Made by a program: the position numbers and the translations under genes
Shown: piece by piece, positions 1 through 64,000 of the stretch
How positions within the stretch are numbered: position 1 is the stretch's first letter
Layout: each line of letters begins with the position of its first letter
Source of the DNA: Escherichia coli
GTDB taxonomy: Bacteria; Pseudomonadota; Gammaproteobacteria; Enterobacterales; Enterobacteriaceae
Assembly (NCBI RefSeq): GCF_024502345.1
Contig: NZ_JALDNN010000001.1
Direction: 5' to 3' (one strand)
DNA length: 64,000 nucleotides
The notes under the pieces: generated by a model
What the model saw: the letters and a program-made list of their open reading frames with translations, nothing else
Database searches by the model: none
Told to the model about the DNA's origin: nothing

Positions 1-19
1 TTTCAATACGTTGTGAATC

Positions 20-115
20 TCCAGGCCTGATAAGACGCGGTAAGCGTCGCATCAGGCATTGAGCACCGAATGCCGGATACGGCGTGAACGCCTTTTCCGG
101 CCACAACAGCCTTAG
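20..115. repeat. REP/BIME-type palindromic element
   Basis: Tandem GCCGGATG/CGTCGCATCAGGC-type palindromic units typical of enterobacterial REP sequences, downstream of nadR. Confidence 0.6.
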
Positions 116-250
116 TATCCGCAATTTCGTAGCGGGTCACCCGTGCAGGTTTTTTCAAACCTTGTTTAATCTCGACAGCCTCTTCCAGAGAGGTTTTCAA
201 CTCATCAAAAAACTTATTTTATACCTCGCCTTTGAGCCGTTTCATCGCGG

Positions 251-1483
251 TTATCTCTGCTCCCCCATCATCTCCCGCACCAGCTCCACGCAGCGCAGGA
301 AACGGCTGTCATAATCGTCCTCTTCAACCCGCACGAATTCGATATTGTTCTCTTCCAGCATCTCCACCAGCAAGTTCTGGAACTCTTTGCGATCCACCGA
401 ACTGCCGAGGCTGCGTAAACCATCCGCCACCCACGGCGTGTTGTTCTCCAGCAGGATCACCAGATCGAAACGGTATTCATCAATCAACGCCTGTACGAAC
501 GGATGCTCACGCCCTTCGTACTTTTTGCAGAACGCCTGGGTAGTGACAAAATCAGTGTCAATAAACGCCACTTTATTGGCATATTTCACTGCAAAATCAA
601 TGTATTGTGCGTGGCCCAGCGCGATTTTATCGTAATCGGAATACTGCAATGCGATCTCATCACCGCCGAGGTGTGAAAAGACATAATCGCGACCATATTC
701 CCACGCACTGGTGGTATTGAAGATATTGGCAAGTTTGTTTACCAGGGTGGATTTACCGCTCGACTCGCCACCAAGGATCGCCACGGTACGTACAAAGAAC
801 GGCTTCACTTCCGTAGGAATATATTCCCAGTAGCGGAACGGGTTTTCGCGGATCTGCGCACCGCTGATACTCATAAAGGTACGTTTCGGATCGACCAGCA
901 CCGTCTCGATCCCCAGATGTTCCATATACTGTGGCGCATCGGCTTCTTCCGAGGTGTAGATCAGGTCCGGCTGAATCCCCTTTTCAGCCATAAACTTTTT
1001 GATGCCGTTGCTCCACACATCCCAGCCGTGCGGATACGGCTCCATGCCCTCTTCGTTGAAAGCATGAATGCGAATATTTTTCTGATATTTAAAAGTTTGC
1101 AATAACCAGCGCAGACGATCCGGCACGGTCGGCTGCTGCGACATGGCACTGTCTTCGAACAACGCGCGGTCACGGGTATCGTCAAAACCCATAATGATAT
1201 GCAGCTCGTCAACCTGGCTACAGGCGCGCTGGATAAGGTAGATATGTCCGGTATGCAGTGGGTAGAACTTACCGAATACCACACCAATGGTTTTCTTCTG
1301 CCGGGGAAACTCAAGCCCCAAAAAACGGTGCAACGCCTCCAGCTTTTGCGCGCTGGGGCTTTTGATTTTGGCATTCAGTAACTGGCTTAAATACCCTTTG
1401 GTCATACCGCTGGCATCAGCTACCTGCTGTAGCGTGCAGCCCTGTTGCTTGATGGCAGTTTTCAGGTAATCAAATGACGACAT
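251..1483 (-). CDS. nadR: NadR: trifunctional NAD biosynthesis regulator / NMN adenylyltransferase / ribosylnicotinamide kinase
   Basis: ORF 251..1504; 410 aa from MSSFDYLKTAIKQQG matches remembered E. coli NadR; N-terminal HTH, P-loop GGESSGKST. Confidence 0.93.
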   Translation of the reverse strand: MSSFDYLKTAIKQQGCTLQQVADASGMTKGYLSQLLNAKIKSPSAQKLEALHRFLGLEFPRQKKTIGVVFGKFYPLHTGHIYLIQRACSQVDELHIIMGFDDTRDRALFEDSAMSQQPTVPDRLRWLLQTFKYQKNIRIHAFNEEGMEPYPHGWDVWSNGIKKFMAEKGIQPDLIYTSEEADAPQYMEHLGIETVLVDPKRTFMSISGAQIRENPFRYWEYIPTEVKPFFVRTVAILGGESSGKSTLVNKLANIFNTTSAWEYGRDYVFSHLGGDEIALQYSDYDKIALGHAQYIDFAVKYANKVAFIDTDFVTTQAFCKKYEGREHPFVQALIDEYRFDLVILLENNTPWVADGLRSLGSSVDRKEFQNLLVEMLEENNIEFVRVEEDDYDSRFLRCVELVREMMGEQR

Positions 1484-1503
1484 ATCTCCCTCCGTATTTC
1501 TCA

Positions 1504-2886
1504 TTATAAGTCGTCGAACACGCTAAGCGCGTCGGAGAGTTTTTTAACGCCAAAAATCTGCATCCCTTCCGGCGCTTTTTTCGGTACGTTAGCCGCCGGA
1601 ACAATCGCCCGGCGAAAACCGTGTTTCGCCGCTTCAGAGATTCGTTCCTGACCGCTGGGCACCGGGCGGATCTCCCCTGCCAGCCCGACTTCACCAAACA
1701 CCACCAGATCCTGCGGCAGCGGTCTGTCACGCAGGCTGGAAACCATCGCCAGCAGTAACGCTAAATCAGCGCTGGTTTCGGTCACCTTAACGCCGCCGAC
1801 CACGTTCACAAACACATCCTGATCGGCCATTTGCAGACCACCGTGACGGTGCAACACAGCCAGCAGGATTGCCAGACGGTTTTGTTCCAGCCCCACTGCC
1901 ACGCGGCGTGGGTTCGCCATCATCGAGTGATCGACCAGCGCCTGAATCTCCACCAGCAGTGGACGCGTTCCTTCCCATACCACCATCACTGAGCTACCGG
2001 AGGTCACTTCATCGCCGCGGCTTAAGAAAATTGCCGAAGGGTTGCTGACTTCACGCAGCCCCTGTTCGGTCATCGCGAAGACGCCCAGCTCATTCACCGC
2101 GCCGAAGCGGTTTTTATGGCTGCGCAAGGTGCGAAAACGGGAGTCGGCATCGCCATCCAAAAGCACCGAACAGTCGATACAGTGTTCCAGCACTTTCGGG
2201 CCAGCCAGCGAACCATCTTTGGTTACGTGCCCCACCATGACAATCGCCACACCGCGCGTTTTGGCGAAGCGTGTCAAATAAGCCGCTGTTTCACGCACCT
2301 GCGCCACGCTACCAGGCGATGACTGTACATCCGCCATATGCATCACCTGGATCGAGTCAATTACCATCAGCTTCGGTTGCTCTTCTTCGGCAATCAGGCA
2401 GATCTGTTCGATGCTGGTTTCCGACAACATATTGAGATTGTCAGTCGGCAGGCCAAGGCGATGAGCGCGCATTGCCACCTGTTGCAGCGACTCTTCGCCG
2501 GTGACATACAGCGTTTTCATCTGCTGGGCCAGTTTGCACAGCGTTTGCAGTAGCAGCGTGGATTTCCCCGCACCAGGGTTACCGCCAATCAGAATGGCAC
2601 TTCCTGGCACCACGCCGCCGCCTAGTACGCGGTCGAACTCTTTAAATCCGGTGGAAAAACGCGGCAGCTCTTCAAGGCTGATATCGGAGAGTTTCTGGAC
2701 TTTTGCCACCCCGGCGCTACCGGCATAGCCGCTGAGACGCTCGTTACGCGCCACCGTTGGCGACGCAGCAAGACGCACCTCGGTGATGGTGTTCCAGGCA
2801 TGACAGGCACTGCACTGCCCCTGCCAGCGCGGATAATCGGCCCCGCATTCATTACAAACAAAGGCGCGTTTTGGAGCTTTTGCCAC
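1504..2886 (-). CDS. radA: DNA repair protein RadA (Sms)
   Basis: ORF 1504..2934; 460 aa from GTG start (VAKAPKRAFVCNECG...), zinc finger CxxC-CxxC, Walker A GGNPGAGKST, Lon-like C-terminus. Confidence 0.92.
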   Translation of the reverse strand: MAKAPKRAFVCNECGADYPRWQGQCSACHAWNTITEVRLAASPTVARNERLSGYAGSAGVAKVQKLSDISLEELPRFSTGFKEFDRVLGGGVVPGSAILIGGNPGAGKSTLLLQTLCKLAQQMKTLYVTGEESLQQVAMRAHRLGLPTDNLNMLSETSIEQICLIAEEEQPKLMVIDSIQVMHMADVQSSPGSVAQVRETAAYLTRFAKTRGVAIVMVGHVTKDGSLAGPKVLEHCIDCSVLLDGDADSRFRTLRSHKNRFGAVNELGVFAMTEQGLREVSNPSAIFLSRGDEVTSGSSVMVVWEGTRPLLVEIQALVDHSMMANPRRVAVGLEQNRLAILLAVLHRHGGLQMADQDVFVNVVGGVKVTETSADLALLLAMVSSLRDRPLPQDLVVFGEVGLAGEIRPVPSGQERISEAAKHGFRRAIVPAANVPKKAPEGMQIFGVKKLSDALSVFDDL

Positions 2887-2934
2887 GGTGTACCTCGTTA
2901 ATGCTGTGCCGCCCGCAGGATGGCGGGCGAGCAA

Positions 2935-3903
2935 TTACTTCTGATTCAGGCTGCCTGAGAGGATGCAGAATACCCCCATCAGGTCAGCGTGACGGATGGT
3001 GACTTCCGCCTTTTCATTCACTTTTGGCTTGGCATGGTAGGCAATCCCCAGCCCTGCCGCTTTGATCATCGGCAGGTCATTGGCTCCATCGCCAATCGCC
3101 ACGGTCTGCGCCAGCGGGATTTCATACTCCTGCGCGAGGCGAGTCAGAGTTTTCGCTTTGTACTGCGCGTCTACGATGTCGCCGATCACATTGCCGGTAA
3201 ATTTACCGTCCATGATCTCCAGTTCATTGGCTACCACGGCTGTCAGGCGCAGCTTGTCGCGCAGGTATTCAGCAAAGAAAGTAAAGCCGCCGGAGGCAAT
3301 CGCCACTTTCCAGCCCAGCGTTTCCAGCTTGAGCACCAGTTGCGTTAAGCCTGGCATCAGCGGCAGATTTTCACGCACCTGTTGCAGAATATTGGCGTCA
3401 GCGCCTTTCAGCGCCGCCACACGGCTGCGCAGGCTGGCGGTAAAATCGAGTTCGCCGCGCATCGCCCGTTCGGTTACTTCCGCCACCATCTCGCCCGTTC
3501 CGGCCAGTTTGGCAATTTCATCAATACATTCAATCTGGATGGCGGTGGAATCCATGTCCATCACCAGCAAACCCGGCGTGCGCAGGTGCGGGATTTTCCC
3601 CAGCGGGGCGACATCCAGTTGCGCTTCATGGGCCAGGCGCGTAGCCCGTGCGGTGAGTGAACCTGCCAGACGAATCACCTGATAATCTTCCACGCACCAG
3701 GCGGCAACAATCACCATCGCCGCACCCAGTTTGCTCTGGTATTGGGTCAGACGCTGTTTATCCAGCCCACGACCATACAGCAGCCAGCCGCTACGACCTG
3801 CGTGGTAATCCAGTGGCATCACTTCATCACCACTTAATGAAAGAGGCAGACCCGGCCATAAAGAGACATCTTCAGGCAGGTCGCACCAGGTAATGTTAGG
3901 CAT
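2935..3903 (-). CDS. serB: Phosphoserine phosphatase
   Basis: 322 aa from MPNITWCDLPEDVSLW; HAD motif DMDSTAI; the longer ORF 2935..4041 is an upstream extension. Confidence 0.92.
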   Translation of the reverse strand: MPNITWCDLPEDVSLWPGLPLSLSGDEVMPLDYHAGRSGWLLYGRGLDKQRLTQYQSKLGAAMVIVAAWCVEDYQVIRLAGSLTARATRLAHEAQLDVAPLGKIPHLRTPGLLVMDMDSTAIQIECIDEIAKLAGTGEMVAEVTERAMRGELDFTASLRSRVAALKGADANILQQVRENLPLMPGLTQLVLKLETLGWKVAIASGGFTFFAEYLRDKLRLTAVVANELEIMDGKFTGNVIGDIVDAQYKAKTLTRLAQEYEIPLAQTVAIGDGANDLPMIKAAGLGIAYHAKPKVNEKAEVTIRHADLMGVFCILSGSLNQK

Positions 3904-4008
3904 TAAGGCTCCTGTAAAATCGTTCGAAGCAGGGAAAATAACGCATGAGGCTACCTTGTATCCATTGCTTCTGGCAACATTAAGTCTCAAATTTTCAAAG
4001 GGTGGAAG

Positions 4009-4653
4009 ATGGCTCGCACAAAACTGAAATTCCGGCTGCATCGGGCAGTGATTGTCCTGTTCTGTCTTGCCTTGTTAGTGGCGCTGATGCAGGGGGCGTC
4101 ATGGTTTAGTCAAAACCACCAGCGACAGCGTAATCCACAGCTGGAAGAACTGGCCCGCACCCTGGCGCGTCAGGTGACGCTGAACGTTGCACCGCTGATG
4201 CGTACCGACTCACCGGATGAAAAACGCATTCAGGCGATCCTCGATCAGTTAACGGATGAAAGCCGTATCCTCGACGCGGGTGTGTATGACGAACAAGGCG
4301 ATCTTATCGCACGTTCTGGCGAAAGCGTCGAAGTGCGCGACCGGCTGGCGCTCGACGGTAAAAAAGCGGGCGGTTATTTTAACCAGCAGATTGTCGAACC
4401 AATTGCCGGGAAAAACGGACCGCTCGGTTATCTGCGCCTGACGCTCGACACCCATACGCTCGCCACCGAAGCCCAACAGGTGGATAACACCACTAACATT
4501 TTACGCCTGATGTTGCTGCTCTCACTGGCAATCGGCGTAGTGCTGACCCGCACGCTGCTACAGGGTAAACGTACCCGCTGGCAGCAATCGCCCTTCCTGT
4601 TAACCGCCAGCAAACCGGTGCCGGAAGAGGAAGAAAGCGAGAAAAAAGAGTGA
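4009..4653 (+). CDS. ytjB: Membrane protein YtjB (Smp)
   Basis: 214 aa MARTKLKFRLHRAVIVLFCL..., N-terminal TM segment, conserved position between serB and lplA. Confidence 0.85.
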   Translation: MARTKLKFRLHRAVIVLFCLALLVALMQGASWFSQNHQRQRNPQLEELARTLARQVTLNVAPLMRTDSPDEKRIQAILDQLTDESRILDAGVYDEQGDLIARSGESVEVRDRLALDGKKAGGYFNQQIVEPIAGKNGPLGYLRLTLDTHTLATEAQQVDNTTNILRLMLLLSLAIGVVLTRTLLQGKRTRWQQSPFLLTASKPVPEEEESEKKE

Positions 4654-4680
4654 CCCATTACTACAAGAAAGGAAATCGTT

Positions 4681-5697
4681 ATGTCCACATTACGCCTGCT
4701 CATCTCTGACTCTTACGACCCGTGGTTTAACCTGGCGGTGGAAGAGTGTATTTTTCGCCAAATGCCCGCCACGCAGCGCGTTCTGTTTCTCTGGCGCAAT
4801 GCCGACACGGTAGTAATTGGTCGCGCGCAGAACCCGTGGAAAGAGTGTAATACCCGGCGGATGGAAGAAGATAACGTCCGCCTGGCGCGGCGCAGTAGCG
4901 GTGGCGGCGCGGTGTTCCACGATCTCGGCAATACCTGCTTTACCTTTATGGCTGGCAAGCCGGAGTACGATAAAACCATCTCCACGTCGATTGTGCTCAA
5001 TGCGCTGAACGCGCTCGGCGTCAGCGCCGAAGCGTCCGGACGTAACGATCTGGTGGTGAAAACCGCCGAAGGCGACCGCAAAGTCTCAGGATCGGCCTAT
5101 CGCGAAACCAAAGATCGTGGCTTCCACCACGGCACCTTGCTGCTCAATGCCGACCTTAGCCGCCTGGCAAACTATCTCAACCCAGATAAAAAGAAACTGG
5201 CGGCGAAAGGCATTACCTCAGTGCATTCCCGCGTGACCAACCTCACCGAGCTGCTGCCGGGGATCACCCATGAGCAGGTTTGCGAGGCCATAACCGAGGC
5301 CTTTTTCGCCCATTATGGCGAGCGCGTGGAAGCGGAAATCATCTCCCCGGACAAAACGCCAGACTTGCCAAACTTCGCCGAAACCTTTGCCCGCCAGAGT
5401 AGCTGGGAGTGGAACTTCGGTCAGGCTCCGGCATTCTCGCATCTGCTGGATGAACGCTTTAGCTGGGGCGGCGTGGAACTGCATTTCGACGTTGAAAAAG
5501 GCCATATCACCCGCGCCCAGGTGTTTACCGACAGCCTCAACCCCGCGCCGCTGGAAGGCCTCGCCGGGCGACTGCAAGGCTGCCTGTACCGCGCGGATAT
5601 GCTGCAACAAGAGTGCGAAGCGCTGTTGGTTGACTTCCCGGACCAGGAAAAAGAGCTACGGGAGTTGTCGACGTGGATAGCGGGGGCGGTAAGGTAA
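4681..5697 (+). CDS. lplA: Lipoate-protein ligase A
   Basis: 338 aa [22 protein letters not shown]... matches LplA. Confidence 0.93.
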
Positions 5698-5728
5698 CTC
5701 GCTGATTAAAATACCAAAGGAAGGGAAT

Positions 5729-5992
5729 ATGATCGATCTGGAAAACCAAGAGCGGGAGATTATCAATTTAATGTTAAGCCAGCGTATTTCCTGGCTAGCC
5801 GCCGTGCGTATCAGGCATAAATTATCGCTTGCTGAAGTAAGTAAAATGTTAGGTATCTCGATTAATTCTCTAAAATAGATCGAAAAGACGGAACGGTTTA
5901 GCTCAAACATCAAAAGCAAAATGGCAGAAATTTATGGTTGTCCACCAGAGTTGCTGATATGCCCTTCCTGGATGACGGCTGAACATAAATGA
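5729..5992 (+). pseudogene. XRE-like HTH reading frame interrupted by one in-frame TAG (MIDLENQEREIINLM...ISINSLK*IEKTERFSSNIKSKMAEIYGCPPELL)
   Basis: AGGAAG RBS then ATG at 5729; 49 codons, TAG, then 37 more in-frame codons with an HTH-like tail; occupies the lplA-deoD gap where I recall yjjJ in K-12. Confidence 0.35.
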
Positions 5993-6090
5993 ATAGATTC
6001 GTGAATAGATACTTGAATGTATTTTATTTTCTATCCATATGAAAAATAATAGTAAATCTATAAATCAGTTGCTATTGATGAATAGATACT

Positions 6091-6119
6091 AAAAAGCCGG
6101 AGCAGTCTCCCGCTCCGGC
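6091..6119 (-). terminator. Rho-independent terminator downstream of deoD
   Basis: GCCGGAGC / GCTCCGGC stem followed by a T-run on the minus strand, just past the deoD stop. Confidence 0.7.
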
Positions 6120-6152
6120 TTAACACAACAATCGTCTTTCAGCGAAACACAA

Positions 6153-6872
6153 TTACTCTTTATCGCCCAGCAGAACGGATTCCAGTGCGATTTTGATCAT
6201 GTCGTTGAAGGTGGTCTGACGCTCAGCGGCAGTGGTTTGCTCGTGAGTGCGGATGTGGTCAGACACGGTGCAGATGGTCAGGGCTTTCGCGCCAAACTCT
6301 GCAGCCACGCCGTAGATACCAGCCGCTTCCATTTCCACGCCGAGAATGCCGTATTTTTCCATCACGTCGAACATTTCGCCGTCCGGAGAGTAGAACAGGT
6401 CAGCGGAGAACAGGTTACCCACGCGAGCATCAACGCCCAGTGCTTTAGCCGCGTCTACCGCGTTACGCACCATGTCAAAGTCAGCGATAGCGGCAAAGTC
6501 ATGATCTTTAAAACGGATGCGGTTAACTTTGGAATCGGTGCAGGCACCCATACCGATAACGACGTCGCGCAGTTTTACGTGCGGCAGAACTGCGCCACAG
6601 GAACCCACGCGGATAATTTTCTTCACGCCGAAATCGGTGATCAGTTCTTTGGTGTAGATGGAGCAGGACGGGATACCCATACCGTGACCCATTACGGAAA
6701 TTTTGCGGCCTTTGTAAGTACCGGTGAAGCCCAGCATACCGCGAACGTTGTTCACTTCACGGGCATCTTCAAGGAAAGTTTCAGCAATATACTTCGCACG
6801 CAGCGGGTCGCCTGGCATCAAAACTACGTCAGCGAAATCGCCCATTTCTGCATTAATGTGTGGGGTAGCCAT
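6153..6872 (-). CDS. deoD: Purine nucleoside phosphorylase
   Basis: 239 aa [31 protein letters not shown]... matches DeoD. Confidence 0.95.
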
Positions 6873-6890
6873 TGTTTTATCCTTATCAAC

Positions 6891-6947
6891 ATGTTTTCAC
6901 CCTCTCCCTGTGGGAGAGGGCCGGGGTGAGGGCATCAAGCCGCACCC
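6891..6947. repeat. Intergenic stem-loop between deoB and deoD (CCCTCTCCC...GGGAGAGGG)
   Basis: Inverted repeat seen directly in the 79-bp deoB-deoD spacer. Confidence 0.4.
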
Positions 6948-6951
6948 ATTA

Positions 6952-8196
<1,245 letters not shown>

Positions 8197-8226
8197 TCAA
8201 ATTTAAATGATCAGATCAGTATACCG

Positions 8227-9549
8227 TTATTCGCTGATACGGCGATAGACAGTTGGTGTGCTTTCCGGTGCTTTATCGGCAAGTTTAATTGCCGCTTTCA
8301 CCGCTTTCGCCGCTTCCTGCCAGCTGTTTTCGTCTTTCGCGTGGATAACCGCCAGCGGACGCTGACCGTCTACCTGGTCGCCCAGACGCGCCATATCAGT
8401 AAAGCCGACGCTGTAATCGATGGTGTCAGATGCCTGACGGCGTCCACCGCCCATTGCAACCACTGCCATCCCCAGCGCGCGGGTATCCATTTCACTGACA
8501 AAACCTTCGGTATCAGCATAGACTGCTTTCGTCAGCATCGCTGTCGGCAGATACTTCGCGTAGTTCTCAACGAAGTCGGTCGGGCCTTTTTGTGCCGCTA
8601 CCATACGACCAAAGACTTCTGCCGCTTTACCGTTGTCCAGCACCGCCTGCAATTTCGCGCGCGCTTCGGCGTCATCTTTCGCCAGTTTGCCGGAGATCAG
8701 CATCTCCACGCACAGCGCCATCGTGACATCAAACAGACGCGGGTTACGATATTCACCCGTCAGGAACTGCACCGCTTCACGAACTTCAACCGCGTTACCT
8801 GCACTGGAGGCCAGCACCTGATTCATATCGGTGAGCAGCGCGGTGGTGCGCACGCCAGCGCCGTTAGCCACGCCAACAATCGCTTCGGCAAGGGCTTCAG
8901 AGAGTTCGTAGGTCGGCATAAACGCGCCGCTACCCACTTTCACGTCCATCACCAGCGCATCCAGACCTTCCGCAAGTTTCTTCGCCAGAATAGAGGCGGT
9001 GATCAGCGGGATGGAGTCCACGGTTGCGGTAATATCACGGGTCGCGTAGAAACGTTTATCCGCCGGAGCCAGTGAGCTGGTCTGACCGATAATCGCCACG
9101 CCGACGTCTTTAATAATTTCGCGGAAACGGTTGTCATCCGGGAAAATGTCGAAGCCAGGGATGGATTCCAGTTTGTCTAGCGTACCGCCAGTATGACCGA
9201 GGCCACGACCGGAGATCATCGGAATATAGCCGCCGCAGGCAGCGACCATCGGCCCCAACATCAGCGAAGTGACATCGCCGACGCCACCGGTGGAGTGTTT
9301 ATCAACAATCGGTCCATTCAGATGCAGGCTTTTCCAGTCGAGAACGGTTCCTGAATCTCGCATCGCCATGGTCAGCGAGACACGCTCAGGCATTGTCATA
9401 TCGTGGAAGAAAATGGTCATCGCGAGGGCGGCAATCTGCCCTTCGGAGATAGTGTTGTCGCGAATACCGTTGATAAAGAAACGAATTTCTTCATCGCTCA
9501 GCGCATGACCATCACGTTTTTTACGAATAATTTCTTGTGCGAGAAACAA
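8227..9549 (-). CDS. deoA: Thymidine phosphorylase
   Basis: 440 aa [31 protein letters not shown]... matches DeoA. Confidence 0.95.
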
Positions 9550-9574
9550 GGTAACCTCCCGAGGAAAAGAGTAT

Positions 9575-9672
9575 GAGGCGGCTTTTGCCGGATGCGTCTA
9601 CGCCTTATCCGGCCTACGGGTAGATACGTCTCGTAGGCCTGATAAGCGCAGCGCATCAGGCGTAAAGCATCT
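9575..9672. repeat. REP element between deoC and deoA
   Basis: GCCGGATGCG...CGCATCAGGCG palindromic units. Confidence 0.6.
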
Positions 9673-9675
9673 TAC

Positions 9676-10455
9676 TTAGTAGCTGCTGGCGCTCTTACCG
9701 TCGCCGTGGCCCAGCGCTTTCAGCAGGCTTGCCAGCAGGCTGGAAGCGCCAAAGCGGTAGTGACGCGCATCTGCCCAGTCAGCACCGAACAGTTCATCTG
9801 CGATGGCGAGATATTTCTGCGCATCTTCCGCAGTACGCACGCCGCCCGCCGGTTTGAAACCAACGTTTTTTTCTACGCCCATATCACGGATCACTTCCAT
9901 CATGATCCGCGCGCTTTCCGGCGTCGCGTTCACTGCCACTTTACCGGTAGAGGTTTTGATGAAGTCAGCACCCGCTTTGATGGAGATTTCAGACGCTTTG
10001 CGGATCAGCGCTTCGTCTTTCAGTTCGCCGGTTTCGATGATCACTTTCAGCAGTACATTCGCTGCCGCGCAAGCCTCTTTACAGGCTTTCACCAGGTCAA
10101 AACCAACCTGCTCGTTACCCGCCATCAGCGCGCGGTACGGGAACACAACGTCAACTTCATCAGCACCGTAGGCGATTGCCGCACGGGTTTCTGCCAGCGC
10201 GATTTCGATGTCGTCGTTACCGTGTGGGAAGTTGGTTACCGTAGCAATACGGATTTCCGGGGTGCCCTGCTCTTTCAGTGTCTTGCGAGCAATCGGGATA
10301 AAGCGAGGATAGATACAGATAGCGGCGGTATTGCCGACCGGCGTTTTGGCCTGATGACACAGGGCGATCACTTTCTCGTCGGTGTCGTCGTCATTCAGGG
10401 TGGTCAGGTCCATCAATTTCAGTGCACGCAGGCTGCTTGCTTTCAGATCAGTCAT
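9676..10455 (-). CDS. deoC: Deoxyribose-phosphate aldolase
   Basis: 259 aa from [19 protein letters not shown] with AGGAGA RBS; ORF 9676..10479 is an upstream extension. Confidence 0.95.
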
Positions 10456-10499
10456 TTCATTCTCCTGGCTTGTCGCCAATAAAATTCACCTTGCGAGTT

Positions 10500-10515
10500 T
10501 GTTAGTATTCTAACA
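10500..10515. promoter_or_regulatory. DeoR operator-like palindrome TGTTAGTATTCTAACA (deoP2-proximal)
   Basis: 16-bp palindrome ~45 bp upstream of the deoC ATG; matches remembered DeoR operator TGTTAGAA-TTCTAACA. Confidence 0.7.
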
Positions 10516-10519
10516 TCTA

Positions 10520-10620
10520 CTCCGCAACACACTTCGATACACATCACAATTAAGGAAATCTACTTACAAGTTTGCATCACTGTAATGCGATCTGGTTCAA
10601 ATAATTCACTTTCAAATGAA
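10520..10620 (-). promoter_or_regulatory. deoP2 region with CRP/CytR sites
   Basis: Reverse complement contains TTATTTGAACCAGATCGCATTACAGTGATGCAAACTTGTAAG, which matches the deoP2 tandem CRP region as I recall it. Confidence 0.55.
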
Positions 10621-10712
10621 TGCGTCAGTGGTGGCAAACGCATCAGGATCAAAGTGAACATCACGAAACTTCTTACAATGGCGCATCACCTTCGGCATAA
10701 AAGGAAAAGAAG

Positions 10713-12263
10713 ATGCCCACTTCTCATGAAAATGCACTGCAACAACGTTGCCAGCAAATTGTCACCAGCCCAGTGCTTAGCCCGGAGCAGAAGCGCCATT
10801 TTCTGGCACTGGAAGCAGAAAACAATCTGCCTTACCCACAGCTTCCTGCCGAAGCCCGCCGCGCGCTGGATGAAGGTGTAATCTGCGATATGTTTGAAGG
10901 TCATGCGCCGTACAAACCGCGCTATGTCTTACCCGATTACGCCCGTTTTCTGGCGAACGGTTCCGAATGGCTGGAGCTGGAAGGCGCGAAAGATCTTGAT
11001 GACGCACTCTCTCTGCTGACCATTCTTTACCACCACGTACCGTCGGTCACATCGATGCCGGTCTACCTGGGGCAACTGGATGCGTTGTTGCAACCGTATG
11101 TTAGAATTCTAACACAAGACGAGATCGATCTTCGAATAAAACGTTTCTGGCGTTACCTCGACAGAACCCTGCCAGACGCCTTTATGCACGCCAATATCGG
11201 CCCGTCTGATTCGCCTATTACCCGCGCGATCTTACGTGCAGACGCAGAGTTGAAGCAGGTTTCACCGAACCTGACCTTTATCTACGATCCTGAAATCACC
11301 CCTGATGACCTGCTGCTGGAAGTGGCGAAGAACATCTGTGAATGTAGCAAACCGCACATCGCCAACGGTCCGGTGCATGATAAAATTTTCACAAAAGGGG
11401 GCTACGGGATTGTGAGCTGTTACAACTCACTGCCGCTGGCTGGTGGTGGCAGCACGCTGGTACGCCTTAACCTGAAAGCCATTGCCGAGCGCAGCGAATC
11501 GCTGGATGACTTCTTTACGCGCACTCTACCGCACTACTGCCAGCAGCAGATCGCCATCATCGATGCGCGGTGTGAATTCCTCTATCAACAATCACACTTC
11601 TTTGAGAATAGCTTCCTGGTGAAAGAAGGGCTGATTAACCCTGAACGTTTTGTGCCAATGTTTGGCATGTATGGGCTGGCGGAAGCGGTTAACTTGCTGT
11701 GTGAGAAAGAAGGGATTGCCGCGCGCTACGGTAAAGAAGCCGCCGCAAATGAAGTGGGTTATCGCATCAGCGCGCAACTGGCGGAGTTTGTCGCCAATAC
11801 CCCCGTGAAATATGGCTGGCAAAAACGCGCCATGTTACACGCACAGTCGGGGATCAGTTCCGATATCGGCACCACGCCGGGCGCGCGTTTGCCGTATGGC
11901 GATGAGCCAGATCCGATCACCCATCTGCAAACTGTCGCCCCGCATCATGCTTATTATTATTCCGGCATCAGCGACATTCTGACGCTCGACGAAACCATCA
12001 AACGTAACCCGCAGGCACTGGTACAGCTTTGCCTCGGTGCCTTTAAAGCCGGAATGCGTGAATTTACTGCCAATGTCAGCGGTAACGATCTGGTTCGCGT
12101 TACCGGTTATATGGTGCGTTTGTCGGATTTAGAAAAATATCGCGCCGAAGGTTCACGCACCAACACCACCTGGCTGGGCGAAGAAGCCGCACGCAACACT
12201 CGTATTCTGGAACGCCAGCCGCGCGTGATAAGCCATGAACAGCAGATGCGCTTTAGTCAGTAA
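10713..12263 (+). CDS. yjjI: YjjI, putative glycyl-radical enzyme (C-terminal RVTGY motif), substrate unknown
   Basis: 516-aa ORF; glycine-radical-like motif RVTGYMV near the C-terminus; followed by an activase-like gene. Confidence 0.85.
11099..11114. promoter_or_regulatory. Second DeoR operator-like palindrome TGTTAGAATTCTAACA (deoP1 candidate)
   Basis: Perfect 16-bp palindrome exactly 599 bp from the proximal site, the operator spacing I recall for the deo operon; lies inside the yjjI coding sequence. Confidence 0.6.
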
Positions 12264-13098
12264 GATTATCCCCTTCTCCTGCGTTGACGGGCCAGGCAGT
12301 CGTCTGGCTCTGTTTTTGCAGGGCTGCAATCTGCGCTGCAAAAACTGTCACAATCCGTGGACGATGGGACGCTGCAATGATTGCGGAGAGTGCGTGCCAC
12401 AGTGTCCGCATCAGGCGTTGCAGATTGTTGACGGCAAAGTGCTGTGGAACGCTGTGGTCTGCGAGCAATGTGATACCTGCCTGAAGAGGTGTCCGCAACA
12501 TGCCACGCCAATGGCGCAATCCATGAGCGTGGATGAGGTGCTTAGCCATATCCGCAAAGCGGTGCTGTTTATTGAAGGGATAACGGTAAGCGGCGGCGAA
12601 GCCACGACCCAACTGTCGTTTGTAGTGGCGCTATTTACAGCCATCAAAAACGATCCGCAACTGCGCCACCTCACCTGCCTCGTGGACAGTAACGGTATGT
12701 TGAGCGAAACCGGCTGGGAAAAATTACTCCCGGTGTGCGACGGCGCGATGCTCGATCTCAAAGCGTGGGGGAGCGAATGTCATCAGCAATTAACCGGACG
12801 CGATAATCAGCAGATTAAGCGCAGCATCTGTTTGCTGGCAGAGCGCGGTAAGCTGGCGGAACTGCGTTTGCTGGTAATTCCAGACCAGGTGGATTATTTG
12901 CATCACATCGATGAGCTGGCGACGTTTATCAAGAGACTTGGCGATGTTCCGGTTCGCCTGAATGTGTTTCATGCCCACGGCGTGTATGGCGAGGCGCAAA
13001 GCTGGGCGAGCGCCACGCCGGAAGACGTTGAGCCGTTGGCTGATGCGTTAAAGGTGCGCGGGGTGAGCCGGTTGATATTTCCGGCGCTCTATTTGTGA
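12235..13098 (+). CDS. yjjW: YjjW, glycyl-radical enzyme activating enzyme (radical SAM)
   Basis: 287 aa; CxxxCxxC-type cysteine clusters ([20 protein letters not shown]), PFL-activase-like N-terminus [15 protein letters not shown]. Confidence 0.85.
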
Positions 13099-13099
13099 C

Positions 13100-13295
13100 A
13101 TGCCGGATACGGCCTACGGTTCGGCACAAACCTGTAGGCATGATAAGACGCGTCAAGCGTCGCATCAGGCATTGTGCGCCAACTGCCGGATGCGGCGTGA
13201 ACGCCTTATCCGGCCTACGGTTCGGCACAAACCTGTAGGCATGATAAGACGCGACAAGCGTCGCATCAGGCATTATGCGCCGACTGCCGGATGCT
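13100..13295. repeat. BIME cluster (several REP units)
   Basis: Repeated GCCGGATGCGGCGTGAACGCCTTATCCGGCCTACG and CGTCGCATCAGGCAT units. Confidence 0.7.
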
Positions 13296-13311
13296 GCCTA
13301 CGAAGGGCAAA

Positions 13312-14094
13312 CTACCCACGAACGTTAAACACCGCATACGTGTTATTAAGCAACACTTCGGCAATCTCATCCGCCGGTTCCCGGCGCAACTCGCAAAGCA
13401 CGTCAAACACCCGCGCAGCCTGTTCCGGGCGGTTAGGCTGCCCTTGAAAGCCGTTGAGCGGCATATCCGGCGCGTCGGTTTCCAGCAACAACGATGCCAG
13501 CGGTAATTTTGCGATGACATCGCGGGTTTTACTGGCGCGTGGATAGGTGATAGTACCGCCTACGCCGATTTTGTAGCCCAGCTGTACAAACCGCTCGGCC
13601 TGTTGCAGGCTGCCGGAAAAACCGTGAACCACGCCAGTGCGCGATAAATCGTGGCGTTTAAGATGCATCGCCAGTTTGTCGTGTGTGCGCCGTGAATGCA
13701 GGATCACCGGCAGATCGTAGCGTTTCGCCAGTTTCAGTTGTTCGTCGAGTAACCACTGCTGCCTCTCAAATTGCGGATCGTCGCCGAAGAGATCCAGACC
13801 GATCTCCCCCACCGCCACCACCTTCGCCGGACGCCTTTCCAGCGCCTGCTGTAGCTGATCAAGAGACACATCGCTATGTTTTTCCAACATCCCCGGATGC
13901 AACCCCAATGCGGCATACAGCGGTTGATATTTTTCCGCTAACGCCTGCACGCGGGCAAAATTTTCCGCCTCTGTCGCCGGAACAATGATCTTGCCTACAC
14001 CCGCTTGTGCCGCGCGTTGCAGGCTGGCCTCTTCATCGCCACTAAACGGCGGAAAATCAAAATGGCAGTGGGTGTCGATAAAACGGCAAATCAA
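13312..14094 (-). CDS. yjjV: TatD-family metal-dependent hydrolase / DNase
   Basis: 260 aa MICRFIDTHCHFDFPPF... TatD signature. Confidence 0.88.
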   Translation of the reverse strand: MICRFIDTHCHFDFPPFSGDEEASLQRAAQAGVGKIIVPATEAENFARVQALAEKYQPLYAALGLHPGMLEKHSDVSLDQLQQALERRPAKVVAVGEIGLDLFGDDPQFERQQWLLDEQLKLAKRYDLPVILHSRRTHDKLAMHLKRHDLSRTGVVHGFSGSLQQAERFVQLGYKIGVGGTITYPRASKTRDVIAKLPLASLLLETDAPDMPLNGFQGQPNRPEQAARVFDVLCELRREPADEIAEVLLNNTYAVFNVRG

Positions 14095-15200
14095 GCCAGA
14101 TCCTCATTGTTAAATGTCGGGTCGTTCGCCTGCGGAGCATCGCTCACTTCGGCAACCAGCGTATCGTTGGCGACTGGCGCAGGCGGAATAACAATCGATT
14201 CCGGCGTCACCACTGGCACCAGATGGCGGGTAAGCGGCGCTTTTTCAGTTAATAGCTTGCCAACCGTGGCGAGGAAATAACGACCGCATAAACGCCCAAG
14301 TTTATAGTCTTCACGCAGCGCCGGAATCCGACTGCCAAGCGCGATACTATGTAATGGCTTCGGCGGATAAATTTCGAATATCCGCAGCTTGCCCGGTGGT
14401 TTCTCAATAAATTGCTGAATGTCACGATAGCTGGTTTCATGATGCTGCACCAGATTGACCAGCGGCTGCAGGCTACTGTCACCCAGCCAGCGTTCCATGC
14501 GTTTGAACCACTGCGGCGTGTAGTACATTTGTGACGGCACAGTGCGGATGACGACCAACGTTTTAGCGCCCTGCCTTGCCGCCTCTTTAACCGGAATCGC
14601 ATCACTGATCCCGCCATCCAGGTAGTTAATGCCTTCCAGCGACACTCCGCTACGATAAAAGCCAGGTATCGCACTGGAGGCGCGAATCACATCCAGCCAG
14701 TTTTGTTTGGTTGGTAAAAAGTAATTCGGCGCGTAGTCATCCTGACGACAGGCGCACATATAAAACGATTTGCCGCTGTCAAACAACCGCGCGGCGGTAT
14801 CCATTTGCAACGGCATCTGGCTTGCGGTGGCCTCCACCAGCCAGTCGAGATCGATAAGATTTCCTCCACGGACAAAGCGCAATGGATCGAAAAATTCGCG
14901 TTTTGTGGTATAGCGCATGATGACTTTGCGCGCGTAACCGGGCTGATTGCAGATAAACGCCGAGAGGTTCTGCGCCCCGGCAGATGTGCCGAGATAAAGA
15001 TCGAAAGGATTAAACTGCGCGCGCATAAACTCATCCAGCACGCCAGCCGTGAAAATTCCACGCTGTCCGCCGCCTTCGCACACCAGAGCTATTCGTCCAG
15101 GCTGGAACGGCCTTAGCGACAACGGCGCAATATTACCCAGCGTTACAGGTATTCGCTGCCCCACCTCTGCCTTCCTGTTTTTGTTGTGAAAGAATGACAA
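14091..15200 (-). CDS. yjjU: Patatin-like phospholipase family protein
   Basis: GGGQRG and GTSAG patatin motifs; the true start may be an internal GTG near 15164. Confidence 0.85.
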   Translation of the reverse strand: MSFFHNKNRKAEVGQRIPVTLGNIAPLSLRPFQPGRIALVCEGGGQRGIFTAGVLDEFMRAQFNPFDLYLGTSAGAQNLSAFICNQPGYARKVIMRYTTKREFFDPLRFVRGGNLIDLDWLVEATASQMPLQMDTAARLFDSGKSFYMCACRQDDYAPNYFLPTKQNWLDVIRASSAIPGFYRSGVSLEGINYLDGGISDAIPVKEAARQGAKTLVVIRTVPSQMYYTPQWFKRMERWLGDSSLQPLVNLVQHHETSYRDIQQFIEKPPGKLRIFEIYPPKPLHSIALGSRIPALREDYKLGRLCGRYFLATVGKLLTEKAPLTRHLVPVVTPESIVIPPAPVANDTLVAEVSDAPQANDPTFNNEDLA

Positions 15201-15285
15201 AGTAACGCAATTTATTATTCGCTAAAACCGCAAAAGCCAGTCCGCTGGACTGGCTTTGGATAAAATTTTCTTAATGGTCTGAAAT

Positions 15286-15447
15286 CTAGGGTCGTTTTCG
15301 GCCCATGAACAAACTCACCAGGAACAGAATAATCCCGACGACAAAGACAATTTTAGCTGCGCCTGCAGCGGTACCGGCCAGACCACCAAACCCAAGTGCG
15401 GCGGCGATTAACGCGATAACCAGAAATATGATGCCCCAACGAAACAT
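15286..15447 (-). CDS. ytjA: Small membrane protein YtjA (DUF1328)
   Basis: 53 aa [22 protein letters not shown]... Confidence 0.8.
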
Positions 15448-15536
15448 AAGCGTCTCCTTTACCATAGTTAATGTCACCGCTTGATATGAGCGTGAAAATC
15501 ACTCAATGCGATATTTTTAGTGTGGTGCACATCGCG

Positions 15537-15558
15537 CCTCCCGACAAAGTTCGGGAGG
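15537..15558 (-). other. Stem-loop downstream of osmY (CCTCCCGA/TCGGGAGG)
   Basis: Perfect 8-bp inverted repeat; no clear T-run, so terminator status is uncertain. Confidence 0.4.
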
Positions 15559-15573
15559 ACGAATTACGACGAA

Positions 15574-16179
15574 TTACTTAGTTTTCAGATCATTTTTAAC
15601 GCTTTTCACACCATCTACCGCTTTGGCGATACTTTCAGCACGGTCACTTTGTGCCTGAGAATCTACGGTACCGAAGAGCTGAACCACGCCATCGGTGGTT
15701 TCAACTTTCACATGACGGGAAGGGACGATATCGTCCGCCAGCAGTTTGGCTTTGATTTCACTGGTGGTGGCGGTGTCACCCGCGTAGCCCTTCACCGAGC
15801 CTTCTTTAGCGTCGCGAACGTGCAGTTTGTCGCTGACAGAGGTCACCCCTTCAACGCCTTTCGCCACTTTTACTGCCTCTTCGGCCTGGGCCTGGCTTTC
15901 AACGAAACCGCTCAGGGTCACGACTTTTTGATCGGTTTTTACAGAGATATCGGTGCTCTTGATGTTGTCATGATCCACCAGGGCCGCCTTCACTTTCGCG
16001 GTGATGGCGCTGTCATCCATGAAATTACCGACTTTATTCATAGAGCTATCGACTTTTTGCCCTGCGCTTTCATTGGTAGTCTGCGCGTTGTTTTCCGCGT
16101 AGGCAGAGCCGGTCGCGACGGCAGAGGTCAACATTACAGCCAGCAGAGTTTTCGAAATCTTCAGTCTTGTCATAGTCAT
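15574..16179 (-). CDS. osmY: Osmotically inducible periplasmic protein OsmY (two BON domains)
   Basis: 201 aa from [28 protein letters not shown] (signal peptide). Confidence 0.93.
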
Positions 16180-16571
16180 CGATTTATTCCTGTATGTTTG
16201 CTCGTAATTTGAGCCTGGCAACACGAGGTTGCATTGCTGAATAGGGAGAGACTTCACCCTCTACAGAAGTCAATGGTCGCCATCACAAAAGCGATGAGTG
16301 ATAAATAACGACCATTACAGCCTCTGAATCAGTTATTAATATCGGTAGAATGACAATCGACGGCTTTAGATACTGATATCTACGCATTGAACGGTATTTA
16401 ACGCCGTCAGAAATGTCATCACTTTGTTAAATATAGATCACAATTTTGAAACCGCTCGTGATATCAGCGAAAACATAAGCAAAAGTGAATGTTTTAAGAA
16501 CATTCCGTAAGCGGCTAATAAGGAAGGGAAATTGACAGGGCGCAGCGGCTACCGCGCCCTGGAGGCAAGAA

Positions 16572-18158
16572 TTAATGCTCGCGGGTCTGGTGGAACTGAA
16601 CGTCCGGATAACGTTCCTGCGCCAGGCGCAGATTGACCATGCTGGTAGCGATGTAAGCGAGGTTATCGCCGCCATCAAGCGCCAGTTGGCTTTCGTTCTT
16701 ACGCTTGAACTCTTCGAATTTCTTCGCGTCCGCACATTCTACCCAGCGGGCAGTGGCAACGTTGACTGACTCATACACTGCTTCAACGTTGTATTCGCTC
16801 TTCAGGCGCGCTACAACCACATCAAACTGCAGCACACCAACTGCACCAACGATCAGGTCGTTGTTGGAGATCGGACGGAACACCTGCACCGCGCCCTCTT
16901 CGGAAAGCTGTACCAGCCCTTTGAGCAGCTGTTTTTGCTTCAGCGGATCTTTCAGGCGGATACGACGGAACAGTTCTGGTGCGAAGTTCGGAATACCGGT
17001 GAACTTCATCATCTCACCCTGGGTAAAGGTGTCGCCGATCTGAATGGTGCCGTGGTTGTGCAGGCCGAGGATATCGCCAGGATACGCTTCTTCAACGTGC
17101 GAACGGTCACCCGCCATAAAGGTCAGCGCGTCAGAGATCACCACGTCTTTCGCGGTGCGCACCTGGCGCAGCTTCATGCCTTTTTCATATTTACCGGATA
17201 CCACGCGCATAAACGCCACGCGGTCGCGGTGTTTCGGGTCCATGTTGGCCTGAATTTTAAATACGAAGCCGGTAAATTTGTCTTCGCTCGCTTGTACGGT
17301 ACGGGTATCAGTCTGACGCGGCATCGGCGCAGGTGCCCACTCCACCAGGCCATCCAACATATGATCGACGCCGAAGTTACCCAGCGCAGTACCGAAGAAT
17401 ACCGGAGTGATTTCGCCCGCAAGGAACAGCTCTTTGTCGAACTCGTTAGACGCGCCTTTAACCAGTTCCAGTTCGTCACGCAGCTGCTGTGCCAGATCTT
17501 CACCAACCGCAGCATCGAGATCCGGGTTATTCAGCCCTTTAACAATGCGGACTTCCTGAATGGTGTGCCCTTTACCGCTCTGATAGAGATAGGTTTCATC
17601 TTTATAAAGGTGGTAAACGCCTTTAAACAGCTTGCCGCAGCCAATCGGCCAGGTGATCGGCGCACAGCCGATTTTCAGCTCGTTCTCAACTTCATCGAGC
17701 AGTTCCATCGGGTCGCGGATATCACGGTCAAGTTTGTTCATAAAGGTGAGGATCGGCGTGTCGCGCAGACGGGTAACTTCCATCAGCTTACGGGTACGAT
17801 CTTCAACACCTTTTGCGGCGTCGATAACCATCAGGCAGCAGTCCACCGCCGTCAGGGTACGATAGGTATCTTCCGAGAAGTCTTCGTGCCCCGGGGTGTC
17901 TAGCAGGTTAACCAGGCAATCGTGATACGGAAACTGCATCACAGACGTAGTAATGGAGATCCCACGCTGCTTTTCCATCTCCATCCAGTCCGACTTAGCG
18001 TGCTGGTTGGAACCACGGCCTTTTACTGTACCAGCGGTCTGAATGGCCTGTCCGAACAGCAGCACCTTCTCGGTGATGGTAGTTTTACCGGCGTCCGGGT
18101 GAGAAATAATTGCAAAGGTTCTTCTTTTCGCTACCTCTGCGGCCAAAAGGCTTGTCAT
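16572..18158 (-). CDS. prfC: Peptide chain release factor 3 (RF3), with an N-terminus supplied by the adjacent prophage
   Basis: GTPase motifs [18 protein letters not shown]-terminus reads [15 protein letters not shown], differing from the ancestral [16 protein letters not shown] that survives as a fragment at 34906..34956. Confidence 0.9.
18098..18111. repeat. attL core: 14-bp direct repeat GGGTGAGAAATAAT inside the prfC 5' coding region
   Basis: Identical 14-mer recurs at 34892..34905; sequences outside the repeats together reconstruct an uninterrupted prfC 5' end. Confidence 0.7.
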
Positions 18159-18177
18159 AATTGTTGTCTCTTTGATT

Positions 18178-18295
18178 ATGTACAATCATATGTACAAAGA
18201 AAAATTCATGCCGCTGATTGTACATTTTGGAGGTATCAGAGCATAGCAGAACATGATCAGTAGGTGTATTTGTAGCCAAAGAACATTTGTACATG
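18178..18295. promoter_or_regulatory. Cluster of four (A/T)TGTACA(A/T) repeats, candidate integrase arm-type sites
   Basis: ATGTACAAT, ATGTACAAA, TTGTACATT, TTGTACATG just inside attL; a similar cluster sits beside int at 34670..34729. Confidence 0.45.
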
Positions 18296-18318
18296 CAGCA
18301 ATCTTTGTTCTATTGACA

Positions 18319-18362
18319 CTGTTTATTCATACAGTTAAAAATAACACTGTATACAAACACAG
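18319..18362. promoter_or_regulatory. Two tandem LexA (SOS) boxes, CTGT-N8-ACAG, around a TTGACA -35
   Basis: CTGTTTATTCATACAG (18319..18334) and CTGTATACAAACACAG (18347..18362), directly upstream of the dinI-like ATG. Confidence 0.75.
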
Positions 18363-18377
18363 TGTAGAGGGATTTTT

Positions 18378-18626
18378 ATGCGTATTGAGATCTGCATAGC
18401 CAAAGAGAAAATGACTAAAATGCCAAACGGTGCTGTGGATGCGTTAAAGGAAGAATTAACTCGACGCATCAGTAAGCGTTATGACGATGTAGAGGTGATC
18501 GTAAAAGCCACCAGCAACGATGGCCTTTCTGTTACGCGCACCGCCGATAAAGATTCAGCTAAAACTTTTGTTCAGGAAACTCTGAAAGATACCTGGGAGT
18601 CTGCTGACGAGTGGTTTGTTCACTAA
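18378..18626 (+). CDS. DinI-family damage-inducible protein
   Basis: 82 aa [12 protein letters not shown]...[10 protein letters not shown], resembles DinI; preceded by LexA boxes. Confidence 0.8.
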
Positions 18627-19052
18627 TTAACACGTAAAATCGGTAACGGCTGGAAATCATTCAATACTCGCACTATCGGAAGTTCACCAGCCAACCGCAG
18701 CACGTTCTTGCATACGACGTGTCTGCGGTTTTTCAACCATTCAGATACAGCACTCTCATCACATTCATTCTTCCGCATTAAAGTATATATGACCATATCA
18801 CCTTAATATTTTTCTTCTTCAGATAAAAATTGTTATCTATGTATACTTTTAAACCGAATCCGTGTAGAGTCTCTACCTAAGTTAGTTCGCAGCTACCCCT
18901 TCAGTTTGCGCCATTAACCTCCTGACTTTTGCCGCTATCTGTAAGCATTCCTGTATACCTGAAACTACAGGGTTCATCTACGAACTTTAAGAACACCCAG
19001 GATAAAAATTGTCAACTATATTATATATAACACCATACTAATTCGAGGCTAT

Positions 19053-19165
19053 ATGAACAGCATACTGATAATCACTTCACTACTTATCATATTCAGCATT
19101 TTTGGTCATGCTCTAATAAAATTAGGGATTGGCATATCCAATAACCCGGACAAAACCGATGTATA
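19053..19165 (+). CDS. Small hydrophobic ORF (~37 aa, [37 protein letters not shown])
   Basis: ATG with weak GAGG RBS; one predicted TM helix; too short for the ORF track. Confidence 0.25.
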
Positions 19166-19201
19166 AGTCAACATATCCTGAATCAGACATACAATATTGC
19201 A

Positions 19202-19468
19202 ATGAAAACCAATAATATTTTAAGGAATATCTTCATGAAATCAAAAGACACCCTAAAGTGGTTCCCTGCGCAGCTTCCTGAAGTCAGAATTATCCTGGGA
19301 GATGCTGTCGTGGAAGTAGCAAAACAGGGAAGACCTATCAATACCAGAACATTGCTTGATTACATTGAAGGAAACATAAAGAAAAAGTCATGGCTGGATA
19401 ACAAAGAATTATTACAAACAGCGATATCAGTTCTTAAAGACAACCAAAATTTAAATGGTAAAGTGTAA
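19202..19468 (+). CDS. ydfK: YdfK/YnaE-like prophage cold-shock protein
   Basis: ...MKSKDTLKWFPAQLPEVRIILGDAVVEVAKQGRPINTRTLLDYIEGNIKK... matches remembered YdfK/YnaE; the true start may be the internal MKSKDT. Confidence 0.7.
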   Translation: MKTNNILRNIFMKSKDTLKWFPAQLPEVRIILGDAVVEVAKQGRPINTRTLLDYIEGNIKKKSWLDNKELLQTAISVLKDNQNLNGKV

Positions 19469-19847
19469 TACCTCCCCTGAAAAATAATTTTTCAATGCAT
19501 TAAAAAAATATCAACAACTACGTTATTCCGCAACAACCTACTTTTTTTACCATTTTTCCACTTTAACAACATTTTGCTCCACTTTTCCACGACCAAACAA
19601 CTTAAAATCTGGTTAAAATAACATACAACACTATTATTCGTCTTCCTCGAGTCCGCCCGGAGTTCGAAAAACAAACCGAGTTAAAGCCATTTTTCAAAAA
19701 ATCGATTTTTGGTTACACCAAAATTACGGGACTGCATCCGAATTCGTTTATTTTCGAACGTATACATACAAATATGTACAATAATAAGCGAAATAATTTT
19801 TGGATATGCATTATGATATGTACACCAATTTCGTATAGAGTCTCACT

Positions 19848-20438
19848 ATGTCTCGAATTTTTGCTTACTGTCGGATATCAACGCTGGATCAGACCCCCGA
19901 AAATCAACGCCGGGAAATCGAAAGTGCAGGTTTTAAAATCAAACCTCAGCAAATAATCGAAGAACACATTAGCGGCTCAGCAGCAACCAGTGAGCGTCCT
20001 GGTTTTAACCGGTTGCTTGCTCGCCTGAAATGTGGTGATCAATTGATTGTGACAAAACTGGATCGCCTTGGTTGTAATGCAATGGATATCAGGAAAACAG
20101 TGGAACAACTGACCGAAACAGGTATCAGAGTGCATTGCTTAGCATTGGGGGGCATTGACCTGACCAGTCCAACAGGAAAAATGATGATGCAAGTAATTTC
20201 AGCAGTCGCTGAATTTGAACGAGACCTTTTACTTGAACGCACTCATTCCGGGATAGTAAGAGCCCGGGGCGCAGGGAAACGTTTTGGTCGACCACCTGTG
20301 TTAAATGAAGAACAGAAACAGGTGGTATTCGAACGAATTAAGTCAGGTGTAAGTATAAGTGCCATTGCCCGGGAATTCAAAACCTCGCGGCAAACCATTT
20401 TAAGAGCCAAAGCAAAACTTCAGACACCTGACATATAA
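19848..20438 (+). CDS. pin: Serine recombinase, DNA invertase (Pin/Gin/Hin family)
   Basis: [28 protein letters not shown]... resolvase catalytic domain plus C-terminal HTH. Confidence 0.9.
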
Positions 20439-20535
20439 AAAATAATCTCGGTGTGAGATGCTTTACGTCTTCCAAGCCCCCTTCCTTGCCGTAAATGGAA
20501 AGATACATCTAATTATAGAATTTATATGTTTTACC

Positions 20536-21117
20536 CTACGGCAGTGCTGGCCATTCAATATCCTGTGCAGTTGACGTATCAACACGGTTCAGCAATACCC
20601 GATACTTTTTCCATGCTTCCAGCAACGAGATTTCTTCCTCCGTTGCAATTTCCAGATCTGCAGCATCCTGAAGCGGCGCAATATGCTCACTGGCTACCTG
20701 CATCAGGTTGTTTTTTGTTTCTTCCGCCTCCCGGATCCGGAACAGTTTTTCTGCTTCCGTATCCTTCACCCAGGCTGTGCCGTTCCACTTCTGAAACTCC
20801 CCTTCCGGGGATAACCAAGTGACATTTTCCGGTAATGGGCCAAGTTCAGAAATAAATAACGCGTCGCCGGAAGCCACGTCATAGACGGTTTTACCCCGAT
20901 GGTCTTCAACGAGATGCCACGATGCCTCATCACTGTTGAAAACAGCCACAAAGCCAGCCGGAATATCTGGCGGTGCAATATCGGTACTGTTTGCTGGCAG
21001 ACCTGTATGAGGTGGAATATATGCATCACCTTCACCAATAAATTCATTAGTTCCGGCCAGCAGATTATAAATTGTTATGGTCCGTGGTTGTTCACTCATT
21101 CTGAAATCCATGTTCAC
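20536..21117 (-). CDS. tfa: Tail fibre assembly protein (Tfa)
   Basis: 193-aa ORF with Tfa-like sequence, immediately downstream of the tail-fibre-like ORF. Confidence 0.8.
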
Positions 21118-21119
21118 CT

Positions 21120-22022
21120 CTACTTAATATCAGAGACAGAATATTGTTTATTGAACGTATGGGTGTGAGCACCAATAACGATGCTACTTCCGTGGCTATG
21201 TGCGCCAGAGATGACATTACCTACGGGATTTTCTGGATTAATCCGGTGTATATGCGAACCAGGGCGAAACCGGTTATTAGCCTGATGTTGTATCAGTACA
21301 TCATCAGCCTGATGTTCAGGGTTAATACAGACCTGCCCGGAACGTGAGCAATACGTCCGATAATCGCCGCATCCAATATATTTAGTATCCGCATAACGGC
21401 AAACAGAATTACCCGGACAGTATGCATATGTGCCAAATACTGCCGACTGGCGGGATTGTGCGTATTCCCAGTTAATTGATTCTGTTTTTTTATTAAAGTT
21501 ATCCCATGCCTGCTTCATCTGCCGGGCAACACTTTCAAACGGCACCTGACCACATCCGGCTCCCATTGCAGGGAATACCACCGTTTTTATTTTCCTGTCT
21601 GTCGTTGCGTGTTTATTGTGCTGAAAGATGGCAAGCAGAGCGGCCCAGGTTGCGTTATATACAGCGTCTGTTCCGTCAATTGTCAGCGGAACACGCATTG
21701 TTGGCGCATGTACCAGCCAGGGATGATGATTATGCCCCGTTTCAATAACAAATGCAGAACCTACAGGCTGCTCGCCGAGATATTCACGAAGAATATGATT
21801 CTGAACGCGGGACTGTAACTGAGTACCGAAGAATGCGGTAATGGCGGCATCAACACCGCCATCCATCAGGCCGAAACTGTTTGCCGCACTTACCATGCAG
21901 TCAAATTCCCTGATTGTTTCAAATGGCTTTCCGACAATATTCACATTATCTGCATTTGCGAATACCCGCTTAAATGCTTCAGCCATTTCTGTTACTGGTG
22001 CAGAAAGAATGAGCGTAATCAT
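21120..22022 (-). CDS. Macro-domain-like protein with a Cys-rich, HxH-repeat C-terminus
   Basis: Motifs [30 protein letters not shown]...[21 protein letters not shown] resemble the macro (ADP-ribose binding) fold; C-terminus GAHSHG...GAHTHT resembles tail-fibre HxH repeats. Confidence 0.55.
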
Positions 22023-22170
22023 GCAAGCCTCACAATATAGTTAAATGCGATGTTTTTGACGGTGTTTTCCGCGTTACCAGCAGCGTTAACGGTGATGGTG
22101 TGTCCATGTGACCCTATCGCAACGGAGTGCGTATGAGCACCAATACCGACAGTATGCGCGTGTGCACCTG
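22019..22170 (-). pseudogene. C-terminal fragment of side tail fibre (Stf) protein
   Basis: ...[51 protein letters not shown]; canonical Stf C-terminal end; N-terminal part missing. Confidence 0.7.
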
Positions 22171-22204
22171 CAGATACTGCTGTAAAAACGCATGAAATGT
22201 GCCG

Positions 22205-22892
22205 ACTCGTTAGCGGCTTTTTCGATCTGGCAGGAGCCTTTGATTTTAGGCGTCGAGCCGCGAATGGATTTTGGCCATACAGAGCCCTCAATACGTTTAT
22301 CCCCCAGCAGGGTTGGCGAACCCTCTTTTTCAACATCCGGTTCGAACGAGGAAAGTTCGTCATAGCAGACCACATCCACGGATTTTTCACGGTAGTTTTT
22401 GGCGGCAGCGCCGCCCAGGCACCATAAACCGACGCCCGATGAAAAGCGTTTCAGCGTGAGGGTATTATCACGATGTTTACGACCCAGCCATGGGGAAAGG
22501 TCTTTCAGGCATGGCACGTCCCTAATCGTCGTCTCCACGTGAGACTTCATAAAATCTTCAGCGGCAGAATCCGTGGGCTGAAAAAGCAGACTGTTTCGGG
22601 ATTTATGCTCAATAAAATACCCGACCACCCCCAGCAACATCTTTGTATAGCCAACACGGGCAGATTTAATCAGATTAACTGTGCGGATCTGATCATTCCC
22701 CATACTGTTCATGATGGCGATCTGGAACGGCAGCGTTTTCCATTCGCCGTCACCGTATGAGGATTCTTTCGGCAGATAATAATACTGATCAGCCCATTCA
22801 ACTGCCGTCATCGGTACAACCCTGACCAGAGGCTGCAGCGCAACCGAAACGGCAGCCATCAGATTATTCAGTTGTTGCTCTGATATATTCAT
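22205..22892 (-). pseudogene. Terminase large subunit (lambda gpA-like), N-terminal fragment only
   Basis: MNISEQQLNNLMAAV...TAVEWADQYYYLPKESSYGDGEWKTLPFQ...[34 protein letters not shown] aligns with lambda A residues ~1-250, then the frame degenerates into the stf fragment. Confidence 0.8.
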
Positions 22893-23367
22893 CCAGCAAA
22901 TCCGGTAATTTATCCCCTGCCCGCGCACACTGATTTGCGCCCTTCGCAATAAGGGTTTTCAGATGGTCAAGATGACGTGGCGTTAAATCCGGGAACTGTC
23001 GCTGCATGGATAACGGAATAGAATCAAGCGTACTGGACAATGCCATCGCCAGCTTGCTGAGGGCGAAAACGCAGAAGTCTGAATCGATGAGCTTACCTTC
23101 GGTTACCTGATTTTTAAGTTTTTGAGCTACGGCCTGTTCTTCTGTCAGTTCAGCTCTGGCCCGAAGCAGCCTTTCCTCCAGATCGCCCCCGTCATCAGGT
23201 GTTCTATGATTGTGTTGTCGCCGCTCGCGATCTATCTCCAGTACAGTTTTAACGTCATAAAAAACTTCCCTCCCCCGACGCTCGACAGGAGGAACGCCCC
23301 ATTTATCAAATGCCTGAACAGAGATACCGATGGAGGAGGCCATATCACTTTTATTCAATAAAAAGGC
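22864..23367 (-). CDS. Terminase small subunit (lambda Nu1-like, NohA/NohQ-type)
   Basis: MAFLLNKSDMASSIGISVQAFDKWG...LPLSMQRQFPDL...LDEYI resembles Nu1. Confidence 0.8.
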   Translation of the reverse strand, partial: AFLLNKSDMASSIGISVQAFDKWGVPPVERRGREVFYDVKTVLEIDRERRQHNHRTPDDGGDLEERLLRARAELTEEQAVAQKLKNQVTEGKLIDSDFCVFALSKLAMALSSTLDSIPLSMQRQFPDLTPRHLDHLKTLIAKGANQCARAGDKLPDLLDEYIRATTE

Positions 23368-23797
23368 CATCTCCTCTCCATAAGTCATCGATAAAAAGCG
23401 ATACAACAACCATGTGTTTTTACAAAACCATTTGATATCATTTAATTTTTTCACATTAATGACATCAAAGCACATCGTAAGGTTGTTGTATTTATTTTAT
23501 TTTCACCTTACTTATCAATTAGATATACCAAACAATTAAACAACAACCACCCCCTCAAAAAATCTCATAAATAGCGAAAAACCGCGAGGTCGCCGCCCCG
23601 TAACCTGTCGGATCGCCGGAAAGGACCCACAAAATGATAATAATTATCATCTACATATCACAACGTGCGTGTACGCCATCAAACCACGTCAAATAATCAA
23701 TTATGACGCAGGTATCGTATTAATTGATCCGCATCAACTTAACGTAAAAACAACTTCAGACAATACAAATCAGCGACACAGAATACGGGACAACCTC

Positions 23798-23989
23798 ATG
23801 TCAACGAAGAACAGAACCCGCAGAACAACAACCCGCAACATCCGCTTTCCTAACCAAATGATTGAACAAATTAACATCGCTCTTGATCAAAAAGGGTCCG
23901 GGAATTTCTCAGCCTGGGTCATTGAAGCCTGCCGTCGGAGACTAACGTCAGAAAAGAGAGCATCTACATCAATCAAAAGTGATGAATAA
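23798..23989 (+). CDS. YlcI/YnfO-family small prophage protein (DUF3950-like)
   Basis: MSTKNRTRRTTTRNIRFPNQMIEQINIALDQKGSGNFSAWVIEACRRRL; divergent from Nu1 as in DLP12/Qin. Confidence 0.65.
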   Translation: MSTKNRTRRTTTRNIRFPNQMIEQINIALDQKGSGNFSAWVIEACRRRLTSEKRASTSIKSDE

Positions 23990-24242
23990 TGAATATCCCG
24001 GTTTCTTTACCTCCCCTCCCACCCCGCACAGGACTGGCGAACGTGTGGGACAAATATGTGAGTCATAAACGCCTTATCTTCAGAAATGCAGTTGGCATCC
24101 GAACAGGACGATATTGTAACTTCACCTAATTACGAGGCATTGCAGTAGTTGAATTGTAGTTCTGTATTAGCCTGACAGTGACAGAATGCGATATTGACTC
24201 TGTCACAGGTGAAATAGTTTGAATGGTTAGCAGTTATGGCGA

Positions 24243-24449
24243 TCAGTCAACCACCAGGGAATAATCCTTCGAATTCTTATCGTGCTTCACCAACGCTGCC
24301 TCAATTGCCCTGAATGCTTCCAGAGACACTTGATGTTCTATACATGCAATTACAACATCCGGATAACTCATAGAAATGGTGCTAGTGAGCATAGTTTTTA
24401 CACGGACCTGATCCAAGGATGAGTCATCAGTGTATTGATCTTTATGCAT
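24243..24449 (-). CDS. Hypothetical prophage protein
   Basis: 68-aa ORF in the position of ydfO-like genes; no motif recognised. Confidence 0.3.
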
Positions 24450-24744
24450 TTTGTCGCTCCATGCGTTTGCTCTTCACTTGCGGCTAAAAATATAACGTCA
24501 AATCACTCAGCATGAAAGTGTGAAAGTTTCAGCGCGTTTCCCTTACATAATCTGTCGTTTGTATTCTCTCCAGGCATACCGGAAAGACTAGGTATTGTCA
24601 CACAACCAATACCACCGACTATCGAGATTTATATCTATTCGGTAATGTTTAAATATAAAAAAACCCCGTAAAAACGAGGTTTATGGGTAAATTGTATTGT
24701 TGAATAGCATCTGATAAGAAATTGATGCTAATACTATAAACACA

Positions 24745-24918
24745 CTAGATTAAATCAATCTTGATATCATAGCTTTCAAGACCAGTCATTTTTTCCCGTG
24801 CAGTAAACTGGATACTGGTAACTTCTTTCCCGGTCTTTTTCTTAAGCTCAATAATTTTTTTTGTTATATATTCAGAAATATCTGCTTCTGTTTTTGTTTT
24901 TAACTCTTCAATGTTCAT
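24745..24918 (-). CDS. gnsB: GnsA/GnsB-family protein
   Basis: MNIEELKTKTEADISEYITKKIIELKKKTGKEVTSIQFTAREKMTGLESYDIKI resembles GnsB. Confidence 0.75.
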   Translation of the reverse strand: MNIEELKTKTEADISEYITKKIIELKKKTGKEVTSIQFTAREKMTGLESYDIKIDLI

Positions 24919-25090
24919 CATTTCCTCTTTTAGTCTGTTATGACTTTCCTGGTACACAGTAGTGTCAATTATATGGAGCAAACGTATAAAAGATAAGATG
25001 AAACATCGCAATAATCAACATACGACAGTCTAAATTTCGCACAAACAGATAAAGATGATTATCCTTTATTATCAAGGCATTAGAATGAAA

Positions 25091-25360
25091 TCAATTCAAG
25101 AGTCTCATTGCTGCTTCCAGAATTTCTTCTGAAGTTACATGTCGATCCGCTGCTACATAAATGACTTTATGATCTCCGGTCAGAGATGGAAACCCTGCAG
25201 CCATTACAGTGAGATGTGTTGTTTCGCCATTTGGATATTCACGCATGATGGTGTTAACTCCGGTCATCACTGGCACTACCATTGCTGGTTCAGAGTTAAA
25301 AAAAACTATTATTTTTTTCATGATGTTACCGTAATATGTGAGTATCCATCGACTAGACAC
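25091..25360 (-). CDS. Hypothetical prophage protein (ynfN position)
   Basis: ORF between the gnsB-like and csp-like genes; identity uncertain. Confidence 0.35.
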   Translation of the reverse strand: MSSRWILTYYGNIMKKIIVFFNSEPAMVVPVMTGVNTIMREYPNGETTHLTVMAAGFPSLTGDHKVIYVAADRHVTSEEILEAAMRLLN

Positions 25361-25592
25361 TAAGCAAAAAAGCTCCCGAAGGAGCCTTCATTTTCACTTT
25401 CTTAAATCTAACGACAGACGGCTAACATTTAAGTATTGTGAAATATTATCAAATGTAATCATCATTGATTTACAAAAGATACATTTTGCCCCGAAAGGAT
25501 TCCTGTCAGAAACATCAAAAGATGATGTTCTATACTGAGAACCATGGCAACACGGGCATCTAAAGTGAATATGGTTTGTAATATTTTCTACC

Positions 25593-25805
25593 TCAAAGTG
25601 CCACTACATGAACAGCCGCGGGGCCTTTAGGTCCGTTCTCAATACCAAATTCGACTTGCTGATTCTCAGTTAACGTTTTGAAATCGTTGCTCTGAATAGC
25701 TGAGAAATGGACAAACACATCTTTGCTACCATCTTTCGGCGTGATGAAACCAAAACCTTTTTCAGGGTTAAACCATTTCACTAAACCAGTCATTTTGTTA
25801 GACAT
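25593..25805 (-). CDS. cspI: Cold-shock protein (CspA family), prophage copy
   Basis: [38 protein letters not shown]... RNP1/RNP2 motifs; the paralog name is a guess from Qin gene order. Confidence 0.8.
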
Positions 25806-26174
25806 CATTATTACCTTTTGAAGAAGTGAGCCCTTGGGCAGAATGGTCCGAAAAAAAATATCAGAGAGAAAAACCAACAAGGAAATCTCAAGAGGTACAA
25901 ATAATAAAATTATAACAATGACTGCTTCAGATAATTTTGTAACAAACCAGAACACCATTAACGCATGATTAACCAACCATAGCAAGGATTACTTTTGTAA
26001 AGAAAAACACACGAATGAAACAATAGCTTTATTTATTAATAAAACGTGTCATTCTGTCTAATGACCTTTTATCTTACCCTTAAGATTTCAAGGATTTTGA
26101 CTCATGGAAGAGTCCTTTTTATTTAAATTTCACATTCAGCGCTAAAAATAATCCGATTTAATGTTAATCTACAT

Positions 26175-27196
<1,022 letters not shown>

Positions 27197-27301
27197 GGAT
27201 ATTTATCAGGATTTATCGGTTTCTGAACCCTGGATATGTTTATCTGTCCCGGCCTGTTGAATCAGGCGGGGAAAAGGTAAAGACAATCAAGAGGATTATT
27301 T

Positions 27302-27574
27302 ATGGACAATAACACCATTTCTCTACAGGAGTTGCTCGACTGCATTTCAAAGCTTCGGGATGATGTAAATGCCCTCACTGTTGCATTTTCATATTTGGCC
27401 TTATCAATTCCCAGAGAACAAATGCAACCAACACTGGCATCGCTCCTGCTTGAATCACGCAACCCCAAATGGTCCCAGGAACAACAAAATTCTTTCAAGT
27501 GGCTGGCGGCATTACTGGAAGAAAAATATGCTGGTAAAATTACCATTTCGGTGGAGTCTTCAGAGAATCAGTAA
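27302..27574 (+). CDS. Hypothetical 90-aa protein on the strand opposite to the lysis cassette
   Basis: ORF fills the gap between endolysin and ydfR-like gene; hydrophilic, helical-looking; no homolog recalled. Confidence 0.25.
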   Translation: MDNNTISLQELLDCISKLRDDVNALTVAFSYLALSIPREQMQPTLASLLLESRNPKWSQEQQNSFKWLAALLEEKYAGKITISVESSENQ

Positions 27575-27884
27575 TTCTTCCTGGTAGCTTTCCTTTGTAG
27601 GTTATCCACACATTCTGCGCCTCTAAAATTACGGGGCGCTTTTCCGGCGACTGCTCATCCCCTTCACATAACCCGGCTGCAACTTCCAGGAAGACCTGTC
27701 TGATGCTCCTTCTGGCTGCTGCCTCATAAAACTCCAGCGCGGCACCTTCAACACGGTCCAGCGAGATGTCCAGGTCAAAAATTTCACCGTCAAAGCGTTT
27801 TTTGTCCCTTAATGCTACAGTTACCGCAACTTTATTCTCAAAATTGCGGATCCCTTTCACAATCAGTTCATAGTTTTGTGTCAT
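27540..27884 (-). CDS. YdfR-like prophage protein (DUF1327)
   Basis: Sits between holin and endolysin as ydfR does in Qin. Confidence 0.6.
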   Translation of the reverse strand: MTQNYELIVKGIRNFENKVAVTVALRDKKRFDGEIFDLDISLDRVEGAALEFYEAAARRSIRQVFLEVAAGLCEGDEQSPEKRPVILEAQNVWITYKGKLPGRITDSLKTPPKW

Positions 27885-27888
27885 TGAA

Positions 27889-28104
27889 TTACTCTCCCCG
27901 TGCAACCTTACGCTTGTCTTCTTTAATCTTGAAATAAAGGTTTGTCAGGTACGTCAGCAAGCCAAATACCAGACTACCCAGCACACCGATTGCAGCCCAC
28001 TGTGACGGAGTTACTTTATCGAGTAACTGCAATGCCCAGAAACCAGCATTACCAGCCGATGTGCCATAGGCGATACCTGTTGTTAACTTATCCATTGATT
28101 TCAT
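27889..28104 (-). CDS. Holin (phage 21 S / EssQ-like)
   Basis: 71 aa with TM segments WALQLL...[15 protein letters not shown] and a charged C-terminus. Confidence 0.8.
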
Positions 28105-28322
28105 ATCCTCACCCCGATGTACACAGATGGTGCAATATGTTTGAAAAGATCGGAGTCTATGGGGTAGTTTTTATAGCAAACGTTGTTCTCAACGGCGCTA
28201 AAAAACAGACACATTAAAAATGTGGGTAATTATTTTAAAAGAAAATCATATATTAAATAATAATACGAGATATGTTTTCATATTTAGTGTACTGTATACG
28301 GCCATTTATACAGGAAAAGCCT

Positions 28323-28493
28323 ATGTCAGAACGTAAAGACTCAAAATCACGCCGTAATTATCTCGTTAAATGTTCCTGCCCAAACTGCACCCAAGAGTCA
28401 GAACACAGTTTTTCAAGAGTACAAAAAGGTGCCCTTTTGATCTGCCCTCATTGCAACAAAGTATTCCAGACAAATCTTAAAGCTGTAGCTTGA
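28323..28493 (+). CDS. Small zinc-ribbon protein (CxxC...CxxC)
   Basis: MSERKDSKSRRNYLVKCSCPNCTQESEHSFSRVQKGALLICPHCNKVF; AGGAAA RBS. Confidence 0.4.
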   Translation: MSERKDSKSRRNYLVKCSCPNCTQESEHSFSRVQKGALLICPHCNKVFQTNLKAVA

Positions 28494-28552
28494 TTGATTT
28501 TATTCGTAACAAGTATTTTTTATATTTTAATAACATATTTAAAGCAGATAAT

Positions 28553-28577
28553 AAAAAACCCGCCTGAGCGGGTTTAA
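28553..28577. terminator. Hairpin ACCCGC-CTGA-GCGGGT with flanking A/T runs
   Basis: Perfect 6-bp stem with T-run on the minus strand. Confidence 0.5.
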
Positions 28578-28856
28578 TATTGTGGTACTTTTTGTGGGAG
28601 TCATCCACTTACGCACTTTGTTTTGCTATGCCAGCAGTTAGCTTCTGCTGTAAAACTATTCATGCAGCAAACCTGCACTTCACCACAATGGTTAGCATAC
28701 TTTTCCTGATTAAGTTATTGCCAAATATGCTGGCCATTGTTTCATGTATTGGACCTCCTTACTCTTTATTAAAGAGATCCAATATTCACCACTCTGTCTG
28801 TATCTCCACTCAGGCATCAGCCTTCTTCGTTATCGTATACAGACAAACTATGAATT

Positions 28857-29072
28857 TTAATCAGTAATTATGACATTTGCTGCTGCAGGACCTTTAGCAC
28901 CACTCTCTACAGAGAAGGTAACCTTTTGACCTTCAAATAAGATTCGATAATTATCATTCTGAATCGCAGAAAAATGCACAAACACATCTTTACTACCATC
29001 AACAGGAGAAATAAAGCCAAAACCTTTATCAGCGTTAAACCATTTTACTAAACCAGTCATTTTATTTGACAT
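28857..29072 (-). CDS. cspB: Cold-shock protein (CspB-like)
   Basis: [38 protein letters not shown]... Confidence 0.85.
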
Positions 29073-29372
29073 TCTACATTCCTTAACTTGAGCCTTTCGG
29101 CATAAATGGCTTGTATAACAGAAACGACTTCGTACTTAATTGGAGAGACTCAAAGAAGGAATAAGTGAATAACACCTGAAATGAGAACTGCTTTAGTAAA
29201 CTACTTCGTATATCGTCTGTTCTTCAAACCGACGCAATCATTAACGCATAGTTGAACATATGAAGCAATGTTTATTTTAGACATCCAGCCATCTTCAACC
29301 CCATCAAAAAACTATAGCTTTCTTCAGGAACGTGTGTATAGTGCGCCAAGTTATCAGTATTAAGGAATTTTT

Positions 29373-29585
29373 TTGTCCCGTAAAATGACAGGAATTCTCA
29401 AAACCTTTGACGGCAAAAGCGGCAAAGGTCTTATAACCCCATCCGATGGTCGTATCGATGTCCAGCTTCATGTTTCAGCGCTCAATCTCCGCGATGCAGA
29501 AGAAATTACCACCGGATTACGCGTGGAATTTTGCCGGATAAATGGTCTGCGTGGACCATCAGCTGCCAATGTTTACCTTTCATGA
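29373..29585 (+). CDS. cspF: Cold-shock-like protein (CspF/CspH-like)
   Basis: [39 protein letters not shown]... Confidence 0.8.
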
Positions 29586-29880
29586 GCTATATTAAAGCTT
29601 TAACTTCAAGCCCCATCGAATCAAACATGGAGAGTTTTCATGAATAAACCCGTCTGTCTTGATGACTGGTTGATTGGCTTTAAAAGCTTATGCTGTACTT
29701 TGACCTTAATAGCTCTGCTAATAATGTAATAAGCAGACTCATTGTATCTATGGACATTGTACTGGAAGAAAACATTTTAAACATCAGGCAAAAAACAAAG
29801 TCACCCGATAAATAATAAGTAAACTAACATGAATCCCGTAATGAGATTCAACATCTCTATTACCCTATTTAAAGCACAAA

Positions 29881-29905
29881 AACCCGCTCATCAGCGGGTT
29901 TTCTA
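29881..29905. terminator. Candidate late-operon terminator (tR'-like) downstream of Q
   Basis: CCCGCT-CATC-AGCGGG stem with T-runs on both strands, ~110 bp past the Q stop. Confidence 0.5.
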
Positions 29906-30007
29906 CTTTTTCTTAACTTCGGGTATACAAAGCCCATCGTTGAAAAAATTTTATCCATATTTTTTGAAAAATGCAAGCATCACGTCGCCATCTTCGGCGA
30001 AAATCAC

Positions 30008-30760
30008 TTATCTCGTCACCTTTCTCAATTGTGCTTCAGCGTAAGATTCCTCCTGCCAGCACTTTGTAACCAGTTTATCAATGACATTTGCATATCCTTT
30101 ATACCACTGATAATCACTCAGGTCCGGTACCAGCTTCTGGACATGATGCCGCGCCAGTGTGGTTGGTAAACGACTAAACCGTTTTCCATTGCAACGCCCA
30201 CAAATCTTATAAACAGGTGTGCCATGAAGCCGGGTCCTTTTTTCATCCAAGACAATACCTTTACCCTTACACCCTCTGCACGCTGTGCTGACTTCTCCCT
30301 TACCATGGCAATGCTGACATAGTTCCTTCACCCACTCTTCTTTGATAACAGATTCCCCGCTTCTGGAGTGTTTCACCACTTCGCGCAATACATTATGAAA
30401 TCCAGTACCAGCACAATGCTCACAACGAGCCTTACTTGCCGCAGACCTGGAATAATCAGCAAAGGCAAAATTCACAAGGTAAGGAATAATCTGTAGCCGG
30501 GTTTCTTCACTCAATTTATTCAATGTCGGGTTATCCAGTGCCATCGCGTAATTGAGCAGACCTTCAATCGCAAACTGAGGATCCTGAACACCAACTTTTG
30601 CCAGGAATAAGGCAAACCCAAGCGGTGCTTTCGACTGCACCATCCCCTGCGCAGCCATCACATCCGTAATCGTTAAACCACCAGAGCCTGTCGCCGGTGC
30701 GTCATCACTCAATTTTGGAGATTTTGGGGAGTAATATTTTGGTAAGGCTTCAAGGTTCAT
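30008..30760 (-). CDS. Late-gene antiterminator Q (QuuQ/phage 82 Q-like)
   Basis: 250 aa with Cys clusters CEHCAGTG, CQHCHGKG, CRGCKGKG, CGRCNG. Confidence 0.8.
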   Translation of the reverse strand: MNLEALPKYYSPKSPKLSDDAPATGSGGLTITDVMAAQGMVQSKAPLGFALFLAKVGVQDPQFAIEGLLNYAMALDNPTLNKLSEETRLQIIPYLVNFAFADYSRSAASKARCEHCAGTGFHNVLREVVKHSRSGESVIKEEWVKELCQHCHGKGEVSTACRGCKGKGIVLDEKRTRLHGTPVYKICGRCNGKRFSRLPTTLARHHVQKLVPDLSDYQWYKGYANVIDKLVTKCWQEESYAEAQLRKVTR

Positions 30761-30820
30761 GCTCGTTCTCCACTTACGCCAGTACGCCTATTGCCAGCGC
30801 ACGATCGATAAAACGAAATA

Positions 30821-31171
30821 TCAGCTCCAGCTGGGAGCCATACTTCTCTTCAAATGCCACGGTAAACGCTGGTTAATATCGGCATTGTCCACATCCTCGA
30901 CGTCAGGAAGAGACACAAAGACGCCATTTGCAGACTGCGCCACAGCGTCAGCAATGAAGTGAGTGCCACCAGCACGTTGTAAAATCATTGCCCATCCCAG
31001 CGGGAAAATCTGATCGCCATCGGCACGAAGGCGGTTAAATAATGCGTTCTCTGTTACATCCAGCCACTCAGCAGCTTCAGCGTACCCCACCGGCAACGCC
31101 GCGATAGTTTTTCTGACAGCTTTCACGTACCACTCAGGCTGTTTTTCCACTTTCCAGTGATGATTACCCAC
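30821..31171 (-). CDS. Phage regulatory protein, CII-like; possibly truncated
   Basis: 116-aa ORF overlapping the Cro-like gene stop and ending 60 bp before Q; no replication genes in between. Confidence 0.4.
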   Translation of the reverse strand: MGNHHWKVEKQPEWYVKAVRKTIAALPVGYAEAAEWLDVTENALFNRLRADGDQIFPLGWAMILQRAGGTHFIADAVAQSANGVFVSLPDVEDVDNADINQRLPWHLKRSMAPSWS

Positions 31172-31424
31172 GGCTTACCTCCTGTTCCTGTGGTTTAAAC
31201 CCATTCTGGTTTTGGCTAGATTGAAAACGTGCCGGATAAAGAATCTGCATTTCGCTGATTTCACCCTTAAAAAAATTGGCCAGACGTTCTGCAAGATCGA
31301 TAGATGGAATTTGTTCCAGTCTTTCAATACGACTCAGCGTCGCTGGATTGACCTGAACGCCAGCAGCAACATGCTGCAAAGTAAATCCGTGCGCCTTACG
31401 CACATTCCGTAATGGTGATTGCAT
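31164..31424 (-). CDS. Cro/antirepressor-like HTH protein
   Basis: HTH GFTLQHVAAGVQVNPATLSRIE; divergent from the cI-like repressor. Confidence 0.6.
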   Translation of the reverse strand: MQSPLRNVRKAHGFTLQHVAAGVQVNPATLSRIERLEQIPSIDLAERLANFFKGEISEMQILYPARFQSSQNQNGFKPQEQEVSRG

Positions 31425-31521
31425 ATGACCTCCACATATTGCGTGATGAGCATATTATTTCACGCAAATATTTTGCGCAAGTTGATTTGCTTAACGCGCA
31501 ATAAAGAAATGTAATAAACGC

Positions 31522-32214
31522 ATGAACATAGGAAACCGAGTCAGACAACTTCGCCAAGCGAAGAACATGAAAATCGCCGATCTCGCTGAAGCAATAGGAG
31601 TGGATGCGGCGAATATCTCACGCCTGGAAACAGGTAAGCAGAAACAATTCACTGAACAAGCCCTGAGTAATATTGCCAGGAGCTTAGGTGTTGATATTGC
31701 TGATCTCTTTACCTCAGACTTCAAAAGTAATACTGTATGTAAAAACAGTGTTAGTGAGGATGTTGCGCAGGTGAAGGATGTATTCCGTATTGAAATGCTG
31801 GATGTCAGTGCCAGTGCGGGAAATGGCCTTATCCAGGGCGGTGATGTCATTGATGTGATTCATGCCATTGAATACAGAACTGATAATGCTGTATCGATGT
31901 TTGGCGGACGGCCAGCCAATCACATTAAAGTTATCAACGTTCGTGGGGACAGTATGTGTCCAACCATTGAGCCAGGAGATCTCATCTTCGTTGATGTCAG
32001 TATCAATCAGTTTGATGGAGATGGTATCTATGTATTTGGTTTTGATGATAAAATTTATGTCAAACGACTGCAAATGATACCTGACAAACTACTGGTGATT
32101 TCTGATAACCAGATTTACCGTGAATGGGGAATTACCAGCGAAAATGAACACCGGTTTATGGTCTTTGGAAAGGTCTTAATCAGCCAGTCACAAACCCTTA
32201 AGCGACACAATTAA
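31522..32214 (+). CDS. CI-like repressor (HTH plus S24 LexA-type peptidase domain)
   Basis: N-terminal HTH IADLAEAIGVDAANISRLE; C-terminal GDSMCPTIEPGDLIFVD...VKRL Ser/Lys dyad. Confidence 0.85.
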   Translation: MNIGNRVRQLRQAKNMKIADLAEAIGVDAANISRLETGKQKQFTEQALSNIARSLGVDIADLFTSDFKSNTVCKNSVSEDVAQVKDVFRIEMLDVSASAGNGLIQGGDVIDVIHAIEYRTDNAVSMFGGRPANHIKVINVRGDSMCPTIEPGDLIFVDVSINQFDGDGIYVFGFDDKIYVKRLQMIPDKLLVISDNQIYREWGITSENEHRFMVFGKVLISQSQTLKRHN

Positions 32215-32234
32215 CCCTTACCTCCTCATCAATT

Positions 32235-32256
32235 AGCCACCCAAAGGTGGCTTTTC
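32235..32256 (+). terminator. Rho-independent terminator after cI
   Basis: AGCCACC-CAAA-GGTGGCT stem followed by TTTT. Confidence 0.65.
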
Positions 32257-32649
32257 ATTACCCTTTAAATTGCATATCTCGCAACAAAAACACTTGCATA
32301 ATGCGCAACTTCATTTTATCTTTCTTTCCAGACAAACAAACAAGGTACTAACAAAATTTGGTTGTAACACGGCGTATGGCACATGCGTCGTTAGCGGTCT
32401 GGGGACGTTAAAGGGGACAATCCACTCCTTGCTCGGGCAAACAAACCAGGTAGCCGGAATGTGCAAGTCAATGATGATGCTGATAAGACGCCTAACCAGC
32501 GTGGCGATTCGGTTTGACGCCTGGGAAGAGACCAGGGTGCAACGATGAGGGCATTTATGGAGCCGCGACAAAGTGTGGTGCCGTAACTGGCTAAGTGCTC
32601 TCAGCGTTGTGGTAATCCGCGAAATGGCGCGGCGGTAAGTATGGCGGGG

Positions 32650-33255
32650 TTACTCTTTCCCCGTTGAGGACACCGGATTGTCAGGTTGACCATACGCCTG
32701 AGTGACAACAACCAGACGATTCAGGGCAGTATCATCCGCCTTTTCCGGTAACAGCCCATGCAGGTATACAAGTCCATCCCAGCGGCTGTTTTTTGGAATT
32801 GGCAGCATCGGCGCTACATAGGCCTGAAAAGCCTGGCCTGTACGTTTAGCTGCCACATGAAAGAGACGGTCAAAGTTGGTAGTGACCAATCGAAGGGCAC
32901 CCTCGCGGCTACGGGCTAAACGTAACAGCGCCGCCTGAGTATCAATAGCGCCCCTACGACGGAACTTTGGCTTAAGGGCTTTTTCCAACGCGCGTCGGAC
33001 GGCTATACGCTGCCCTGGTAAGCGCCGTTCCAGCAAATCTAATGTGCCGTCAAATTGCCCACGCTCGAAAACCTCACGCTCAATTTCTGAAAGTGTTGTT
33101 CCGTTCCTCTGGTAAATTAGTTCTACCAACCCTTTGAAACCAGGTAAACCAGCAGGGTAGGAAATGCCTGCTCCACAGAAGAACACAACGCGCCCTTCCT
33201 CGTGCGCCTGCAAAAGCTCATCAGGAATATCAGGGCCGTTGGTAATGAATTGCAT
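32650..33255 (-). CDS. SIR2-like domain protein (short, 201 aa)
   Basis: VVFFCGAGISYPAGLPGFKGL (Rossmann GAG), VTTNFDRLF, LVYLHGLL match SIR2_2-type motifs as I recall them. Confidence 0.55.
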   Translation of the reverse strand: MQFITNGPDIPDELLQAHEEGRVVFFCGAGISYPAGLPGFKGLVELIYQRNGTTLSEIEREVFERGQFDGTLDLLERRLPGQRIAVRRALEKALKPKFRRRGAIDTQAALLRLARSREGALRLVTTNFDRLFHVAAKRTGQAFQAYVAPMLPIPKNSRWDGLVYLHGLLPEKADDTALNRLVVVTQAYGQPDNPVSSTGKE

Positions 33256-33437
33256 TCCTTTTCCTCCTATCCAATGTGCACGTTCATTCGAGTAAATGAA
33301 GGCAAGGGGTTACATCTTATTATACCGACCGTGCAAATCCGGCTTCCTAGCAAGCTACTTTACTTGCCAACTCATAATGTCCGAACTCCGAACAAAGCGG
33401 ACTGCTAGATTTGATTGCGTTCTAGCTACGCAAAATA

Positions 33438-34661
33438 TCATTTCGAGCCTAAACGAGTACAAGTAACAATCGATTCAACTCTCTCCCACCATGCCTGGTA
33501 GGCTTTACGCTGTTCTTCTAGATAATCACTCTTGTCATAAACTTGCCATACACCTGGCAGTTTATGACCGAGCATTATTTCAGCAATATGAGGCGCAGTA
33601 AGATCAGAAAAGTTTGTTCGTGCTGTTCGTCTCAAATCATGAAGAGACCAATGAGGAAATTGATACCCCAAACGCCGCCATGCGTACTGCATTAAATTGT
33701 AAGGCAGCGACTGCAATGATGTCCGACCAACTGGTTCCCTGCTTCCTTCCTTAGTAAAAAGCATATCGGAACCGTTGTTCATAGAGATAACGTATTTTAT
33801 AAGCTCTTCAACCGGTTCAATAATGGGCCGCTTTAGCGGTTCGCCTGTTATATCCCCTGTCTTATGTCGTTCTGGTGGTACAGTCCATATTTTATTAATG
33901 AAATCAAAATCGTCCACCTTGGCAGTAATTAGCTCTGAACTACGGCAACCAAAATGCAGCAATAGTTTAATGAAGGCCCGGTATTTAGGAACCATTCGAG
34001 AACCATCGATCGCAGCATAAAGGATTTTAATTTCATCATGTGTCAGAAACCGTTTCTTCTGACCTTTACGGATATCCATATCTTTACCCGTGATATCCGA
34101 CAGCGGGCGAGTTTCAATGAGCTTTCTCTTATACGCCCAGACATGGGCCTGCTTTGCGTTAATTAGCAATCGGTCTGCTATTGCTGGAGTCTTAGTGCTA
34201 AGAGGCTCCAGGACTTCTAACCAATCATGCAATGTAGCTGCATCGTGAGGGATATTCCCGATTTTAGAGAACAGGTGCAGCTCAAACGAGCGGAGTATCT
34301 GTTCAGAACCTTTTTTATTTTTTACACAATATGCTTCATACCAAGCACGGATCACAGATTCTACCGTCATGGCTTCAGTAGCTTTACGTTTTTCTGCCAG
34401 CTTGACCAATCGTGGATTGCGGTTTGACTCGAGTTCACCACGAAGACGGATAACTTCTTCTCTGGCCTCTTTTAGTCCAGTTGCCGGGTAAGTTCCGATA
34501 TCAAGACGCTCACCTTTCCCCGCCCACTGATAACGATATTGGAACACTACGCGACCTTTCGGTGATACTCTAACAGACAGACCATCACGATCGGATTTAA
34601 CCAAAACCTTATCACGTTCCTTTCCAAGGACTGAACGCAACCACGCATCAGACAGCGCCAT
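33438..34661 (-). CDS. int: Tyrosine integrase, P4-type
   Basis: 407 aa; N-terminal DUF4102-like arm-binding region (MALSDAWLRSVLGK...GLSVRVSPKGRVVFQYRYQ), C-terminal catalytic region with HDLRRT...LGHK. Confidence 0.9.
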   Translation of the reverse strand: MALSDAWLRSVLGKERDKVLVKSDRDGLSVRVSPKGRVVFQYRYQWAGKGERLDIGTYPATGLKEAREEVIRLRGELESNRNPRLVKLAEKRKATEAMTVESVIRAWYEAYCVKNKKGSEQILRSFELHLFSKIGNIPHDAATLHDWLEVLEPLSTKTPAIADRLLINAKQAHVWAYKRKLIETRPLSDITGKDMDIRKGQKKRFLTHDEIKILYAAIDGSRMVPKYRAFIKLLLHFGCRSSELITAKVDDFDFINKIWTVPPERHKTGDITGEPLKRPIIEPVEELIKYVISMNNGSDMLFTKEGSREPVGRTSLQSLPYNLMQYAWRRLGYQFPHWSLHDLRRTARTNFSDLTAPHIAEIMLGHKLPGVWQVYDKSDYLEEQRKAYQAWWERVESIVTCTRLGSK

Positions 34662-34669
34662 TACTCACC

Positions 34670-34729
34670 TTGTACAAATAACAAAAAACCTCTGCTGTTT
34701 TGTACATTATGTACAAGCACATGTACAGA
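34670..34729. promoter_or_regulatory. Cluster of four (A/T)TGTACA(A/G) repeats beside int, candidate arm-type sites
   Basis: TTGTACAAA, TTGTACATT, ATGTACAAG, ATGTACAGA within 60 bp of the int start. Confidence 0.45.
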
Positions 34730-34884
34730 TTTTTGATGAAAGTAACCTGATCAATTTAAAGTTACATGAAAGAATTTTCAATCAAAGAAATCACATAACA
34801 TCATGTTATTAAATGAGTTATATAATTATCACTCAATTAATCGAAAGGATTTTGAAAGAGTAAAAGAGCTTTTATTTGGGCTTA

Positions 34885-34956
34885 ATTATTGGGGTGAGAA
34901 ATAATGGCAAAAGTGCGGCGCTTCGCCACCTCTTGCAAATAAGGAGACAACGTCAT
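34885..34956 (-). pseudogene. prfC: Displaced ancestral 5' end of prfC ([22 protein letters not shown] then stop)
   Basis: Reverse complement encodes the remembered K-12 RF3 N-terminus for 22 codons, then runs into island sequence and stops. Confidence 0.8.
34892..34905. repeat. attR core: second copy of GGGTGAGAAATAAT
   Basis: Identical to 18098..18111. Confidence 0.7.
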
Positions 34957-35046
34957 AATTCTTTCTTCTTGAGTAAGCGGCATCGCGCCGCGCTTGTTGA
35001 AAACGAAAAATTGCGGCTATTTTACCCATCAACGGGGGGGAGGCAA

Positions 35047-35724
35047 TCAGTGTTTACACAGGAGCTGCTCCAGTTCGTGCAACGAAGAAACGGTCCAGGT
35101 GGGTGCGATGCCTTCTGGTTGCTCGCGATGGTGCGCATTCAGCCAGCAGGTCGCAAGCCCGGCGTTGATGCCACCGAGAATATCGGACTCGGCAGTGTCG
35201 CCAACCATCAGCACGCGTGAACGGTCAGGATTGCCCGCCTGTTCCAGCGCATAATCGAAAATTTTCTTATTCGGTTTGGCAACGCCAACTTCTTCGGAAA
35301 TCACCAGCAAATCGAAGTAATCACGCAGGCCCGTGCGTTCCAGACGCACTTGCTGCAAGGCGCTAAAGCCGTTGGTGATGATGCCGATTTTGGCGTTGCC
35401 ACAAATGGCGTTAAGCAGAGAAACCGCGCCCGGCAGCGGCGTACAGATTTCCGCCATCGCATTAATAAAGGCTTCGTTGAGTTTACCTGGCTCGACGTTC
35501 AGCCGTTCGGCCCAGCTCTCAAACCGCCCGTGCTGAAGCTGTAATGAAGTGATCGCGCCGTTTTGATAATCCACCCACAGTGGCTTGTTAACGGCCTGAT
35601 AGTCCTGAAAATCTTCAGCGGTAAAGGTGACGCTGTAATCAAGAAACATCCGCTGCAGGCCGGTGAATGAGTCAAAGGTAAACAGCGTTTCATCGGCATC
35701 AAAGAAAATCCAGTCCCACTTCAT
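35047..35724 (-). CDS. yjjG: HAD-family pyrimidine 5'-nucleotidase YjjG
   Basis: 225 aa [15 protein letters not shown]... HAD motif I. Confidence 0.9.
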
Positions 35725-35738
35725 TATTCCACCTTGTA

Positions 35739-36185
35739 TTACATACTGATTGGCAACGCCATGATGATGGCGTCTTCGCGACCGTCCGTGGTGGGGTAGT
35801 AATTGCGGCGAATCGTCGCCTCGTTAAAGCCTAAACTTTCGTACAGGGCAATGGCGGCAGCATTTGAAGCACGGACTTCCAGCCATAGTGTCGCCACGCC
35901 GCGTTTTTCCAGTTCGTCGATCAGATGTTCCAGCAGCGCCCTTCCCAATCCCTGACGCTGATAGTCAGGATCGACCGCAATATTGAACAATGTAGCTTCA
36001 TCCAGCACCACTTGCGTAATCGCAAACGCCGCCATTTTGCCGTTTTGCGTTAACTGAAAGTTGAGATAACGCTCGCCCTGGTTGCTGGCAAACGTTTTTT
36101 CACTCCACGGAAAGGCGTGGGCGCGTTGTTCAATGTGGTAAGCCGCTGGTAAATCAGTCGTTTCGAGGGAAGAAATCGTGTTCAT
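35739..36185 (-). CDS. rimI: Ribosomal protein S18 alanine N-acetyltransferase
   Basis: 148 aa GNAT fold, matches RimI. Confidence 0.9.
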
Positions 36186-36567
36186 ATGTGCAAATTTGTT
36201 GCCATAACGCGGCGCGTGCCGTTGGGTTTGCCCGTAAATCGGTGAGCGCCGGTGATGCCACCTGAGCGCCTTCCAGTGATAGCGGTTCGTCAGTACCCAA
36301 CCGCCAGCTGTTGCAGCGACTGCCTTGCGGCAGCATCGCGATTTTTTCTGGCGTCAGTTGCAGCACTTGATCGGGGCTGACGGTTAATGCGCGCAGAACA
36401 TCGCTCACTAAAGGATCAGTCAGGGCGGGAAGATCGTTTGCCACCATCACCAGACGGACGTGTGCCGGGATCGCAATGGCAATCTCCCCCTGCAACGCGC
36501 CAGGGCGACGCAGCGACCACTGGGTAATGCCCAGTTGCTGTAACTGCCAGTCTCGTCGGGATGTCAT
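36154..36567 (-). CDS. holD: DNA polymerase III psi subunit
   Basis: 137 aa MTSRRDWQLQQLGITQW... Confidence 0.9.
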   Translation of the reverse strand: MTSRRDWQLQQLGITQWSLRRPGALQGEIAIAIPAHVRLVMVANDLPALTDPLVSDVLRALTVSPDQVLQLTPEKIAMLPQGSRCNSWRLGTDEPLSLEGAQVASPALTDLRANPTARAALWQQICTYEHDFFPRND

Positions 36568-36669
36568 AGCGAATCGCTCCTGTTGTCAGGGGCGCAAATA
36601 TAGCAAATTCGTCGATACCGCGCCAACATATGGCTATAATCGCCGCCAGTATCAATTGAGGAGCATTCC

Positions 36670-37701
36670 ATGTCTGCATTTACCCCGGCAAGTGAAGTCT
36701 TGCTGCGTCACAGTGATGATTTCGAACAAAGCCGTATTCTGTTTGCCGGAGACTTACAGGATGACCTGCCCGCGCGTTTAGATACCGCGGCCAGCCGTGC
36801 TCATACCCAGCAATTCCACCACTGGCAGGTGTTAAGCCGCCAGATGGGGGATAACGCCCGTTTTAGTCTGGTCGCCACGGCGGATGACGTCGCAGATTGC
36901 GATACGCTGATTTACTACTGGCCGAAGAACAAACCGGAAGCCCAGTTCCAGTTGATGAATTTACTTTCTCTGCTGCCGGTGGGGACGGATATTTTTGTCG
37001 TTGGCGAGAACCGCAGCGGCGTGCGCAGCGCCGAGCAGATGCTGGCAGATTATGCGCCGTTGAATAAAGTCGACAGCGCTCGTCGCTGTGGACTCTATTT
37101 TGGTCGTCTGGAAAAACAGCCAGTATTTGATGCGGATAAATTCTGGGGCGAATACAGCGTCGATGGCCTGACGGTCAAAACGCTGCCTGGCGTGTTTAGC
37201 CGCGACGGTCTGGATGTCGGTAGCCAGTTGCTGCTCTCGACGTTAACTCCGCACACGAAAGGTAAAGTGCTGGATGTCGGCTGTGGCGCGGGTGTGCTTT
37301 CAGTTGCCTTTGCGCGCCATTCGCCGAAAATTCGTCTCACCTTGTGCGATGTCTCTGCCCCGGCGGTAGAAGCCAGCCGCGCAACACTTGCGGCCAACGG
37401 TGTTGAAGGTGAAATCTTTGCCAGCAACGTCTTTTCCGAGGTGAAAGGTCGTTTTGATATGATCATCTCCAACCCGCCGTTCCACGATGGGATGCAAACC
37501 AGCCTGGATGCGGCGCAAACGCTGATTCGCGGCGCGGTGCGTCATCTTAATAGCGGCGGCGAGCTGCGAATTGTAGCGAACGCCTTCCTGCCTTACCCGG
37601 ACGTGCTGGATGAGACATTTGGCTTCCATGAAGTTATCGCGCAAACCGGGCGCTTCAAGGTGTATCGCGCCATTATGACCCGCCAGGCGAAGAAAGGTTA
37701 A
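36670..37701 (+). CDS. rsmC: 16S rRNA m2G1207 methyltransferase
   Basis: 343 aa; SAM-binding [11 protein letters not shown] and NPPFH motif. Confidence 0.92.
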
Positions 37702-37709
37702 TTATCTCG

Positions 37710-37850
<141 letters not shown>

Positions 37851-37968
37851 TCCTGATGGACATTTTTCCAGCAATTACACATCAGGCGATAATTAACTAT
37901 TGACGAAAAGCTGAAAACCACTAGAATGCGCCTCCGTGGTAGCAATTCTTTTTAAGAATTGATGGTAT

Positions 37969-38055
37969 GCGAAGGTGGCGGAATTGGTAGACGCGCTAGC
38001 TTCAGGTGTTAGTGTCCTTACGGACGTGGGGGTTCAAGTCCCCCCCCTCGCACCA
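37969..38055 (+). tRNA. leuQ: tRNA-Leu (anticodon CAG), copy 1
   Basis: GCGAAGGTGGCGGAATTGGTAGACGCGCTAGCTTCAGGTG...CTCGCACCA with long variable arm and CCA end; paralog name by position. Confidence 0.9.
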
Positions 38056-38083
38056 AAAACCACGTTGATATTGCTCGCACTGG

Positions 38084-38170
38084 GCGAAGGTGGCGGAATT
38101 GGTAGACGCGCTAGCTTCAGGTGTTAGTGTTCTTACGGACGTGGGGGTTCAAGTCCCCCCCCTCGCACCA
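38084..38170 (+). tRNA. leuP: tRNA-Leu (CAG), copy 2, with one variant base in the variable arm
   Basis: Same as copy 1 except GTGTTCTTACGG instead of GTGTCCTTACGG. Confidence 0.85.
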
Positions 38171-38204
38171 AACGAGGCGATATCAAAAAAAGTAAGATGA
38201 CTGT

Positions 38205-38291
38205 GCGAAGGTGGCGGAATTGGTAGACGCGCTAGCTTCAGGTGTTAGTGTCCTTACGGACGTGGGGGTTCAAGTCCCCCCCCTCGCACCA
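38205..38291 (+). tRNA. leuV: tRNA-Leu (CAG), copy 3
   Basis: Identical to copy 1. Confidence 0.9.
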
Positions 38292-38329
38292 ATTATCTTT
38301 ACTTCCTTTCTTGTTTCTTCCCTGTTTTG

Positions 38330-38566
38330 TCATCCCTGATTCAAATTCATTATCATCAGCATGATGCCAGCAATAAGCGCCAGGCACGATGGTAGCAAAA
38401 TGTAATGCCGCAACTGTTTGTGATACAGCATCACCGGCGTCAATACTAATCCCATCAGAATTACAATCCGCCACTGATCCGGCGATAAATCCGCATACAT
38501 CAGCCCTGCAATCAGCAATCCCGGCAGCAACACTCCCCAGCCACTGCCCAGCGTACGTTGCAACAT
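38330..38566 (-). CDS. yjjZ: Small membrane protein YjjZ
   Basis: 78 aa from MLQRTLGSGWGVLLPGLLIAGLMY... Confidence 0.7.
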   Translation of the reverse strand: MLQRTLGSGWGVLLPGLLIAGLMYADLSPDQWRIVILMGLVLTPVMLYHKQLRHYILLPSCLALIAGIMLMIMNLNQG

Positions 38567-38706
38567 GGTTTCATCTCTTTCATTGATAATGATAACCAAT
38601 ATCATATGATAATTCTTATCATTTGCAAGCCAGAGAAATCCCTTGCTATCGGGTAAACCTATCGCTAGGATTAGCAATCATTATCATTTAGATTACTATC
38701 CCGATT

Positions 38707-39495
38707 ATGGCCTATCGTTCCGCACCGCTCTATGAAGATGTCATCTGGCGAACACATCTCCAGCCGCAGGATGCTGGGCTTGCACAAGCCGTACGGGCGA
38801 TGATCGCCAAACATCGTGAACATTTGCTCGAGTTTATCCGCCTGGATGAACCCGCTCCGCTTAACGCCATGACGCTGGCGCAATGGTCATCACCGAATGC
38901 GCTAAGTTCTCTACTGGCGGTCTATTCCGATCATATCTATCGCAACCAACCAACGATGATCCGCGAGAACAAACCGCTGATCTCACTATGGGCACAATGG
39001 TATATCGGCCTGATGGTGCCACCATTAATGCTGGCGCTACTGACGCAGGAAAAGGCATTAGATGTGTCGCCGGAACATTTCCATGCTGAGTTTCACGAAA
39101 CCGGACGCGTCGCCTGTTTCTGGGTCGATGTGTGTGAAGATAAAAACGCAACACCACATTCGCCGCAGCATCGAATGGAAACGTTAATCAGCCAGGCGCT
39201 GGTTCCGGTTGTGCAAGCACTAGAAGCGACCGGAGAGATCAACGGCAAACTTATCTGGAGTAATACCGGTTATTTGATCAACTGGTATCTCACTGAGATG
39301 AAGCAACTGCTCGGCGAGGCTACTGTTGAATCGCTGCGTCATGCCCTCTTTTTTGAGAAAACGCTCACGAACGGTGAAGATAATCCACTCTGGCGTACCG
39401 TGGTGCTACGCGACGGCCTGCTGGTGCGCCGCACTTGCTGCCAGCGTTATCGCTTACCGGATGTGCAGCAATGTGGCGATTGTACGCTGAAATGA
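38707..39495 (+). CDS. fhuF: Ferric-siderophore reductase FhuF (2Fe-2S)
   Basis: 262 aa; C-terminal CCQRYRLPDVQQCGDC cluster. Confidence 0.9.
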   Translation: MAYRSAPLYEDVIWRTHLQPQDAGLAQAVRAMIAKHREHLLEFIRLDEPAPLNAMTLAQWSSPNALSSLLAVYSDHIYRNQPTMIRENKPLISLWAQWYIGLMVPPLMLALLTQEKALDVSPEHFHAEFHETGRVACFWVDVCEDKNATPHSPQHRMETLISQALVPVVQALEATGEINGKLIWSNTGYLINWYLTEMKQLLGEATVESLRHALFFEKTLTNGEDNPLWRTVVLRDGLLVRRTCCQRYRLPDVQQCGDCTLK

Positions 39496-39532
39496 AAGCA
39501 CTGCCGGGGAAGTAAACCCGGCATCATGCGGA

Positions 39533-40210
39533 TTAATAGGGATGCAACACATTACTTGTTTCGCAATGCCGCATACATAACAGAATATCTGCGGCCTCCA
39601 ACAACCCTGCGTCAGAACTGACGCCCAGTTTCGACATCACATTAAATTTATGTGCACGGATCGTTTTGATATTGCGTTTAAGCTGCTCGGCAATTTGTGT
39701 CATTGAGTAGCCACGCGACATAAAGCGCAATATTTCTCTCTCCGTCGGGCTTAACGTCCGGCTTTGGTTAATGTACCACTGATTGTTCAGTCGGTCGGTC
39801 GCCTGACGTACACCATTTAATGACAAAAAGAGTTCCTGATGAAAAATCTCCAGCGTTGACGCTTTACTTAATACACCGTCCAGCGGTGATGGCGACAATG
39901 AACCAATCAGCCGAGCTTCAATATCATCATCCGCAATAACTAAACGCCGGGTACGCGGAAACTTAATCGCCAGTTCAGTCAGGCAAGATAATCCCTCTCT
40001 GCGCTCACTTCTCATGGCAGAAAAAGAAAAAATGACCGCCGCAAACGAGATCCGCGACATGGCATCCTGAAATGACTCCTGACTGGTATAGGTATGGAGC
40101 TTATAAGGGTTGCCCGCAAACTTTCTGAATAAACTCTCAATACCGATACTACTCATGACGCATTTTTCTATGAGTGCGACATTTCTCTTCTTAATTCGGC
40201 AGTGTTCCAT
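39533..40210 (-). CDS. bglJ: LuxR/FixJ-family transcriptional regulator BglJ
   Basis: 225 aa; C-terminal LuxR HTH ([25 protein letters not shown]...). Confidence 0.88.
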
Positions 40211-40371
40211 TCTGCGGCATCTCCATAAACAGAAGGCAAGTTAAGTTCTCTTGCACCCTGCGCGCTATTTATCCATGCATACATTTCAGCGTTGCTGTGA
40301 ATTGCCAGTCGACGCATCGCACTGTTTTTTTGGGCGCTGATAGTTTTATTACTTTTCTTAAGCAATGAAGC

Positions 40372-41592
40372 TGTAGATTCAATTGGTCAACGCAACAGTT
40401 ATGTGAAAACATGGGGTTGCGGAGGTTTTTTGAATGAGACGAACATTTACAGCAGAGGAAAAAGCCTCTGTTTTTGAACTATGGAAGAACGGAACAGGCT
40501 TCAGTGAAATAGCGAATATCCTGGGTTCAAAACCCGGAACGATCTTCACTATGTTAAGGGATACTGGCGGCATAAAACCCCATGAGCGTAAGCGGGCTGT
40601 AGCTCACCTGACACTGTCTGAGCGCGAGGAGATACGAGCTGGTTTGTCAGCCAAAATGAGCATTCGTGCGATAGCTACTGCGCTGAATCGCAGTCCTTCG
40701 ACGATCTCACGTGAAGTTCAGCGTAATCGGGGCAGACGCTATTACAAAGCTGTTGATGCTAATAACCGAGCCAACAGAATGGCGAAAAGGCCAAAACCGT
40801 GCTTACTGGATCAAAATTTACCATTGCGAAAGCTTGTTCTGGAAAAGCTGGAGATGAAATGGTCTCCAGAGCAAATATCAGGATGGTTAAGGCGAACAAA
40901 ACCACGTCAAAAAACGCTGCGAATATCACCTGAGACAATTTATAAAACGCTGTACTTTCGTAGCCGTGAAGCGCTACACCACCTGAATATACAGCATCTG
41001 CGACGGTCGCATAGCCTTCGCCATGGCAGGCGTCATACCCGCAAAGGCGAAAGAGGTACGATTAACATAGTGAACGGAACACCAATTCACGAACGTTCCC
41101 GAAATATCGATAACAGACGCTCTCTGGGGCATTGGGAGGGCGATTTAGTCTCAGGTACAAAAAACTCTCATATAGCCACACTTGTAGACCGAAAATCACG
41201 TTATACGATCATCCTTAGACTCAGGGGCAAAGATTCTGTCTCAGTAAATCAGGCTCTTACCGACAAATTCCTGAGTTTACCGTCAGAACTCAGAAAATCA
41301 CTGACATGGGACAGAGGAATGGAACTGGCCAGACATCTAGAATTTACTGTCAGCACCGGCGTTAAAGTTTACTTCTGCGATCCTCAGAGTCCTTGGCAGC
41401 GGGGAACAAATGAGAACACAAATGGGCTAATTCGGCAGTACTTTCCTAAAAAGACATGTCTTGCCCAATATACTCAACATGAACTAGATCTGGTTGCTGC
41501 TCAGCTAAACAACAGACCGAGAAAGACACTGAAGTTCAAAACACCGAAAGAGATAATTGAAAGGGGTGTTGCATTGACAGATTGAATCTACA
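40372..41592 (+). mobile_element. IS30 insertion sequence (1221 bp)
   Basis: Terminal inverted repeats TGTAGATTCAATTGGTCAACGCAACAG / ...GTTGCATTGACAGATTGAATCTACA; candidate 2-bp target duplication GC. Confidence 0.9.
40434..41585 (+). CDS. insI: IS30 transposase
   Basis: 383 aa [31 protein letters not shown]...; length and sequence match IS30 Tnp. Confidence 0.92.
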
Positions 41593-42736
41593 GCTATCTG
41601 GTTGATGCCCCATCCTTTACCTAGTAGCCGCAGTACCTTGCGCTCTGAAAGAGTGAGAATGACGGAGCGATAGCTAAAATCATGAGTTTCAGTCATTGCC
41701 GGGGAGGTCAGCATGGTGCTGATACGCTCTGCGTGCGTATTGCCGGAACGTACGGTCTTGACCAGATTCTCAATGGGTTCAACATCAGACAATAACGTCG
41801 CCGTAGGGCACATGAGTAATTCTACTGCCTGGGAATACCAGGAGCGTGACACCATGAAAACCCAGTGAATTTCCCGATATTGTGAGATTAAAGAATAATA
41901 ATGTTCACAAACAGAACGTGGATCTTCACTTTCACCGGCTAAATCAGCAATGACTAATCCGGAACGACGTAATTGTAATAAGGTAAGGTTCTCCGCAGAG
42001 GCGCTGGATATTATTTCATATTCAGGGAAGTGAGTCCTCATGACCTCTTTTAACCCTGCTTGCATAACAGGTATTTTACTGATAACAATTCCATTTTTGC
42101 AGCATCCTGGCAACATATTTCCTCCACATCCACTGTCTAAAAATTATGATGGTTTATTCAGGATATTCATTCCTTAAATGTTTCCAGCAAATTAATAGAT
42201 TAAGCGAATAAATTATCCTTAGCATTCACTTTCATATCAGCATACTCCTGCTGCACAACAACTCCACTGCATGTGTCAGAAGGTTAGCATCAAATGATAA
42301 CCTGGTGAAATAGCCTGGAGACATTTAAAATATCTACATTAAGTTGTTAGGGATACTTAATGAAAAACAGAAATCACATTCATTTAATTTATAATTAAAT
42401 GATATCCCTTCCCGCAGAATGCGGGAATCACACAATCAATATTTATTCAATAAAATCTGATGATTTTAACTTGTTAACACTAAAAAACGCGCCCAGCTAT
42501 CTATTATCCTGACCCGTAAAGGCTAAAACAATAAATTCATTATAGTGATAATATTCATGTGATAGTTTGTTTGCGGCGAGAGATAATTCGCTTTTTATCA
42601 CCGAGCTTGTCCCGATAACCAGGATTAATCAGCGCAATTTTGATCTTAACCTACCGCAAAACAACCGTGCTTCATGATACAAATGGATTCTCATTATCTG
42701 AACAATACGCAGCACGTCTATGACAAAGGGCGAGTT

Positions 42737-43507
42737 ATGCAAACTGAGCAACAGCGAGCCGTAACACGGCTTTGTATCCAGTGTGGATTATTTCTTTTGC
42801 AACATGGTGCGGAAAGCGCGTTGGTTGATGAGCTTTCCTCACGACTGGGTCGGGCGCTGGGAATGGACAGTGTCGAAAGTTCTATCTCTTCGAACGCCAT
42901 AGTGCTGACAACTATTAAAGATGGGCAATGCCTGACATCGACACGTAAAAATCACGATCGCGGCATTAATATGCATGTGGTGACTGAAGTCCAGCACATT
43001 GTGATTCTTGCGGAGCATCATCTGCTGGATTACAAAGGCGTAGAGAAACGATTTAGCCAAATTCAGCCATTACGTTACCCAAGATGGCTGGTAGCCTTAA
43101 TGGTTGGCCTTTCTTGCGCCTGTTTCTGTAAACTCAGTAACGGTGGCTGGGATGGTGCCGTCATCACCTTCTTTGCCAGTACGACCGCGATGTATATCCG
43201 CCAGCTGCTGGCACAACGTCATCTTCATCCACAGATCAACTTTTGCCTTACCGCTTTCGCCGCCACCACCATTTCCGGATTGCTTTTGCAACTCCCCACT
43301 TTCAGCAATACCCCCACCATTGCGATGGCCGCCAGCGTTCTGCTGCTGGTGCCGGGCTTTCCGTTGATTAATGCCGTCGCCGATATGTTTAAAGGCCACA
43401 TCAATACCGGACTGGCACGCTGGGCGATCGCCAGTCTGCTGACACTGGCTACCTGCGTCGGCGTAGTGATGGCACTGACGATTTGGGGTCTACGCGGATG
43501 GGTGTGA
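42737..43507 (+). CDS. yjjP: Inner-membrane protein YjjP (ThrE-family exporter subunit)
   Basis: 256 aa from [24 protein letters not shown]... Confidence 0.85.
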
Positions 43508-43971
43508 TCGAATTTCTGTTAGCGTTGGCGCAGGATATGATCCTCGCCGCCATTCCTGCGGTCGGCTTTGCGATGGTGTTCAACGTTCCCGTGCGGGCGT
43601 TACGCTGGTGTGCGCTGCTTGGCTCGATAGGTCATGGTTCCCGAATGATCTTGATGACCAGCGGGTTGAATATTGAGTGGTCAACCTTTATGGCTTCGAT
43701 GCTGGTCGGTACCATTGGTATTCAATGGTCGCGCTGGTATCTGGCGCATCCGAAAGTGTTTACCGTGGCGGCCGTTATCCCTATGTTCCCGGGCATATCG
43801 GCTTATACCGCAATGATTTCGGCGGTAAAAATCAGCCAGTTAGGTTACAGCGAACCGTTGATGATTACCCTGTTAACCAACTTTCTTACAGCTTCATCGA
43901 TTGTTGGTGCGTTATCCATCGGTCTTTCCATTCCTGGATTATGGTTGTACCGCAAGCGCCCTCGCGTATAA
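43483..43971 (+). CDS. yjjB: Inner-membrane protein YjjB (partner of YjjP)
   Basis: Hydrophobic ~157-aa ORF overlapping the yjjP stop. Confidence 0.85.
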
Positions 43972-44077
43972 AATTGCCTCGCTTAAGCACACGGATGAGA
44001 GACAGCCTCCTCTCCTCCGTGTGTTACTATAAAAGTTATCTCCCTTCTCGTTCATCGTTCCATATTTGAGAAACAGT

Positions 44078-44617
44078 ATGTCTTCCAGAGTTTTGACCCC
44101 GGACGTCGTTGGTATTGACGCCCTGGTACACGATCACCAAACCGTTCTGGCAAAAGCTGAAGGCGGTGTGGTTGCCGTATTTGCTAACAATGCCCCGGCG
44201 TTTTATGCCGTCACGCCTGCACGCCTGGCTGAACTGCTGGCGCTGGAAGAAAAGCTGGCGCGTCCGGGAAGCGATGTCGATCTGGACGATCAACTCTATC
44301 AGGAACCGCAAGCCGCTCCCGTTGCTGTACCCATGGGGAAATTCGCCATGTATCCGGACTGGCAACCCGATGCCGACTTTATCCGCCTGGCGGCGCTATG
44401 GGGCGTGGCGCTAAGAGAGCCGGTGACCACCGAAGAACTGGCCTCATTCATTGCCTACTGGCAGGCGGAAGGTAAAGTCTTTCACCATGTGCAGTGGCAA
44501 CAAAAACTGGCGCGCAGCCTGCAAATCGGTCGTGCCAGCAACGGCGGACTGCCGAAACGAGATGTGAATACGGTCAGCGAACCTGACAGCCAAATTCCAC
44601 CAGGATTCAGAGGGTAA
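44078..44617 (+). CDS. dnaT: Primosomal protein DnaT
   Basis: 179 aa [21 protein letters not shown]... Confidence 0.92.
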
Positions 44618-44619
44618 CG

Positions 44620-45357
44620 ATGAAAAACGTTGGCGACCTGATGCAACGCCTGCAAAAAATGATGCCTGCCCATATCAAACCTGCATTCAAAACGGGTGAA
44701 GAGCTACTGGCCTGGCAGAAAGAACAAGGGGCGATCCGCTCCGCCGCTCTCGAACGTGAAAATCGGGCGATGAAAATGCAGCGCACCTTTAACCGCTCCG
44801 GTATTCGTCCACTGCATCAGAACTGCTCCTTTGAGAACTATCGCGTTGAGTGTGAAGGGCAGATGAATGCGTTAAGCAAAGCGCGCCAGTATGTTGAAGA
44901 ATTTGACGGCAACATCGCCAGCTTCATCTTTTCTGGCAAGCCAGGAACCGGTAAAAACCATCTGGCGGCGGCAATCTGCAACGAGCTGCTGCTACGCGGT
45001 AAATCCGTATTGATCATCACCGTGGCCGATATTATGTCGGCGATGAAAGATACCTTCAGGAATAGCGGAACCAGCGAAGAACAACTGCTTAACGATCTGA
45101 GCAACGTTGATCTGCTGGTGATCGATGAGATCGGCGTGCAGACCGAATCGAAATACGAAAAAGTGATCATCAACCAGATCGTCGATCGCCGCTCTTCTTC
45201 CAAACGCCCAACCGGGATGCTGACCAACAGTAATATGGAAGAGATGACCAAGTTGCTGGGCGAACGCGTGATGGACCGTATGCGCCTGGGTAACAGTTTG
45301 TGGGTGATCTTCAACTGGGATAGCTACCGTAGCCGTGTAACAGGTAAAGAGTATTAA
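44620..45357 (+). CDS. dnaC: Helicase loader DnaC
   Basis: 245 aa; Walker A GKPGTGKNHLAAAI. Confidence 0.93.
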   Translation: MKNVGDLMQRLQKMMPAHIKPAFKTGEELLAWQKEQGAIRSAALERENRAMKMQRTFNRSGIRPLHQNCSFENYRVECEGQMNALSKARQYVEEFDGNIASFIFSGKPGTGKNHLAAAICNELLLRGKSVLIITVADIMSAMKDTFRNSGTSEEQLLNDLSNVDLLVIDEIGVQTESKYEKVIINQIVDRRSSSKRPTGMLTNSNMEEMTKLLGERVMDRMRLGNSLWVIFNWDSYRSRVTGKEY

Positions 45358-45402
45358 TCCCCGTTTCTGGCGGTATACTGCGACACAATTCCACCTTGAG
45401 TA

Positions 45403-45900
45403 ATGATGATGAAAACTGTTAAACATCTTCTGTGCTGTGCCATTGCCGCCAGCGCATTAATTTCCACCGGGGTGCATGCTGCGTCCTGGAAAGATGCGCT
45501 CTCCAGCGCCGCCAGCGAACTTGGCAACCAAAACAGCACGACACAGGAAGGCGGTTGGTCGCTCGCGTCATTAACTAACTTGCTTAGCAGCGGAAACCAG
45601 GCCTTAAGCGCAGATAACATGAACAATGCCGCAGGCATTCTGCAATACTGCGCGAAGCAAAAGCTGGCGTCGGTAACCGATGCCGAAAACATCAAGAACC
45701 AGGTGCTGGAAAAGCTGGGCCTGAACAGTGAAGAGCAAAAAGAAGACACCAACTATCTGGACGGTATTCAGGGTTTGCTGAAAACCAAAGATGGTCAGCA
45801 ACTCAATCTGGATAACATCGGAACGACTCCGCTGGCAGAAAAGGTGAAAACCAAAGCCTGCGATCTGGTGTTAAAGCAGGGGCTGAACTTCATTTCCTGA
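45403..45900 (+). CDS. yjjA: Periplasmic protein YjjA (signal peptide)
   Basis: MMKTVKHLLCCAIAASALISTGVHA signal sequence. Confidence 0.8.
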   Translation: MMMKTVKHLLCCAIAASALISTGVHAASWKDALSSAASELGNQNSTTQEGGWSLASLTNLLSSGNQALSADNMNNAAGILQYCAKQKLASVTDAENIKNQVLEKLGLNSEEQKEDTNYLDGIQGLLKTKDGQQLNLDNIGTTPLAEKVKTKACDLVLKQGLNFIS

Positions 45901-46153
45901 ACCGCGAAACGCCGCGTTTTAGCTGTTACCCGGCTGACGCGGCTCTCTCCTGCCCTTTTCCCTGCTCCTGGACGGTTTTCCCCCTGTTACACGGGAAGCG
46001 ACCGCGATCAAAAAAGTCTGTTTATAAACTAATTCCTAACAACATCGCATTTTTTTGACACTAGAATTGCAGCAATATGGCGACGCCATTACATTGTGCT
46101 TCTCAAAAAGCTTAAACGTTGGCTAAACGGCCCGGTTTAGTGAGGATCGCCCG

Positions 46154-48445
46154 TTGTCAGAACTACTCTCTTTCGCCCTTTTTCTCGCCTCTGTGCTGAT
46201 TTACGCATGGAAAGCGGGACGTAACACCTGGTGGTTTGCAGCCACGTTAACGGTGCTGGGGCTATTTGTCGTTTTAAATATCACCCTGTTTGCCAGCGAC
46301 TATTTTACTGGCGATGGTATTAACGACGCGGTTCTCTATACCTTAACCAACAGCCTGACCGGTGCTGGCGTCAGCAAATACATTTTGCCGGGTATCGGCA
46401 TTGTGCTGGGGCTGACAGCGGTGTTCGGTGCGCTGGGCTGGATCCTGCGCCGTCGTCGCCATCATCCGCACCATTTTGGTTACAGCCTGCTGGCGCTCTT
46501 ACTGGCGCTGGGTTCGGTGGACGCCAGCCCGGCATTTCGTCAGATAACGGAACTGGTGAAATCCCAGTCACGCGACGGCGACCCGGACTTTGCGGCTTAT
46601 TATAAAGAGCCGTCGAAAACTATCCCTGACCCGAAACTCAACCTGGTTTATATCTACGGCGAAAGTCTCGAGCGGACCTATTTTGATAACGAGGCTTTCC
46701 CGGATCTCACGCCTGAACTGGGCGCGTTGAAAAATGAAGGCCTGGATTTCAGCCACACGCAGCAGCTGCCGGGAACAGATTACACGATTGCGGGCATGGT
46801 GGCTTCTCAGTGCGGCATACCGCTGTTTGCCCCCTTTGAAGGCAACGCCTCCGCCTCTGTCTCCAGCTTCTTCCCGCAGAACATCTGTCTGGGAGATATC
46901 CTGAAAAACTCGGGTTATCAGAACTATTTCGTGCAGGGCGCGAATCTGCGTTTTGCCGGGAAAGATGTGTTCCTGAAGTCGCATGGCTTCGACCACTTAT
47001 ACGGCTCAGAAGAGCTGAAAAGCGTGGTAGCCGACCCGCACTATCGCAACGACTGGGGATTCTACGACGATACCGTTCTCGATGAAGCGTGGAAAAAGTT
47101 TGAAGAGCTTTCCCGCTCAGGTCAGCGATTCTCACTGTTTACCCTGACAGTCGATACCCATCACCCGGATGGTTTTATCTCTCGTACCTGTAACCGCAAA
47201 AAATATGATTTTGACGGTAAACCGAATCAGTCATTCAGCGCGGTAAGTTGCAGCCAGGAGAATATCGCGACGTTTATCAACAAAATCAAAGCGTCACCGT
47301 GGTTTAAAGATACTGTCATCGTCGTCTCTTCTGACCATTTAGCGATGAACAACACGGCGTGGAAATACCTCAATAAGCAGGATCGCAATAACCTGTTTTT
47401 TGTCATTCGTGGCGACAAGCCGCAGCAAGAGACGCTGGCAGTGAAGCGTAACACGATGGATAACGGCGCGACGGTGCTGGACATTCTCGGTGGCGATAAC
47501 TATCTCGGACTTGGTCGTAGCAGTTTATCCGGGCAGTCGATGTCGGAAATCTTCCTCAATATCAAAGAGAAAACATTGGCGTGGAAGCCAGATATCATCC
47601 GCCTGTGGAAATTCCCTAAAGAGATGAAAGAGTTCACCATCGACCAGCAGAAAAACATGATTGCCTTCTCGGGTAGCCATTTCCGTTTGCCGCTGCTGTT
47701 GCGGGTTTCAGACAAACGCGTGGAACCGCTGCCGGAAAGCGAATACTCAGCACCGCTGCGTTTCCAGCTGGCCGATTTCGCTCCACGAGACAATTTCGTC
47801 TGGGTTGACCGTTGCTACAAGATGGCACAACTCTGGGCTCCGGAACTGGCACTTTCCACCGACTGGTGTGTCTCGCAAGGGCAGCTTGGCGGTCAGCAAA
47901 TTGTTCAGCATGTTGACAAAACAACATGGAAGAGCAAGACGGCATTTAAAGATACGGTCATCGACATGGCGCGTTACAAAGGCAATGTCGATACGCTGAA
48001 GATTGTTGATAACGATATTCGCTACAAAGCCGACAGTTTCATCTTTAACGTCGCCGGTGCGCCAGAAGAGGTGAAACAGTTTAGCGGGATTTCCCGTCCG
48101 GAGTCGTGGGGCCGCTGGTCCAACGCGCAGCTGGGCGATGAAGTAAAAATCGAGTACAAGCATCCGCTGCCGAAGAAATTTGACCTGGTGATTACCGCCA
48201 AAGCATACGGCAATAACGCCAGCCGTCCTATTCCGGTACGCGTAGGCAATGAAGAACAAACTCTTGTGCTGGGCAATGAAGTGACCACCACCACACTGCA
48301 TTTCGATAACCCAACCGATGCCGACACACTGGTAATTGTGCCGCCGGAACCTGTCTCAACCAACGAAGGGAATATCCTCGGACACTCGCCGCGTAAGCTC
48401 GGGATCGGCATGGTGGAAATTAAAGTGGTAGAACGTGAAGGGTAA
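46154..48445 (+). CDS. opgB: Phosphoglycerol transferase I (OPG biosynthesis)
   Basis: 763 aa ([20 protein letters not shown]...); probable TTG start; sulfatase-like domain. Confidence 0.92.
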
Positions 48446-48582
48446 TTCCTGACTGATGTGTAGGTCGCATAGGGTGCGACCTACACACCTTCTCCGGCTT
48501 ACAACACATTATTAAGAAACCAAAAAAACAGCGCCCAACACTTCCCCGGACGCTGCATGGCAACTTTAATAATCTCGCCTTA

Positions 48583-49605
48583 TCAGAAAGTAATTACGCC
48601 TTTAATTAACTCACGATTGTTAATCACATCGCGCTCGTAGGTTTCTGCCAGCGTGGCGAACGGATAGCGATGGGTTAACATCATGTCAGCAGTGATTTTT
48701 CCTTCCGCCATCAGTCGACCGACTTTAGCAAAATCTTCCGGCGTGGCGTTGCGGCTACCCATCATCGTCGTTTCTTTTTTATGGAATTCAGGATCGGAGA
48801 ACTGCAACTCTCCTTTAAACAGGCCGACAAATACCACCGTGCCGCCGTGACGAATCAGATTCACGGTGTTATTCATCGCATGTTGATTACCTGTCGCGTC
48901 GATCACTTTCTGCGCCAGCCAACCACCAAACTGCGCCCGCAGCTGCGCGTCAAAATCTTCGGCTGATGGGTCCAGCACGGGCAACTCCAGACGCGTTGCC
49001 ACATGTTCACGGCGCGCCGGACTGGTATCCGCCACCACCACCTGTGCGCCATCAGCTTTAGCGATTGCCGCCGCGCCCAGACCGATTGGCCCCGCCCCGA
49101 CCACCAGCACCTGCTCGCCGGGAGCAATGGCTGCGCGACGCACCGCATGAGCGCTAATAGCGAAAGGTTCAATCAATGCGGCCGCCTGCGGGTCAATACC
49201 GTCTGCGGGCAAAATGTTCGCCACCGGCACGCTCAAATACTCACTAAAACCGCCATCCTGATGCACGCCGATGACTGAAATTTTTTCACAGCAATTGGTA
49301 CGCCCGCTTTTACACGCCGGGCATTGCTGACAGGCAACATAAGGGATCACAGCAACTTGCTGACCATTTTTAAGATCAGCAATATTTTTACCCAGCCCAA
49401 CAATCTCCCCACATATTTCATGGCCTAAAACCCGTGGATAACTAAAAAATGGTTGATTTCCACCCCAGGCATGAATATCGGTACCGCAAATCCCGACAGA
49501 CTTAATTTTTATTAATGCTTCATTGTCACCCGGAATAGGTATCTCACGTTGTTTCCAGACTAATTCTTTCGGCTGCTGGCAAATTAAAACATTCATCGTA
49601 GACAT
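48583..49605 (-). CDS. lgoD: L-galactonate 5-dehydrogenase (Zn-dependent alcohol dehydrogenase family)
   Basis: 340 aa from MSTMNVLICQQ; GHEICGEIVG zinc motif, GAGPIGLG NAD motif. Confidence 0.9.
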   Translation of the reverse strand: MSTMNVLICQQPKELVWKQREIPIPGDNEALIKIKSVGICGTDIHAWGGNQPFFSYPRVLGHEICGEIVGLGKNIADLKNGQQVAVIPYVACQQCPACKSGRTNCCEKISVIGVHQDGGFSEYLSVPVANILPADGIDPQAAALIEPFAISAHAVRRAAIAPGEQVLVVGAGPIGLGAAAIAKADGAQVVVADTSPARREHVATRLELPVLDPSAEDFDAQLRAQFGGWLAQKVIDATGNQHAMNNTVNLIRHGGTVVFVGLFKGELQFSDPEFHKKETTMMGSRNATPEDFAKVGRLMAEGKITADMMLTHRYPFATLAETYERDVINNRELIKGVITF

Positions 49606-49743
49606 GATTCGGCTCTCCATTTTTTGTTGCCTTAGATATCAATGAAAATGAAAAATGGCAGCGGAACGGAAAATCTGTTTTGTGAAAACACACGCATAAA
49701 AATGTTTTAAATCGGGTTTTAATGGACTCACAAGGAGGAAAAT

Positions 49744-50658
49744 ATGAGTCGTTCACAAAATTTACGCCACAATGTGATTAACCAGGTCATTGATGATATG
49801 GCGCGGGGTCATATCCCTTCCCCGCTTCCATCGCAAAGTGCGCTGGCGGAAATGTACAACATCAGCCGCACTACAGTGCGTCATATTCTCAGCCACTTAC
49901 GCGAATGCGGCGTCTTAACGCAGGTTGGAAACGACTATGTTATTGCGCGTAAACCTGACCATGATGACGGTTTCGCCTGTACTACCGCTTCAATGAGTGA
50001 ACAAAACAAAGTGTTTGAGCAGGCTTTTTTCACGATGATAAACCAGCGTCAGTTACGCCCTGGGGAAACTTTTTCTGAACTACAACTGGCTCGGGCCGCG
50101 GGTGTCAGCCCGGTGGTTGTAAGAGAATATCTTTTAAAATTCGGCCGTTATAATCTTATTCAAAGCGAAAAGCGCGGCCAGTGGAGCATGAAGCAATTCG
50201 ATCAATCCTACGCCGAGCAGCTGTTTGAGCTACGCGAAATGCTCGAAACACATTCACTTCAGCACTTTCTCAACCTGCCTGATCATGATCCCCGCTGGCT
50301 GCAGGCGAAAACCATGCTCGAACGTCATCGGCTACTGCGTGACAACATAGGCAATAGCTTTCGCATGTTCTCGCAACTTGACAGAGATTTTCACTCCTTA
50401 CTGCTTTCAGCTGCCGACAATATCTTTTTTGATCAATCGCTTGAGATCATCTCAGTCATCTTTCATTTTCACTATCAATGGGACGAAAGCGATCTTAAAC
50501 AGCGCAATATCATTGCCGTCGATGAGCATATGACCATTCTCAGCGCTCTGATTTGCCGCAGTGACCTTGATGCCACCCTTGCGCTCCGTAACCATTTGAA
50601 TTCAGCTAAACAATCAATGATTCGATCCATTAATGAGAACACGCGTTATGCTCATTAA
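49744..50658 (+). CDS. lgoR: GntR-family regulator of L-galactonate utilisation
   Basis: 304 aa, N-terminal GntR HTH. Confidence 0.85.
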   Translation: MSRSQNLRHNVINQVIDDMARGHIPSPLPSQSALAEMYNISRTTVRHILSHLRECGVLTQVGNDYVIARKPDHDDGFACTTASMSEQNKVFEQAFFTMINQRQLRPGETFSELQLARAAGVSPVVVREYLLKFGRYNLIQSEKRGQWSMKQFDQSYAEQLFELREMLETHSLQHFLNLPDHDPRWLQAKTMLERHRLLRDNIGNSFRMFSQLDRDFHSLLLSAADNIFFDQSLEIISVIFHFHYQWDESDLKQRNIIAVDEHMTILSALICRSDLDATLALRNHLNSAKQSMIRSINENTRYAH

Positions 50659-50872
50659 GTACGGATTAAAAACAGCAAACTATTAGCGGGTGCACGGTTT
50701 TATCAAAAGATAAATACCGGGAAATTCCCGCTTACCTATGCTCACAATCAGTCGACTAAAAATGTTTTTGTGAGCGGTAGTAAAGTCCTAAAACTTTAAC
50801 CTGCCGTTAATGTCAACCTTGCGTAATGCACAATTACGTAAACAATTAAAATTATAAATACAGGAGTCCGGC

Positions 50873-52234
50873 GTGGAAAAAGAAAATATCACCCTCGATC
50901 CGCGTTCTTCATTTACTCCATCTTCGTCGGCAGATATTCCCGTGCCACCAGATGGATTAGTTCAACGCAGTACCCGAATTAAACGCATTCAAACCACCGC
51001 CATGTTGTTATTATTTTTTGCGGCGGTAATCAATTATCTCGACCGCAGTTCGCTGTCGGTAGCAAATTTAACGATTCGTGAAGAATTGGGATTAAGTGCC
51101 ACCGAAATCGGCGCTTTGCTCTCCGTGTTTTCACTCGCTTACGGCATTGCGCAACTTCCTTGCGGCCCACTATTGGATCGTAAAGGCCCACGCCTGATGC
51201 TGGGACTGGGGATGTTCTTCTGGTCACTGTTCCAGGCCATGTCTGGCATGGTGCACAGCTTTACGCAGTTCGTGTTGGTGCGTATCGGTATGGGGATTGG
51301 TGAAGCGCCGATGAACCCATGCGGTGTAAAAGTCATTAACGACTGGTTCAACATCAAAGAGCGCGGACGCCCGATGGGCTTCTTCAACGCAGCTTCTACC
51401 ATTGGCGTTGCCGTAAGCCCACCGATTCTGGCGGCGATGATGCTGGTGATGGGCTGGCGCGGGATGTTTATTACCATTGGTGTACTGGGGATTTTTCTCG
51501 CCATCGGCTGGTATATGCTCTATCGCAACCGCGAGCACGTAGAACTGACTGCCGTTGAACAAGCTTATCTCAATGCAGGTAGCGTCAATGCCCGCCGAGA
51601 TCCGCTCAGTTTTGCCGAATGGCGCAGCCTGTTCCGTAACCGCACAATGTGGGGAATGATGCTCGGATTCAGTGGCATCAACTACACTGCGTGGCTGTAT
51701 CTGGCCTGGCTTCCTGGTTACCTGCAAACAGCCTATAACCTGGATTTAAAAAGCACAGGGTTGATGGCGGCTATCCCTTTCCTGTTTGGGGCTGCCGGGA
51801 TGCTGGTCAACGGTTACGTTACTGACTGGCTGGTCAAAGGGGGAATGGCTCCGATTAAAAGCCGTAAGATCTGCATTATTGCCGGGATGTTCTGTTCTGC
51901 CGCCTTTACGCTGATAGTACCACAAGCGACAACATCCATGATGGCGGTTCTGCTGATTGGCATGGCACTGTTCTGTATTCACTTTGCCGGAACATCCTGC
52001 TGGGGCTTGATCCACGTCGCAGTTGCTTCTCGCATGACTGCGTCGGTGGGCAGTATCCAGAACTTTGCCAGCTTCATCTGCGCCTCTTTCGCGCCGATCA
52101 TTACTGGTTTTATTGTTGATACAACCCACTCATTCCGTCTGGCACTAATCATTTGCGGTTGCGTCACCGCAGCGGGAGCACTGGCGTACATCTTCCTGGT
52201 TCGTCAGCCGATCAACGACCCGCGTAAAGATTAA
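50873..52234 (+). CDS. lgoT: MFS L-galactonate transporter
   Basis: 453 aa, 12-TM MFS with typical D-R-x-G-P-R loop. Confidence 0.88.
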   Translation: MEKENITLDPRSSFTPSSSADIPVPPDGLVQRSTRIKRIQTTAMLLLFFAAVINYLDRSSLSVANLTIREELGLSATEIGALLSVFSLAYGIAQLPCGPLLDRKGPRLMLGLGMFFWSLFQAMSGMVHSFTQFVLVRIGMGIGEAPMNPCGVKVINDWFNIKERGRPMGFFNAASTIGVAVSPPILAAMMLVMGWRGMFITIGVLGIFLAIGWYMLYRNREHVELTAVEQAYLNAGSVNARRDPLSFAEWRSLFRNRTMWGMMLGFSGINYTAWLYLAWLPGYLQTAYNLDLKSTGLMAAIPFLFGAAGMLVNGYVTDWLVKGGMAPIKSRKICIIAGMFCSAAFTLIVPQATTSMMAVLLIGMALFCIHFAGTSCWGLIHVAVASRMTASVGSIQNFASFICASFAPIITGFIVDTTHSFRLALIICGCVTAAGALAYIFLVRQPINDPRKD

Positions 52235-52282
52235 ACTCCCTATGCCCGATAACATTTTGCTTATCGGGCATTTTTATGGCGA

Positions 52283-53947
52283 TTAAAACGTTTCCCAGTT
52301 CTCCCCGCTATCTGCCACTGCCATTTTACGCGGCGTAGCTGGCGTCACGGTTTTTACCACAGCCGATGTTTCACGCTGCTGTTGCTGCTGTTGCTGAATC
52401 CGGAACACTGCCACAGCTTCGGTCAGGCGACTGGCCTGCTCTTCCAGCGCGGCGGCGGCAGCGGCAGACTCTTCCACCAGCGCGGCGTTCTGTTGAGTTA
52501 CCCGGTCCATCTCAGCAACCGCTAAGCCAACCTGATCGATACCACGGCTCTGCTCATCAGAAGCAGAAGCTATTTCGCCCATAATGTCCGTCACGCGGGT
52601 CACGGCGCTGACAATCTCCGCCATTGTTTCCCCGGCGCTTTCGACCAGCGTAGAGCCAACATCCACTTTCCCCACCGAGTCTTCAATCAGGCTTTTAATT
52701 TCACGAGCCGCCTGGGCGCTACGCTGGGCCAGATTACGCACTTCTCCCGCAACCACCGCAAAACCACGTCCTTGCTCACCCGCACGCGCAGCCTCAACCG
52801 CCGCGTTCAAAGCCAGAATATTGGTCTGGAAGGCAATGCCGTCAATTACGCTGATAATATCGGCGATTTTCTGCGAACTAGTGGAGATATCGCGCATAGT
52901 CTGCACCACGTTATCCACCACTTTGCCGCCGCGTTGCGCCGTTTCAGAAGCACTTAACGCCAGGTGGCTGGCCTGGCGCGCATTCTCGGCGTTCTGTTTC
53001 ACCGTTGCGGTCAGTTGCTCCATGCTGGCTGCCGTCTCTTCCAGCGAAGCGGCCTGTTGCTCGGTGCGCGAAGAGAGATCGTTATTACCGGTAGCGATTT
53101 CGCTGGCACCGCTATAGATGGCATTGGCCCCGTTGCGCACATCACCGACGGTACGCATCAGTTCTCCCTGCATATGGCGCAAACTCTCTGCCAGTTGCCC
53201 CATCTCATTAGAGCCATCCACCTCAATCGGTTTCACCAGATCGCCGCCTGCAATATGACGGATGCTGTCAATCAGGCGATTCATTGGCGCTACCAGCGAG
53301 GCTTTAATACCGAACCAGACGGCGAAGATGACCGCCAGTACGACGATCATCACGCCCACCAGAATCCACATCGCCTGGCTGTAGGAGGCATTGTTATCGC
53401 TGACGGCGATATCATAGAGCCGATCGTTTTGCTCCATGTAAGCCACATACTGCTTCTCGAAACCGTCTTGATATCCCTGGGTCGGCTGATCAAAGAACTC
53501 GTTGATTTTGCCTGCACCTAACAGTTGGATCAGCTCCGCCAGCGCATTGTGATAAATATCGTAATTACGTTTGCTCTCTGCCGCTGCGGCGGTGCTCTGA
53601 CGCGGGTCACGCGGCAACGCTTCGTAATCCACCCAGTTTTTTTCCGCCTGTTTCAACGAAATACTGGCACTCTGCATCAGCTCAGCAACGGTTGAACCGC
53701 TACCAATATTATTCTGATCCATCATGTAGCGGATACCCGCGCGGTTGAGGGTGTTACGCGTCTGCAACAACGCGACCCAGCTGCCATTCAGCGTGGATTG
53801 CTGCTGGCGAATGGTTTGTAAAACAGTGAAATTTTCTTTGTCATTCTTTAAGGCATTAAAGAACAGACCGCCTGATGTCAGTTGTAAAAGGCCAAAAACG
53901 GCCAAAACCAGCAGTAAGCTGGTCACGATCTTGATACGTTTTAACAT
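52283..53947 (-). CDS. tsr: Serine chemoreceptor Tsr (methyl-accepting chemotaxis protein I)
   Basis: 554 aa [19 protein letters not shown]...; HAMP and MCP signalling domains, C-terminal NWETF pentapeptide. Confidence 0.93.
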
Positions 53948-54065
53948 GGTTTCTCTTTCCTGTGGACCGATGCAAGATTTTCGGCCTGGAAAGCAAAAAC
54001 TTTATGAAAAGGTGTAACCCGCCATCCATGGAAAAACCAGGCGCTGGTTATCAGATACTAAAAAG

Positions 54066-54512
54066 TTATTCATTATCGCCCGGGATGTCTTCTTGTCGGG
54101 AATTGCCCAGAGCAATAAATTCCTCTAACAGATGGGTTAACTGTTGCATTTTCTCGGCAGTAAACTGAGCTTCAATCTGCCGATAGGCTTCTTCAATCTG
54201 TGTCTGAGCGCGGTTATACAGCGCCTGCCCCTCTTTGGTCAGCGAGATATAGAGCTTCCGCTGATCATTGATCGGCTTTAATCGCAACACTAAACCGTCG
54301 CGTTCCATCCGCGTGAGGATCCCGGTCAGGCTTGGGCGCAAAATGCAGGCGCGATACGCCAGATCGTGAAAATCCATTGATGGGCTTTCCGCCAGAATAC
54401 GCACGATGCGCCACTGTTGCTCAGTCAAATTATGCCGTTTAACGATTGGGCGAAAATAACTCATCGCCGCTTCTCGCGCCTGGAGCAACGCAATGGTTAG
54501 TGAGTCGTGCAT
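54066..54512 (-). CDS. hpaR: MarR-family repressor of homoprotocatechuate degradation
   Basis: MHDSLTIALLQAREAAMSYFRPIVKRHNLTEQQWRIVRIL... MarR HTH; divergent from hpaG. Confidence 0.8.
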   Translation of the reverse strand: MHDSLTIALLQAREAAMSYFRPIVKRHNLTEQQWRIVRILAESPSMDFHDLAYRACILRPSLTGILTRMERDGLVLRLKPINDQRKLYISLTKEGQALYNRAQTQIEEAYRQIEAQFTAEKMQQLTHLLEEFIALGNSRQEDIPGDNE

Positions 54513-54783
54513 TATCTTTCCCCTGAAAAATTCAAAATCATTAATATAGAAACAATTAATCATCACGTTACCGGGACTGCGCTGCCCCTGCAATTCCTGA
54601 TTTTATCAAAATTGATGATATTTTATTAACTTACTGATATTTAATATTTTATTATCTTTATATGTAAATAGTTTGTTAATTAGATCACATTTATATCACT
54701 TACTTTTGCCAAACTACGCAATCGGGAATAAAAGTAATCATTAACATATTAATGATTAAGATGATCGAATCCGAGGAGTGGTA

Positions 54784-56073
54784 ATGAAAGGCACTATCTT
54801 CGCCGTAGCGTTGAACCATCGCAGCCAACTTGATGCCTGGCAGGAAGCGTTCCAGCAATCTCCCTACAAAGCCCCGCCTAAAACTGCGGTCTGGTTTATT
54901 AAACCGCGCAATACGGTGATTGGTTGCGGTGAACCGATTCCCTTTCCACAGGGTGAAAAGGTACTGAGCGGTGCGACAGTTGCGCTGATTGTGGGAAAAA
55001 CGGCGACGAAAGTACGTGAAGAAGATGCGGCAGAGTACATCGCCGGATATGCGCTGGCTAACGACGTCAGCCTGCCGGAAGAGAGCTTTTACCGCCCGGC
55101 AATCAAAGCAAAATGTCGTGATGGATTCTGCCCCATTGGCGAAACCGTGGCTCTCAGCAATGTCGATAATCTGACTATCTATACCGAGATCAACGGGCGT
55201 CCTGCCGATCACTGGAATACCGCCGATTTACAACGTAACGCCGCACAGCTGCTGAGCGCCCTGAGCGAATTCGCCACGCTGAACCCAGGCGACGCCATTT
55301 TGCTTGGCACACCACAAACCCGCGTGGACATTCAACCCGGCGATCGCGTTCGTGTTCTCGCAGAAGGTTTCCCGCCGCTGGAAAATCCGGTAGTGGACGA
55401 ACGTGAAGTGACCACGCGTAAAACCTTCCCAACGCAGCCACACCCGCACGGCACGCTGTTTGCCCTCGGCCTGAACTACGCCGACCACGCCAGTGAACTG
55501 GAATTTAAGCCACCGGAAGAGCCGTTGGTGTTTCTGAAAGCGCCGAATACCCTCACGGGCGATAACCAGACCTCCGTGCGCCCGAACAACATCGAGTACA
55601 TGCACTACGAAGCGGAGCTGGTGGTAGTTATTGGCAAGCAGGCTCGTAACGTCAGCGAAGCCGATGCCATGGATTATGTCGCGGGCTACACCGTGTGTAA
55701 CGACTACGCCATTCGCGACTATCTGGAAAACTACTACCGCCCTAACCTGCGGGTCAAAAGCCGCGACGGACTGACGCCGATGCTTTCAACCATCGTGCCG
55801 AAAGAGGCGATCCCGGACCCGCATAATCTGACCCTTCGCACCTTCGTCAACGGCGAGTTACGCCAGCAAGGCACCACCGCCGATCTGATCTTCAGCGTGC
55901 CCTTCCTGATCGCCTACTTAAGCGAATTTATGACCCTGAATCCGGGCGACATGATCGCCACCGGCACACCAAAAGGCTTATCTGACGTGGTGCCTGGCGA
56001 TGAAGTAGTGGTGGAAGTAGAAGGCGTGGGCCGCCTGGTGAACCGAATTGTGAGTGAGGAAACAGCGAAATGA
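54784..56073 (+). CDS. hpaG: Bifunctional OPET decarboxylase / HHDD isomerase (FAH family)
   Basis: ~429 aa, two tandem FAH-like halves. Confidence 0.85.
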   Translation: MKGTIFAVALNHRSQLDAWQEAFQQSPYKAPPKTAVWFIKPRNTVIGCGEPIPFPQGEKVLSGATVALIVGKTATKVREEDAAEYIAGYALANDVSLPEESFYRPAIKAKCRDGFCPIGETVALSNVDNLTIYTEINGRPADHWNTADLQRNAAQLLSALSEFATLNPGDAILLGTPQTRVDIQPGDRVRVLAEGFPPLENPVVDEREVTTRKTFPTQPHPHGTLFALGLNYADHASELEFKPPEEPLVFLKAPNTLTGDNQTSVRPNNIEYMHYEAELVVVIGKQARNVSEADAMDYVAGYTVCNDYAIRDYLENYYRPNLRVKSRDGLTPMLSTIVPKEAIPDPHNLTLRTFVNGELRQQGTTADLIFSVPFLIAYLSEFMTLNPGDMIATGTPKGLSDVVPGDEVVVEVEGVGRLVNRIVSEETAK

Positions 56074-57536
56074 AAAAAGTAAATCATTGGATCAACGGCA
56101 AAAATGTTGCAGGTAACGACTACTTCCAGACCACCAATCCGGCAACCGGTGAAGTGCTGGCGGATGTGGCCTCTGGCGGTGAAGCGGAGATCAATCAGGC
56201 GGTAGCGGCAGCGAAAGAGGCGTTCCCGAAATGGGCCAATCTGCCGATGAAAGAGCGTGCGCGCCTGATGCGCCGTCTGGGCGATCTGATCGACCAGAAC
56301 GTGCCTGAGATCGCCGCGATGGAAACCGCGGACACGGGCCTGCCGATCCATCAGACCAAAAACATGTTGATCCCACGCGCTTCTCACAACTTTGAATTTT
56401 TCGCGGAAGTCTGCCAGCAGATGAACGGCAAGACCTATCCGGTTGACGACAAGATGCTCAACTACACGCTGGTGCAGCCGGTAGGCGTTTGTGCACTGGT
56501 GTCGCCGTGGAACGTGCCGTTTATGACCGCCACATGGAAGGTCGCGCCGTGTCTTGCGCTGGGCAATACCGCGGTGCTGAAGATGTCGGAACTCTCCCCG
56601 CTGACCGCTGACCGCCTGGGTGAGCTGGCGCTGGAAGCCGGTATTCCGGCGGGCGTGCTGAACGTGGTACAGGGCTACGGCGCAACCGCAGGGGATGCGC
56701 TGGTTCGTCATCATGACGTACGTGCCGTGTCGTTCACCGGCGGTACGGCCACCGGGCGCAACATCATGAAAAACGCCGGGCTGAAAAAATACTCCATGGA
56801 ACTGGGCGGTAAATCGCCGGTGCTGATTTTTGAAGATGCCGATATTGAACGCGCGCTGGACGCTGCCCTGTTCACCATCTTCTCAATCAACGGCGAACGC
56901 TGCACCGCCGGTTCGCGCATTTTTATTCAACAGAGCATCTATCCAGAATTCGTTAAACGCTTTGCCGAACGCGCCAACCGTCTGCGCGTGGGCGATCCGA
57001 CCGATCCGAATACCCAGGTTGGGGCGCTTATCAGCCAGCAGCACTGGGAAAAAGTCTCCGGCTATATCCGTCTCGGCATTGAAGAAGGCGCCACCCTGCT
57101 GGCGGGCGGCCCGGATAAACCGTCTGACCTGCCTGCACACCTGAAAGGCGGCAACTTCCTGCGCCCAACGGTGCTGGCGGACGTAGATAACCGTATGCGC
57201 GTTGCCCAGGAAGAGATTTTCGGGCCGGTCGCCTGCCTGCTGCCGTTTAAAGATGAAGCCGAAGGCTTACGCCTGGCAAACGACGTGGAGTACGGCCTCG
57301 CGTCGTACATCTGGACGCAGGATGTCAGCAAAGTGTTACGCCTGGCGCGTGGCATTGAAGCAGGCATGGTGTTCGTCAACACCCAGAACGTGCGTGACCT
57401 GCGCCAGCCATTTGGCGGCGTAAAAGCCTCCGGCACCGGGCGTGAAGGCGGTGAGTACAGCTTCGAAGTGTTCGCGGAAATGAAGAACGTCTGCATTTCC
57501 ATGGGCGACCATCCAATTCCGAAATGGGGAGTCTGA
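56070..57536 (+). CDS. hpaE: 5-carboxymethyl-2-hydroxymuconate semialdehyde dehydrogenase
   Basis: 488 aa aldehyde dehydrogenase with catalytic Cys (GERCTAGSR). Confidence 0.88.
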   Translation: MKKVNHWINGKNVAGNDYFQTTNPATGEVLADVASGGEAEINQAVAAAKEAFPKWANLPMKERARLMRRLGDLIDQNVPEIAAMETADTGLPIHQTKNMLIPRASHNFEFFAEVCQQMNGKTYPVDDKMLNYTLVQPVGVCALVSPWNVPFMTATWKVAPCLALGNTAVLKMSELSPLTADRLGELALEAGIPAGVLNVVQGYGATAGDALVRHHDVRAVSFTGGTATGRNIMKNAGLKKYSMELGGKSPVLIFEDADIERALDAALFTIFSINGERCTAGSRIFIQQSIYPEFVKRFAERANRLRVGDPTDPNTQVGALISQQHWEKVSGYIRLGIEEGATLLAGGPDKPSDLPAHLKGGNFLRPTVLADVDNRMRVAQEEIFGPVACLLPFKDEAEGLRLANDVEYGLASYIWTQDVSKVLRLARGIEAGMVFVNTQNVRDLRQPFGGVKASGTGREGGEYSFEVFAEMKNVCISMGDHPIPKWGV

Positions 57537-57537
57537 T

Positions 57538-58389
57538 ATGGGTAAGTTAGCGTTAGCCGCCAAGATCACGCACGTACCGTCGATGTATCTCTCTGAACTG
57601 CCAGGGAAAAACCACGGTTGCCGCCAGGGCGCGATCGACGGGCATAAAGAGATCAGCAAGCGTTGCCGGGAAATGGGCGTCGATACCATTATCGTTTTCG
57701 ACACCCACTGGCTGGTCAACAGTGCTTATCACATCAACTGTGCAGACCATTTTGAAGGCGTCTACACCAGTAACGAACTGCCGCATTTTATTCGTGACAT
57801 GACCTACAACTACGAGGGCAACCCGGAGTTGGGGCAGCTTATTGCCGATGAAGCCTTAAAGCTCGGCGTGCGGGCGAAAGCGCACAACATTCCCAGCCTC
57901 AAACTGGAGTACGGCACGCTGGTACCGATGCGCTACATGAATGAAGACAAGCGCTTCAAAGTGGTCTCCATTTCGGCTTTCTGCACGGTTCACGATTTTG
58001 CCGACAGCCGCAAGCTGGGCGAAGCGATTCTGAAAGCGATCGAACAGTACGACGGCACCGTGGCGGTCCTTGCCAGCGGTTCGTTATCGCACCGCTTTAT
58101 TGACGATCAGCGTGCAGAAGAAGGGATGAACAGCTACACCCGCGAGTTCGACCGTCAGATGGACGAGCGCGTGGTGAAGTTGTGGCGCGAAGGCCAGTTC
58201 AAAGAGTTCTGCAATATGCTGCCGGAGTACGCCGACTACTGCTACGGCGAAGGCAATATGCACGACACGGTGATGCTGCTGGGGATGCTCGGCTGGGATA
58301 AATACGACGGCAAGGTGGAGTTTATCACCGAGCTATTCCCAAGCTCTGGCACCGGTCAGGTTAACGCTGTTTTCCCGCTTCCCGCGTAA
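57538..58389 (+). CDS. hpaD: Homoprotocatechuate (3,4-dihydroxyphenylacetate) 2,3-dioxygenase
   Basis: 283 aa extradiol dioxygenase-like. Confidence 0.85.
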   Translation: MGKLALAAKITHVPSMYLSELPGKNHGCRQGAIDGHKEISKRCREMGVDTIIVFDTHWLVNSAYHINCADHFEGVYTSNELPHFIRDMTYNYEGNPELGQLIADEALKLGVRAKAHNIPSLKLEYGTLVPMRYMNEDKRFKVVSISAFCTVHDFADSRKLGEAILKAIEQYDGTVAVLASGSLSHRFIDDQRAEEGMNSYTREFDRQMDERVVKLWREGQFKEFCNMLPEYADYCYGEGNMHDTVMLLGMLGWDKYDGKVEFITELFPSSGTGQVNAVFPLPA

Positions 58390-58398
58390 GGACGTTTT

Positions 58399-58779
58399 AT
58401 GCCGCACTTTATCGTTGAATGCAGTGACAACATCCGCGAAGAAGCCGACCTGCCGGGGTTGTTCGCCAAAGTGAATCCGACGCTGGCAGCCACGGGTATT
58501 TTTCCGCTGGCGGGTATTCGCAGCCGCGTGCATTGGGTCGATACCTGGCAGATGGCCGACGGGCAGCGTGATTATGCCTTCGTGCATATGACGTTGAAAA
58601 TCGGCGCAGGTCGCAGCCTGGAAAGCCGTCAGCAGGCGGGTGAAATGCTGTTTGAACTGATTAAAACGCACTTCGCCGCCCTGATGGAGAGCCGCCTGCT
58701 GGCGTTGTCGTTTGAGATTGAAGAGCTGCATCCGACGCTGAATTTTAAACAAAACAACGTGCACGCATTGTTTAAGTAG
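58399..58779 (+). CDS. hpaF: 5-carboxymethyl-2-hydroxymuconate isomerase
   Basis: 126 aa [18 protein letters not shown]... Confidence 0.85.
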
Positions 58780-58789
58780 CGCGCAGATT

Positions 58790-58875
58790 GCCCGGTGGCG
58801 CTGCGCTTACCGGGCCTACAAAACCCCAAACCGTACACCGTAGGCCGGATAAGGCGCAGCCGCATCCGGCAATGC
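58790..58875. repeat. REP element
   Basis: GCCGGATGCGGCTGCGCCTTATCCGGCCTACG units. Confidence 0.6.
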
Positions 58876-58889
58876 CACAGGATATCGCT

Positions 58890-59693
58890 ATGTTCGATAA
58901 ACATACCCACACCCTGATCGCCCAGCGTCTGGATCAGGCAGAAAAACAGCGCGAACAGATCCGCGCGATCTCACTGGATTACCCGGAGATCACCATCGAA
59001 GACGCTTACGCGGTGCAGCGCGAATGGGTTCGCCTGAAAATCGCCGAAGGTCGCACGCTGAAAGGCCACAAAATCGGCCTGACCTCGAAAGCGATGCAGG
59101 CAAGCTCGCAGATCAGCGAACCGGATTACGGCGCGCTGCTGGATGACATGTTCTTCCACGATGGCAGCGATATCCCGACCGATCGCTTTATCGTGCCGCG
59201 CATTGAAGTGGAGCTGGCTTTCGTGCTGGCAAAACCGCTGCGTGGGCCAAACTGCACGCTGTTCGACGTCTACAACGCCACGGACTACGTGATCCCGGCG
59301 CTGGAGCTGATCGACGCTCGCTGCCACAACATCGATCCGGAAACCCAGCGCCCGCGCAAAGTGTTCGACACCATTTCTGATAACGCCGCCAACGCCGGGG
59401 TGATCCTCGGTGGTCGTCAGATCAAACCAGACGAACTGGATCTGCGTTGGATCTCCGCCCTGATGTATCGCAATGGCGTGATTGAAGAAACCGGCGTCGC
59501 CGCTGGCGTGCTGAATCATCCGGCAAACGGCGTGGCCTGGCTGGCGAACAAACTCGCACCGTATGACGTACAACTGGAAGCCGGGCAAATCATTCTCGGT
59601 GGTTCGTTCACCCGCCCGGTTCCGGCGCGTAAGGGCGACACCTTCCACGTCGATTACGGCAACATGGGTTCCATTAGCTGCCGCTTTGTTTAA
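58890..59693 (+). CDS. hpaH: 2-oxo-hept-4-ene-1,7-dioate hydratase
   Basis: 267 aa from [19 protein letters not shown]... Confidence 0.85.
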
Positions 59694-59703
59694 GGAGAGA
59701 ACG

Positions 59704-60492
59704 ATGGAAAACAGCTTTAAAGCGGCGCTGAAAGCAGGCCGTCCGCAGATCGGATTATGGCTGGGGCTGAGTAGCAGCTACAGCGCAGAGTTACTGGCCG
59801 GAGCAGGATTCGACTGGTTGTTGATCGACGGTGAGCACGCGCCGAATAACGTGCAAACCGTGCTCACCCAGCTACAGGCGATTGCGCCCTACCCCAGCCA
59901 GCCGGTAGTACGTCCGTCGTGGAACGATCCGGTGCAAATCAAACAACTGCTGGACGTCGGCACACAAACCTTGCTGGTGCCGATGGTACAAAACGCTGAC
60001 GAAGCCCGTGAAGCGGTACGCGCCACCCGTTATCCCCCCGCCGGTATTCGCGGTGTGGGCAGTGCGCTGGCCCGCGCCTCGCGCTGGAATCGTATTCCTG
60101 ATTACCTGCAAAAAGCCAACGATCAAATGTGCGTGCTGGTGCAGATCGAAACGCGTGAGGCAATGAAGAACTTACCGCAGATTCTGGACGTGGAAGGAGT
60201 CGACGGCGTGTTTATCGGCCCGGCGGATCTGAGCGCCGATATGGGTTATGCCGGTAATCCGCAGCACCCGGAAGTACAGGCCGCCATTGAGCAGGCGATC
60301 GTGCAGATCCGCGAAGCGGGCAAAGCGCCGGGGATCCTGATCGCCAATGAGCAACTGGCAAAACGCTATCTGGAACTGGGCGCGCTGTTTGTCGCCGTCG
60401 GCGTTGACACCACCCTGCTCGCCCGCGCCGCCGAAGCGCTGGCAGCACGGTTTGGCGCGCAGGCTACAGCGATTAAGCCCGGCGTGTATTAA
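59704..60492 (+). CDS. hpaI: 2,4-dihydroxyhept-2-ene-1,7-dioate aldolase
   Basis: 262 aa from [20 protein letters not shown]... Confidence 0.85.
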
Positions 60493-60499
60493 TGTCGAA

Positions 60500-60640
60500 T
60501 GCGTTGCGCTTATCCGGCCTACACGCGCACCAAATCGTAGGCCTGATAAGGCGTTACGCCGCATCCGGCAAAAAGCCGTACCAAATCGCGGACCGGATAA
60601 GGCGTTTACGCCGCATCCGCCATAAACCTTGTCGTACCCT
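60500..60640. repeat. BIME/REP elements
   Basis: Three GCCGGATAAGGCG/GCATCCGGC-type units. Confidence 0.6.
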
Positions 60641-60666
60641 ACAAAAATCCCATTAGAGGAAGAAAA

Positions 60667-62043
60667 ATGAGCGACACCTCACCTGCCATACCGGAGAGTA
60701 TCGATCCGGCGAATCAGCATAAAGCGCTGACTGCCGGACAACAGGCGGTTATTAAGAAGCTATTTCGCCGCCTGATCGTCTTTCTGTTCGTGCTGTTTAT
60801 CTTCTCGTTCCTTGATCGCATCAACATTGGTTTTGCCGGACTAACTATGGGACGCGACCTCGGTCTGAGCGCCACCATGTTTGGCCTCGCTACCACCCTG
60901 TTCTACGCCGCTTATGTCATCTTCGGCATTCCCAGCAACATTATGCTGAGTATTGTCGGTGCGCGGCGCTGGATCGCCACCATCATGGTGCTTTGGGGCA
61001 TCGCCTCTACTGCCACCATGTTTGCCACTGGCCCCACCAGCTTATACATACTGCGTATACTGGTTGGCATTACCGAAGCCGGCTTTCTGCCTGGCATTCT
61101 GCTCTATTTAACCTTCTGGTTTCCGGCCTATTTCCGCGCCCGTGCCAACGCCTTGTTTATGGTGGCAATGCCGGTAACGACAGCGTTGGGATCGATCGTT
61201 TCCGGCTACATTTTGTCGCTGGATGGCGTAATGGCATTAAAAGGCTGGCAGTGGCTGTTTTTGCTGGAAGGCTTCCCGTCGGTATTACTCGGCGTCATGG
61301 TATGGTTCTGGCTTGATGACTCACCGGACAAAGCTAACTGGCTGACGAAAGAAGACAAAAAATGCCTGCAAGAGATGATGGATAATGATCGTCTGACGCT
61401 GGTTCAGCCAGAGGGAGCCATCAGCCACCACGCTATGCAACAACGCAGCATGTGGCGGGAGATCTTCACTCCGGTGGTGATGATGTATACCCTGGCGTAT
61501 TTCTGCCTGACCAACACACTTAGTGCGATCAGCATCTGGACACCGCAGATCCTGCAAAGCTTCAATCAGGGCAGCAGTAATATCACCATCGGTCTGCTGG
61601 CCGCCGTACCGCAGATTTGTACCATTCTCGGGATGGTCTACTGGAGCCGTCACTCAGATCGCTGCCAGGAACGAAGGCATCACACCGCCCTTCCTTATTT
61701 GTTCGCTGCCGCTGGTTGGTTACTGGCTTCGGCAACTGATCACAACATGATCCAGATGCTGGGGATCATTATGGCTTCGACCGGATCATTCAGCGCAATG
61801 GCGATTTTCTGGACAACACCGGATCAGTCCATCAGCCTGCGGGCACGAGCGATCGGTATTGCGGTGATCAACGCCACTGGCAACATTGGTTCAGCATTAA
61901 GTCCGTTTATGATCGGCTGGTTGAAAGATCTGACCGGCAGCTTTAACAGTGGATTGTGGTTTGTTGCCGCGCTGCTGGTGATTGGTGCAGGGATTATCTG
62001 GGCAATTCCAATGCAGTCCTCCCGTCCGCGAGCGACCCCGTAA
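60667..62043 (+). CDS. hpaX: 4-hydroxyphenylacetate permease (MFS)
   Basis: 458 aa, 12 predicted TM helices. Confidence 0.85.
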   Translation: MSDTSPAIPESIDPANQHKALTAGQQAVIKKLFRRLIVFLFVLFIFSFLDRINIGFAGLTMGRDLGLSATMFGLATTLFYAAYVIFGIPSNIMLSIVGARRWIATIMVLWGIASTATMFATGPTSLYILRILVGITEAGFLPGILLYLTFWFPAYFRARANALFMVAMPVTTALGSIVSGYILSLDGVMALKGWQWLFLLEGFPSVLLGVMVWFWLDDSPDKANWLTKEDKKCLQEMMDNDRLTLVQPEGAISHHAMQQRSMWREIFTPVVMMYTLAYFCLTNTLSAISIWTPQILQSFNQGSSNITIGLLAAVPQICTILGMVYWSRHSDRCQERRHHTALPYLFAAAGWLLASATDHNMIQMLGIIMASTGSFSAMAIFWTTPDQSISLRARAIGIAVINATGNIGSALSPFMIGWLKDLTGSFNSGLWFVAALLVIGAGIIWAIPMQSSRPRATP

Positions 62044-62052
62044 GGAACGACG

Positions 62053-62943
62053 ATGTGTGACCGTCAGATTGCCAATATTGATATCAGCAAAGAGTACGAT
62101 GAAAGCCTGGGCACGGACGATGTGCATTATCAGTCGTTCGCCCGCATGGCGGCATTTTTTGGCCGCCATATGCTGCCACATCGCCACGAACAGTACTTTC
62201 AGATGCATTTCCTCAATAGCGGACAGATTGAGCTACAGCTTGACGATCATCGCTACTCGGTGGAAGCGCCCCTGTTTGTCCTGACGCCGCCGTCAGTACC
62301 TCATGCGTTTATTACGGAGTCTGACGCCGACGGTCATGTGTTGACGGTACGGGAAGATCTGATCTGGCCCCTGCTGGAAGTTCTTTATCCAGGCACTCGG
62401 GAAACCTTCGGCCTGCCGGGGATTTGCCTGTCACTGGCAGATAAACCCGACGAACTGGCGGCGCTGGAACACTATTGGCAACTGATAGAGCGGGAATCGG
62501 TGGAACAACTGCCTGGACGGGAACACACCCTGACGTTACTGGCACAGGCAGTGTTCACCCTACTGCTGCGTAACGCAAAACTCGACGATCATGCCACCAG
62601 CGGAATGCGCGGAGAATTAAAACTGTTCCAGCGTTTTAATATGCTGATTGAAAGCCATTTTCATCAGCACTGGACAGTACCGGATTACGCTAACGAACTG
62701 CATATCACCGAATCACGCCTCACGGACATCTGCCGCCGCTTTGCCAACCGTCCGCCAAAACGGTTGATTTTCGACAGGCAGCTGCGAGAAGCCAAACGGC
62801 TGCTGCTGTTTTCTGATAACGCCGTGAACAATATTGCCTGGCAACTCGGTTTTAAGGATCCGGCTTATTTTGCGCGCTTTTTTAATCGCTTAGTCGGTTG
62901 CTCGCCCAGTGCTTATCGTGCCAAAAAAGTACCTGTGACGTGA
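62053..62943 (+). CDS. hpaA: AraC/XylS-family activator of hpaBC
   Basis: 296 aa; C-terminal AraC HTH. Confidence 0.85.
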   Translation: MCDRQIANIDISKEYDESLGTDDVHYQSFARMAAFFGRHMLPHRHEQYFQMHFLNSGQIELQLDDHRYSVEAPLFVLTPPSVPHAFITESDADGHVLTVREDLIWPLLEVLYPGTRETFGLPGICLSLADKPDELAALEHYWQLIERESVEQLPGREHTLTLLAQAVFTLLLRNAKLDDHATSGMRGELKLFQRFNMLIESHFHQHWTVPDYANELHITESRLTDICRRFANRPPKRLIFDRQLREAKRLLLFSDNAVNNIAWQLGFKDPAYFARFFNRLVGCSPSAYRAKKVPVT

Positions 62944-63193
62944 AAATCCCTTAGCCTTAACGGGAAACCAGGCACCACCTGCTATTCCCCTTTCTCCGCC
63001 TGGAGCAAGGGGATTTAGTAACGTTAAAAATAGCTAAAAGCGACCTCGATCACAAAACCGTACCCGACCTGAAAAGTACCAGCCATTGTCCCAAAAGTCT
63101 CTTCCCGTAATCGCCCCTGCAAGCTTCAATTGAATAACAAAAACAACACACAAAATTAACAATCGTATTCCGATTAATACTGTAGAGGTCGAC

Positions 63194-64000
63194 ATGAAAC
63201 CAGAAGATTTCCGCGCCAGTACCCAACGTCCGTTCACCGGGGAAGAGTATCTGAAAAGCCTGCAGGATGGTCGCGAGATCTATATCTATGGCGAGCGAGT
63301 GAAAGACGTCACCACTCATCCGGCATTTCGTAATGCGGCAGCGTCTGTTGCCCAACTGTACGACGCGCTACACAAACCGGAGATGCAGGACTCTCTGTGC
63401 TGGAACACCGACACCGGTAGCGGCGGCTATACCCATAAATTCTTCCGCGTGGCGAAAAGTGCCGACGACCTGCGCCAGCAACGCGACGCCATCGCTGAGT
63501 GGTCACGCCTGAGCTATGGCTGGATGGGCCGCACCCCAGACTACAAAGCCGCTTTCGGTTGCGCACTGGGCGCGAATCCGGGCTTTTACGGTCAGTTCGA
63601 GCAGAACGCCCGTAACTGGTATACCCGTATTCAGGAAACTGGCCTCTACTTTAACCACGCGATTGTTAACCCACCGATCGATCGTCATTTGCCGACCGAT
63701 AAAGTAAAAGACGTTTACATCAAGCTGGAAAAAGAGACTGACGCCGGGATTATCGTCAGCGGTGCGAAAGTGGTTGCCACCAACTCGGCGCTGACTCACT
63801 ACAACATGATTGGCTTCGGCTCGGCACAAGTAATGGGCGAAAACCCGGACTTCGCACTGATGTTCGTTGCGCCAATGGATGCCGATGGCGTGAAATTAAT
63901 CTCCCGCGCCTCTTATGAGATGGTCGCGGGTGCTACCGGCTCGCCGTACGACTACCCGCTCTCCAGCCGCTTCGATGAGAACGATGCAATCCTGGTGATG
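63194..64000 (+). CDS. hpaB: 4-hydroxyphenylacetate 3-monooxygenase oxygenase component, 5' partial (runs off the window)
   Basis: MKPEDFRASTQRPFTGEEYLKSLQDGREIYIYGERVKDVTTHPAFRNAA...; open to window end. Confidence 0.85.
   Translation, partial: MKPEDFRASTQRPFTGEEYLKSLQDGREIYIYGERVKDVTTHPAFRNAAASVAQLYDALHKPEMQDSLCWNTDTGSGGYTHKFFRVAKSADDLRQQRDAIAEWSRLSYGWMGRTPDYKAAFGCALGANPGFYGQFEQNARNWYTRIQETGLYFNHAIVNPPIDRHLPTDKVKDVYIKLEKETDAGIIVSGAKVVATNSALTHYNMIGFGSAQVMGENPDFALMFVAPMDADGVKLISRASYEMVAGATGSPYDYPLSSRFDENDAILVM

Follow-up and report, generated by a model that had tools for sequence, protein, structure and literature searches.

The window, the whole 64-kb stretch of Escherichia coli DNA analysed here, carries a prophage remnant in which a cI-like repressor gene is followed by a minus-strand SIR2-like ORF. 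The original prediction had placed a non-coding gap at 32215-32649, between the immunity repressor and a cargo gene, and the ORF positions bear this out: the last position of the repressor ORF is 32214, and the SIR2-like ORF has its stop codon at 32650-32652. The left limit of the gap stands, whereas the right one is artificial, since non-coding homology to intact prophages runs to 32709 and reaches approximately 60 nt into the called SIR2-like ORF. Intact prophages, among them that of the O55:H7 strain CB9615, carry this leader with 100% identity to the gap, which argues against the gap being the decayed 3′ part of a longer (SIR2) gene, the outcome that had been named as a refutation. In CB9615 this sequence continues into a DicF-type hairpin, yfdPQRS and a full-length dsr1, and the XRE-family regulator annotated there has the length of the repressor gene in the window. 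The cI terminator described earlier is present as a 7-bp hairpin at 32235-32252 with a T-run after it. We regard the gap as probably comprising the control region of the early-left (PL-type) operon of the prophage together with its untranslated leader, in which a structured RNA lies. The features of the locus are collected in Table 1.

Table 1 Features at the repressor-distal gap and its surroundings
Feature	Position	Strand	Description
Operator-like palindrome, repressor/cro intergenic (OR side)	31487-31501		TTGCTTAACGCGCAA; repeat family D1
cI-like repressor gene, intact	31522-32214	+	230 aa; Pfam HTH_3/HTH_26 and Peptidase_S24 (S24 peptidase)
Intrinsic terminator of the repressor gene	32235-32258	+	AGCCACC-CAAA-GGTGGCT hairpin, then T-run
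Operator-like palindrome, OL side, distal copy	32270-32284		TTGCATATCTCGCAA; repeat family D1
Operator-like palindrome, overlaps -35 hexamer	32294-32308		TTGCATAATGCGCAA; repeat family D1
Putative PL-type early-left promoter	32294-32322	+	-35 TTGCAT 32294-32299, 17-nt spacer, -10 TATCTT 32317-32322
A/C-rich leader, predicted unstructured, 40 nt	32330-32369	+	Between predicted start and RNA
Structured RNA core	32370-32536	+	Alignments A1, A2, A3
Helix P1	32370-78/32382-90	+
Helix P2	32394-95/32453-54 and 32398-401/32447-50	+
Invariant 19-mer	32449-32467	+	GGTAGCCGGAATGTGCAAG; P2/P3 junction
Variable hairpin P3	32468-87	+
Helix P4	32488-91/32499-502	+
Pseudoknot	32494-97/32511-14	+
Helix P5	32520-24/32532-36	+	GAAGAGA loop
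P6 long imperfect hairpin	32537-32610	+	CAAC...GUUG base, GAGGGCAUU/AGUGCUCUC stem, variable apex
Module C, 5′ part of DicF-type precursor	32606-32709	+	Cut off by deletion
Chimeric SIR2-like ORF, 201 aa	32650-33255	-	N-terminal part of dsr1 plus antisense of module C
Deletion junction	32707-32709		3 bp microhomology; 6,772 bp missing relative to O55:H7 strain CB9615

A 6.8-kb deletion took the DicF-type hairpin, yfdPQRS and most of dsr1 (to codon ~183), so that the SIR2-like gene is in fact a chimeric dsr1 stub. It comprises ~183 N-terminal dsr1 codons (32707-33255), with 99.4% DNA identity to the first ~183 codons of CB9615 dsr1, followed by ~18-19 codons antisense to module C. The likeness to Dsr1, a defence-associated sirtuin, ends there: the full-length gene of CB9615 (3,828 nt) encodes 1,275 aa, here cut to a chimera that matches only positions 3-63 of the 141 in the Pfam SIR2_2 profile, and, where Dsr1 has a full SIR2 domain and a large C-terminal domain, the C-terminal region is absent. 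Comparison with homologous prophages, suggested earlier as a way to see whether a gene had been deleted here, thus located a deletion nearby, but to the right of the gap segment and not within it. The junction was found in none of 5,426 complete E. coli genomes.

Putative operators and promoter of the early-left region

The exact palindrome TTGC-N7-GCAA occurs four times in the window, and three of these copies flank the repressor gene (31487, 32270 and 32294). The same palindrome therefore stands on both sides of the repressor gene, with the PL-side copy overlapping the -35 hexamer of a promoter, as in the lambda-type OL/PL arrangement. This promoter, TTGCAT-17-TATCTT, has the sequence and spacing originally described for a promoter-like element, but it is weak, agreeing with the consensus at 7 of 12 positions and absent from the output of a consensus scan. 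That scan returned two sites where 4.0 were expected from shuffled sequence, so the promoter match alone is not above chance, and what speaks for it are the operator repeats and its conservation in relatives. The diverged relative L132 has the same TTGCAT-17-TATCTT at the same distance, and five further loci (L063, L102, L106, L107 and L110) have TTGCGT-17-TATCTT directly 5′ of the RNA, with the same operator type overlapping the -35 hexamer. Two other relatives (L026 and L114) carry TTGACA-16-CATAAT 53-54 nt before helix P1. Promoters in independent lineages thus lie either 6-8 nt or ~50 nt upstream of this helix. We consider TTGCAT-17-TATCTT a plausible early-left (PL-type) promoter, with a predicted transcription start near 32330. 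The claim that transcription from it would be antisense to the SIR2-like gene holds for this remnant, in which a predicted transcript would enter that ORF antisense. The last 13 nt of the A/C-rich leader (TTTGGTTGTAACA) are common to phages P1 and D6.

Two known control regions resemble this one. As in lambda OL/PL and nutL, a repressor gene, a terminator and repeated operators overlapping a promoter in the same direction follow one another, and two relatives have a boxA after the core; the window differs from lambda OL/PL in that only two OL-side operators are seen, the promoter is weak by consensus, and boxA/boxB and an N gene are absent. The dicBF leader of the Qin prophage in E. coli K-12 likewise lies downstream of a cI-like repressor (DicA) and an operator-controlled promoter.

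A conserved pseudoknotted RNA in the probable leader

The structured RNA element spans 241 nt (32370-32610) and consists of a pseudoknotted core (P1-P5) and the long hairpin P6. A covariance model matches the core of the window with 158 bits (E = 1.5e-46), and five helices of the core covary, the pseudoknot included. Alignment A2 holds 68 representatives that are less than 93% identical. In it, 97.7% of the cells are paired, compared with 27-54% when the partners are slid; 14 of the 28 pairs have changed on both sides, and none of 500 shuffles reaches the observed values. Alignment A3 (90 sequences, 22 of them from bacterial genomes), which was fitted to the model and so favours the structure, gives 98.3% paired and 197 double-change cells, again with no shuffle in 500 reaching the observed values. 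The element is a conserved structured RNA, with compensatory changes beyond both the shuffled and the slid controls. G-U pairs occur on the plus strand only. The earlier suggestion that the gap could hold either a small regulatory RNA or the remnant of a deleted gene is thus half right, in that an RNA element is present and a gene remnant is not; this covarying 241-nt RNA, the main content of the gap, had itself gone unseen.

The 19-mer at the P2/P3 junction is invariant in A1, a BLAST-derived alignment of 12 sequences not selected on it. The same 19-mer was used as the query that recovered at least 120 IMG/VR loci, and since most homologs were found through an exact match, leaving A1 as the only independent sample, its invariance is partly a result of the recovery route. 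An alternative pairing proposed by RNAalifold, GCACAU with AUGUGC, was set aside because both sides are invariant and covariation cannot test it; the local P1 hairpin was retained because helix P1 covaries. Folding of the gap as a whole is unremarkable (z = -1.0 and -0.2 for the two strands), unlike the sub-domains and the comparative analysis, which alone were informative.

A covariance-model search had been proposed as a check, and no catalogued family matches the gap. Rfam 15 gave no match there when 31000-35000 of the window was searched at E <= 1, and only a chance match of 14.6 bits on the opposite strand for 32320-32720 at E <= 10; among 17 related loci nothing was found at the element at the gathering score. 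ARAGORN identified no tRNA or tmRNA in 31000-35000, and in relatives a true tRNA-Arg is found only after the element. A full-text literature search for the 19-mer as DNA or RNA returned no match, and keyword searches of the literature no description of the element. Fremin et al. 2023 report more than 10,000 unnamed phage RNA candidates, among which this element might be included.

Distribution, neighbours and the P6 hairpin

The element is present in 1,832 of the 5,426 complete E. coli genomes and annotated in none. It occurs in lambda-, P1- and epsilon15-like phages, and also in phiV10 and relatives of Stx phages. Species genomes contributed 24 loci, 22 of them in named Enterobacterales taxa (20 species records) and two on short MAG contigs labelled Bacillota and Lachnospiraceae. 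Matches of 18 nt in Azonexus, Bacteroides and Dysgonamonadaceae MAGs were unconfirmed by the model and were discarded as chance or partial matches.

The element always has the orientation of the RNA genes downstream of it. In lambdoid phages it follows the repressor gene, in epsilon15-like phages it is directly 5′ of tRNA-Arg(UCU), and in P1-like phages it stands between tRNA-Ile (trnI) and ban, which in phage P1 belongs to the C1-controlled ban operon. Among 134 copies, tRNA-Arg(UCU) comes directly after the element in 32 and a DicF-type terminator hairpin lies downstream in 89, while four copies are situated ~14 nt downstream of a tRNA with a CAU anticodon. The order element, tRNA-Arg, 14-bp terminator is seen in locus L002.

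P6 folds with -34.6 kcal/mol (z = -4.2), and the same hairpin is formed by different stem sequences in ~39 of 46 anchored relatives; phage P1 has the core and lacks P6. Module C is 93% identical to sequence in Qin (L003 3001-3104) immediately 5′ of DicF, which was located with the Rfam model RF00039 at 3133-3184 (76.7 bits), and Qin keeps a P6 homolog at 2922-3007 that folds with z = -3.4. The module C homology and the significantly folding P6 liken this part of the leader to that of a DicF precursor. The Qin leader differs in that the P1-P5 core is absent and ydfABC stands in front instead. Conversely, the window differs from Qin in that DicF itself is absent: RF00039, which describes the 5′ seed and the GGCGG...CCGCC terminator hairpin of DicF, has no match in the window, from which the stretch expected to hold DicF is deleted, and the intact CB9615 has a DicF-type hairpin only, which has TTTGGCGGTAYCAGTTT in common with DicF and fails the Rfam DicF model at E <= 1.

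According to PMC10448788, a 190-nt DicF species depends on RNase III for its production. The point 190 nt upstream of the DicF terminator (L003 ~3187-3189) falls at 2998-3000, within the 3′ strand of the P6 homolog, a position set by the size on a gel and not by a mapped coordinate such as the '813/814' RNase III numbering of that paper. The location of the Qin P6 homolog at the start of this species points to RNase III cutting there, and by analogy we infer that P6 is a hairpin processed by RNase III and forms the 5′ border of a DicF-type precursor.

Possible functions of the core

When the repressor is inactivated, RNA polymerase would start near 32330, at TTGCAT-17-TATCTT, and transcribe the structured RNA first. 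RNase III may then cut P6, as in Qin, where the 190-nt DicF species arises by RNase III, and in epsilon15-like phages RNase P could do the same job at the abutting tRNA-Arg. Either cut would free the pseudoknotted core as a discrete RNA of ~215 nt, which could serve as a trans-acting early phage RNA, for example as a decoy or scaffold for proteins, expressed together with the tRNA and DicF-type genes. Action in trans seems the most likely role, and regulation of one particular downstream gene a less likely one, a judgement based on how varied the downstream genes are and on the promoters and processing sites that bound the element. The remnant, which has lost the DicF-type partner, is probably still able to make the RNA, and the transcript would run antisense into the dead dsr1 stub. 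Phage-encoded structured RNAs that often adjoin tRNA genes and are released by processing are known: GOLLD, ROOL, the stable RNA species 1 and 2 of T4, and C4 of phage P1, which is processed by RNase P. The element matches neither GOLLD, ROOL, C4 nor any other Rfam family; GOLLD and ROOL are larger, and the element occurs in Enterobacterales hosts.

A different role, in cis, would be that of a processive antitermination or anti-Rho element, like the HK022 put RNA or the rrn/nut leaders, permitting read-through of the DicF-type terminator and a long leader into yfdP and onward. We think this unlikely. In lambdoid phages with no visible N gene the element is promoter-proximal within early-left operons, at least 31 of 69 representatives have a strong intrinsic terminator between it and the first ORF, the untranslated leader of CB9615 is ~600 nt long, and in two variants a perfect rrn-type boxA (TGCTCTTTAACAA) replaces P6. 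Such boxA/nut sites are, however, limited to 2-4 of the 134 relatives and absent from the window. The put RNA of HK022 is ~70 nt with two stem-loops. The element shares with putL and putR a folded structure and a place close to the beginning of an early operon, in lambdoid phages that lack N, but it has ~240 nt and a pseudoknot, is also found beside tRNA genes in P1-like and epsilon15-like phages, and shows no PR-side partner like putR in 133 loci of 1-15 kb, each of which holds a single copy. In the HK022 PL/PR regions (24000-34000), neither the nhmmer sequence profile nor covariance model R1 returned any similarity. In phage P1 the element is more than 2 kb from the ban promoter. In epsilon15-like phages the tRNA comes directly after it and a terminator after that; cleavage by RNase P at the tRNA would break the tether, and the unit, which consists of RNA genes only, offers no evident target for antitermination. 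That the core is a ligand-sensing riboswitch or self-cleaves as a ribozyme is less probable still. Covarying helices with a pseudoknot and an invariant unpaired core are the usual signature of such RNAs, and because the invariant GCACAU of helix P1 is complementary to AUGUGC in the 19-mer, alternative conformers are conceivable. Against this, no Rfam riboswitch or ribozyme matches, the genes downstream are heterogeneous (tRNA, sRNA-like hairpin, helicase), and there is no expression platform, P6 having no U-tract and masking no ribosome-binding site.

That the conserved structure acts as DNA, as a single-strand initiation or priming signal or a recombination site, is highly improbable. It would suit the position just upstream of the phage P1 helicase gene ban, the GTTGT-type motifs at both edges of the element and the 3′-end remnants upstream of other copies. 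It is at odds with the orientation, which is always that of the downstream RNA genes with promoters abutting the 5′ end, with the many conserved G-U pairs, which would be C-A mismatches on the other strand, and with the homologous hairpin of Qin, which sits at the probable place of a known RNase III processing step. We give equally little credence to a coding origin of the segment, whether as what decay has left of the 3′ part of a longer gene or as a gene for a small protein. Mechanical ORFs of 92 aa (plus strand, TTG start) and 86 aa (minus strand) do overlap it, hypothetical proteins are annotated over the homologous stretch in some phage records, and the minus strand is frequently open across the core. 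Neither ORF has a Pfam or PHROGs match, however, and the gap contains no conserved ORF with family membership. The identical sequence is intergenic in intact prophages, with dsr1 homology beginning only at 32707. All three plus-strand frames contain stops in 50 of the 68 copies, core lengths are spread over the three residues modulo 3 (31/19/18), which is out-of-frame variation, and the substitutions are compensatory in helices and lack a codon pattern. The original view that no convincing ORF is present is accordingly upheld.

We tentatively suggest, as a possibility that falls well short of probable, that the P1-P5 core represents a new functional RNA class, whether as a ribozyme, as an RNP scaffold or as a sensor of ligands or proteins. 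It would be made first at lytic onset by temperate phages of Enterobacterales (lambdoid, P1-like and epsilon15-like), in one RNA-only cassette with tRNA-Arg(UCU) and DicF-type RNAs, and its target might be some conserved machinery of the host, for instance RNA polymerase/Rho, enzymes of RNA processing or the translation apparatus.

For the window itself, these results reduce the supposed SIR2 cargo to a defunct piece of dsr1 and trace the prophage's loss of a DicF-type RNA to the deletion. More broadly, a folded RNA present in about one third of complete E. coli genomes and in model phages is a blank in annotation pipelines and has no Rfam model. If it is expressed, DicF would no longer be seen as one isolated sRNA but as part of a conserved cassette of several RNAs under repressor control, in which a structured core is followed by a tRNA or spacer and then by a DicF-type hairpin. 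The RNase III step of DicF maturation would gain a structural basis, and the core would offer a tractable new RNA for the study of host takeover or anti-defence.

Extent of the gap and fold of its RNA

ORF calling in the window confirmed the boundaries of the gap between the cI-like repressor gene and the SIR2-like ORF, and a hairpin with a T-run does follow the repressor gene. The original prediction had found no convincing ORF in the gap, and this holds: the two ORFs that can be called mechanically, of 92 aa (plus strand, TTG start) and 86 aa (minus strand), match nothing in Pfam or PHROGs, and the pattern of stops and lengths speaks against coding.

Three modules were defined in the gap by BLAST against E. 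coli genomes and phages. Only phages with the same immunity type, mEp460 and PhiR47_1 for example, share module A. Copies of module B, 75-88% identical, turn up in three unrelated settings and are without exception oriented like the RNA genes downstream. Lambdoid phages (cdtI, 2H10, Stx2c phages, mEp390) carry it behind the repressor gene, epsilon15-like Uetakeviruses (phiV10, SPC32H, TL-2011b and a Klebsiella phage) directly 5' of tRNA-Arg, and P1, P7 and D6 between tRNA-Ile and ban, a helicase gene. Module C is 93% identical to the sequence immediately 5' of the sRNA DicF in the Qin prophage of K-12 (locus L003; DicF at 3133-3184, 76.7 bits), and a weaker copy lies in the ban leader of phage P1, just ahead of an annotated "dicF-like region".

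Twelve BLAST-derived homologs (alignment A1) share the invariant blocks GGTAGCCGGAATGTGCAAG, GGCGAT.CGGTGTGAC and GGAAGAG, with compensatory changes between them. A search with an invariant 19-mer returned at least 120 IMG/VR loci. The element has five helices: P1, P2, P4, P5 and a pseudoknot in which the P4 loop pairs with a GGUG further downstream. Across 68 representatives of less than 93% identity (A2), 97.7% of cells are paired, against 27-54% in slid controls, and both sides change in 14 of 28 pairs (140 cells); none of 500 shuffles reached the observed values. In the model alignment of 90 sequences (A3), which is fitted to the model and hence leans towards structure, 98.3% are paired with 197 double-change cells. 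The fold exists on the plus strand only, since conserved G-U pairs are frequent. A coding reading of the element is excluded, as the plus strand carries stops in all three frames in 50 of the 68 copies; core lengths in these copies are spread across all residues modulo 3.

A covariance model, R1, scores the window at 158 bits and finds exactly one copy per locus. It confirms 24 loci in species genomes, 22 of them in named Enterobacterales taxa (Citrobacter, Klebsiella, Kosakonia, Phytobacter, Pseudescherichia, Buttiauxella, Erwinia and others); the other two are on short MAG contigs labelled Bacillota and Lachnospiraceae, which are probably mis-binned.

Behind the core comes P6. This long 3' hairpin has CAAC/GUUG at its base, a lineage-dependent stem (GAGAGCAUU/AGUGCUCUC, AAGAGCAUU/AGUGCUCUU, GAUGGCUUUCU/AGAGAGUCAUC or AAAGCGCACUCC/GGAGUGCGCUU) and an apex of 20 to 90 nt, and it forms in about 39 of 46 anchored sequences. 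The P6 of the window folds at -34.6 kcal/mol (z = -4.2). At five loci (L007, L011, L020, L103, L114) the variable apex holds T-arm-like hairpins of the GGTTCGAATCC type, giving it the look of a tRNA-like minihelix. Within the core, an invariant GCACAU of helix P1 is complementary to an invariant AUGUGC of the 19-mer. RNAalifold favours this long-range pairing; both sides are invariant and hence beyond the reach of covariation, and the pairing may represent a tertiary contact or belong to an alternative conformer.

Features of the gap and of the surrounding prophage remnant (window coordinates)
Feature	Position	Strand	Remark
Prophage remnant	~18.2-34.9 kb		integrated at 5' end of prfC
prfC, intact	16572-18185	-	N-terminus supplied by phage
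CspB/CspI-like and CspF/CspH-like genes	28857-29072; 29373-29585	-; +	as in Qin-type prophages
Q antiterminator gene	30008-30760		
116-aa ORF	30821-31171	-	
Homology block 1	30862-32709		CB9615 L001 2648-4495, 99.8% identity
TTGC-N7-GCAA	31487; 32270; 32294		first is in repressor/cro intergenic region
Repressor-like ORF, end	32214		
Actual non-coding segment	32215-32709		
Module A	32215-32349		
Terminator-like hairpin, T-run	32235-32252		
TTGCAT; TATCTT	32294-32299; 32317-32322	+	17-nt spacing
R1 match	32349-32575	+	
Module B	~32356-32620		
Core (P1-P5)	32370-32536	+	
GCACAU of P1	32382-32387	+	
19-mer	32449-32467	+	
AUGUGC of 19-mer	32459-32464	+	
P6	32537-32610	+	
Module C	32606-32709		
SIR2-like ORF, stop codon	32650-32652	-	
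Homology block 2	32707-36424		CB9615 L135 3718-1, 99.4% identity
Junction	32707-32709		3 bp shared by both blocks
Displaced prfC N-terminal stub	34882-34983	-	beside yjjG

Putative promoters, proposed processing and the DicF-type cassette

The promoter-like element of the original prediction reads directly as described. Taken alone, however, the match is not above chance: it agrees at only 7 of 12 consensus positions and is absent from the output of a consensus scan, which itself yields more sites after shuffling than in the actual sequence. The 64-kb window holds four matches to TTGC-N7-GCAA (2.7 expected); three of these lie within ~190 bp flanking the repressor gene and probably form an OR/OL-type operator set, the one at 32294 overlapping the -35 hexamer.

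Comparative data support the promoter. It is kept in a diverged relative (L132), ~52 nt ahead of the RNA, and TTGACA-16-CATAAT stands 53-54 nt ahead of it in L026 and L114. In five lineages (L063, L102, L106, L107, L110) TTGCGT-17-TATCTT, overlapped by the same operator type, ends 7-9 nt before the first helix, and other good promoters end 6-8 nt before it in L044, L125, L131, L105 and L043. The RNA element is thus predicted, in many lineages, to open the transcript of an early promoter under repressor control. Epsilon15-like loci (L002 2883-2925; also L007, L035, L066, L078, L115) share a promoter-like site, TTGACA-17-TACCTT, that is conserved ~85-100 nt ahead of the RNA. The palindrome ATTACCTTTTAGGTAAT overlaps this site, which suggests repressor control in these phages too.

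In Qin the core is missing, yet a clear homolog of P6 is kept, CAUAAC-GCG-AAAGCGCAUGG...CCGUGCGCUUCC-GGUUGUGG (L003 2922-3007, z = -3.4). A passage in PMC10448788, citing Faubladier 1990, gives a 53-nt DicF species made by RNase E and a 190-nt species dependent on RNase III. A point 190 nt upstream of the DicF terminator (L003 ~3187-3189) falls at 2998-3000, within the 3' strand of the Qin P6 homolog and corresponding to about 32603-32605 in the window. We therefore infer that P6 is the RNase III processing hairpin, the position of the cut following from the 190-nt size and not from a mapped site. A cut at P6 would part the core from the DicF-type precursor.

Among 134 copies of the element, 32 have a tRNA-Arg(UCU) starting at the very end of P6, four have a CAU-anticodon tRNA (tRNA-Ile by annotation in P1 and D6) ending ~14 nt before the element, and 29 have a CB9615-type DicF-like hairpin 270-350 nt downstream of the 19-mer. 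A broader motif that captures the DicF terminator hairpin (T[TG]GGCGG[TC]...[AG]CCGC[CT]..TTTT) lies downstream of 89, both in lambdoid and in epsilon15-like phages; the epsilon15-like phages have the hairpin after tRNA-Arg(UCU) (in L002 a 14-bp stem, 3362-3397). DicF-type hairpins tested in relatives did not reach the Rfam DicF threshold. Across the copies, the recurring unit thus runs from a regulated promoter through the core, P6 and a spacer (tRNA-Arg or module C) to a DicF-type hairpin.

The DicF-type terminator hairpin after the structured RNA has the sequence UUGGCGGU...ACCGCCCUUUU. Two lambdoid variants (L072, L121) have, in place of P6, a hairpin and then a perfect rrn-type boxA (TGCTCTTTAACAA), ~129 nt past the 19-mer; this makes a nut-like site right behind the core. 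The epsilon15-like 5' flank (L002 2955-3000, GTCGTTAAAT...GAGTGCGCTTCCAGGTGTG) resembles the 3' strand of a P6 hairpin and that of the Qin P6 (L003 2965-3007). The element thus seems to be preceded there by incomplete copies of its 3' domain, perhaps through tandem ancestry or because GTTGTGG is a hot spot of recombination. An unrelated int-alpA RNA (RF02996, 44 bits) lies ~1 kb downstream of the element in Enterobacter phage Tyrion (L008 2598-2662).

Origin of the gap and of the dsr1 stub

A stretch 100% identical to the gap lies in the prfC-integrated prophage of E. coli O55:H7 CB9615. There, the non-coding stretch goes on for ~700 nt, followed by yfdP-yfdQ-yfdR-yfdS, two DUF551 genes and, beside the integrase, a convergent full-length defense-associated sirtuin gene, dsr1 (3,828 nt). 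Pairwise alignment gives two blocks, and 6,772 bp of CB9615 are absent from the window. Because the blocks meet at the 3-bp junction, the SIR2-like gene is a chimera of ~183 N-terminal dsr1 codons and ~18-19 codons from phage-leader antisense; its ORF covers only positions 3-63 of the 141-position SIR2_2 profile. Among 5,426 complete E. coli genomes not one has the junction, though each flank is common; it may be specific to this strain, or the window may stem from outside that set of genomes, for instance from Shigella. The original observation is confirmed in part, and the suggestion that the gap holds a regulatory RNA or the remnant of a deleted gene stands in part: an RNA element is present and a deletion is near, but the deletion lies to the right and the gap matches the leader of intact prophages.

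The window has lost the DicF-type partner and every early-left gene. Its RNA element could still be expressed upon derepression, because the repressor gene is intact and operators, promoter, core and P6 have the same sequence as in intact prophages. The transcript would then run through the shortened module C into the dsr1 stub in antisense, in line with the antisense orientation first proposed.

CB9615 homology starts only within ymfL, so the 116-aa ORF is a truncated YmfL-like protein; it is joined directly to the Q antiterminator gene, and the junction near 30862 is a second rearrangement of the remnant.

Function and standing of the RNA

There is good support for the anatomy and the biogenesis route of the RNA, but not for a function of its P1-P5 core. 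Most likely the core is a discrete, trans-acting early phage RNA, because what follows it may be a tRNA, an sRNA-like hairpin or a helicase gene, and because it is bounded by a transcription start or tRNA 3' end and a predicted RNase III or RNase P site. Epsilon15-like phages moreover have an RNA-only unit closing with a terminator, and the invariant 19-nt junction is explained by no helix. The main rival, a cis-acting antitermination or anti-Rho leader, would fit the length of the untranslated leader, the terminator that stands before yfdP and the boxA in two variants, but the element is single-copy, a tRNA can abut it directly, and in phage P1 it is distant from the ban promoter. HK022, the model for promoter-proximal antiterminator RNAs, has no similarity to the element. 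The core may also be a riboswitch or ribozyme. That it is a new functional RNA class we consider somewhat less likely than not.

The covariance-model check found no Rfam 15 family at the element in the window (E <= 10) or in 17 relatives at gathering score. A full-text literature search for the 19-mer returned no paper, none of the 535 annotated features of the P1 record falls between trnI and ban, and RefSeq annotation has no feature under the element in any listed genome. It is present in 1,832 of 5,426 complete E. coli genomes, where 551 of its places lie on plasmids, and may be among the >10,000 unnamed candidates of Fremin et al. 2023 (PMC10690425). What the gap really contains is a widespread structured RNA that lacks annotation, sits in a PL-type leader and has ties to the DicF system. 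We regard the whole as a DicF-type phage RNA cassette whose pseudoknotted domain is undescribed.

Follow-up and report, generated by a model that had tools for sequence, protein, structure and literature searches.

Dsr1 is a single-gene anti-phage defense system. DSR1 depletes NAD+ upon infection (bioRxiv 10.1101/2021.12.14.472415), and its C-terminal region was described in a 2026 preprint as a TPR sensor, common to Dsr1 and Avs7, which recognizes phage major capsid proteins; for EcDsr1, the major capsid protein was the trigger, and the effector was required (PMC12803255). The gene ancestral to the locus described here would have encoded such a protein, with an N-terminal SIR2 NADase fused to a TPR-repeat sensor of ~950 aa, acting by abortive infection: as published for Dsr1, binding of a phage major capsid protein by the sensor would be followed by activation of the SIR2 domain and depletion of NAD+. 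The accession of the tested EcDsr1 (WP_029488749.1) was absent among the cluster members listed, and its identity with the type of Dsr1 used for comparison below, that of Escherichia coli O55:H7 CB9615, is not implied.

The window, that is, the whole stretch of 64,000 nucleotides of E. coli DNA analyzed here (contig NZ_JALDNN010000001.1 of assembly GCF_024502345.1), contains a 201-aa ORF which an earlier note, made from the letters alone, had taken for a SIR2-type candidate defense gene lying between an integrase and a cI repressor gene. The ORF, its motifs, and its neighbors were all found (Table 1), with the ORF on the minus strand, which the earlier note had left unspecified. GAGIS corresponds to residues 28-32, TTNFD to residues 125-129, and LHG to residues 165-167 (numbering checked on an alignment of 31 diverse Dsr1 N-termini); an AGGAGG sequence lies 7 nt ahead of the ATG, and the reading frame is free of internal stops and frameshifts. 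Identical copies of the protein are annotated as “SIR2 family protein” by NCBI. The sequence past the TAA is not protein-like, just as the earlier note had stated, and has no homology to Dsr1. A promoter scan of positions 32150-33500 did not find a full sigma-70 consensus and yielded only two hairpins (a terminator-like one after cI, and one close to the int end on the non-coding strand), and a search of the whole window against Rfam gave no match inside 32215-33437.

Every profile library placed the match of the ORF at the extreme N-terminus of a far longer family. Residues 1-189 aligned to positions 1-189 of 1275 in the PADLOC profile for Dsr1 (PDLC02183; E = 5e-119), PHROG 15208 was matched over the same 189 of its 1275 positions (E = 5e-124), and NCBIfam NF041818, “anti-phage defense-associated sirtuin Dsr1,” was matched with E = 2.9e-99, although the score of 333.4 bits stayed below the curated cut-off (1,400). 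The N-terminal region is, thus, orthologous to Dsr1 by profile match and by its locus, which is the same in CB9615 (see below), and the ORF falls short of a full-length Dsr1 (~1,250 aa) and of the equivalog score. A search against Pfam, as the earlier note had proposed, matched SIR2_2 (E = 3.7e-6), at model positions 3-63 of 141 only. The SIR2 models of PADLOC matched weakly, that for ThsA over ORF residues 13-68 only (E = 8e-4); the features that define the ThsA of Thoeris, SIR2 together with SLOG and an adjacent ThsB TIR gene, are not found at the locus. Models of CobB-type sirtuin deacylases gave at most 16 bits against cut-offs of 221-395, limited to the GAGIS loop; a classical sirtuin deacylase (CobB) was rejected because the ORF misses the cut-off of this full-core family. 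Also rejected was a fused gene, for which a match of the last 19 residues to PHROG 3651 (E = 0.011) was considered. In intact prophages, a spurious ORF antisense to yfdP ends in the same tail as the 201-aa ORF, which explains this weak match.

Table 1. Features of the dsr1′ locus and of related deletions (positions refer to the window unless an accession is given).
Feature	Position	Strand	Remarks
Terminase-large fragment, 287 aa	22086..22949	-	DNA only 85% identical to CB9615
Truncated ymfL, 116-aa N-terminal stump (YmfL/CII-like, PHROG 101)	30821..31171	-	Now joined to the DNA immediately preceding the gene for antiterminator Q
Second deletion junction	30862..30864		5.3 kb of replication/nin region lost (10838-16108 of the CB9615 locus, L010)
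cI-like repressor, HTH + S24 peptidase, 230 aa	31522..32214	+	Converges on dsr1′ from the other side
Non-coding spacer downstream of cI, now fused to dsr1′	32215..32706	+	100% identical to CB9615; terminator-like hairpin 32235-32252
201-aa ORF, product of the truncated dsr1 (dsr1′) pseudogene	32650..33255	-	ATG to TAA; profile matches
18 non-Dsr1 codons (TQAYGQPDNPVSSTGKE, with the preceding V as context) and TAA	32650..32706	-	Spacer downstream of cI, read through in antisense
Deletion junction	32707..32709		3-bp microhomology (AAC) common to both flanks
dsr1-derived codons 1-183	32707..33255	-	GAGIS (28-32), N127/D129, and H166 kept
Native int-dsr1 spacer, 182 bp, unchanged	33256..33437	-	AGGAGG 33268-33263; TATAAT hexamer 33324-33319
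Prophage integrase (tyrosine type), 407 aa	33438..34661	-	182 bp upstream of dsr1′, co-directional
Two further truncated dsr1 alleles	NZ_CP027587.1 (L011) 4924-6546; NZ_AP042682.1 (L012) 4324-6546		Annotated as “SIR2 family protein”

How the short ORF arose became apparent from its counterparts in other genomes. When positions 32215-33437 were compared by megablast with 5,426 complete RefSeq E. coli genomes, the query split in two: 32707-33437 matched the 5′ ends of dsr1 genes together with the int-dsr1 spacer (up to 100% identity), and 32215-32709 matched an unannotated spacer downstream of a cI-like repressor gene. Both halves were contiguous in none of the 5,426 genomes. E. coli O55:H7 CB9615 (NC_013941.1) carries an intact prophage with the same integrase, inserted at the same site between yjjG and prfC (the end adjoining yjjG lies beyond the integrase gene), in which the gene order is int, dsr1, DUF551, yfdS, yfdR, yfdQ, yfdP, spacer, cI, a cro-like gene, and ymfL. 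The longer ortholog that the earlier note had suggested looking for in related prophages is present here: dsr1 of CB9615 comprises 3,828 bp and encodes 1,275 aa. To this protein, 182 of 183 residues of the ORF are identical (the sole difference being L98F), and at the DNA level, codons 1-183 are 100% identical to the dsr1 alleles of six complete genomes. Identity to Dsr1 ends at residue 183, where the intact protein reads VVTSGDFG and that of the window VVVTQAYG. Compared base by base with CB9615, the window tracks the flank on the cI side to position 32709 and that on the dsr1 side from position 32707; missing between them are 6,775 bp (about 5308215-5314989 of NC_013941.1), containing most of dsr1, the DUF551 gene, yfdS, yfdR, yfdQ, and yfdP.

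Thus, dsr1′, as the truncated allele is designated here, arose by simple deletion at a 3-bp microhomology, and the SIR2-like ORF is a dsr1 stump because this deletion left only the first 183 of 1,275 codons. Derivation of the ORF from a truncated anti-phage defense gene, as the earlier note had considered, was thereby borne out. The deletion also created the adjacency of dsr1′ to cI; only that to int is native. The position next to int was, therefore, correctly recognized, but the likeness to the place of rexAB beside cI is an artefact of the deletion, as 6.8 kb, most of dsr1 included, lie in between in the intact prophage. PADLOC found no partner gene and no other defense system among six neighboring prophage proteins (only generic HTH matches for cI were obtained), in agreement with the earlier note; because Dsr1 is a single-gene system, no partner is expected.

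The ~490-bp spacer downstream of cI (32215-32706), which in intact prophages lies upstream of yfdP, carries no annotation, yet has matches in 4,433 of the 5,426 complete genomes of E. coli (usually in at least two places per genome, and in up to nine) and in some plasmids as well. The early-left promoter/operator and the leader of this prophage family probably reside in it; when its repeats were compared with those of the cI-cro intergenic region as a test for oL/pL, only short, weak repeats were common to both. On the other side of dsr1′, the integrase gene has counterparts with 95.5% DNA identity in many Stx2c- and Stx1a-converting phages, and the record of one Stx2c phage (LC727881.1) contains int and the 5′ region of dsr1 at 99.8%. 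The attachment site and the integrase type are, therefore, common to Shiga-toxin phages.

To what extent the remaining 14% of the Dsr1 protein still represents a SIR2 domain was assessed from the intact protein. When its first 600 aa were searched against Pfam, SIR2_2 covered residues 123-269 (model positions 3-141 of 141; E = 6e-23), which means that 45% of the model is present in the 201-aa ORF and that positions 64-141 have been removed. A sequence search of the PDB with intact Dsr1 found no solved Dsr1 structure, only KomC (E = 2e-4), and an AlphaFold2 model of residues 1-330 (pLDDT 91.2, pTM 0.89) was, therefore, used to set domain boundaries. With Foldseek, ~300 columns of this model could be superposed on KomC, DSR2, and ThsA, in each case on the SIR2 NADase domain (E about 1e-10). 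Its core strands are predicted at 23-27, 121-125, 145-147, 161-164, 210-214, 243-249, and 267-272, so that a cut after residue 183 would remove the last three of seven, together with five helices (those from residue 185 on). The NAD-binding GxGxS loop (G28-S32) and the catalytic-type residues N127 and H166 are present in the ORF and invariant in the alignment of 31 Dsr1 N-termini; H166 aligns with H146 of KomC, the residue mutated in PDB entry 9xvc. Lost, on the other hand, are 14 residues invariant in the same alignment, namely F188, G189, A191, Y192, L193, E195, W197, R200, F201, F213, G215, Y216, D220, and Y225, among them the GY motif. The C-terminal TPR/alpha-solenoid sensor (~950 aa) is gone with the 6,775-bp deletion. 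The suggestion of the earlier note that the ORF might be the surviving domain of a rearranged gene, thus, holds as far as a piece of a rearranged gene is concerned, but not for a whole domain.

Could such a fragment nevertheless be a functional minimal SIR2 protein, that is, a stand-alone NADase or a defense protein working without a sensor? Its three motifs, the native ribosome-binding site and upstream region, and the weak matches to the SIR2 models of PADLOC would be in keeping with this, but the fragment lacks more than half of the SIR2_2 model, three of the seven core strands, and 14 invariant residues, its last 18 aa are encoded by the spacer in antisense, and an active NADase released from its sensor would be expected to be toxic. 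A phmmer search with the 201-aa sequence against 1.84 billion representative proteins gave 3,073 matches. Among the best 150 of these, 109 reach a length of 1,150 aa or more (median, 1,244), and the 16 with fewer than 300 aa are heterogeneous, carrying unrelated nonsense tails or being fragments at contig ends; no coherent short family with similar length and end point was found among these 150. In no case did a match reach beyond query residue 190 among the matches listed. A functional minimal SIR2, the alternative left standing by the earlier note, is accordingly disfavored, to the point of being very improbable.

The exact 201-aa protein has been deposited as “SIR2 family protein [Escherichia coli]” (e.g., KUH05635.1); it was found on 78 contigs, the longest of 4.74 Mb, and is indexed in 157 blocks of an assembly collection, from many isolates and metagenomes. 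All eight loci fetched for comparison (L002-L009), from isolates and gut metagenomes, contained the identical 61-bp junction, and seven of the eight also contained the second deletion junction of the prophage (the eighth contig being too short to show it). Because the same junction occurs in eight other assemblies, dsr1′ is one inherited allele, resulting from one event, and not an artefact of assembly. The dsr1 5′ region is present in 75 of the 5,426 complete RefSeq E. coli genomes, and the absence of the junction from all 5,426 is the only point in favor of an artefact, or of the reverse polarity, in which the short form would be ancestral and long Dsr1 a later fusion. The former is contradicted by the eight independent assemblies and the 78 contigs. 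As to the latter, Dsr1 proteins of ~1,250 aa span many diverged lineages (48-70% identity), and the tail of the stump reads, in antisense, the spacer that lies upstream of yfdP, so that it is the short form which is derived. We consider the probability of either of these two explanations close to negligible.

Two complete genomes share the exact 5′ haplotype of the window, yet carry other truncations of dsr1. In OkiPb01713, a 3,958-bp deletion fuses Dsr1 residue 735 to a remnant of yfdQ; in 2013C-4974, the same breakpoint in yfdQ is found together with an IS3 element, and 540 residues are left. The alleles of 735, 540, and 183 aa suggest that dsr1 was eroded stepwise from its 3′ end within one prophage lineage.

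The remainder of the prophage has decayed as well. It spans about 17.5-34.9 kb of the window, compared with 49 kb in CB9615. Beside the loss of the replication/nin region, which left only a stump of ymfL (Table 1), more than 21 kb of the virion module containing head and tail genes have been deleted (at 22018-22949, relative to CB9615), such that the terminase-large fragment abuts the last 154 bp of the tail-fiber gene (22018-22171). The DNA of this fragment is only 85% identical to CB9615, and the packaging module is, therefore, mosaic. The prophage is, thus, cryptic and decaying, which fits a neutral loss of dsr1.

Several other elements were observed in and around this prophage. An ORF of 300 aa (21120..22022, minus strand; PHROG 2613) matched the Pfam Macro domain over residues 44-169 (E = 1.5e-18). 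It lies on a 912-bp insert placed exactly between the end of the tail-fiber gene and the start of the tail-fiber-assembly gene, which is absent from the CB9615 prophage, and a “macro domain-containing protein” is annotated at the same position in 127 of the 5,426 complete E. coli genomes. PADLOC gave no match for this ORF. Judged by its domain, this moron could encode an ADP-ribose-binding or -hydrolyzing protein and could relate to defense, or counter-defense, based on NAD/ADP-ribose. Rfam models matched at gathering score comprised IS009 RNA inside the tail-fiber-assembly gene (20570-20768, minus strand), two cspA thermoregulator leaders (25566-25963 and 28794-29233, both minus strand) before the csp genes of the prophage, and, in the core genome, two naRNA4 (REP-type) elements (24-102 and 13137-13215, both minus strand). 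Relative to CB9615, a copy of IS30 (40372-41592; transposase of 383 aa, 40434..41585, plus strand) is inserted in the yjjQ/bglJ region and cuts short the reading frame of yjjQ, leaving an ORF of 203 aa (41505..42116, minus strand).

That the fragment has acquired a new role was also considered. It might act in a dominant-negative manner, poisoning the oligomerization of intact Dsr1 or of other SIR2 effectors introduced by other elements, or serve as an NAD-binding decoy or regulator. Defense SIR2 domains do work as oligomers or filaments (as in the structures of KomC, ThsA, and DSR2), the fragment may be expressed, and 3′ truncations recur in the lineage. However, the window showed neither an intact dsr1 nor any other SIR2 gene, the sequence of the tail is accidental, there is no sign of selection, and neutral decay along with the other deletions of the prophage is the simpler account of the truncation series, which makes a new role very improbable. 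Little probability is likewise assigned to the idea that the half-domain has been kept for a function (binding of NAD+, or co-assembly that would inhibit Dsr1-type or other SIR2 effectors), or that the erosion from 1,275 via 735 and 540 to 183 aa reflects selection for disarming a capsid-sensing Dsr1 which would be autoimmune to co-resident lambdoid prophages.

Taken together, the 201-aa ORF is very probably a non-functional 5′ stump of dsr1, the dead remnant of a known single-gene defense system. In the ancestral setting, dsr1 closely followed int in a lambdoid prophage inserted between yjjG and prfC. One deletion of 6,775 bp between two AAC triplets then took away codons 184-1275 together with the early-left genes (DUF551, yfdS, yfdR, yfdQ, and yfdP), so that codon 183 now runs into the spacer downstream of cI in antisense, with TAA following 18 codons on. 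This deletion history is directly apparent from the comparison of the sequences; inactivity of the product is what the loss of the sensor and of half of the catalytic fold would imply. As its own ribosome-binding site and upstream DNA have been retained, the stump may still be transcribed and translated; as the SIR2 fold is without its second half and the whole sensor is gone, the product should neither hydrolyze NAD+ nor sense phage. What speaks against a dead remnant is that the NAD-binding loop, N127, H166, a strong Shine-Dalgarno sequence, and an open frame were kept, which may allow expression and residual NAD binding. The unchanged persistence of the allele fits neutrality after a recent event and is in itself no proof of lost function. 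Of the proposed candidate defense gene, its origin from dsr1 thus stands; that it is a working defense gene is unlikely, given the incomplete SIR2 domain and the deletion history.

The case illustrates that a SIR2-like ORF can have all of its motifs and a plausible place in a prophage and yet be a false positive for a “minimal” defense gene, and that profile coverage, together with comparison to the intact orthologous locus, settles such a case at once. It is also a small, clean example of how a prophage loses a defense gene, with a microhomology-mediated deletion and, on a single haplotype, a nested set of truncations (735, 540, and 183 aa), running alongside the loss of replication and virion modules. 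Strains carrying the dsr1′ allele should be scored as Dsr1-negative if they are phenotyped.

Compared with known systems, the locus presents nothing new in kind: gene family, int-adjacent location in a prophage, and mechanism have been published, and public databases already contain the truncated protein. The cI-linked exclusion genes rexAB of lambda resemble dsr1 in being prophage-borne defense genes for which expression in the lysogen is expected, but share no homology with dsr1, the native position of which is by int and not by cI. The SIR2 NADases ThsA (Thoeris) and KomC have the fold of the intact Dsr1 domain, with the catalytic His aligned, but the window contains no SLOG domain and no ThsB or KomAB partner gene. 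DSR2 of Bacillus subtilis, a SIR2-MID-CTD NADase sensing the phage tail tube, also shares the SIR2 fold with the intact Dsr1 domain (TM about 0.6-0.7) and follows the same logic of effector and sensor on a single polypeptide; sequence identity is only ~15%, sensor and trigger are different, and the window ORF is without the parts for either. Avs7, a STAND NTPase, contains a homologous Dsr1-type TPR sensor for the phage major capsid protein (PMC12803255), which bears on the intact ancestor only, as the window is without sensor and NTPase. Closest is Dsr1 itself: residues 1-183 are orthologous, the same integrase gene lies 182 bp upstream, and the NAD-binding loop, N127, and H166 are common to both, but the ORF is without the C-terminal half of SIR2 and the whole TPR sensor and ends in a foreign tail of 18 aa. 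It should, thus, be labeled a dsr1 pseudogene rather than Dsr1.

Follow-up and report, generated by a model that had tools for sequence, protein, structure and literature searches.

Three tandem tRNA-Leu(CAG) genes lie within the 64,000-nucleotide (64-kb) stretch of Escherichia coli DNA analyzed here (the window), and the middle gene has a T at one position where its two neighbors have a C. This raises the question of whether the T is an error, a new mutation, or the ordinary state of this gene. A first-pass annotation of the sequence had taken the K-12 tandem copies to be identical and had offered two explanations for the difference, a paralog-specific substitution or an error.

Each of the three copies was predicted by ARAGORN as an 87-nt gene on the + strand, with the anticodon cag at position 35 in a 7-nt loop, and each scored 48.5 bits against Rfam RF00005 (gathering score, 29), with model positions 1-71 covered (Table 1). 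When the copies were aligned, 86 of the 87 columns were equal. The sole mismatch, at column 48 (C, T, and C in copies 1, 2, and 3, respectively), falls at position 38131 within GTGT[T/C]CTTACGG, so the first-pass annotation was correct that the middle copy differs by one base of the variable arm. The covariance-model match, the CAG anticodon, a predicted variable-arm stem-loop, and the leucine identity elements present in the sequence (a D-loop GG, and an A immediately 5' of the encoded CCA) place these genes among the class II tRNA-Leu.

Table 1. Positions of the tRNA-Leu(CAG) genes, the variant base, and the flanking elements in the window
Feature	Position	Strand	Basis or remark
rsmC, upstream synteny marker, 343-aa ORF	36670-37701	+	Annotation at the matching position in Ec1120 and K-12
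Putative operon promoter, TTGACG-16-TAGAAT	37900-37927	+	Consensus scan, 10/12 matches
GC-rich stretch GCGCCTCC directly after the promoter	37928-37935	+	Sequence
5' leader hairpin, CAATTC, loop TTTTTAA, GAATTG (6 bp)	37943-37961	+	Sequence reading
tRNA-Leu(CAG) copy 1, leuQ ortholog, C at base 48	37969-38055	+	ARAGORN, Rfam; identical to K-12 leuQ
Spacer 1, 28 nt	38056-38083	+	Identical to K-12; non-Escherichia mean 88% identity to the window
tRNA-Leu(CAG) copy 2, leuP ortholog, T/U48 isodecoder	38084-38170	+	ARAGORN, Rfam; identical to K-12 leuP
Variant base, T in copy 2, C in copies 1 and 3	38131	+	Alignments
Spacer 2, 34 nt	38171-38204	+	Identical to K-12; non-Escherichia mean 84% identity to the window
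tRNA-Leu(CAG) copy 3, leuV ortholog, C at base 48	38205-38291	+	ARAGORN, Rfam, alignment with K-12
C/T-rich trailer, hairpin-free, region of the literature Rho-dependent terminator	38292-38351	+	Scan, PMC2190699
yjjZ (DUF1435), downstream flank	38330-38566	-	Transferred from Ec1120 annotation

Each copy contains an acceptor-stem A5·C79 mismatch (e.g. 37973, 38047), which is a non-standard pair according to Rfam. Across the order, pair 5-79 is G·U in Morganellaceae, and in Lelliottia-type arrays it is A-U in the third copy and C·C in the first two. Each tRNA also contains a run of 8 Cs (38040-38047, 38155-38162, and 38276-38283). Leu(CAG) copies of 85-89 nt are found in several public assemblies and may be genuine variation or may reflect misassembly of the homopolymer; in strain 300709 (copy 1) and in K. 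michiganensis, the length change falls in the 8-C run.

Upstream of the genes, both hexamers of the putative promoter and the GCGCCTCCGTGGT stretch were invariant in the printed part of a 45-row alignment, which consists of the window and 44 arrays and covers many genera. From its position and conservation, we infer that this element is the operon promoter. In other genera, the leader hairpin reads CGATAC...GTATCG, with both of the changed pairs compensated, which suggests that it is a conserved structure in the precursor leader. The leuQPV operon has been reported to yield one precursor, from which RNase P releases the individual tRNAs independently of RNase E, and to end at an unstructured Rho-dependent terminator downstream of leuV (PMC2190699). 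The window is consistent with this published processing, as its spacers start with CCAAAAACC and CCAAACGAG as in that report, and the AAAACC that follows the CCA end at the start of spacer 1 is as described there for RNase P-dependent processing. A scan of the + strand found no intrinsic terminator after copy 3. Between rsmC and the promoter, REP-like palindromic elements are present at 37700-37850; this region contains a 21-nt direct repeat, CCTACAAAACCTGCACGTTAG, at 37750, which occurs again with one mismatch at 37828.

In K-12 MG1655 (NC_000913.3), leuQ, leuP, and leuV are encoded on the minus strand, flanked by rsmC and yjjZ/fhuF, and contain C, T, and C, respectively, at base 48; the three genes are base-for-base the same as window copies 1, 2, and 3. 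The premise that the tandem copies are identical in K-12 was therefore mistaken, and the proposal of a paralog-specific difference stands. The K-12 leuT gene has C at base 48. The promoter, leader, and both spacers of the window are identical to those of K-12, and a few flanking bases differ, indicating that the window is derived from another E. coli strain; strain Ec1120 has 100% identity to the window over 37850-38400. The middle copy is identified as the leuP isodecoder by its K-12 leuP sequence, including T48, by its place in the middle of a three-gene array, and by the K-12 spacers around it.

The single-base difference of LeuP has already been stated in the literature, and a tRNA-seq preprint keeps (leuP) separate from the identical set (leuQ leuT leuV). 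A figure legend in PMC2190699 refers to leucine tRNA genes with "identical nucleotide sequences," which shows that a misconception of identical copies is in circulation. The T at base 48 of copy 2 is the known, normal leuP allele and not a new mutation. This base is correct and needs no fixing, and, being what the reference genome has in a well-known gene, it deserves little weight in a genome scan. In tRNA-seq mapping and in variant calling, leuP deserves a reference of its own, apart from leuQ/leuT/leuV, and at leuP base 48 it is a call of C that would be the unusual one.

Alleles were counted within E. coli by comparing 99-nt queries with 5426 complete genomes. The count is an indirect one that relies on identity bands, as a single mismatch in a query of this length moves a match below the 99% band. 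Queries anchored on spacer 2 showed no seeding across alleles and gave the cleaner counts; the tRNA(T) plus spacer 2 was present in 4848 of the 5426 genomes (∼89%), and the tRNA(C) plus spacer 2 was present in 138 (∼2.5%). Queries with the spacer-1 anchor cross-matched every copy, and ∼453 partial hits were subtracted from their counts. With this anchor, the exact T 99-mer was found in 4526 of the 5426 genomes, and the C 99-mer had a top-band match in 565, of which ∼453 were partial matches to the tRNA only, leaving ∼112 true C alleles. A longer query of 551 nt (37850-38400) matched 5425 of the 5426 genomes, always over a region annotated as tRNA-Leu (x3) and yjjZ. These data show that T is the majority state at leuP base 48 in E. 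coli.

The above counts bear on two explanations that would make the T an anomaly of this sequence. The idea that the T arose recently, in this strain or lineage alone, has nothing in its favor except that the window is not from K-12, and it is extremely improbable because T is the E. coli majority state and is common to E. albertii, Salmonella arizonae, Citrobacter, Klebsiella, Raoultella, Kosakonia, and others. A sequencing or assembly error that concealed a true C, with three identical copies, would agree with the premise of the first-pass annotation and with the figure legend cited above; moreover, tandem repeats are easily misassembled, copies of 85-89 nt are found in other assemblies, and the missing base of strain 300709 sits in an 8-C run. 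However, K-12 MG1655 has this T as well, as do dozens of other species at the same array position, and the difference is stated in the literature. The occurrence of T with the same spacer 2 in 4848 of 5426 independent complete assemblies effectively excludes an assembly error. We conclude that the window is very unlikely to contain an assembly error here and that an error of either kind has almost no chance of accounting for the T; this half of the original proposal falls away.

Not all E. coli genomes have the same number of genes in the leuQPV array. A spacer-1-anchored match was absent from ∼453 of the 5426 complete genomes, O157:H7 included. In the three examples examined (O157:H7 Z1769, EcPF16, and strain 1613), a single C-type tRNA-Leu lies between rsmC and yjjZ, which corresponds to a collapsed array. 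One E. coli strain has a two-copy C-T array, and the array of strain 300709 is C-C-C.

The occurrence of the T form in other species was surveyed with an exact 31-mer containing the T, using one genome per species. At least 120 loci were retrieved, all of them from Enterobacterales or unclassified MAGs; tRNAs were annotated in every locus listed, and each Leu(CAG) copy was classified. Only loci that contain the T 31-mer are found in this way, so the survey is biased toward T. Among the loci listed, the order was C-T-C in 34 of 44 three-copy arrays, from at least 12 genera (Escherichia, Salmonella arizonae, Citrobacter, Klebsiella, Raoultella, Kosakonia, Enterobacter, Pseudocitrobacter, Phytobacter, Pseudenterobacter, Intestinirhabdus, and Entomohabitans). 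Seven of these 44 arrays were C-C-T (Trabulsiella, a Pluralibacter MAG, and Lelliottia-type arrays), one was T-T-C (Kosakonia arachidis), and two were C-T-?. E. albertii also carries the T form in the middle copy.

Most of the two-copy arrays listed from Morganellaceae contained one copy of each form. The order was T-C in Xenorhabdus and Photorhabdus, with the second copy of one Xenorhabdus array unclassified, and C-T in Morganella and Proteus, with one Morganella array being T-T. At argX-hisR-leuT-proM, leuT was T-type in 39 of the 39 loci listed, a count that is fixed by the T-based retrieval; the genera listed with a T-type leuT were Enterobacter, Citrobacter, Klebsiella, Raoultella, Pantoea, Yokenella, Morganella, and Xenorhabdus, together with E. 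whittamii. In completely sequenced Enterobacter cloacae and E. hormaechei genomes, and in the type-strain assembly of K. pneumoniae (a 5.3-Mb scaffold), the T 31-mer matched at leuT only, and the arrays of these genomes probably lack the T motif.

The non-Escherichia arrays had mean identities to the window of 98-99% in the tRNAs, 84-88% in the spacers, 87% in the leader, and 53% in the 60-nt trailer. Further base changes were seen in some arrays. The leuP ortholog of the E. albertii type strain has a second change, C24T, by which the D-stem pair G12-C24 would become G·U, and C49T, found in Lelliottia-type arrays, is another G·U-type variant.

The presence of the T form in so wide a set of genera indicates that it is an old state that did not arise in E. 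coli leuP. For E. coli leuT, it is more likely that the C is derived, having switched from T. Calling the difference a substitution in copy 2, as the first-pass annotation had done, probably gives it the wrong polarity, because the T form is shared across Enterobacterales and E. coli leuT apparently changed from T to C.

The same distribution could also have been produced by recurrent, independent C-to-T changes at a tolerated, mutable site instead of by shared ancestry. A change from G-C to G·U is the easiest tolerated change in a stem, these genes contain further G·U-type variants, for example C24T in the middle copy of E. albertii and C49T in arrays of the Lelliottia type, and the T is found in other copies in Kosakonia arachidis (T-T-C) and in Trabulsiella and the Pluralibacter MAG (C-C-T). 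Recurrent mutation would be expected to place the T at random, yet in 34 of the 44 arrays listed it is in the middle copy only. In addition, the flanking spacers are homologous across genera, which argues that the whole arrangement was inherited. We consider recurrent mutation a highly improbable source of the pattern.

The 15-nt variable region, which in the Rfam match is inserted between the anticodon arm and the T arm, comprises bases 45-59 in the linear count. A stem of 4 bp (G46-C57, U47-A56, C48-G55, and C49-G54) with a 4-nt loop, UUAC, is predicted for both variants, and the variant base lies in the third pair of this stem, where C48-G55 is changed to a U48·G55 wobble. By our own assignment, made without a tool result, the Sprinzl number of this base would be e12. 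The first-pass annotation had named a fold prediction of this stem as a check on the difference, and when the prediction was run, the U form kept the hairpin. The fold of the isolated hairpin was equal in both forms, with free energies of −5.2 (C) and −2.3 (U) kcal/mol and with 48-55 pair probabilities of 1.0 (C) and 0.97 (U). With the full cloverleaf imposed, the values were −30.0 (C) and −27.1 (U) kcal/mol. The variable arm with U48 is therefore predicted to persist, although about 2.9 kcal/mol weaker. In unconstrained minimum-energy folds of the full 87 nt, the C copy was not a cloverleaf, and the U copy had a non-canonical variable region; such an outcome is usual for unmodified tRNA sequences and is uninformative on the variant.

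Published work also addresses the part played by this arm in charging. E. coli LeuRS relies on A73 and on tertiary elements of the D and T loops, including G18G19 of the D loop, and leucylation of E. coli tRNALeu is uncorrelated with the sequence or folding of the variable arm, such that armless variants stay active (PMC9976931). In the publications consulted, we found no data on expression, charging, or fitness for the U form in particular.

Based on the results of the above comparisons, we are confident that the window contains the leuQ-leuP-leuV operon of a non-K-12 E. coli and that its middle gene is an ordinary leuP allele, one that is most likely nearly neutral. According to this interpretation, leuP would be a second tRNA-Leu(CAG) isodecoder in which one C-G pair of the variable arm is replaced by a U·G wobble. 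Its tRNA would fold, be freed from the tricistronic precursor by RNase P, be charged by LeuRS, and decode CUG as its neighbors do. Such normal function is expected because the stem is retained with a G·U pair and because neither the sequence nor the fold of the variable arm is used by E. coli LeuRS; with the stem kept and the synthetase indifferent to the arm, the C/U difference is most likely nearly neutral.

The difference itself would be an old one between paralogs that was inherited vertically and that persists through strong purifying selection on the whole operon and infrequent homogenization between copies. Occasionally, the U form would be erased, with no obvious harm, by gene conversion to C or by unequal crossing-over that collapses the array. 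It is our inference that the failure of collapsed arrays to persist over long times could be due to selection on gene dosage and not on the U. One finding counts against strict neutrality, as C-T-C is kept in most of the arrays listed although the trailer is near saturation; a strictly neutral base 48 in the middle copy would be expected to drift or undergo conversion between such genera. The conservation exceeds what strict neutrality would give and is compatible with weak selection on either the U form or the arrangement.

A stronger form of selection would keep U48 as a functionally specialized isodecoder, at both leuP and leuT in most genera, and would keep the C-T-C order too. The U·G pair might then alter the stability or turnover of the tRNA, the production of fragments, or the interaction with a partner other than LeuRS. 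The C-T-C order in 34 of the 44 three-copy arrays listed, from at least 12 genera and despite 53% trailer identity, would fit this proposal, as would the coexistence of both forms in Morganellaceae arrays and the U-type state of every non-E. coli leuT locus listed, although the last is fixed by retrieval. Conversion and collapse within E. coli have also not erased the pattern over the long term. However, there are successful lineages without the leuP form, such as O157:H7 with its one C-type gene; E. coli leuT has C where most other genera have T; and the arrays of Enterobacter cloacae and E. hormaechei are probably without the T motif. LeuRS ignores the variable arm, and vertical inheritance, strong general constraint, and rare conversion would also explain a pattern that comes from a T-biased survey. 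Selection for a specialized U48 isodecoder thus seems unlikely to us, and we give a similarly low chance to the view that the C-G and U·G forms are an ancient isodecoder pair kept by selection, with the U in a role unrelated to aminoacylation identity.

With leuP read as an ordinary and probably near-neutral allele, this locus offers a small, testable case of how near-identical tandem tRNA genes escape homogenization. One paralog-specific wobble pair is held at the same array position in many genera, and E. coli arrays are seen to convert or collapse.

Other features were observed elsewhere in the window. Relative to Ec1120, it contains a 1.2-kb insertion at 40372-41592, adjoining bglJ/yjjQ; a 383-aa ORF within it (40434-41585, + strand) has HTH_38 and rve integrase-core domains, and the insertion is most likely an insertion sequence of the IS30 family. 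Prophage-like DNA is found at about 25500-34700, adjoining yjjG. It encodes a 407-aa tyrosine integrase (33438-34661, − strand) with Arm-DNA-bind_3 and Phage_integrase domains and contains two Rfam cspA-thermoregulator hits on the − strand (25566-25963 and 28794-29233); the corresponding site in Ec1120 is occupied by a lambdoid prophage that is related but not the same and carries cspB and cspF. On the − strand, Rfam models also exceeded their gathering scores for naRNA4 (REP-derived), twice, and for IS009, once, at 24-102, 13137-13215, and 20570-20768.

Among known genes, the closest counterpart of window copy 2 is K-12 leuP, to which it is equal at 87 of 87 bases, T48 included. The two loci also share the position between leuQ and leuV, the spacers, the promoter, and the neighbors rsmC and yjjZ/fhuF. 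The C48 isodecoder of E. coli, tRNA-Leu1, is encoded by leuQ, leuV, and leuT, which are grouped as Leu1 in tRNA studies; leuQ and leuV share the operon of leuP. These genes have the anticodon in common with copy 2 and match it at 86 of 87 bases, and their variable-arm hairpin is predicted to be 2.9 kcal/mol more stable than that of the leuP form. The U48-type leuT genes listed from Enterobacteriaceae, and one from Pantoea, encode a mature tRNA identical to window copy 2, whereas those of Morganellaceae have the same U·G pairing within the variable arm but also A5G and C79T and, in some cases, G7A and C77T. Unlike leuP, the U48-type leuT lies in the argX-hisR-leuT-proM cluster, where the E. coli gene is of the C form.

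Follow-up and report, generated by a model that had tools for sequence, protein, structure and literature searches.

The stretch of DNA analyzed here, 64,000 nucleotides in length and referred to below as the window, is a piece of the Escherichia coli chromosome that shares the K-12 gene order between nadR and tsr but runs in the opposite direction, and both the bgl operon and rcsB lie outside it. The gene order fhuF - bglJ - yjjQ - AT-rich spacer - yjjP - yjjB - dnaT corresponds to the yjjQ-bglJ operon locus of E. coli. The fhuF gene occupies 38707-39495 on the plus strand and is followed on the minus strand by an intact bglJ (39533..40210), which encodes a 225-aa protein with a GerE helix-turn-helix (HTH) domain (1.2e-12) and differs from K-12 BglJ by a single amino acid. 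Beyond yjjQ, the composition profile exhibits an AT-rich intergenic regulatory region of 33-35% GC (42117..42673), which harbors the native yjjQ-bglJ promoter and is bordered by the divergent neighbor yjjP, a ThrE-family exporter gene on the plus strand (42674..43507). For bglJ alone no promoter is known, and its transcription normally starts, together with that of yjjQ, at the promoter upstream of yjjQ. Within this operon, yjjQ is split by an IS30 element, and the distance from the native promoter region to bglJ is now 1.9 kb, as against 0.7 kb without IS30. The bglJ ATG lies 161 nt past the left end of the element, and a Shine-Dalgarno-like GGAG is located 10 nt upstream of the ATG.

The element was recognized in the preliminary description as a complete IS30 of 1221 bp with an intact transposase and terminal inverted repeats, which is borne out in every part. 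It extends over 40372..41592 on the plus strand and is nearly identical to the K-12 IS30 copies, from which it differs by 1 nt (IS30C and IS30D) or 2 nt (IS30A). Its first letters read TGTAGATTCAATTGGTCAACGCAACA, with an inverted copy at the other end, and the left (IRL, 40372..40397) and right (IRR, 41567..41592) inverted repeats, both given on the plus strand, form 26-bp imperfect inverted repeats that match at 23 of 26 positions. The IRL adjoins the yjjQ 3' fragment and is the bglJ-side end, confirming that the left end of IS30 faces bglJ, whereas the IRR adjoins the yjjQ 5' fragment. A search of the whole window detected no further copy of the IS30 ends. The transposase gene, located at 40434..41585 on the plus strand from the list of open reading frames and from Pfam, is intact and encodes 383 aa with an N-terminal HTH_38 domain (1.6e-23) and a C-terminal rve/DDE domain (4.1e-14); it is directed away from bglJ and is convergent with yjjQ, and the index of the public collection lists the exact protein in 46003 blocks. 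Both ends of the element are flanked by a target-site duplication, GC, present at 40370..40371 on the left and 41593..41594 on the right. The length, the inverted repeats, the transposase domains and the 2-bp duplication all fit a canonical IS30. The K-12 copies IS30A, IS30C and IS30D (insI) share the same 1221 bp, 26-bp repeats, 383-aa HTH and DDE transposase and 2-bp duplication at 1-2 nt of divergence, but are located in IS911/IS600 remnants and in ydbA, whereas the copy in the window is located in yjjQ, so that location is the sole difference.

Removal of IS30 and one GC in silico restored a yjjQ open reading frame of 726 nt encoding 241 aa, with 2 aa different from K-12 YjjQ, and the empty site of K-12, which reads ...AATGAAGCTATCTGG..., has flanks that exactly match those of IS30 in the window. 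The insertion point lies after the second base of codon 175 of the 241 codons. An interruption of yjjQ about 50 codons before its stop had been described previously; the interruption itself is confirmed, while the count is 66 codons and the break falls within the GerE/LuxR HTH, which covers residues 153-206 of the restored YjjQ (6.6e-08). The 5' fragment contains native codons 1-175 (41593..42116, minus strand), and its reading frame continues to 41505, adding 28 residues encoded by the element and giving a 203-aa chimera in which no Pfam domain match was found. The 3' fragment (40168..40371, minus strand) contains codons 176-241 and the stop, including the remainder of the LuxR HTH, and it overlaps bglJ by 43 bp, the same overlap as in the RefSeq annotations; the earlier observation that bglJ begins 43 bp within the old 3' end of yjjQ thus agrees with both the reading frames and these annotations. 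The range 40168-42116 given for the insertion in the preliminary description represents the full extent of the split yjjQ. At the equivalent loci of two RefSeq genomes, the 5' piece is annotated as a pseudogene lacking the C-terminus and the 3' piece as a pseudogene lacking the N-terminus. As judged from its sequence, yjjQ is a null allele here because IS30 landed inside the LuxR-type helix-turn-helix, and the truncated YjjQ, which would keep only its first 175 residues followed by 28 junk residues, is predicted to be unable to bind DNA.

The distribution of the allele was surveyed with 300-bp junction-spanning queries against 5426 complete E. coli genomes. Only two of them share both junctions, left and right, with the window, at the same dinucleotide and in the same orientation, namely JNE132847 from a human in Japan and 'isolate 12' from a food-transport container in Hungary, and yjjQ was uninterrupted in 5396 of the 5426. 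The 203-aa chimeric reading frame was also observed on two ENA metagenome contigs, one of which is labelled human gut, and the gut-metagenome contig is 100% identical to the window over 2231 bp across the right junction, including 123 bp of the right end of IS30. Two scans of the JGI metagenomes with junction patterns allowing either IS30 orientation gave no match. IS copies often cause misassembly, and a repeat copy of IS30 could in principle have been misplaced into yjjQ; the perfect 2-bp duplication with the exactly restored yjjQ frame, the identical junctions in two closed genomes and the independent metagenome contig with its 2231 bp at 100% identity, 123 bp of IS30 included, make such an artefact extremely improbable.

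Different flank haplotypes were observed for the three carriers. Their flanks differ by 1.5-3% and their IS30 copies by 0-1 nt, and the carriers therefore do not represent one lineage. The flank differences between the window and the other two carriers start only 6 bp and 32 bp from IS30, and those between JNE132847 and isolate 12 start 135 bp and 100 bp from it. The possibility that the three carriers inherited the allele from one ancestor or exchanged it by recombination was considered and rejected on these differences close to the element and on the contrast between flanks that are 1.5-3% apart and IS copies that are 0-1 nt apart. Many uninterrupted genomes match the IS-free reconstruction of the JNE132847 locus at 100% identity, and for that of isolate 12 the best uninterrupted genome reaches 99.6%. 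The closest of the 5426 complete genomes to the window reaches 99.3% over 4.4 kb. A Logan assembly with the exact BglJ variant and an intact yjjQ was considered as the parent haplotype and discarded, its DNA being 1.3-1.6% diverged. The simplest reading is that three recent and independent IS30 insertions would have taken place at the same dinucleotide and in the same orientation. Such recurrence implies either a preferred target that IS30 struck independently each time or the action of selection.

The IS30 element is known for strong site specificity, inserting both next to its own ends and into hot spots that are nearly palindromic (PMC9333248). To evaluate the yjjQ site, IS30 flanks were pooled from the K-12 copies, from other species and from ten sequence contexts in which the exact transposase is encoded; an IRL scan of genome contigs contributed 12 loci. 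The collected sites show the expected pattern of arms rich in A around a G/C core, as in ATATTAAAAAAGGCTAC. The position weight matrix (PWM) was built from eight clean independent sites with a 2-bp duplication and is small and crude, since many flanks have been rearranged by recombination between IS30 copies, leaving only these eight. In this small eight-site model, the yjjQ site scores -1.9 and ranks 875 of 62741 window positions (top 1.4%), against a window background of -21.7 +/- 9.0 and training sites that score between 9 and 31. The experimentally defined lambda LHS hot spot scores 2.1, which is close to the yjjQ site. Like the IS30 hot spots in lambda LHS and in the orfA site of IS911, the yjjQ site has AT-rich arms and is rehit at one exact dinucleotide, whereas the strongest IS30 sites carry a G/C-rich core (AAAAAGGCnn|nnGCCTTTTT) that the yjjQ site largely lacks. 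The repeated independent insertion at one dinucleotide is found on three flank haplotypes, and all three insertions share one orientation, which has a chance probability of 0.25 and is not significant. As an IS30 target, the yjjQ site is thus plausible without being canonical, and its status as a preferred one derives mainly from recurrence: other lineages have received the insertion independently at this very position, which would therefore be a preferred IS30 target.

The recurrence could also reflect an allele interrupted at codon 175 that is favored in the gut, which IS30 would have entered at least three times and whose benefit could lie in the loss of the YjjQ repressor and/or in a low level of IS30 read-out into bglJ or towards yjjP. 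The three independent events on different haplotypes in one orientation are compatible with this, as are the two ENA metagenome contigs with the window's allele, one of them labelled human gut, and the rank of the yjjQ site in the crude PWM, which at the top 1.4% of the window is not outstanding. Moreover, IS insertions in the yjjP/yjjQ intergenic region were parallel and beneficial in E. coli evolving in the mouse gut, where they arise repeatedly under selection during colonization by K-12 (PMC4674774, PMC5094792). However, these experimentally selected insertions are intergenic, involve IS1, IS2, IS5 and IS186 and are linked to yjjP expression, and the allele occurs in only 2 of 5426 genomes, in 5396 of which yjjQ is intact. 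The site specificity of IS30 can by itself account for repeated hits (PMC9333248), the lambda LHS site receives a PWM score similar to that of the yjjQ site, and three of three insertions in one orientation would arise by chance with a probability of 0.25. Selection for the interrupted allele is accordingly regarded as unlikely, although, if true, it would extend the experimental selection at yjjP/yjjQ to natural populations. The preferred reading is an ordinary IS30 transposition that probably yields a yjjQ null allele polar on bglJ, at a site that is probably a preferred IS30 target hit in several lineages.

In K-12, yjjQ and bglJ constitute a single operon that is repressed by H-NS and activated by LeuO (PMC3950696, PMC5025477, PMC2646131), in agreement with the H-NS-silenced operon given in the preliminary description (PMC5025477). 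BglJ together with RcsB lifts the silencing that H-NS exerts on bgl and also activates other genes, among them leuO and molR (PMC3950696, PMC5025477, PMC2646131). Very small amounts of BglJ suffice for target activation, and after LeuO activation of yjjQ-bglJ the level of BglJ is still too low for it (PMC5025477). In the bglJC allele, a miniTn10 insertion upstream of bglJ renders bglJ constitutive and relieves bgl silencing (PMC3950696, PMC2646131). It had been suggested that insertions in this region can activate bglJ and thereby bgl, and that IS30 might either provide a new promoter or block read-through. The former suggestion holds for miniTn10 in bglJC, but for IS30 no promoter facing bglJ was seen. 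The new-promoter option finds no support in the consensus scans or in the orientation of the IRR, and blocked read-through is the better-supported of the two options, as a prediction.

The scans in question are simple consensus matching, which real promoters can escape, and in the minus-strand interval 41600-40211 they identified no sigma-70-like site with at least 9 of 12 consensus matches. A laxer scan of the minus strand returned three weak matches at 8 of 12, all deep inside IS30 and none at the junction. Read outward on the minus strand, the IRL contains TTGACC at 40390-40385, which matches 5 of 6 positions of a -35 element. A hybrid promoter at this end was rejected, as the hexamers located 16-18 nt beyond TTGACC are TCATTG, CATTGC and ATTGCT and offer no usable -10 (CATTGC at 17 nt). 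The outward -35 of IS30, the maker of fusion promoters, sits in the IRR (PMC9330008). In the window, this TTGACA (41574-41579) points into the yjjQ 5' fragment, towards yjjP and away from bglJ, and a hybrid promoter at the IRR was likewise rejected, the hexamer 17 nt past TTGACA being TCTGGT. Inside the element, the transposase promoter is directed rightward, away from bglJ, whereas the antisense promoter is directed towards bglJ; the latter lies in the middle of the element (bases 730-760) and, as reported, does not measurably affect the DNA next to it (PMC9330008).

These features bear on whether IS30 might activate bglJ in the manner of bglJC, through read-out from the antisense promoter, a weak hybrid promoter at the IRL or relief of H-NS silencing, giving constitutive BglJ-RcsB and a Bgl+ phenotype. 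There is precedent in the activation of bglJ by a transposon in yjjQ (PMC3950696, PMC2646131), the end of IS30 lies just 161 nt from an intact bglJ with its GGAG, the IRL carries the outward TTGACC at 5 of 6 of a -35, the central antisense promoter faces bglJ (PMC9330008) and a low level of BglJ is enough for its targets (PMC5025477). On the other hand, no acceptable -10 is found at 16-18 nt from the TTGACC of the IRL, the consensus scans exhibit no promoter-like site facing bglJ at or near the junction, and the antisense promoter is reportedly without measurable effect on adjacent DNA, with the outward -35 at the opposite end (PMC9330008). Activation of bglJ by IS30 is thus considered quite unlikely, and it is most likely that bglJ would be severed from its native promoter and not switched on.

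The sequence of events in the preferred reading, loss of yjjQ by ordinary transposition with probable polarity on bglJ, can be proposed as follows. IS30 would have entered yjjQ by its usual mechanism, leaving the 2-bp duplication, and would separate bglJ from the H-NS-silenced and LeuO-activated promoter upstream of yjjQ. Translation of yjjQ would end 88 nt into IS30. A transcript from the native promoter would contain 1294 untranslated nt, mostly antisense IS30, ahead of the bglJ ATG, and because of this untranslated stretch and of the lack of a visible promoter facing bglJ, the yjjQ null allele is expected to be polar on bglJ. Long untranslated RNA is a classic substrate of Rho. No intrinsic terminator was predicted in the minus-strand stretch 41600-40211, and therefore the polarity, if any, would be of the Rho type, with Rho-dependent termination of the untranslated RNA; the minus-strand RNA of 40424-40504 is C-rich and G-poor (C/G up to 2.4), as a site of Rho loading could be. 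If yjjQ and bglJ are translationally coupled through their 43-bp overlap, this coupling would presumably be lost as well, and bglJ would become less inducible than in the wild type.

Some features of the locus point against polarity. The GGAG is retained upstream of the intact bglJ, so any read-out would be translated. Little BglJ suffices (PMC5025477), and the antisense promoter of IS30 aims at bglJ. In addition, the insertion adds 1.2 kb to the distance between bglJ and the AT-rich silencing region, and cryptic promoters could thereby be less strongly repressed by H-NS.

Comparison with known insertions in the same circuit places the allele in context. In the K-12 miniTn10 alleles bglJC and bglJ4, as in the window, the element lies in yjjQ upstream of an intact bglJ within the H-NS-silenced operon (PMC3950696). 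However, miniTn10 drives constitutive bglJ in bglJC, while the IS30 of the window has no visible promoter facing bglJ and carries its outward -35 at the far end; without such a promoter, activation of the bglJC type is therefore not expected. The yjjP/yjjQ insertions from the mouse gut (Barroso-Batista 2015; Lourenco 2016) affect the same locus, where the H-NS-controlled divergent promoter region is changed by IS elements; those insertions hit the regulatory region without damaging yjjQ and are tied to yjjP expression, whereas the IS30 of the window lies about 520 bp into the coding part of yjjQ. The activation of cryptic bgl by IS1 and IS5 likewise involves an IS in an AT-rich, H-NS-silenced locus of the same circuit (PMC2646131, PMC9678765), but there the elements are inserted upstream of the promoter and disrupt silencing, whereas IS30 separates the gene from its promoter, an arrangement that corresponds to a polar mutation.

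The allele is an ordinary IS insertion in which both the element and the operon are known; two RefSeq genomes already carry the interrupted yjjQ as an annotated pseudogene, and no mention of IS30 in yjjQ was found in a literature search. It leaves the knowledge of IS30 and of bgl regulation unchanged, with the recurrence at the same site and in the same orientation as a mildly notable point. For annotation, its value is that yjjQ is to be regarded as a pseudogene here and that bglJ is probably uncoupled from its promoter. Predictions drawn from the LeuO - YjjQ/BglJ - RcsB circuit, namely activation of bgl, leuO and molR and repression of flhDC by YjjQ, would therefore fail. Recurrence at the same site in unrelated lineages provides a small and clean natural example of IS30 site specificity and, if selection is involved, a link to the yjjP/yjjQ locus that is repeatedly mutated in gut adaptation. 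Other natural IS hits were also observed at this locus, with IS1 located upstream of yjjQ in UTME-12 and within bglJ in elppa6.

The insertion of IS30 at the yjjQ dinucleotide was also observed in two unrelated complete E. coli genomes, JNE132847 (L001, NZ_AP028094.1) and isolate 12 (L002, NZ_CM194533.1), where the element occupies 4151-5371 in each and is identical to the copy in the window in both target dinucleotide and orientation. The flanking haplotypes of the yjjQ IS30 differ, which argues for separate events at the same site and points to this dinucleotide as a preferred IS30 target, entered independently in the window, L001 and L002. Inspected by eye, the right flank of the window copy (TATCTGGTTGATGCC, 41595-41609) is similar to ATCTGTCAATGC, the inner segment of the right inverted repeat of IS30, where the transposase binds; since the element's own inverted repeats are among its known targets, this likeness might contribute to the choice of the yjjQ site. 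In other genomes, many IS30 copies lie at a palindrome-like site, ATATTAAAAAAGGCTAC|, in orfA of IS3-family elements of the IS911/IS600 type (flanks of loci L005, L004, L020, L022 and L027), and several copies display mismatched flanks without target duplication, indicating past inversions or deletions via recombination between IS30 copies.

Other insertion sequences were also observed in the yjjP-yjjQ-bglJ region. The bglJ gene is interrupted by IS1 (739-1506) in the blood isolate elppa6 (L032, NZ_CP083497.1), and in the pig isolate UTME-12 (L033, NZ_CP157095.1) IS1 lies at about 1527-2303 in the spacer separating yjjP from yjjQ, with intact yjjQ-bglJ downstream of it, the latter position being the one under selection in mouse-gut evolution experiments.

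Elsewhere in the window, a 16.7-kb insert without a K-12 counterpart (18139-34891) is located at the 5' end of prfC, is bordered by an imperfect 42-bp direct repeat (18097-18138 and 34892-34933) and is a defective lambdoid prophage. It encompasses a tyrosine integrase (33438-34661), a SIR2-like fragment (32650-33255), a cI-like repressor (31522-32214), a Q antiterminator (30008-30760), lysozyme and Rz (26175-27196), a truncated terminase (22086-22949), a macro-domain protein (21120-22022), a tail-fibre assembly protein (20536-21117) and a Hin/Pin-type invertase (19848-20438), together with Rfam matches to the IS009 sRNA (20570-20768) and to two cspA thermoregulators (25566-25963 and 28794-29233).

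Compared with K-12, the window lacks yjjJ, encoding a HipA-family toxin, between deoD and lplA, and about 290 bp (5697-5983) stand in place of a 1.33-kb K-12 segment. The two Rfam matches to the REP-derived naRNA4 (24-102 and 13137-13215) and a short block present three times at 13110-13297, which corresponds to the K-12 yjjV-yjjW spacer, are ordinary REP/BIME elements. Collinearity with K-12, in which tsr is followed by btsT-mrr-hsd, is lost at 54009-64000, and this segment harbors a 4-hydroxyphenylacetate-type catabolic cluster, corresponding to hpa in E. coli B/C/W, with genes for an FAA hydrolase/isomerase, an aldehyde dehydrogenase, a LigB-type dioxygenase, an HpcH/HpaI aldolase, an MFS transporter and an AraC regulator.

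Follow-up and report, generated by a model that had tools for sequence, protein, structure and literature searches.

The serine chemoreceptor gene tsr of the E. coli genome studied here carries, near the 3′ end of its reading frame, a run of glutamine codons that a preliminary description of the sequence had taken to be longer than that of strain K-12. The question raised by this locus is how such a difference in length arises between strains of the same species, and what it does to the receptor. In the window, the whole stretch of 64,000 nucleotides that was analyzed, tsr (serine chemoreceptor, or methyl-accepting chemotaxis protein I) occupies positions 52283 to 53947 on the minus strand according to the open reading frame listing, NCBIfam, Pfam and the RefSeq annotation, and encodes 554 amino acids followed by a stop codon. 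The protein scored 1220 bits with the NCBIfam equivalog PRK15041 (cutoff 947), the alignment covering positions 1 to 554 of the 554-position profile, and only 748 with the model of Tar, under the cutoff of 900 for that receptor. Pfam assigned the domains PF02203 (TarH, residues 1–176), PF00672 (HAMP, 217–263) and PF00015 (MCPsignal, 327–484) in this order, and the C-terminal end reads DSGENWETF, with the NWETF pentapeptide present. The gene in the window is thus a full member of Tsr, and the same region is annotated as tsr in 5,382 of the 5,426 complete RefSeq genomes of E. coli.

K-12 has this gene in the same neighborhood, with the convergent lgoT downstream, and its protein (551 amino acids; PDB 6s1k) shares the domains and the NWETF end. 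The two proteins are 99% identical, and on the strength of this identity the receptor encoded in the window would be expected to sense serine and to signal to CheA. Apart from the glutamine run, the comparison returned "five substitutions" relative to K-12: V106, S125, Q92 (E in K-12), Y178 (H in K-12) and, within the tail, T538/G548.

The glutamine run extends from Q518 to Q524 (52376–52396, minus strand), as established from the sequence, Tandem Repeats Finder, a codon listing and a homopolymer scan. The interval 52370–52400 first proposed for it correctly brackets these codons. Read on the coding strand, this tract of seven codons spells CAG CAA CAG CAG CAA CAG CAG, preceded by ATT (I517, 52397–52399, minus strand) and followed by CGT GAA ACA TCG (RETS). 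This is not a simple triplet run; the tract is composed of two copies of the 9-bp unit CAGCAACAG followed by CAG, i.e., 2.33 copies of the unit. The first copy (CAG CAA CAG, Q518–Q520) lies at 52388–52396, the second (CAG CAA CAG, Q521–Q523) at 52379–52387, and the partial third copy (CAG, Q524) at 52376–52378, all read from the sequence on the minus strand. Tandem Repeats Finder likewise reported a perfect period of 9 bp with 2.4 copies and 100% matches between 52375 and 52396. The repeating unit is therefore 9 bp long, or three codons rather than one, which refines the earlier reading. Within the seven-glutamine tract, a 12-bp direct repeat occurs at an offset of 9 bp and, owing to the CAA interruptions, the longest pure CAG stretch is two codons.

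Taken by itself, the array has nothing unusual: the 64-kb window contains four short-period arrays with a Tandem Repeats Finder score of at least 40, of which it is one. At the protein level, Q7 is the longest homopolymer run among the open frames of at least 150 amino acids in the window, and the only other run of five or more residues, A6, is found in the same gene. A role of the opposite strand at the tract was considered and rejected because this strand offers a single open frame of 72 amino acids (52366–52584), nested entirely within tsr, and because no Rfam match was obtained in the region.

We then compared the tract with that of K-12. The K-12 protein (WP_000919536.1, 551 amino acids) has QQQQ, encoded by CAG CAA CAG CAG, three residues or exactly 9 nucleotides fewer than the window, and a K-12 MG1655 record matched a query carrying four glutamines without any gap. 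The window allele hence differs from K-12 Tsr by one additional 9-bp unit (seven glutamines against four, 554 amino acids against 551), and the run is indeed longer than in K-12, as the preliminary description had it. The aligner placed the gap over the nine bases of the first copy and the next two, its position inside the repeat being arbitrary.

Other strains extend the series in the opposite direction. Strain AF16 is one unit above the window, with 10 glutamines and 557 amino acids, and a protein of 560 amino acids (WP_000919582.1) with 13 glutamines is encoded in three genomes, in which the tract was checked on the sequence. The RefSeq proteins of 551, 554, 557 and 560 amino acids are distinct accessions that reflect the polymorphism, and the alleles with 4, 7, 10 and 13 glutamines correspond to 1.33, 2.33, 3.33 and 4.33 units. 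All 23 alleles that were sequenced conform to CAG CAA CAG [CAG CAA CAG]n CAG or to an impure form of seven codons. Alignment of these 23 tsr alleles, the comparison by which the polymorphism was to be checked, showed that the repeat number differs among strains and, together with the array found by Tandem Repeats Finder, confirmed the short tandem-repeat polymorphism that had been suspected.

The frequency of each allele was estimated by BLAST among the 5,382 complete genomes carrying tsr. The counts were deduced from identity bands, not from a reading of each tract, and were cross-checked with four queries. Seven codons were found in about 4,055 to 4,056 genomes (75%), four glutamines in about 1,210 to 1,251 (23%), 10 glutamines in 72 (1.3%) and 13 glutamines in three (0.06%); these percentages differ from population frequencies, the collection being non-random, with laboratory derivatives of K-12 and outbreak clones over-represented. 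The class with four glutamines is swollen by the laboratory K-12 derivatives, yet most of its members among the matches listed are natural isolates. With a 150-nt query carrying 10 glutamines and flanks of 60 nt, the bands contained 72 genomes (10 glutamines), 4,059 genomes (seven-codon length, including the three with 13 glutamines) and 1,251 genomes (four glutamines plus a few divergent alleles). The query with seven glutamines gave 4,059 genomes at 95% identity or more, and the query with 13 glutamines gave 72 in the 10-glutamine band, 4,055 in the seven-glutamine band and 3 with 13 glutamines. The query with four glutamines set a lower bound of about 1,211 for its own class, and the four-glutamine band may include about 40 genomes with divergent seven-codon alleles. 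In the searches with 4 and 13 glutamines, some alleles were matched as two adjoining segments, which made their identity deceptively high, and ranges are given for this reason. A 10-glutamine query with flanks of 39 nt was unfit for counting, since partial local alignments of four-glutamine alleles with 100% identity polluted its top band. Among the matches listed in these allele searches, no length off the 9-nt series was seen; all steps were multiples of 9 nt. The seven glutamines of the window are therefore the majority allele of the species and the four glutamines of K-12 a minority form.

Altogether, about 1,326 of the 5,382 genomes (about 25%) have a tsr array of another length than the window. 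As a control, we used an array of 2.7 copies of a 9-bp unit in deoA (8292–8315), for which a 9-nt insertion or deletion is possible in at most 4 of 5,424 genomes. Because the deoA array is nearly invariant in length, it is the polymorphism, and not the sequence pattern, that singles out the tsr array.

Which of these lengths came first was approached through the relatives of the E. coli gene. A divergent clade of E. coli tsr alleles (B2C, BS-01; diverged by about 3.5%) has seven codons forming an impure repeat, translated as QQEQQRQ and QQVQQRQ; the codons of QQEQQRQ are CAG CAA GAG CAG CAA CGC CAG. Outside E. coli, the corresponding segment reads FRI-QQEQQRA-RE in Salmonella arizonae, QQQQQRA in S. 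enterica and QQEQMKA in Enterobacter, and QQEQKRQ in another tail; these sequences were read from C-terminal fragments of up to 143 amino acids, found with an 82-residue tail as the protein query, few of them bearing an organism name. In addition, the 554 positions of the NCBIfam Tsr profile match the length with seven residues. Because the alleles of Salmonella, Enterobacter and divergent Escherichia all have an impure segment of seven residues, the comparison identifies seven as the ancestral length and the four glutamines of K-12 as the product of a derived 9-bp deletion. By the same comparison, the pure glutamine run, and hence the perfect DNA repeat, is a trait of E. coli proper.

The distribution of the repeat number over the species was then examined on a tree of the 23 tsr alleles, built with the glutamine run masked (1,644 nt left). 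Repeat number was scattered on this tree, with a Fitch minimum of 12 changes and a root state of seven. Several close pairs differed in their repeats: IHE3034 (four glutamines) and AR_0006 (seven) showed 2 differences over the 1,644 masked sites, PapRG (10 glutamines) was 10 sites off an O157:H7 allele (seven), and CT01 (four) and HS (10) were mutual nearest neighbors among the 23 alleles. Moreover, identical flanks of 60 nt on each side were found around different copy numbers, namely 10 and 13, 7 and 10 (twice), and 4 and 10. Downstream of the run, at a distance of 6 nt, IHE3034 also carries an REA variant, which is common to the seven-glutamine alleles of AR_0006 and BEN5202 and was present in no other four-glutamine allele sampled from the main clade. 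Finally, the two downstream contexts of tsr, lgoT and the TRAP-transporter genes, each host all three main alleles. Recurrent slippage is suggested because the repeat number is scattered over haplotypes and because identical flanks accompany differing copy numbers.

These data fit the following scheme. In E. coli proper, a seven-residue segment resembling QQEQQRA, located after the last conserved helix residue, would have become a perfect 9-bp duplication, (CAGCAACAG)2 + CAG. The 12-bp homology at the 9-bp offset would then permit slipped-strand mispairing at replication, or unequal exchange, to drop or add whole 9-bp units. Such gains and losses would yield the alleles of 4, 7, 10 and 13 glutamines, and the CAA interruptions, which leave at most two pure CAG codons, would account for the absence of 3-bp steps. 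Each unit step alters the tail between I517 and NWETF by three residues. Slippage as the mutational mechanism is deduced here from the allele pattern. Re-expansion from four glutamines is predicted to be much rarer than deletion to four, because the deletion leaves only 3 bp of repeat homology. We consider it very probable that tsr contains an in-frame VNTR, in which an ancestral segment of seven residues has turned into a perfect 9-bp repeat whose copy number is recurrently changed by slippage, with small effect.

The scatter on the gene tree might also be produced mainly by homologous recombination, which would shuffle a few old alleles between backgrounds without new slippage. Recombination is frequent in E. 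coli, and the tsr gene tree is mosaic: ATCC 25922, which has lgoT downstream, clusters with tsr alleles from the non-TRAP context, and the gene content downstream, lgoT or TRAP genes, varies by lineage. However, flanks that are identical over 60 to 129 nt on each side between alleles of unequal repeat number are hard to reconcile with import, and IHE3034 retains its REA variant, so that an imported segment would have to end only a few bases away from the repeat. Recombination thus seems an unlikely main cause of the scatter; the comparisons indicate that recurrent gain and loss of units in place best explains the close pairs, and that recombination surely also moves tsr alleles. The length difference could in principle be an artefact of sequencing or assembly in a tract of low complexity, given that some technologies are error-prone on short repeats. 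Against this, thousands of independent complete genomes repeat the same discrete alleles, in frame and in multiples of 9 nt; replicate assemblies were concordant (four times for HS, three times for strain 8178), and solved structures also have the four-glutamine form of K-12 (6s1k, 551 amino acids). The probability of an artefact is practically negligible.

The recurrently changing repeat of tsr resembles the in-frame coding VNTRs or simple-sequence repeats of the MLVA kind, in that its units are perfect and joined head to tail, strains differ by entire units between conserved flanks, and the changes are homoplasic. It differs from them by its very low copy number (1.3–4.3), and its instability is presumably low. 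No MLVA scheme naming a tsr locus, and no description of a VNTR or polyglutamine polymorphism in tsr, was found in the open-access literature. A phase-variable contingency locus was considered and rejected. The unit is 9 bp long and all 23 alleles stay in frame through to NWETF; the array, located within the reading frame and at a distance from the promoter, has only 1.3 to 4.3 copies, and replicate assemblies agree. A further parallel is offered by the CAA-interrupted polyglutamine tracts of eukaryotic genes. The tsr tract shares with them the mixture of CAG and CAA and the interruptions that split the pure run, a resemblance only: it is bacterial, far shorter, without any hint of large expansions (maximum seen, 13 glutamines), and changes by 9-bp steps instead of triplets.

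The position of the run in the protein was defined by aligning 35 Tsr-like tails. Conservation is near-complete up to VFRI, ending with I517, and is followed by free divergence until NWETF, whose W, E and F never vary and whose N and T hardly do. In agreement with this, work from the Parkinson laboratory on K-12 Tsr placed the end of conservation at residue 517 and counted a C-terminus of 34 residues beyond it (PMC4692393); I517 therefore closes the conserved part of the kinase-control domain and is the point from which the tail departs. After the run comes the rest of the non-conserved linker, R525 to E549 (52301–52375, minus strand, from the translation), the sequence of which varies among relatives with its length kept, and then the NWETF pentapeptide (52286–52300, minus strand, from the translation and the 35-tail alignment), whose function has been described (PMC4692393, PMC7390727). 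The location in a non-conserved C-terminal tail ending with NWETF, as originally proposed, is thus borne out by the alignment and by the boundary at residue 517 (PMC4692393).

Since conservation stops at I517 and the run begins with the very next residue, the number of glutamines determines how long the tail tethering CheR and CheB is. With 4, 7, 10 and 13 glutamines, I517 is followed by 34, 37, 40 and 43 residues, respectively. In 33 Tsr-like relatives, the median length of this tail is 37 residues, and 22 of the 33 have 36 or 37. The tail of the window (37) falls on the mode of the family, and that of K-12 (34) is below 31 of the 33 relatives. The tail of Tsr has the general build of the CheR/CheB tether of the high-abundance receptors (Tar and Tsr with NWETF), with a non-conserved segment of about 30 to 35 residues from the last conserved helix residue to the pentapeptide. 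This C-terminal tether, made of the linker of Tar and Tsr plus NWETF, was reportedly studied by Li and Hazelbauer in 2006 and by Bartelli and Hazelbauer in 2011.

The structure of the tail was modeled with AlphaFold2 on an isolated fragment of Tsr (residues 442–554), as a monomer and with a 35-sequence alignment, the HAMP domain and the partner helices being left out. In this isolated fragment, the helix runs through the glutamine tract to about residue 533, although helices tend to be overestimated under such conditions. The mean pLDDT for the same isolated tail fragment is 94 for residues 512–521 and 74 for residues 522–531, with values of less than 50 beginning at about residue 533. The glutamine run may thus be a fraying helical extension rather than random coil. 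The run opens the tail, 25 residues upstream of NWETF, and according to this model would lie at the transition from helix to disorder rather than midway along a flexible chain, which refines the preliminary description.

Two other readings of the variation were considered. The run might extend the C-terminal methylation helix, so that each unit, worth about 0.8 turn, would change the length of the helix and the angle at which the tail leaves it, or would affect a contact mediated by polyglutamine, rather than simply the length of a chain. The helix predicted up to about residue 533 is consistent with this, as are the strong helix formers of which the ancestral segment QQEQ[QM][KR]A-RE is built and the 1QU7 crystal construct, which reaches residue 520. 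On the other hand, the model is that of a monomeric fragment deprived of HAMP and of partner helices, a setting prone to over-predicted helices, and no sequence conservation is seen past residue 517. Reportedly, EPR measurements by Bartelli and Hazelbauer in 2011 classed the tail of Tar as unstructured. The constructs of the Parkinson laboratory and the 8c5v structure end the functional domain at 516/517. We consider an effect exerted through the helix rather unlikely. The other reading is adaptive tuning, by which tail length would be under selection, the 9-bp repeat would shift the reach of CheR and CheB and the kinetics of serine adaptation in steps of three residues, and the polymorphism would be maintained or repeatedly selected. 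It draws on the constancy of tail length among the 33 Tsr-like relatives (median 37; 36–37 in 22) despite free divergence of the sequence, on the dominance of the seven-codon allele although deletion should be mechanistically easier than re-expansion, and on the measurable shift of CheR reach with tether length in Tar (PMC10561060). The predicted shift is only about 0.4 nm per three residues, when the methylation sites lie about 1 nm apart, which speaks against this reading. No association with host or habitat was evident among the matches listed, all alleles coming from humans, livestock and the environment. Furthermore, K-12, with its four glutamines, performs efficient serine taxis. We regard adaptive tuning as quite improbable, and a near-neutral in-frame polymorphism as most likely.

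The estimate of the shift derives from engineered receptors. Tethers of 22, 29, 34 and 46 residues in Tar shifted the distribution of CheR by 0.128 ± 0.048 nm per residue, and the methylation sites are spaced by about 1 nm (PMC10561060). From this figure for Tar, a change of three residues is predicted to produce a shift of about 0.4 nm. In Tar and in single-chain Tsr constructs, it is the length of the tether that matters, rather than its sequence (PMC4692393, PMC10561060). The phenotypic effect of the length alleles of Tsr is probably small; at most, the reach of CheR and CheB along the methylation helices would change modestly. The published tether-length variants were engineered, whereas those of tsr are natural, are generated by the repeat and affect only the start of the tail. 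A more far-reaching proposal would be that the tail is under stabilizing selection at about 36 to 38 residues in Enterobacteriaceae and that the E. coli repeat acts as a heritable stepwise tether (34, 37, 40 or 43 residues) altering CheR/CheB reach and the kinetics of serine adaptation. We hold this proposal to be improbable; if it were true, the K-12 allele, on which nearly all quantitative models of chemotaxis are based, would be that of an atypically short-tethered receptor.

As it stands, the tsr tract is a fresh example of a well-known type of variation, and its practical use lies mainly with modelers who rely on adaptation parameters from K-12. For them, caution is warranted in that the reference K-12 Tsr (551 amino acids, four glutamines) is atypical: about three quarters of the genomes, the NCBIfam profile and the relatives from other genera are three residues longer. 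The natural series of 4, 7, 10 and 13 glutamines also constitutes a ready-made set of tether lengths for the tethered-enzyme model in Tsr. The flexible chain has been given as 30 residues in Tsr and 34 in Tar, and the difference was read as mechanistically meaningful (PMC10561060). The value of 30 residues, however, is that of the minority K-12 allele. With the common allele, this gap between the two receptors is nearly gone, the chains being 33 and 34 residues long instead of 30 and 34.

A Tsr protein with 13 consecutive glutamines was found in three genomes (NZ_CP027103, NZ_CP028761 and NZ_CP148363, carrying the tsr alleles L020-L022), whose hosts were a dog, a sheep and a human. The protein is identical in the three (WP_000919582.1, 560 aa). 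At the DNA level, strain A13 has a tsr sequence that departs from both of the remaining 13-glutamine alleles at 9 of the 1,644 sites retained once the glutamine run is masked, and its closest allele is that of strain LF82, which encodes ten glutamines. These differences, together with the proximity to LF82, raise the possibility that the 13-glutamine allele arose more than once, or that it was transferred.

Other alleles depart from the common pattern in the run itself or next to it. The alleles of strains B2C (L003) and BS-01 (L018) form a divergent tsr clade, separated from all other alleles by 49-67 differences per 1,644 nt, and their seven-codon segment is impure, reading either QQEQQRQ or QQVQQRQ. 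The seven-glutamine allele of AR_0006 (L019) carries a leucine in place of the nearly invariant R516, directly before the run, as a result of a CGG to CTG change. In the periplasmic ligand-binding domain, the Tsr of the window has V106 and S125 (window 53575-53632, minus strand), and the three alleles aligned with it have A106 and I125.

A second homopolymeric stretch, of six alanines, occupies residues 495-500 of Tsr (window 52448-52465, minus strand) between methylation-site glutamates, and lies over a period-6 array detected by TRF (GCGGCA, 3.2 copies, 52449-52467). Several of the database fragments resembling the Tsr C terminus (P0001, P0002, P0007 and P0057) are shorter here by one or two alanines; no length variant of this alanine run appeared among the rows listed from complete genomes. 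The shortened fragments could be errors or broken genes.

Downstream of tsr, the 48-bp gap that separates it from the convergent lgoT contains a hairpin of 11 pairs followed by a T-run (window 52242-52271), which is probably a bidirectional terminator common to the two genes. Not all strains have lgoT at this place: in a subset including LF82 and IHE3034 (alleles L002, L004, L006, L011, L014-L016 and L019-L022), a TRAP-transporter large permease is found downstream of tsr instead of lgoT, showing that gene content varies at the junction.

When 5,426 complete E. coli genomes were searched with the 24 kb of window 40000-64000, the top match was just 98.3% identical, unlike the tsr tail, for which exact matches exist. 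Either the source lineage has no close representative in the collection or the region is a mosaic. Part of the same stretch matches plasmids at 1,367 places, which suggests that an insertion sequence or some other mobile element lies within it. Repeated DNA is present in the window as a whole: two Rfam matches to the REP-derived naRNA4 lie on the minus strand (24-102 and 13137-13215), and two long-period tandem arrays (101 bp, 1.8 copies, 13110-13294; 51 bp, 2.3 copies, 60512-60628) look like REP/BIME elements.

A degraded lambdoid prophage remnant occupies window 18300-34700, with prfC (16572-18185, minus strand) on one side and yjjG (35047-35724, minus strand) on the other, two genes that are neighbors in K-12. 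Genes for an integrase-like protein (33438-34661), a CI-like S24 repressor (31522-32214) and a Q antiterminator (30008-30760) are present, followed at lower coordinates by those for lysozyme with a DUF2514 protein (26175-27196) and for Nu1 with a truncated gpA terminase (22086-23475). The remnant also codes for a Macro-domain protein (21120-22022), a protein of tail-fibre assembly (20536-21117) and a Hin-like invertase (19848-20438). Adjoining the integrase, an ORF of 201 aa (32650-33255, minus strand) matches the SIR2_2 domain in part (Pfam E = 1.6e-6; no more than positions 3-63 of the 141 in the profile), and may be a truncated defence-type gene. Finally, the minus strand of the remnant gave two Rfam matches to the cspA thermoregulator (112 and 153 bits; 25566-25963 and 28794-29233) and one to the IS009 sRNA (221 bits; 20570-20768), which implies that the prophage carries putative cold-shock-protein genes.

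Follow-up and report, generated by a model that had tools for sequence, protein, structure and literature searches.

Closest described systems

The best described relative of the locus is the hpa cluster of E. coli W, with the gene order hpaRGEDFHIXABC, which we take to be GenBank Z37980 (Prieto et al. 1996). The locus lies at the right end of the 64,000-nucleotide stretch of DNA analysed here (the window), and has the same genes, order, orientation, intergenic lengths, number of REP elements and tsr flank as E. coli W. Nucleotide identity between the two is 98.2–98.3% (98.3% over the 18 kb in which they are collinear), and they differ in a nucleotide divergence of about 1.7% that is spread as a mosaic and in that the window ends within hpaB. 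The hpc/hpa cluster of E. coli C and the clusters of E. coli B (REL606, BL21) share both the site and the gene set; the solved HpcE and HpcH structures of the E. coli C system are full-length matches to the window HpaG (1GTT and 1I7O; E=4e-291) and HpaI (2V5J and 4B5X; E=1e-169 to 1e-170). Unlike the window, E. coli B lacks one REP from each of the two spacers that contain these elements. Growth on 3- and 4-hydroxyphenylacetate is a trait of strains B, C and W but not of K-12 (PMC7201708, PMC7180172), and the cluster is present in B and absent from K-12 (PMC5379014, PMC3446290).

Two more distant systems are informative. Pseudocitrobacter vendiensis and P. faecalis have the order tsr...hpaR-hpaGEDFHI-hpaX-hpaA-hpaBC-btsT-yjiX-yjiA with REP arrays in the same two spacers, and their hpaG–hpaI genes are 90–96% identical to those of the window at the nucleotide level. 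However, they have about 3.4 kb of extra DNA between tsr and hpaR, and hpaR, hpaX and hpaA are only 81–82% identical and tsr 79%. The hpa-meta cluster of Yersinia pseudotuberculosis resembles the window in its pathway, its HpaR repressor and its TTAA-N4-TTAA operators, but lacks hpaA, has hpaG split into hpaG1 and hpaG2, and forms a single operon (PMC7180172).

We are confident that the locus is the classical E. coli hpa cluster, undamaged over the part that lies in the window and in its customary position next to tsr, presumably with btsT on the other side. It is already known, an ordinary member of the well-studied 3-/4-hydroxyphenylacetate catabolic system, and knowledge of the hpa pathway is unchanged by the present results.

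Gene content and integrity of the cluster

Gene coordinates were transferred from the E. coli W annotation and the reading frames were then checked. Ten of the eleven hpa genes lie wholly or partly inside the window in canonical order; the 3′ portion of hpaB and all of hpaC are beyond its end. A single leftwards-transcribed gene, hpaR (54066..54512, minus strand), encodes a MarR-family repressor of the hpaGEDFHI operon (TIGR02337 equivalog; score 200 bits, cut-off 121). The remaining genes are all transcribed rightwards (plus strand). The first six encode the bifunctional OPET decarboxylase / HHDD isomerase HpaG (54784..56073; NF011750, 977 bits against 811), the 5-carboxymethyl-2-hydroxymuconate semialdehyde dehydrogenase HpaE (56070..57536; TIGR02299, 740 against 638), the 3,4-dihydroxyphenylacetate (homoprotocatechuate) 2,3-dioxygenase HpaD (57538..58389; TIGR02298, 547 against 316), the 5-carboxymethyl-2-hydroxymuconate isomerase HpaF (58399..58779; NF011605, 259 against 215), the 2-oxo-hept-4-ene-1,7-dioate hydratase HpaH (58890..59693; TIGR02312, 464 against 351) and the 4-hydroxy-2-oxoheptanedioate aldolase HpaI (59704..60492; TIGR02311, 433 against 369). 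These are followed by genes for the MFS 4-hydroxyphenylacetate (4-HPA) permease HpaX (60667..62043; TIGR02332, 890 against 615), the AraC/XylS-family activator of hpaBC, HpaA (62053..62943; TIGR02297, 392 against 275), and HpaB (63194..64000), the oxygenase component of 4-HPA 3-monooxygenase. Only the first 807 of 1563 nt of hpaB are present (269 of 520 codons), and the identification is supported by a match to Pfam HpaB_N (1.8e-83) and by the alignment to E. coli W. Each of the nine complete products exceeds its curated NCBIfam equivalog cut-off, with E-values of 1e-60 to 0. The first-pass annotation, made from the sequence alone, had listed hpaR and hpaGEDFHI-hpaX-hpaA-hpaB (partial) at 54066–64000, and this order and content are borne out by the NCBIfam and Pfam searches and by the alignment to W.

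The source genome is unusual in that all complete E. coli genomes are less than 99% identical to it over the stretches searched, and elsewhere the window contains a degraded prophage and an IS-type transposase; these features could suggest that the cluster is a decaying, non-functional remnant. We regard this as highly improbable, as all ten hpa frames have canonical starts, no internal stops and 0–4 amino acid changes each relative to W, and the putative HpaR operator in front of hpaG is a perfect palindrome. HpaR and the 269 residues of HpaB have no amino acid differences from W, and hpaF is 100% identical at the nucleotide level. Across the hpa genes, 175 nucleotide differences from W result in only 14 amino acid changes, a sign of purifying selection.

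Putative HpaR operators and proposed pathway

The divergent hpaR/hpaG control region (54513..54783) contains two inverted repeats. The first is a perfect palindrome, TAATCATTAA-CATA-TTAATGATTA (54735–54758; 10+10 nt with a 4-nt spacer), that is situated 26 nt upstream of hpaG and has no second exact occurrence in the window; the second is an imperfect palindrome at 54537–54563. The HpaR sites of E. coli W and Yersinia have the form TTAA-N4-TTAA (PMC7180172), as does the palindrome in the hpaR–hpaG region, and the two repeats are likely to act as HpaR operators. Consensus scans for promoters and terminators across 53900–64000 gave counts no higher than in shuffled sequence and were therefore set aside, and an Rfam scan of 50000–64000 gave no matches.

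The mechanism described below is that of the E. coli W and C system, which has been characterised and whose proteins are at least 99% identical to those of the window; by this analogy the source genome would be expected to regulate the cluster in the same way and to grow on 4-HPA. HpaX would import 4-HPA, and HpaA with bound 4-HPA would activate hpaBC; HpaB together with the flavin reductase HpaC would then hydroxylate 4-HPA to 3,4-dihydroxyphenylacetate. This product would lift HpaR repression at the palindromic operator before hpaG, such that the ring could be opened by HpaD (the homoprotocatechuate meta-cleavage pathway) and the ring-opened product converted by HpaE, HpaF, HpaG, HpaH and HpaI to pyruvate and succinic semialdehyde. 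The source genome could probably use 3- and 4-hydroxyphenylacetate, gut-derived breakdown products of tyrosine and phenylalanine, as carbon sources. The hpaBC enzyme is also a biocatalyst in wide use.

REP elements

Five REP elements, imperfect palindromes of about 30–35 nt, are located in two intergenic spacers; they match the enterobacterial REP consensus and vary in copy number among strains. Two are in inverted, BIME-like orientation between hpaF and hpaH (58790–58819 and 58840–58871), and three are between hpaI and hpaX (60494–60522, 60537–60570 and 60588–60622). A strict REP pattern is found four times in the window, with zero expected, one match being at 60592–60621. The first-pass annotation had recognised both arrays, with bounds (58790..58875 and 60500..60640) slightly different from the 58790–58871 and 60494–60622 given here. 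Alignment of the spacers with those of W, B and a further E. coli shows that the hpaF–hpaH array is identical in W and has one copy only in B, and that the hpaI–hpaX array has three copies in W and two in B. Beyond E. coli, the arrays are common only to Pseudocitrobacter and one cryptic Escherichia.

A block shared with Pseudocitrobacter

Sliding comparison with P. vendiensis reveals a high-identity block from the middle of hpaG to the end of hpaI (55200..60500) that includes both REP arrays, with 91–99% identity inside and 68–85% outside. Four-fold-site identities to Pseudocitrobacter, calculated with the E. coli W sequence and not that of the window, are 76–86% for hpaG–hpaI and 48–49% for tsr, hpaX, hpaA and hpaC. 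Because hpaG–hpaI are 91–99% identical and the flanks are about 80% identical, the similarity of this block points to an exchange between Escherichia and Pseudocitrobacter.

The tsr flank and the left junction

The conserved left flank is formed by tsr (52283..53947, minus strand; NF011615, 1220 bits against 947), encoding a serine chemoreceptor with 99% amino acid identity to K-12 Tsr; the gene is annotated in W, B, C and K-12. The tsr start codon and the hpaR stop codon are 118 nt apart, so hpaR directly follows tsr, as first noted. Between them lies a predicted sigma-28 (FliA) type promoter (53978..54004, minus strand), TAAAGTTT-N11-GCCGAAAA, with one mismatch to the consensus; it is the sole match within the window, where 0.07 would be expected. 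What is known of class 3 flagellar genes is the ground for assigning the site to tsr, of which it is presumably the promoter.

Alignments place the left junction of the strain-variable segment at 54009, 4 nt upstream of the −35 element of this promoter, and the segment continues past the window end (54009..64000). The start at 54066 in the first-pass annotation is correct for the end of hpaR, but the variable segment begins further to the left. The E. coli W counterpart of this segment measures 11,380 bp (about 11.4 kb). Of the tsr–btsT site, the window contains the left side (tsr) and the right junction lies beyond its end; btsT is to the right of the hpa cluster in the nearest relatives as well as in W, B and C. 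We rejected a clean right junction at the promoter of btsT, as the CCGCTCACCGCCATTC and CCGCTCAACCGCAAAA variants there vary independently of whether hpa is present.

Distribution among E. coli and alleles of the site

In K-12 MG1655 a 377-bp spacer separates btsT from tsr, and the hpa genes are absent from the site. The genomes of W, B and C, each examined directly, have tsr-hpaR-hpaGEDFHI-hpaX-hpaA-hpaBC-btsT. This comparison of four genomes agrees with the first-pass statement that K-12 lacks the cluster and that B, C and W carry it, and the one finding named as speaking against it, the same cluster at this site in K-12, was not encountered in MG1655. The best identity to the window of any complete E. 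coli genome is 98.3–98.9%, with MG1655 included in the collection searched; the window is thus not from K-12, as proposed at the outset. The cluster here is mostly a strain marker for a non-K-12 E. coli-like genome.

Among 5426 complete E. coli genomes, 2020 (about 37%) have the hpa cluster and 2752 (51%) the K-12-type spacer; in another 363 (7%) the site is occupied by a third type of filler, the O157 type, which is unrelated to the other two, is roughly 1 kb long and contains an uncharacterised 180-aa ORF. The K-12 filler is 88 bp and unrelated to the hpa segment for which it stands in; compared with all hpa loci retrieved, it has no similarity to any of them, and therefore the hpa and K-12 states are not joined by a deletion scar. 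K-12-type spacers diverge from one another by up to 6%, indicating that the hpa and K-12-type alleles are both old.

Mobility and direction of change

The first-pass annotation had described the cluster as a catabolic island next to tsr. Its composition is atypical and its distribution patchy, as in mobile islands: the GC content of 54009–64000 is 54.7%, slightly above the 49.0% of the remaining window sequence, the hpa genes have GC3 values of 0.57–0.72, the cluster is GC-richer than its flanks, and only the 37% of genomes noted above contain it. It also adjoins the highly variable immigration-control region (PMC5379014). Thus the description holds as to strain variability and GC content. It fails as to mobility, as the usual hallmarks of a mobile element are lacking. 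There is no integrase, transposase or conjugation gene in 54009–64000, where all large ORFs are hpa genes, and the nearest integrase (33438–34661) is part of a prophage. No tRNA genes are found within 15 kb of the segment, the closest being 16 kb away. The segment ends in E. coli W share no direct repeat of at least 8 nt and no direct or inverted repeat of at least 9 nt; the one shared 8-mer is inverted, and matches of this length often arise by chance. In K-12 the site is not a clean, empty target but contains the unrelated 88-bp filler. Moreover, the same site is occupied by hpa in other genera: tsr-hpaR...hpaC-btsT-yjiX-yjiA synteny is seen in Pseudocitrobacter, Enterobacter, Lelliottia and Citrobacter, and in Klebsiella and Raoultella hpaC adjoins btsT. 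The occurrence of the tsr-hpa-btsT arrangement in several other enterobacterial genera indicates that the site is old. A true mobile genomic island, inserted beside tsr by site-specific recombination or transposition, is already contradicted by these results and is very improbable; the hpa cluster is a strain-variable segment.

The K-12-type spacer more likely represents loss or replacement of hpa, and the presence or absence of the cluster may have passed between lineages through homologous recombination in the flanks. The opposite direction, in which the empty spacer is ancestral and hpa was gained by homologous replacement from a genus that already had tsr-hpa-btsT, is a doubtful but serious alternative. 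The hpa genes exceed the flanking genes in GC and GC3, which is consistent with import, as is the 91–99% identity of hpaG–hpaI to P. vendiensis (locus GC 55.8%) with flanks at about 79–82%. Distribution is patchy even within phylogroup A (K-12 without, B and C with), and hpa is found in only one non-coli Escherichia representative; the representatives of other named Escherichia species do not occur among HpaH relatives, a pattern compatible with import into E. coli. However, hpaR, hpaX, hpaA and hpaC show the same degree of divergence from Pseudocitrobacter as tsr does (48–57% four-fold-site identity), so the whole cluster was not recently imported from that genus, and the junction is shared by a cryptic Escherichia (92.5% identity) whose tsr–hpaR spacer is equally long (121 nt so measured).

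We favour, with some reserve, a somewhat broader reading in two linked parts. The tsr–btsT spacer would be a multi-allele replacement site with at least three mutually unrelated fillers (hpa, the 88-bp K-12 and the ~1-kb O157 sequences), bounded on one side by the sigma-28 promoter of tsr and on the other by the btsT promoter, which is under CRP/BtsR control. Within the hpa allele, the 5.3-kb hpaG–hpaI block with its REPs would stem from a relatively recent exchange between the genera Escherichia and Pseudocitrobacter. The three alleles of this promoter-bounded spacer and the meta-operon block shared with Pseudocitrobacter would then illustrate, in a modest way, how homologous recombination can maintain, remove and patch accessory catabolic clusters that lack mobility genes.

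The closest backbone to the 41.6–54.0 kb part of the window is O157:H7-like (99.27%), and such genomes carry the O157-type filler and not hpa.

Organization of the hpa genes

The hpa cluster for 4-hydroxyphenylacetate (4-HPA) catabolism is an already known feature. In the window it lies beyond tsr (52283–53947, minus strand) in the order hpaR (minus strand), hpaG-hpaE-hpaD-hpaF-hpaH-hpaI, hpaX-hpaA and the start of hpaB, which is cut by the window end. ORF listing and an NCBIfam scan, together with a Pfam HpaB_N match to the partial hpaB product (1.8e-83), confirm the gene set and order of the first-pass annotation. All complete hpa products exceed their curated NCBIfam equivalog cut-offs (HpaG, 977 bits vs 811; HpaE, 740 vs 638; HpaX, 890 vs 615; HpaR, 200 vs 121), and HpaG (1GTT/1I7O) and HpaI (2V5J, 4B5X) have full-length matches to solved E. 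coli structures. Precise gene borders are transferred from the annotation of E. coli W, with which the window is collinear over 18 kb at 98.3% identity. All ten hpa genes in the window have intact reading frames, and the 175 nucleotide differences from W give 14 amino-acid changes, a low ratio of the kind expected under purifying selection.

The pathway steps follow published work on the W and C strains of E. coli and are assigned here solely by sequence identity. HpaX would import the substrate, HpaBC would hydroxylate 4-HPA to homoprotocatechuate, HpaD would cleave the ring, and HpaE, HpaF, HpaG, HpaH and HpaI would yield pyruvate and succinic semialdehyde; HpaA is predicted to activate hpaBC and HpaR to repress hpaGEDFHI. 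A perfect palindrome, TAATCATTAA-CATA-TTAATGATTA (54735–54758), is located 26 nt before hpaG and an imperfect one (54537–54563) before hpaR; both are candidate HpaR sites, fitting the reported form TTAA-N4-TTAA (PMC7180172).

REP elements occupy two spacers (58790–58871 and 60494–60622), essentially where they had been placed at first pass: an inverted pair between hpaF and hpaH (58790–58819 and 58840–58871) and three copies between hpaI and hpaX (60494–60522, 60537–60570 and 60588–60622). The strict REP consensus occurs four times in the window (e.g. 60592–60621) and not at all in shuffled sequences. E. coli W has the same number of REPs, whereas each of these spacers is short by one in E. 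coli B.

Alternative sequences between tsr and btsT

The variable segment begins at 54009, 4 bases upstream of the -35 element of a sigma-28-type promoter (TAAAGTTT-N11-GCCGAAAA; 53978–54004, minus strand), the sole match in the window, which we take to be the tsr promoter. At this position W has 11,380 bp and K-12 an unrelated 88-bp filler that matches none of the hpa loci compared. A third allele, in O157:H7-type genomes, is ~1 kb of AT-rich sequence in the tsr-btsT spacer (e.g. L005, the NZ_CP032793.1 locus, 1829–2891) with one 180-aa ORF that has no Pfam match. Among 5426 complete E. coli genomes, 2020 have the hpa cluster, 2752 the K-12-type spacer and 363, mostly O157:H7, the O157-type filler, leaving ~290 by difference. 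All three alleles retain the tsr promoter and, before btsT, a TGTGAT-N4-ATCACA box. A variant of the btsT promoter sequence segregates independently of hpa, and the right border is therefore not sharp. E. coli W also has a ~125-bp insertion directly before the btsT start codon (~19525–19660 of the fetched W locus), absent in K-12, that looks like an ERIC/IRU element.

The expectation that K-12 lacks the cluster and that B, C and W carry it is borne out by genome comparison and literature. The MG1655 site consists of btsT, a 377-bp spacer and tsr, whereas tsr-hpaR-hpaGEDFHI-hpaX-hpaA-hpaBC-btsT is present in the E. coli W, E. coli C and E. coli B derivative genomes checked (one B derivative). 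Growth on 3- and 4-HPA is reported for B, C and W but not K-12 (PMC7201708, PMC7180172), and of B and K-12 only B has the cluster (PMC5379014, PMC3446290). The non-K-12 background also holds, since MG1655 is in the collection and yet the top identity of the window to any of the 5426 genomes is only 98.3–98.9%. The differences form a mosaic, a pattern typical of recombination. None of the 5426 RefSeq genomes reaches 99% identity over core stretches, so the lineage has no representative in this collection; the closest backbone is O157:H7-like (99.27% over 41.6–54.0 kb).

Gene order in other genera

The term island, used in the first-pass annotation, is favored by composition (GC 54.7% in the segment vs 49.0% in the rest of the window, with GC3 up to 0.72), but no integrase or transposase was found within the segment by ORF listing and NCBIfam, the closest tRNA genes are 16 kb away, and no direct repeats of at least 8 nt link the two segment ends in E. 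coli W.

The site is old, as judged from gene order shared with other genera and a cryptic Escherichia. A scan for HpaH relatives in one genome per bacterial species, followed by gene-order analysis of those loci, finds relatives in many Enterobacteriaceae. The order tsr-hpaR...hpaC-btsT-yjiX-yjiA recurs in Pseudocitrobacter vendiensis, P. faecalis, several Enterobacter, Lelliottia and a Citrobacter, with opgB additionally upstream in three of these loci, and Klebsiella and Raoultella have hpaC-btsT-yjiX-yjiA. The tsr-hpa junction and the tsr-hpaR spacer length are also the same in a cryptic Escherichia that carries the label E. coli SCPM-O-B-8794 and shares 92.5% identity with the window. For K-12, loss or replacement is the preferred reading, a direction that we infer and that is likewise suggested in PMC7201708. 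The Salmonella enterica subsp. arizonae layout differs: hpaC and hpaB lie upstream of hpaR in inverted orientation, and neither tsr nor btsT was found in the fetched locus.

Within the cluster, the window is 91–99% identical to P. vendiensis over ~55200–60500 and 68–85% outside this block. Four-fold-site identities, measured on E. coli W and not on the window, are 76–86% for hpaG-hpaI, 48% for tsr and hpaX, 49% for hpaA and hpaC, and 63% for btsT. The REP arrays of both spacers and their flanks are common only to E. coli, the cryptic Escherichia and Pseudocitrobacter among the loci compared. This pattern suggests that Escherichia and Pseudocitrobacter exchanged the meta-cleavage block, in one direction or the other; a literature search for such an exchange found no paper.

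Other features of the window

A degraded lambdoid prophage (21120–34661) adjoins yjjG and contains a macro-domain ORF, a truncated large terminase (287 aa), Nu1, lysis genes, antiterminator Q, a CI-like repressor and a tyrosine integrase (33438–34661). At the position of a complete dsr1 defence gene (1275 aa) in an O157-like relative, the window has a SIR2_2 fragment of 201 aa (32650–33255). At 37969–38291, tRNA-Leu(CAG) is present in three tandem copies, compared with a single annotated copy at this place in one O157-like relative. The transposase encoded at 40434–41585 (383 aa; HTH_38 and rve domains) looks like an IS30 family member and is within a ~1.2 kb insertion absent from all six related genomes compared.
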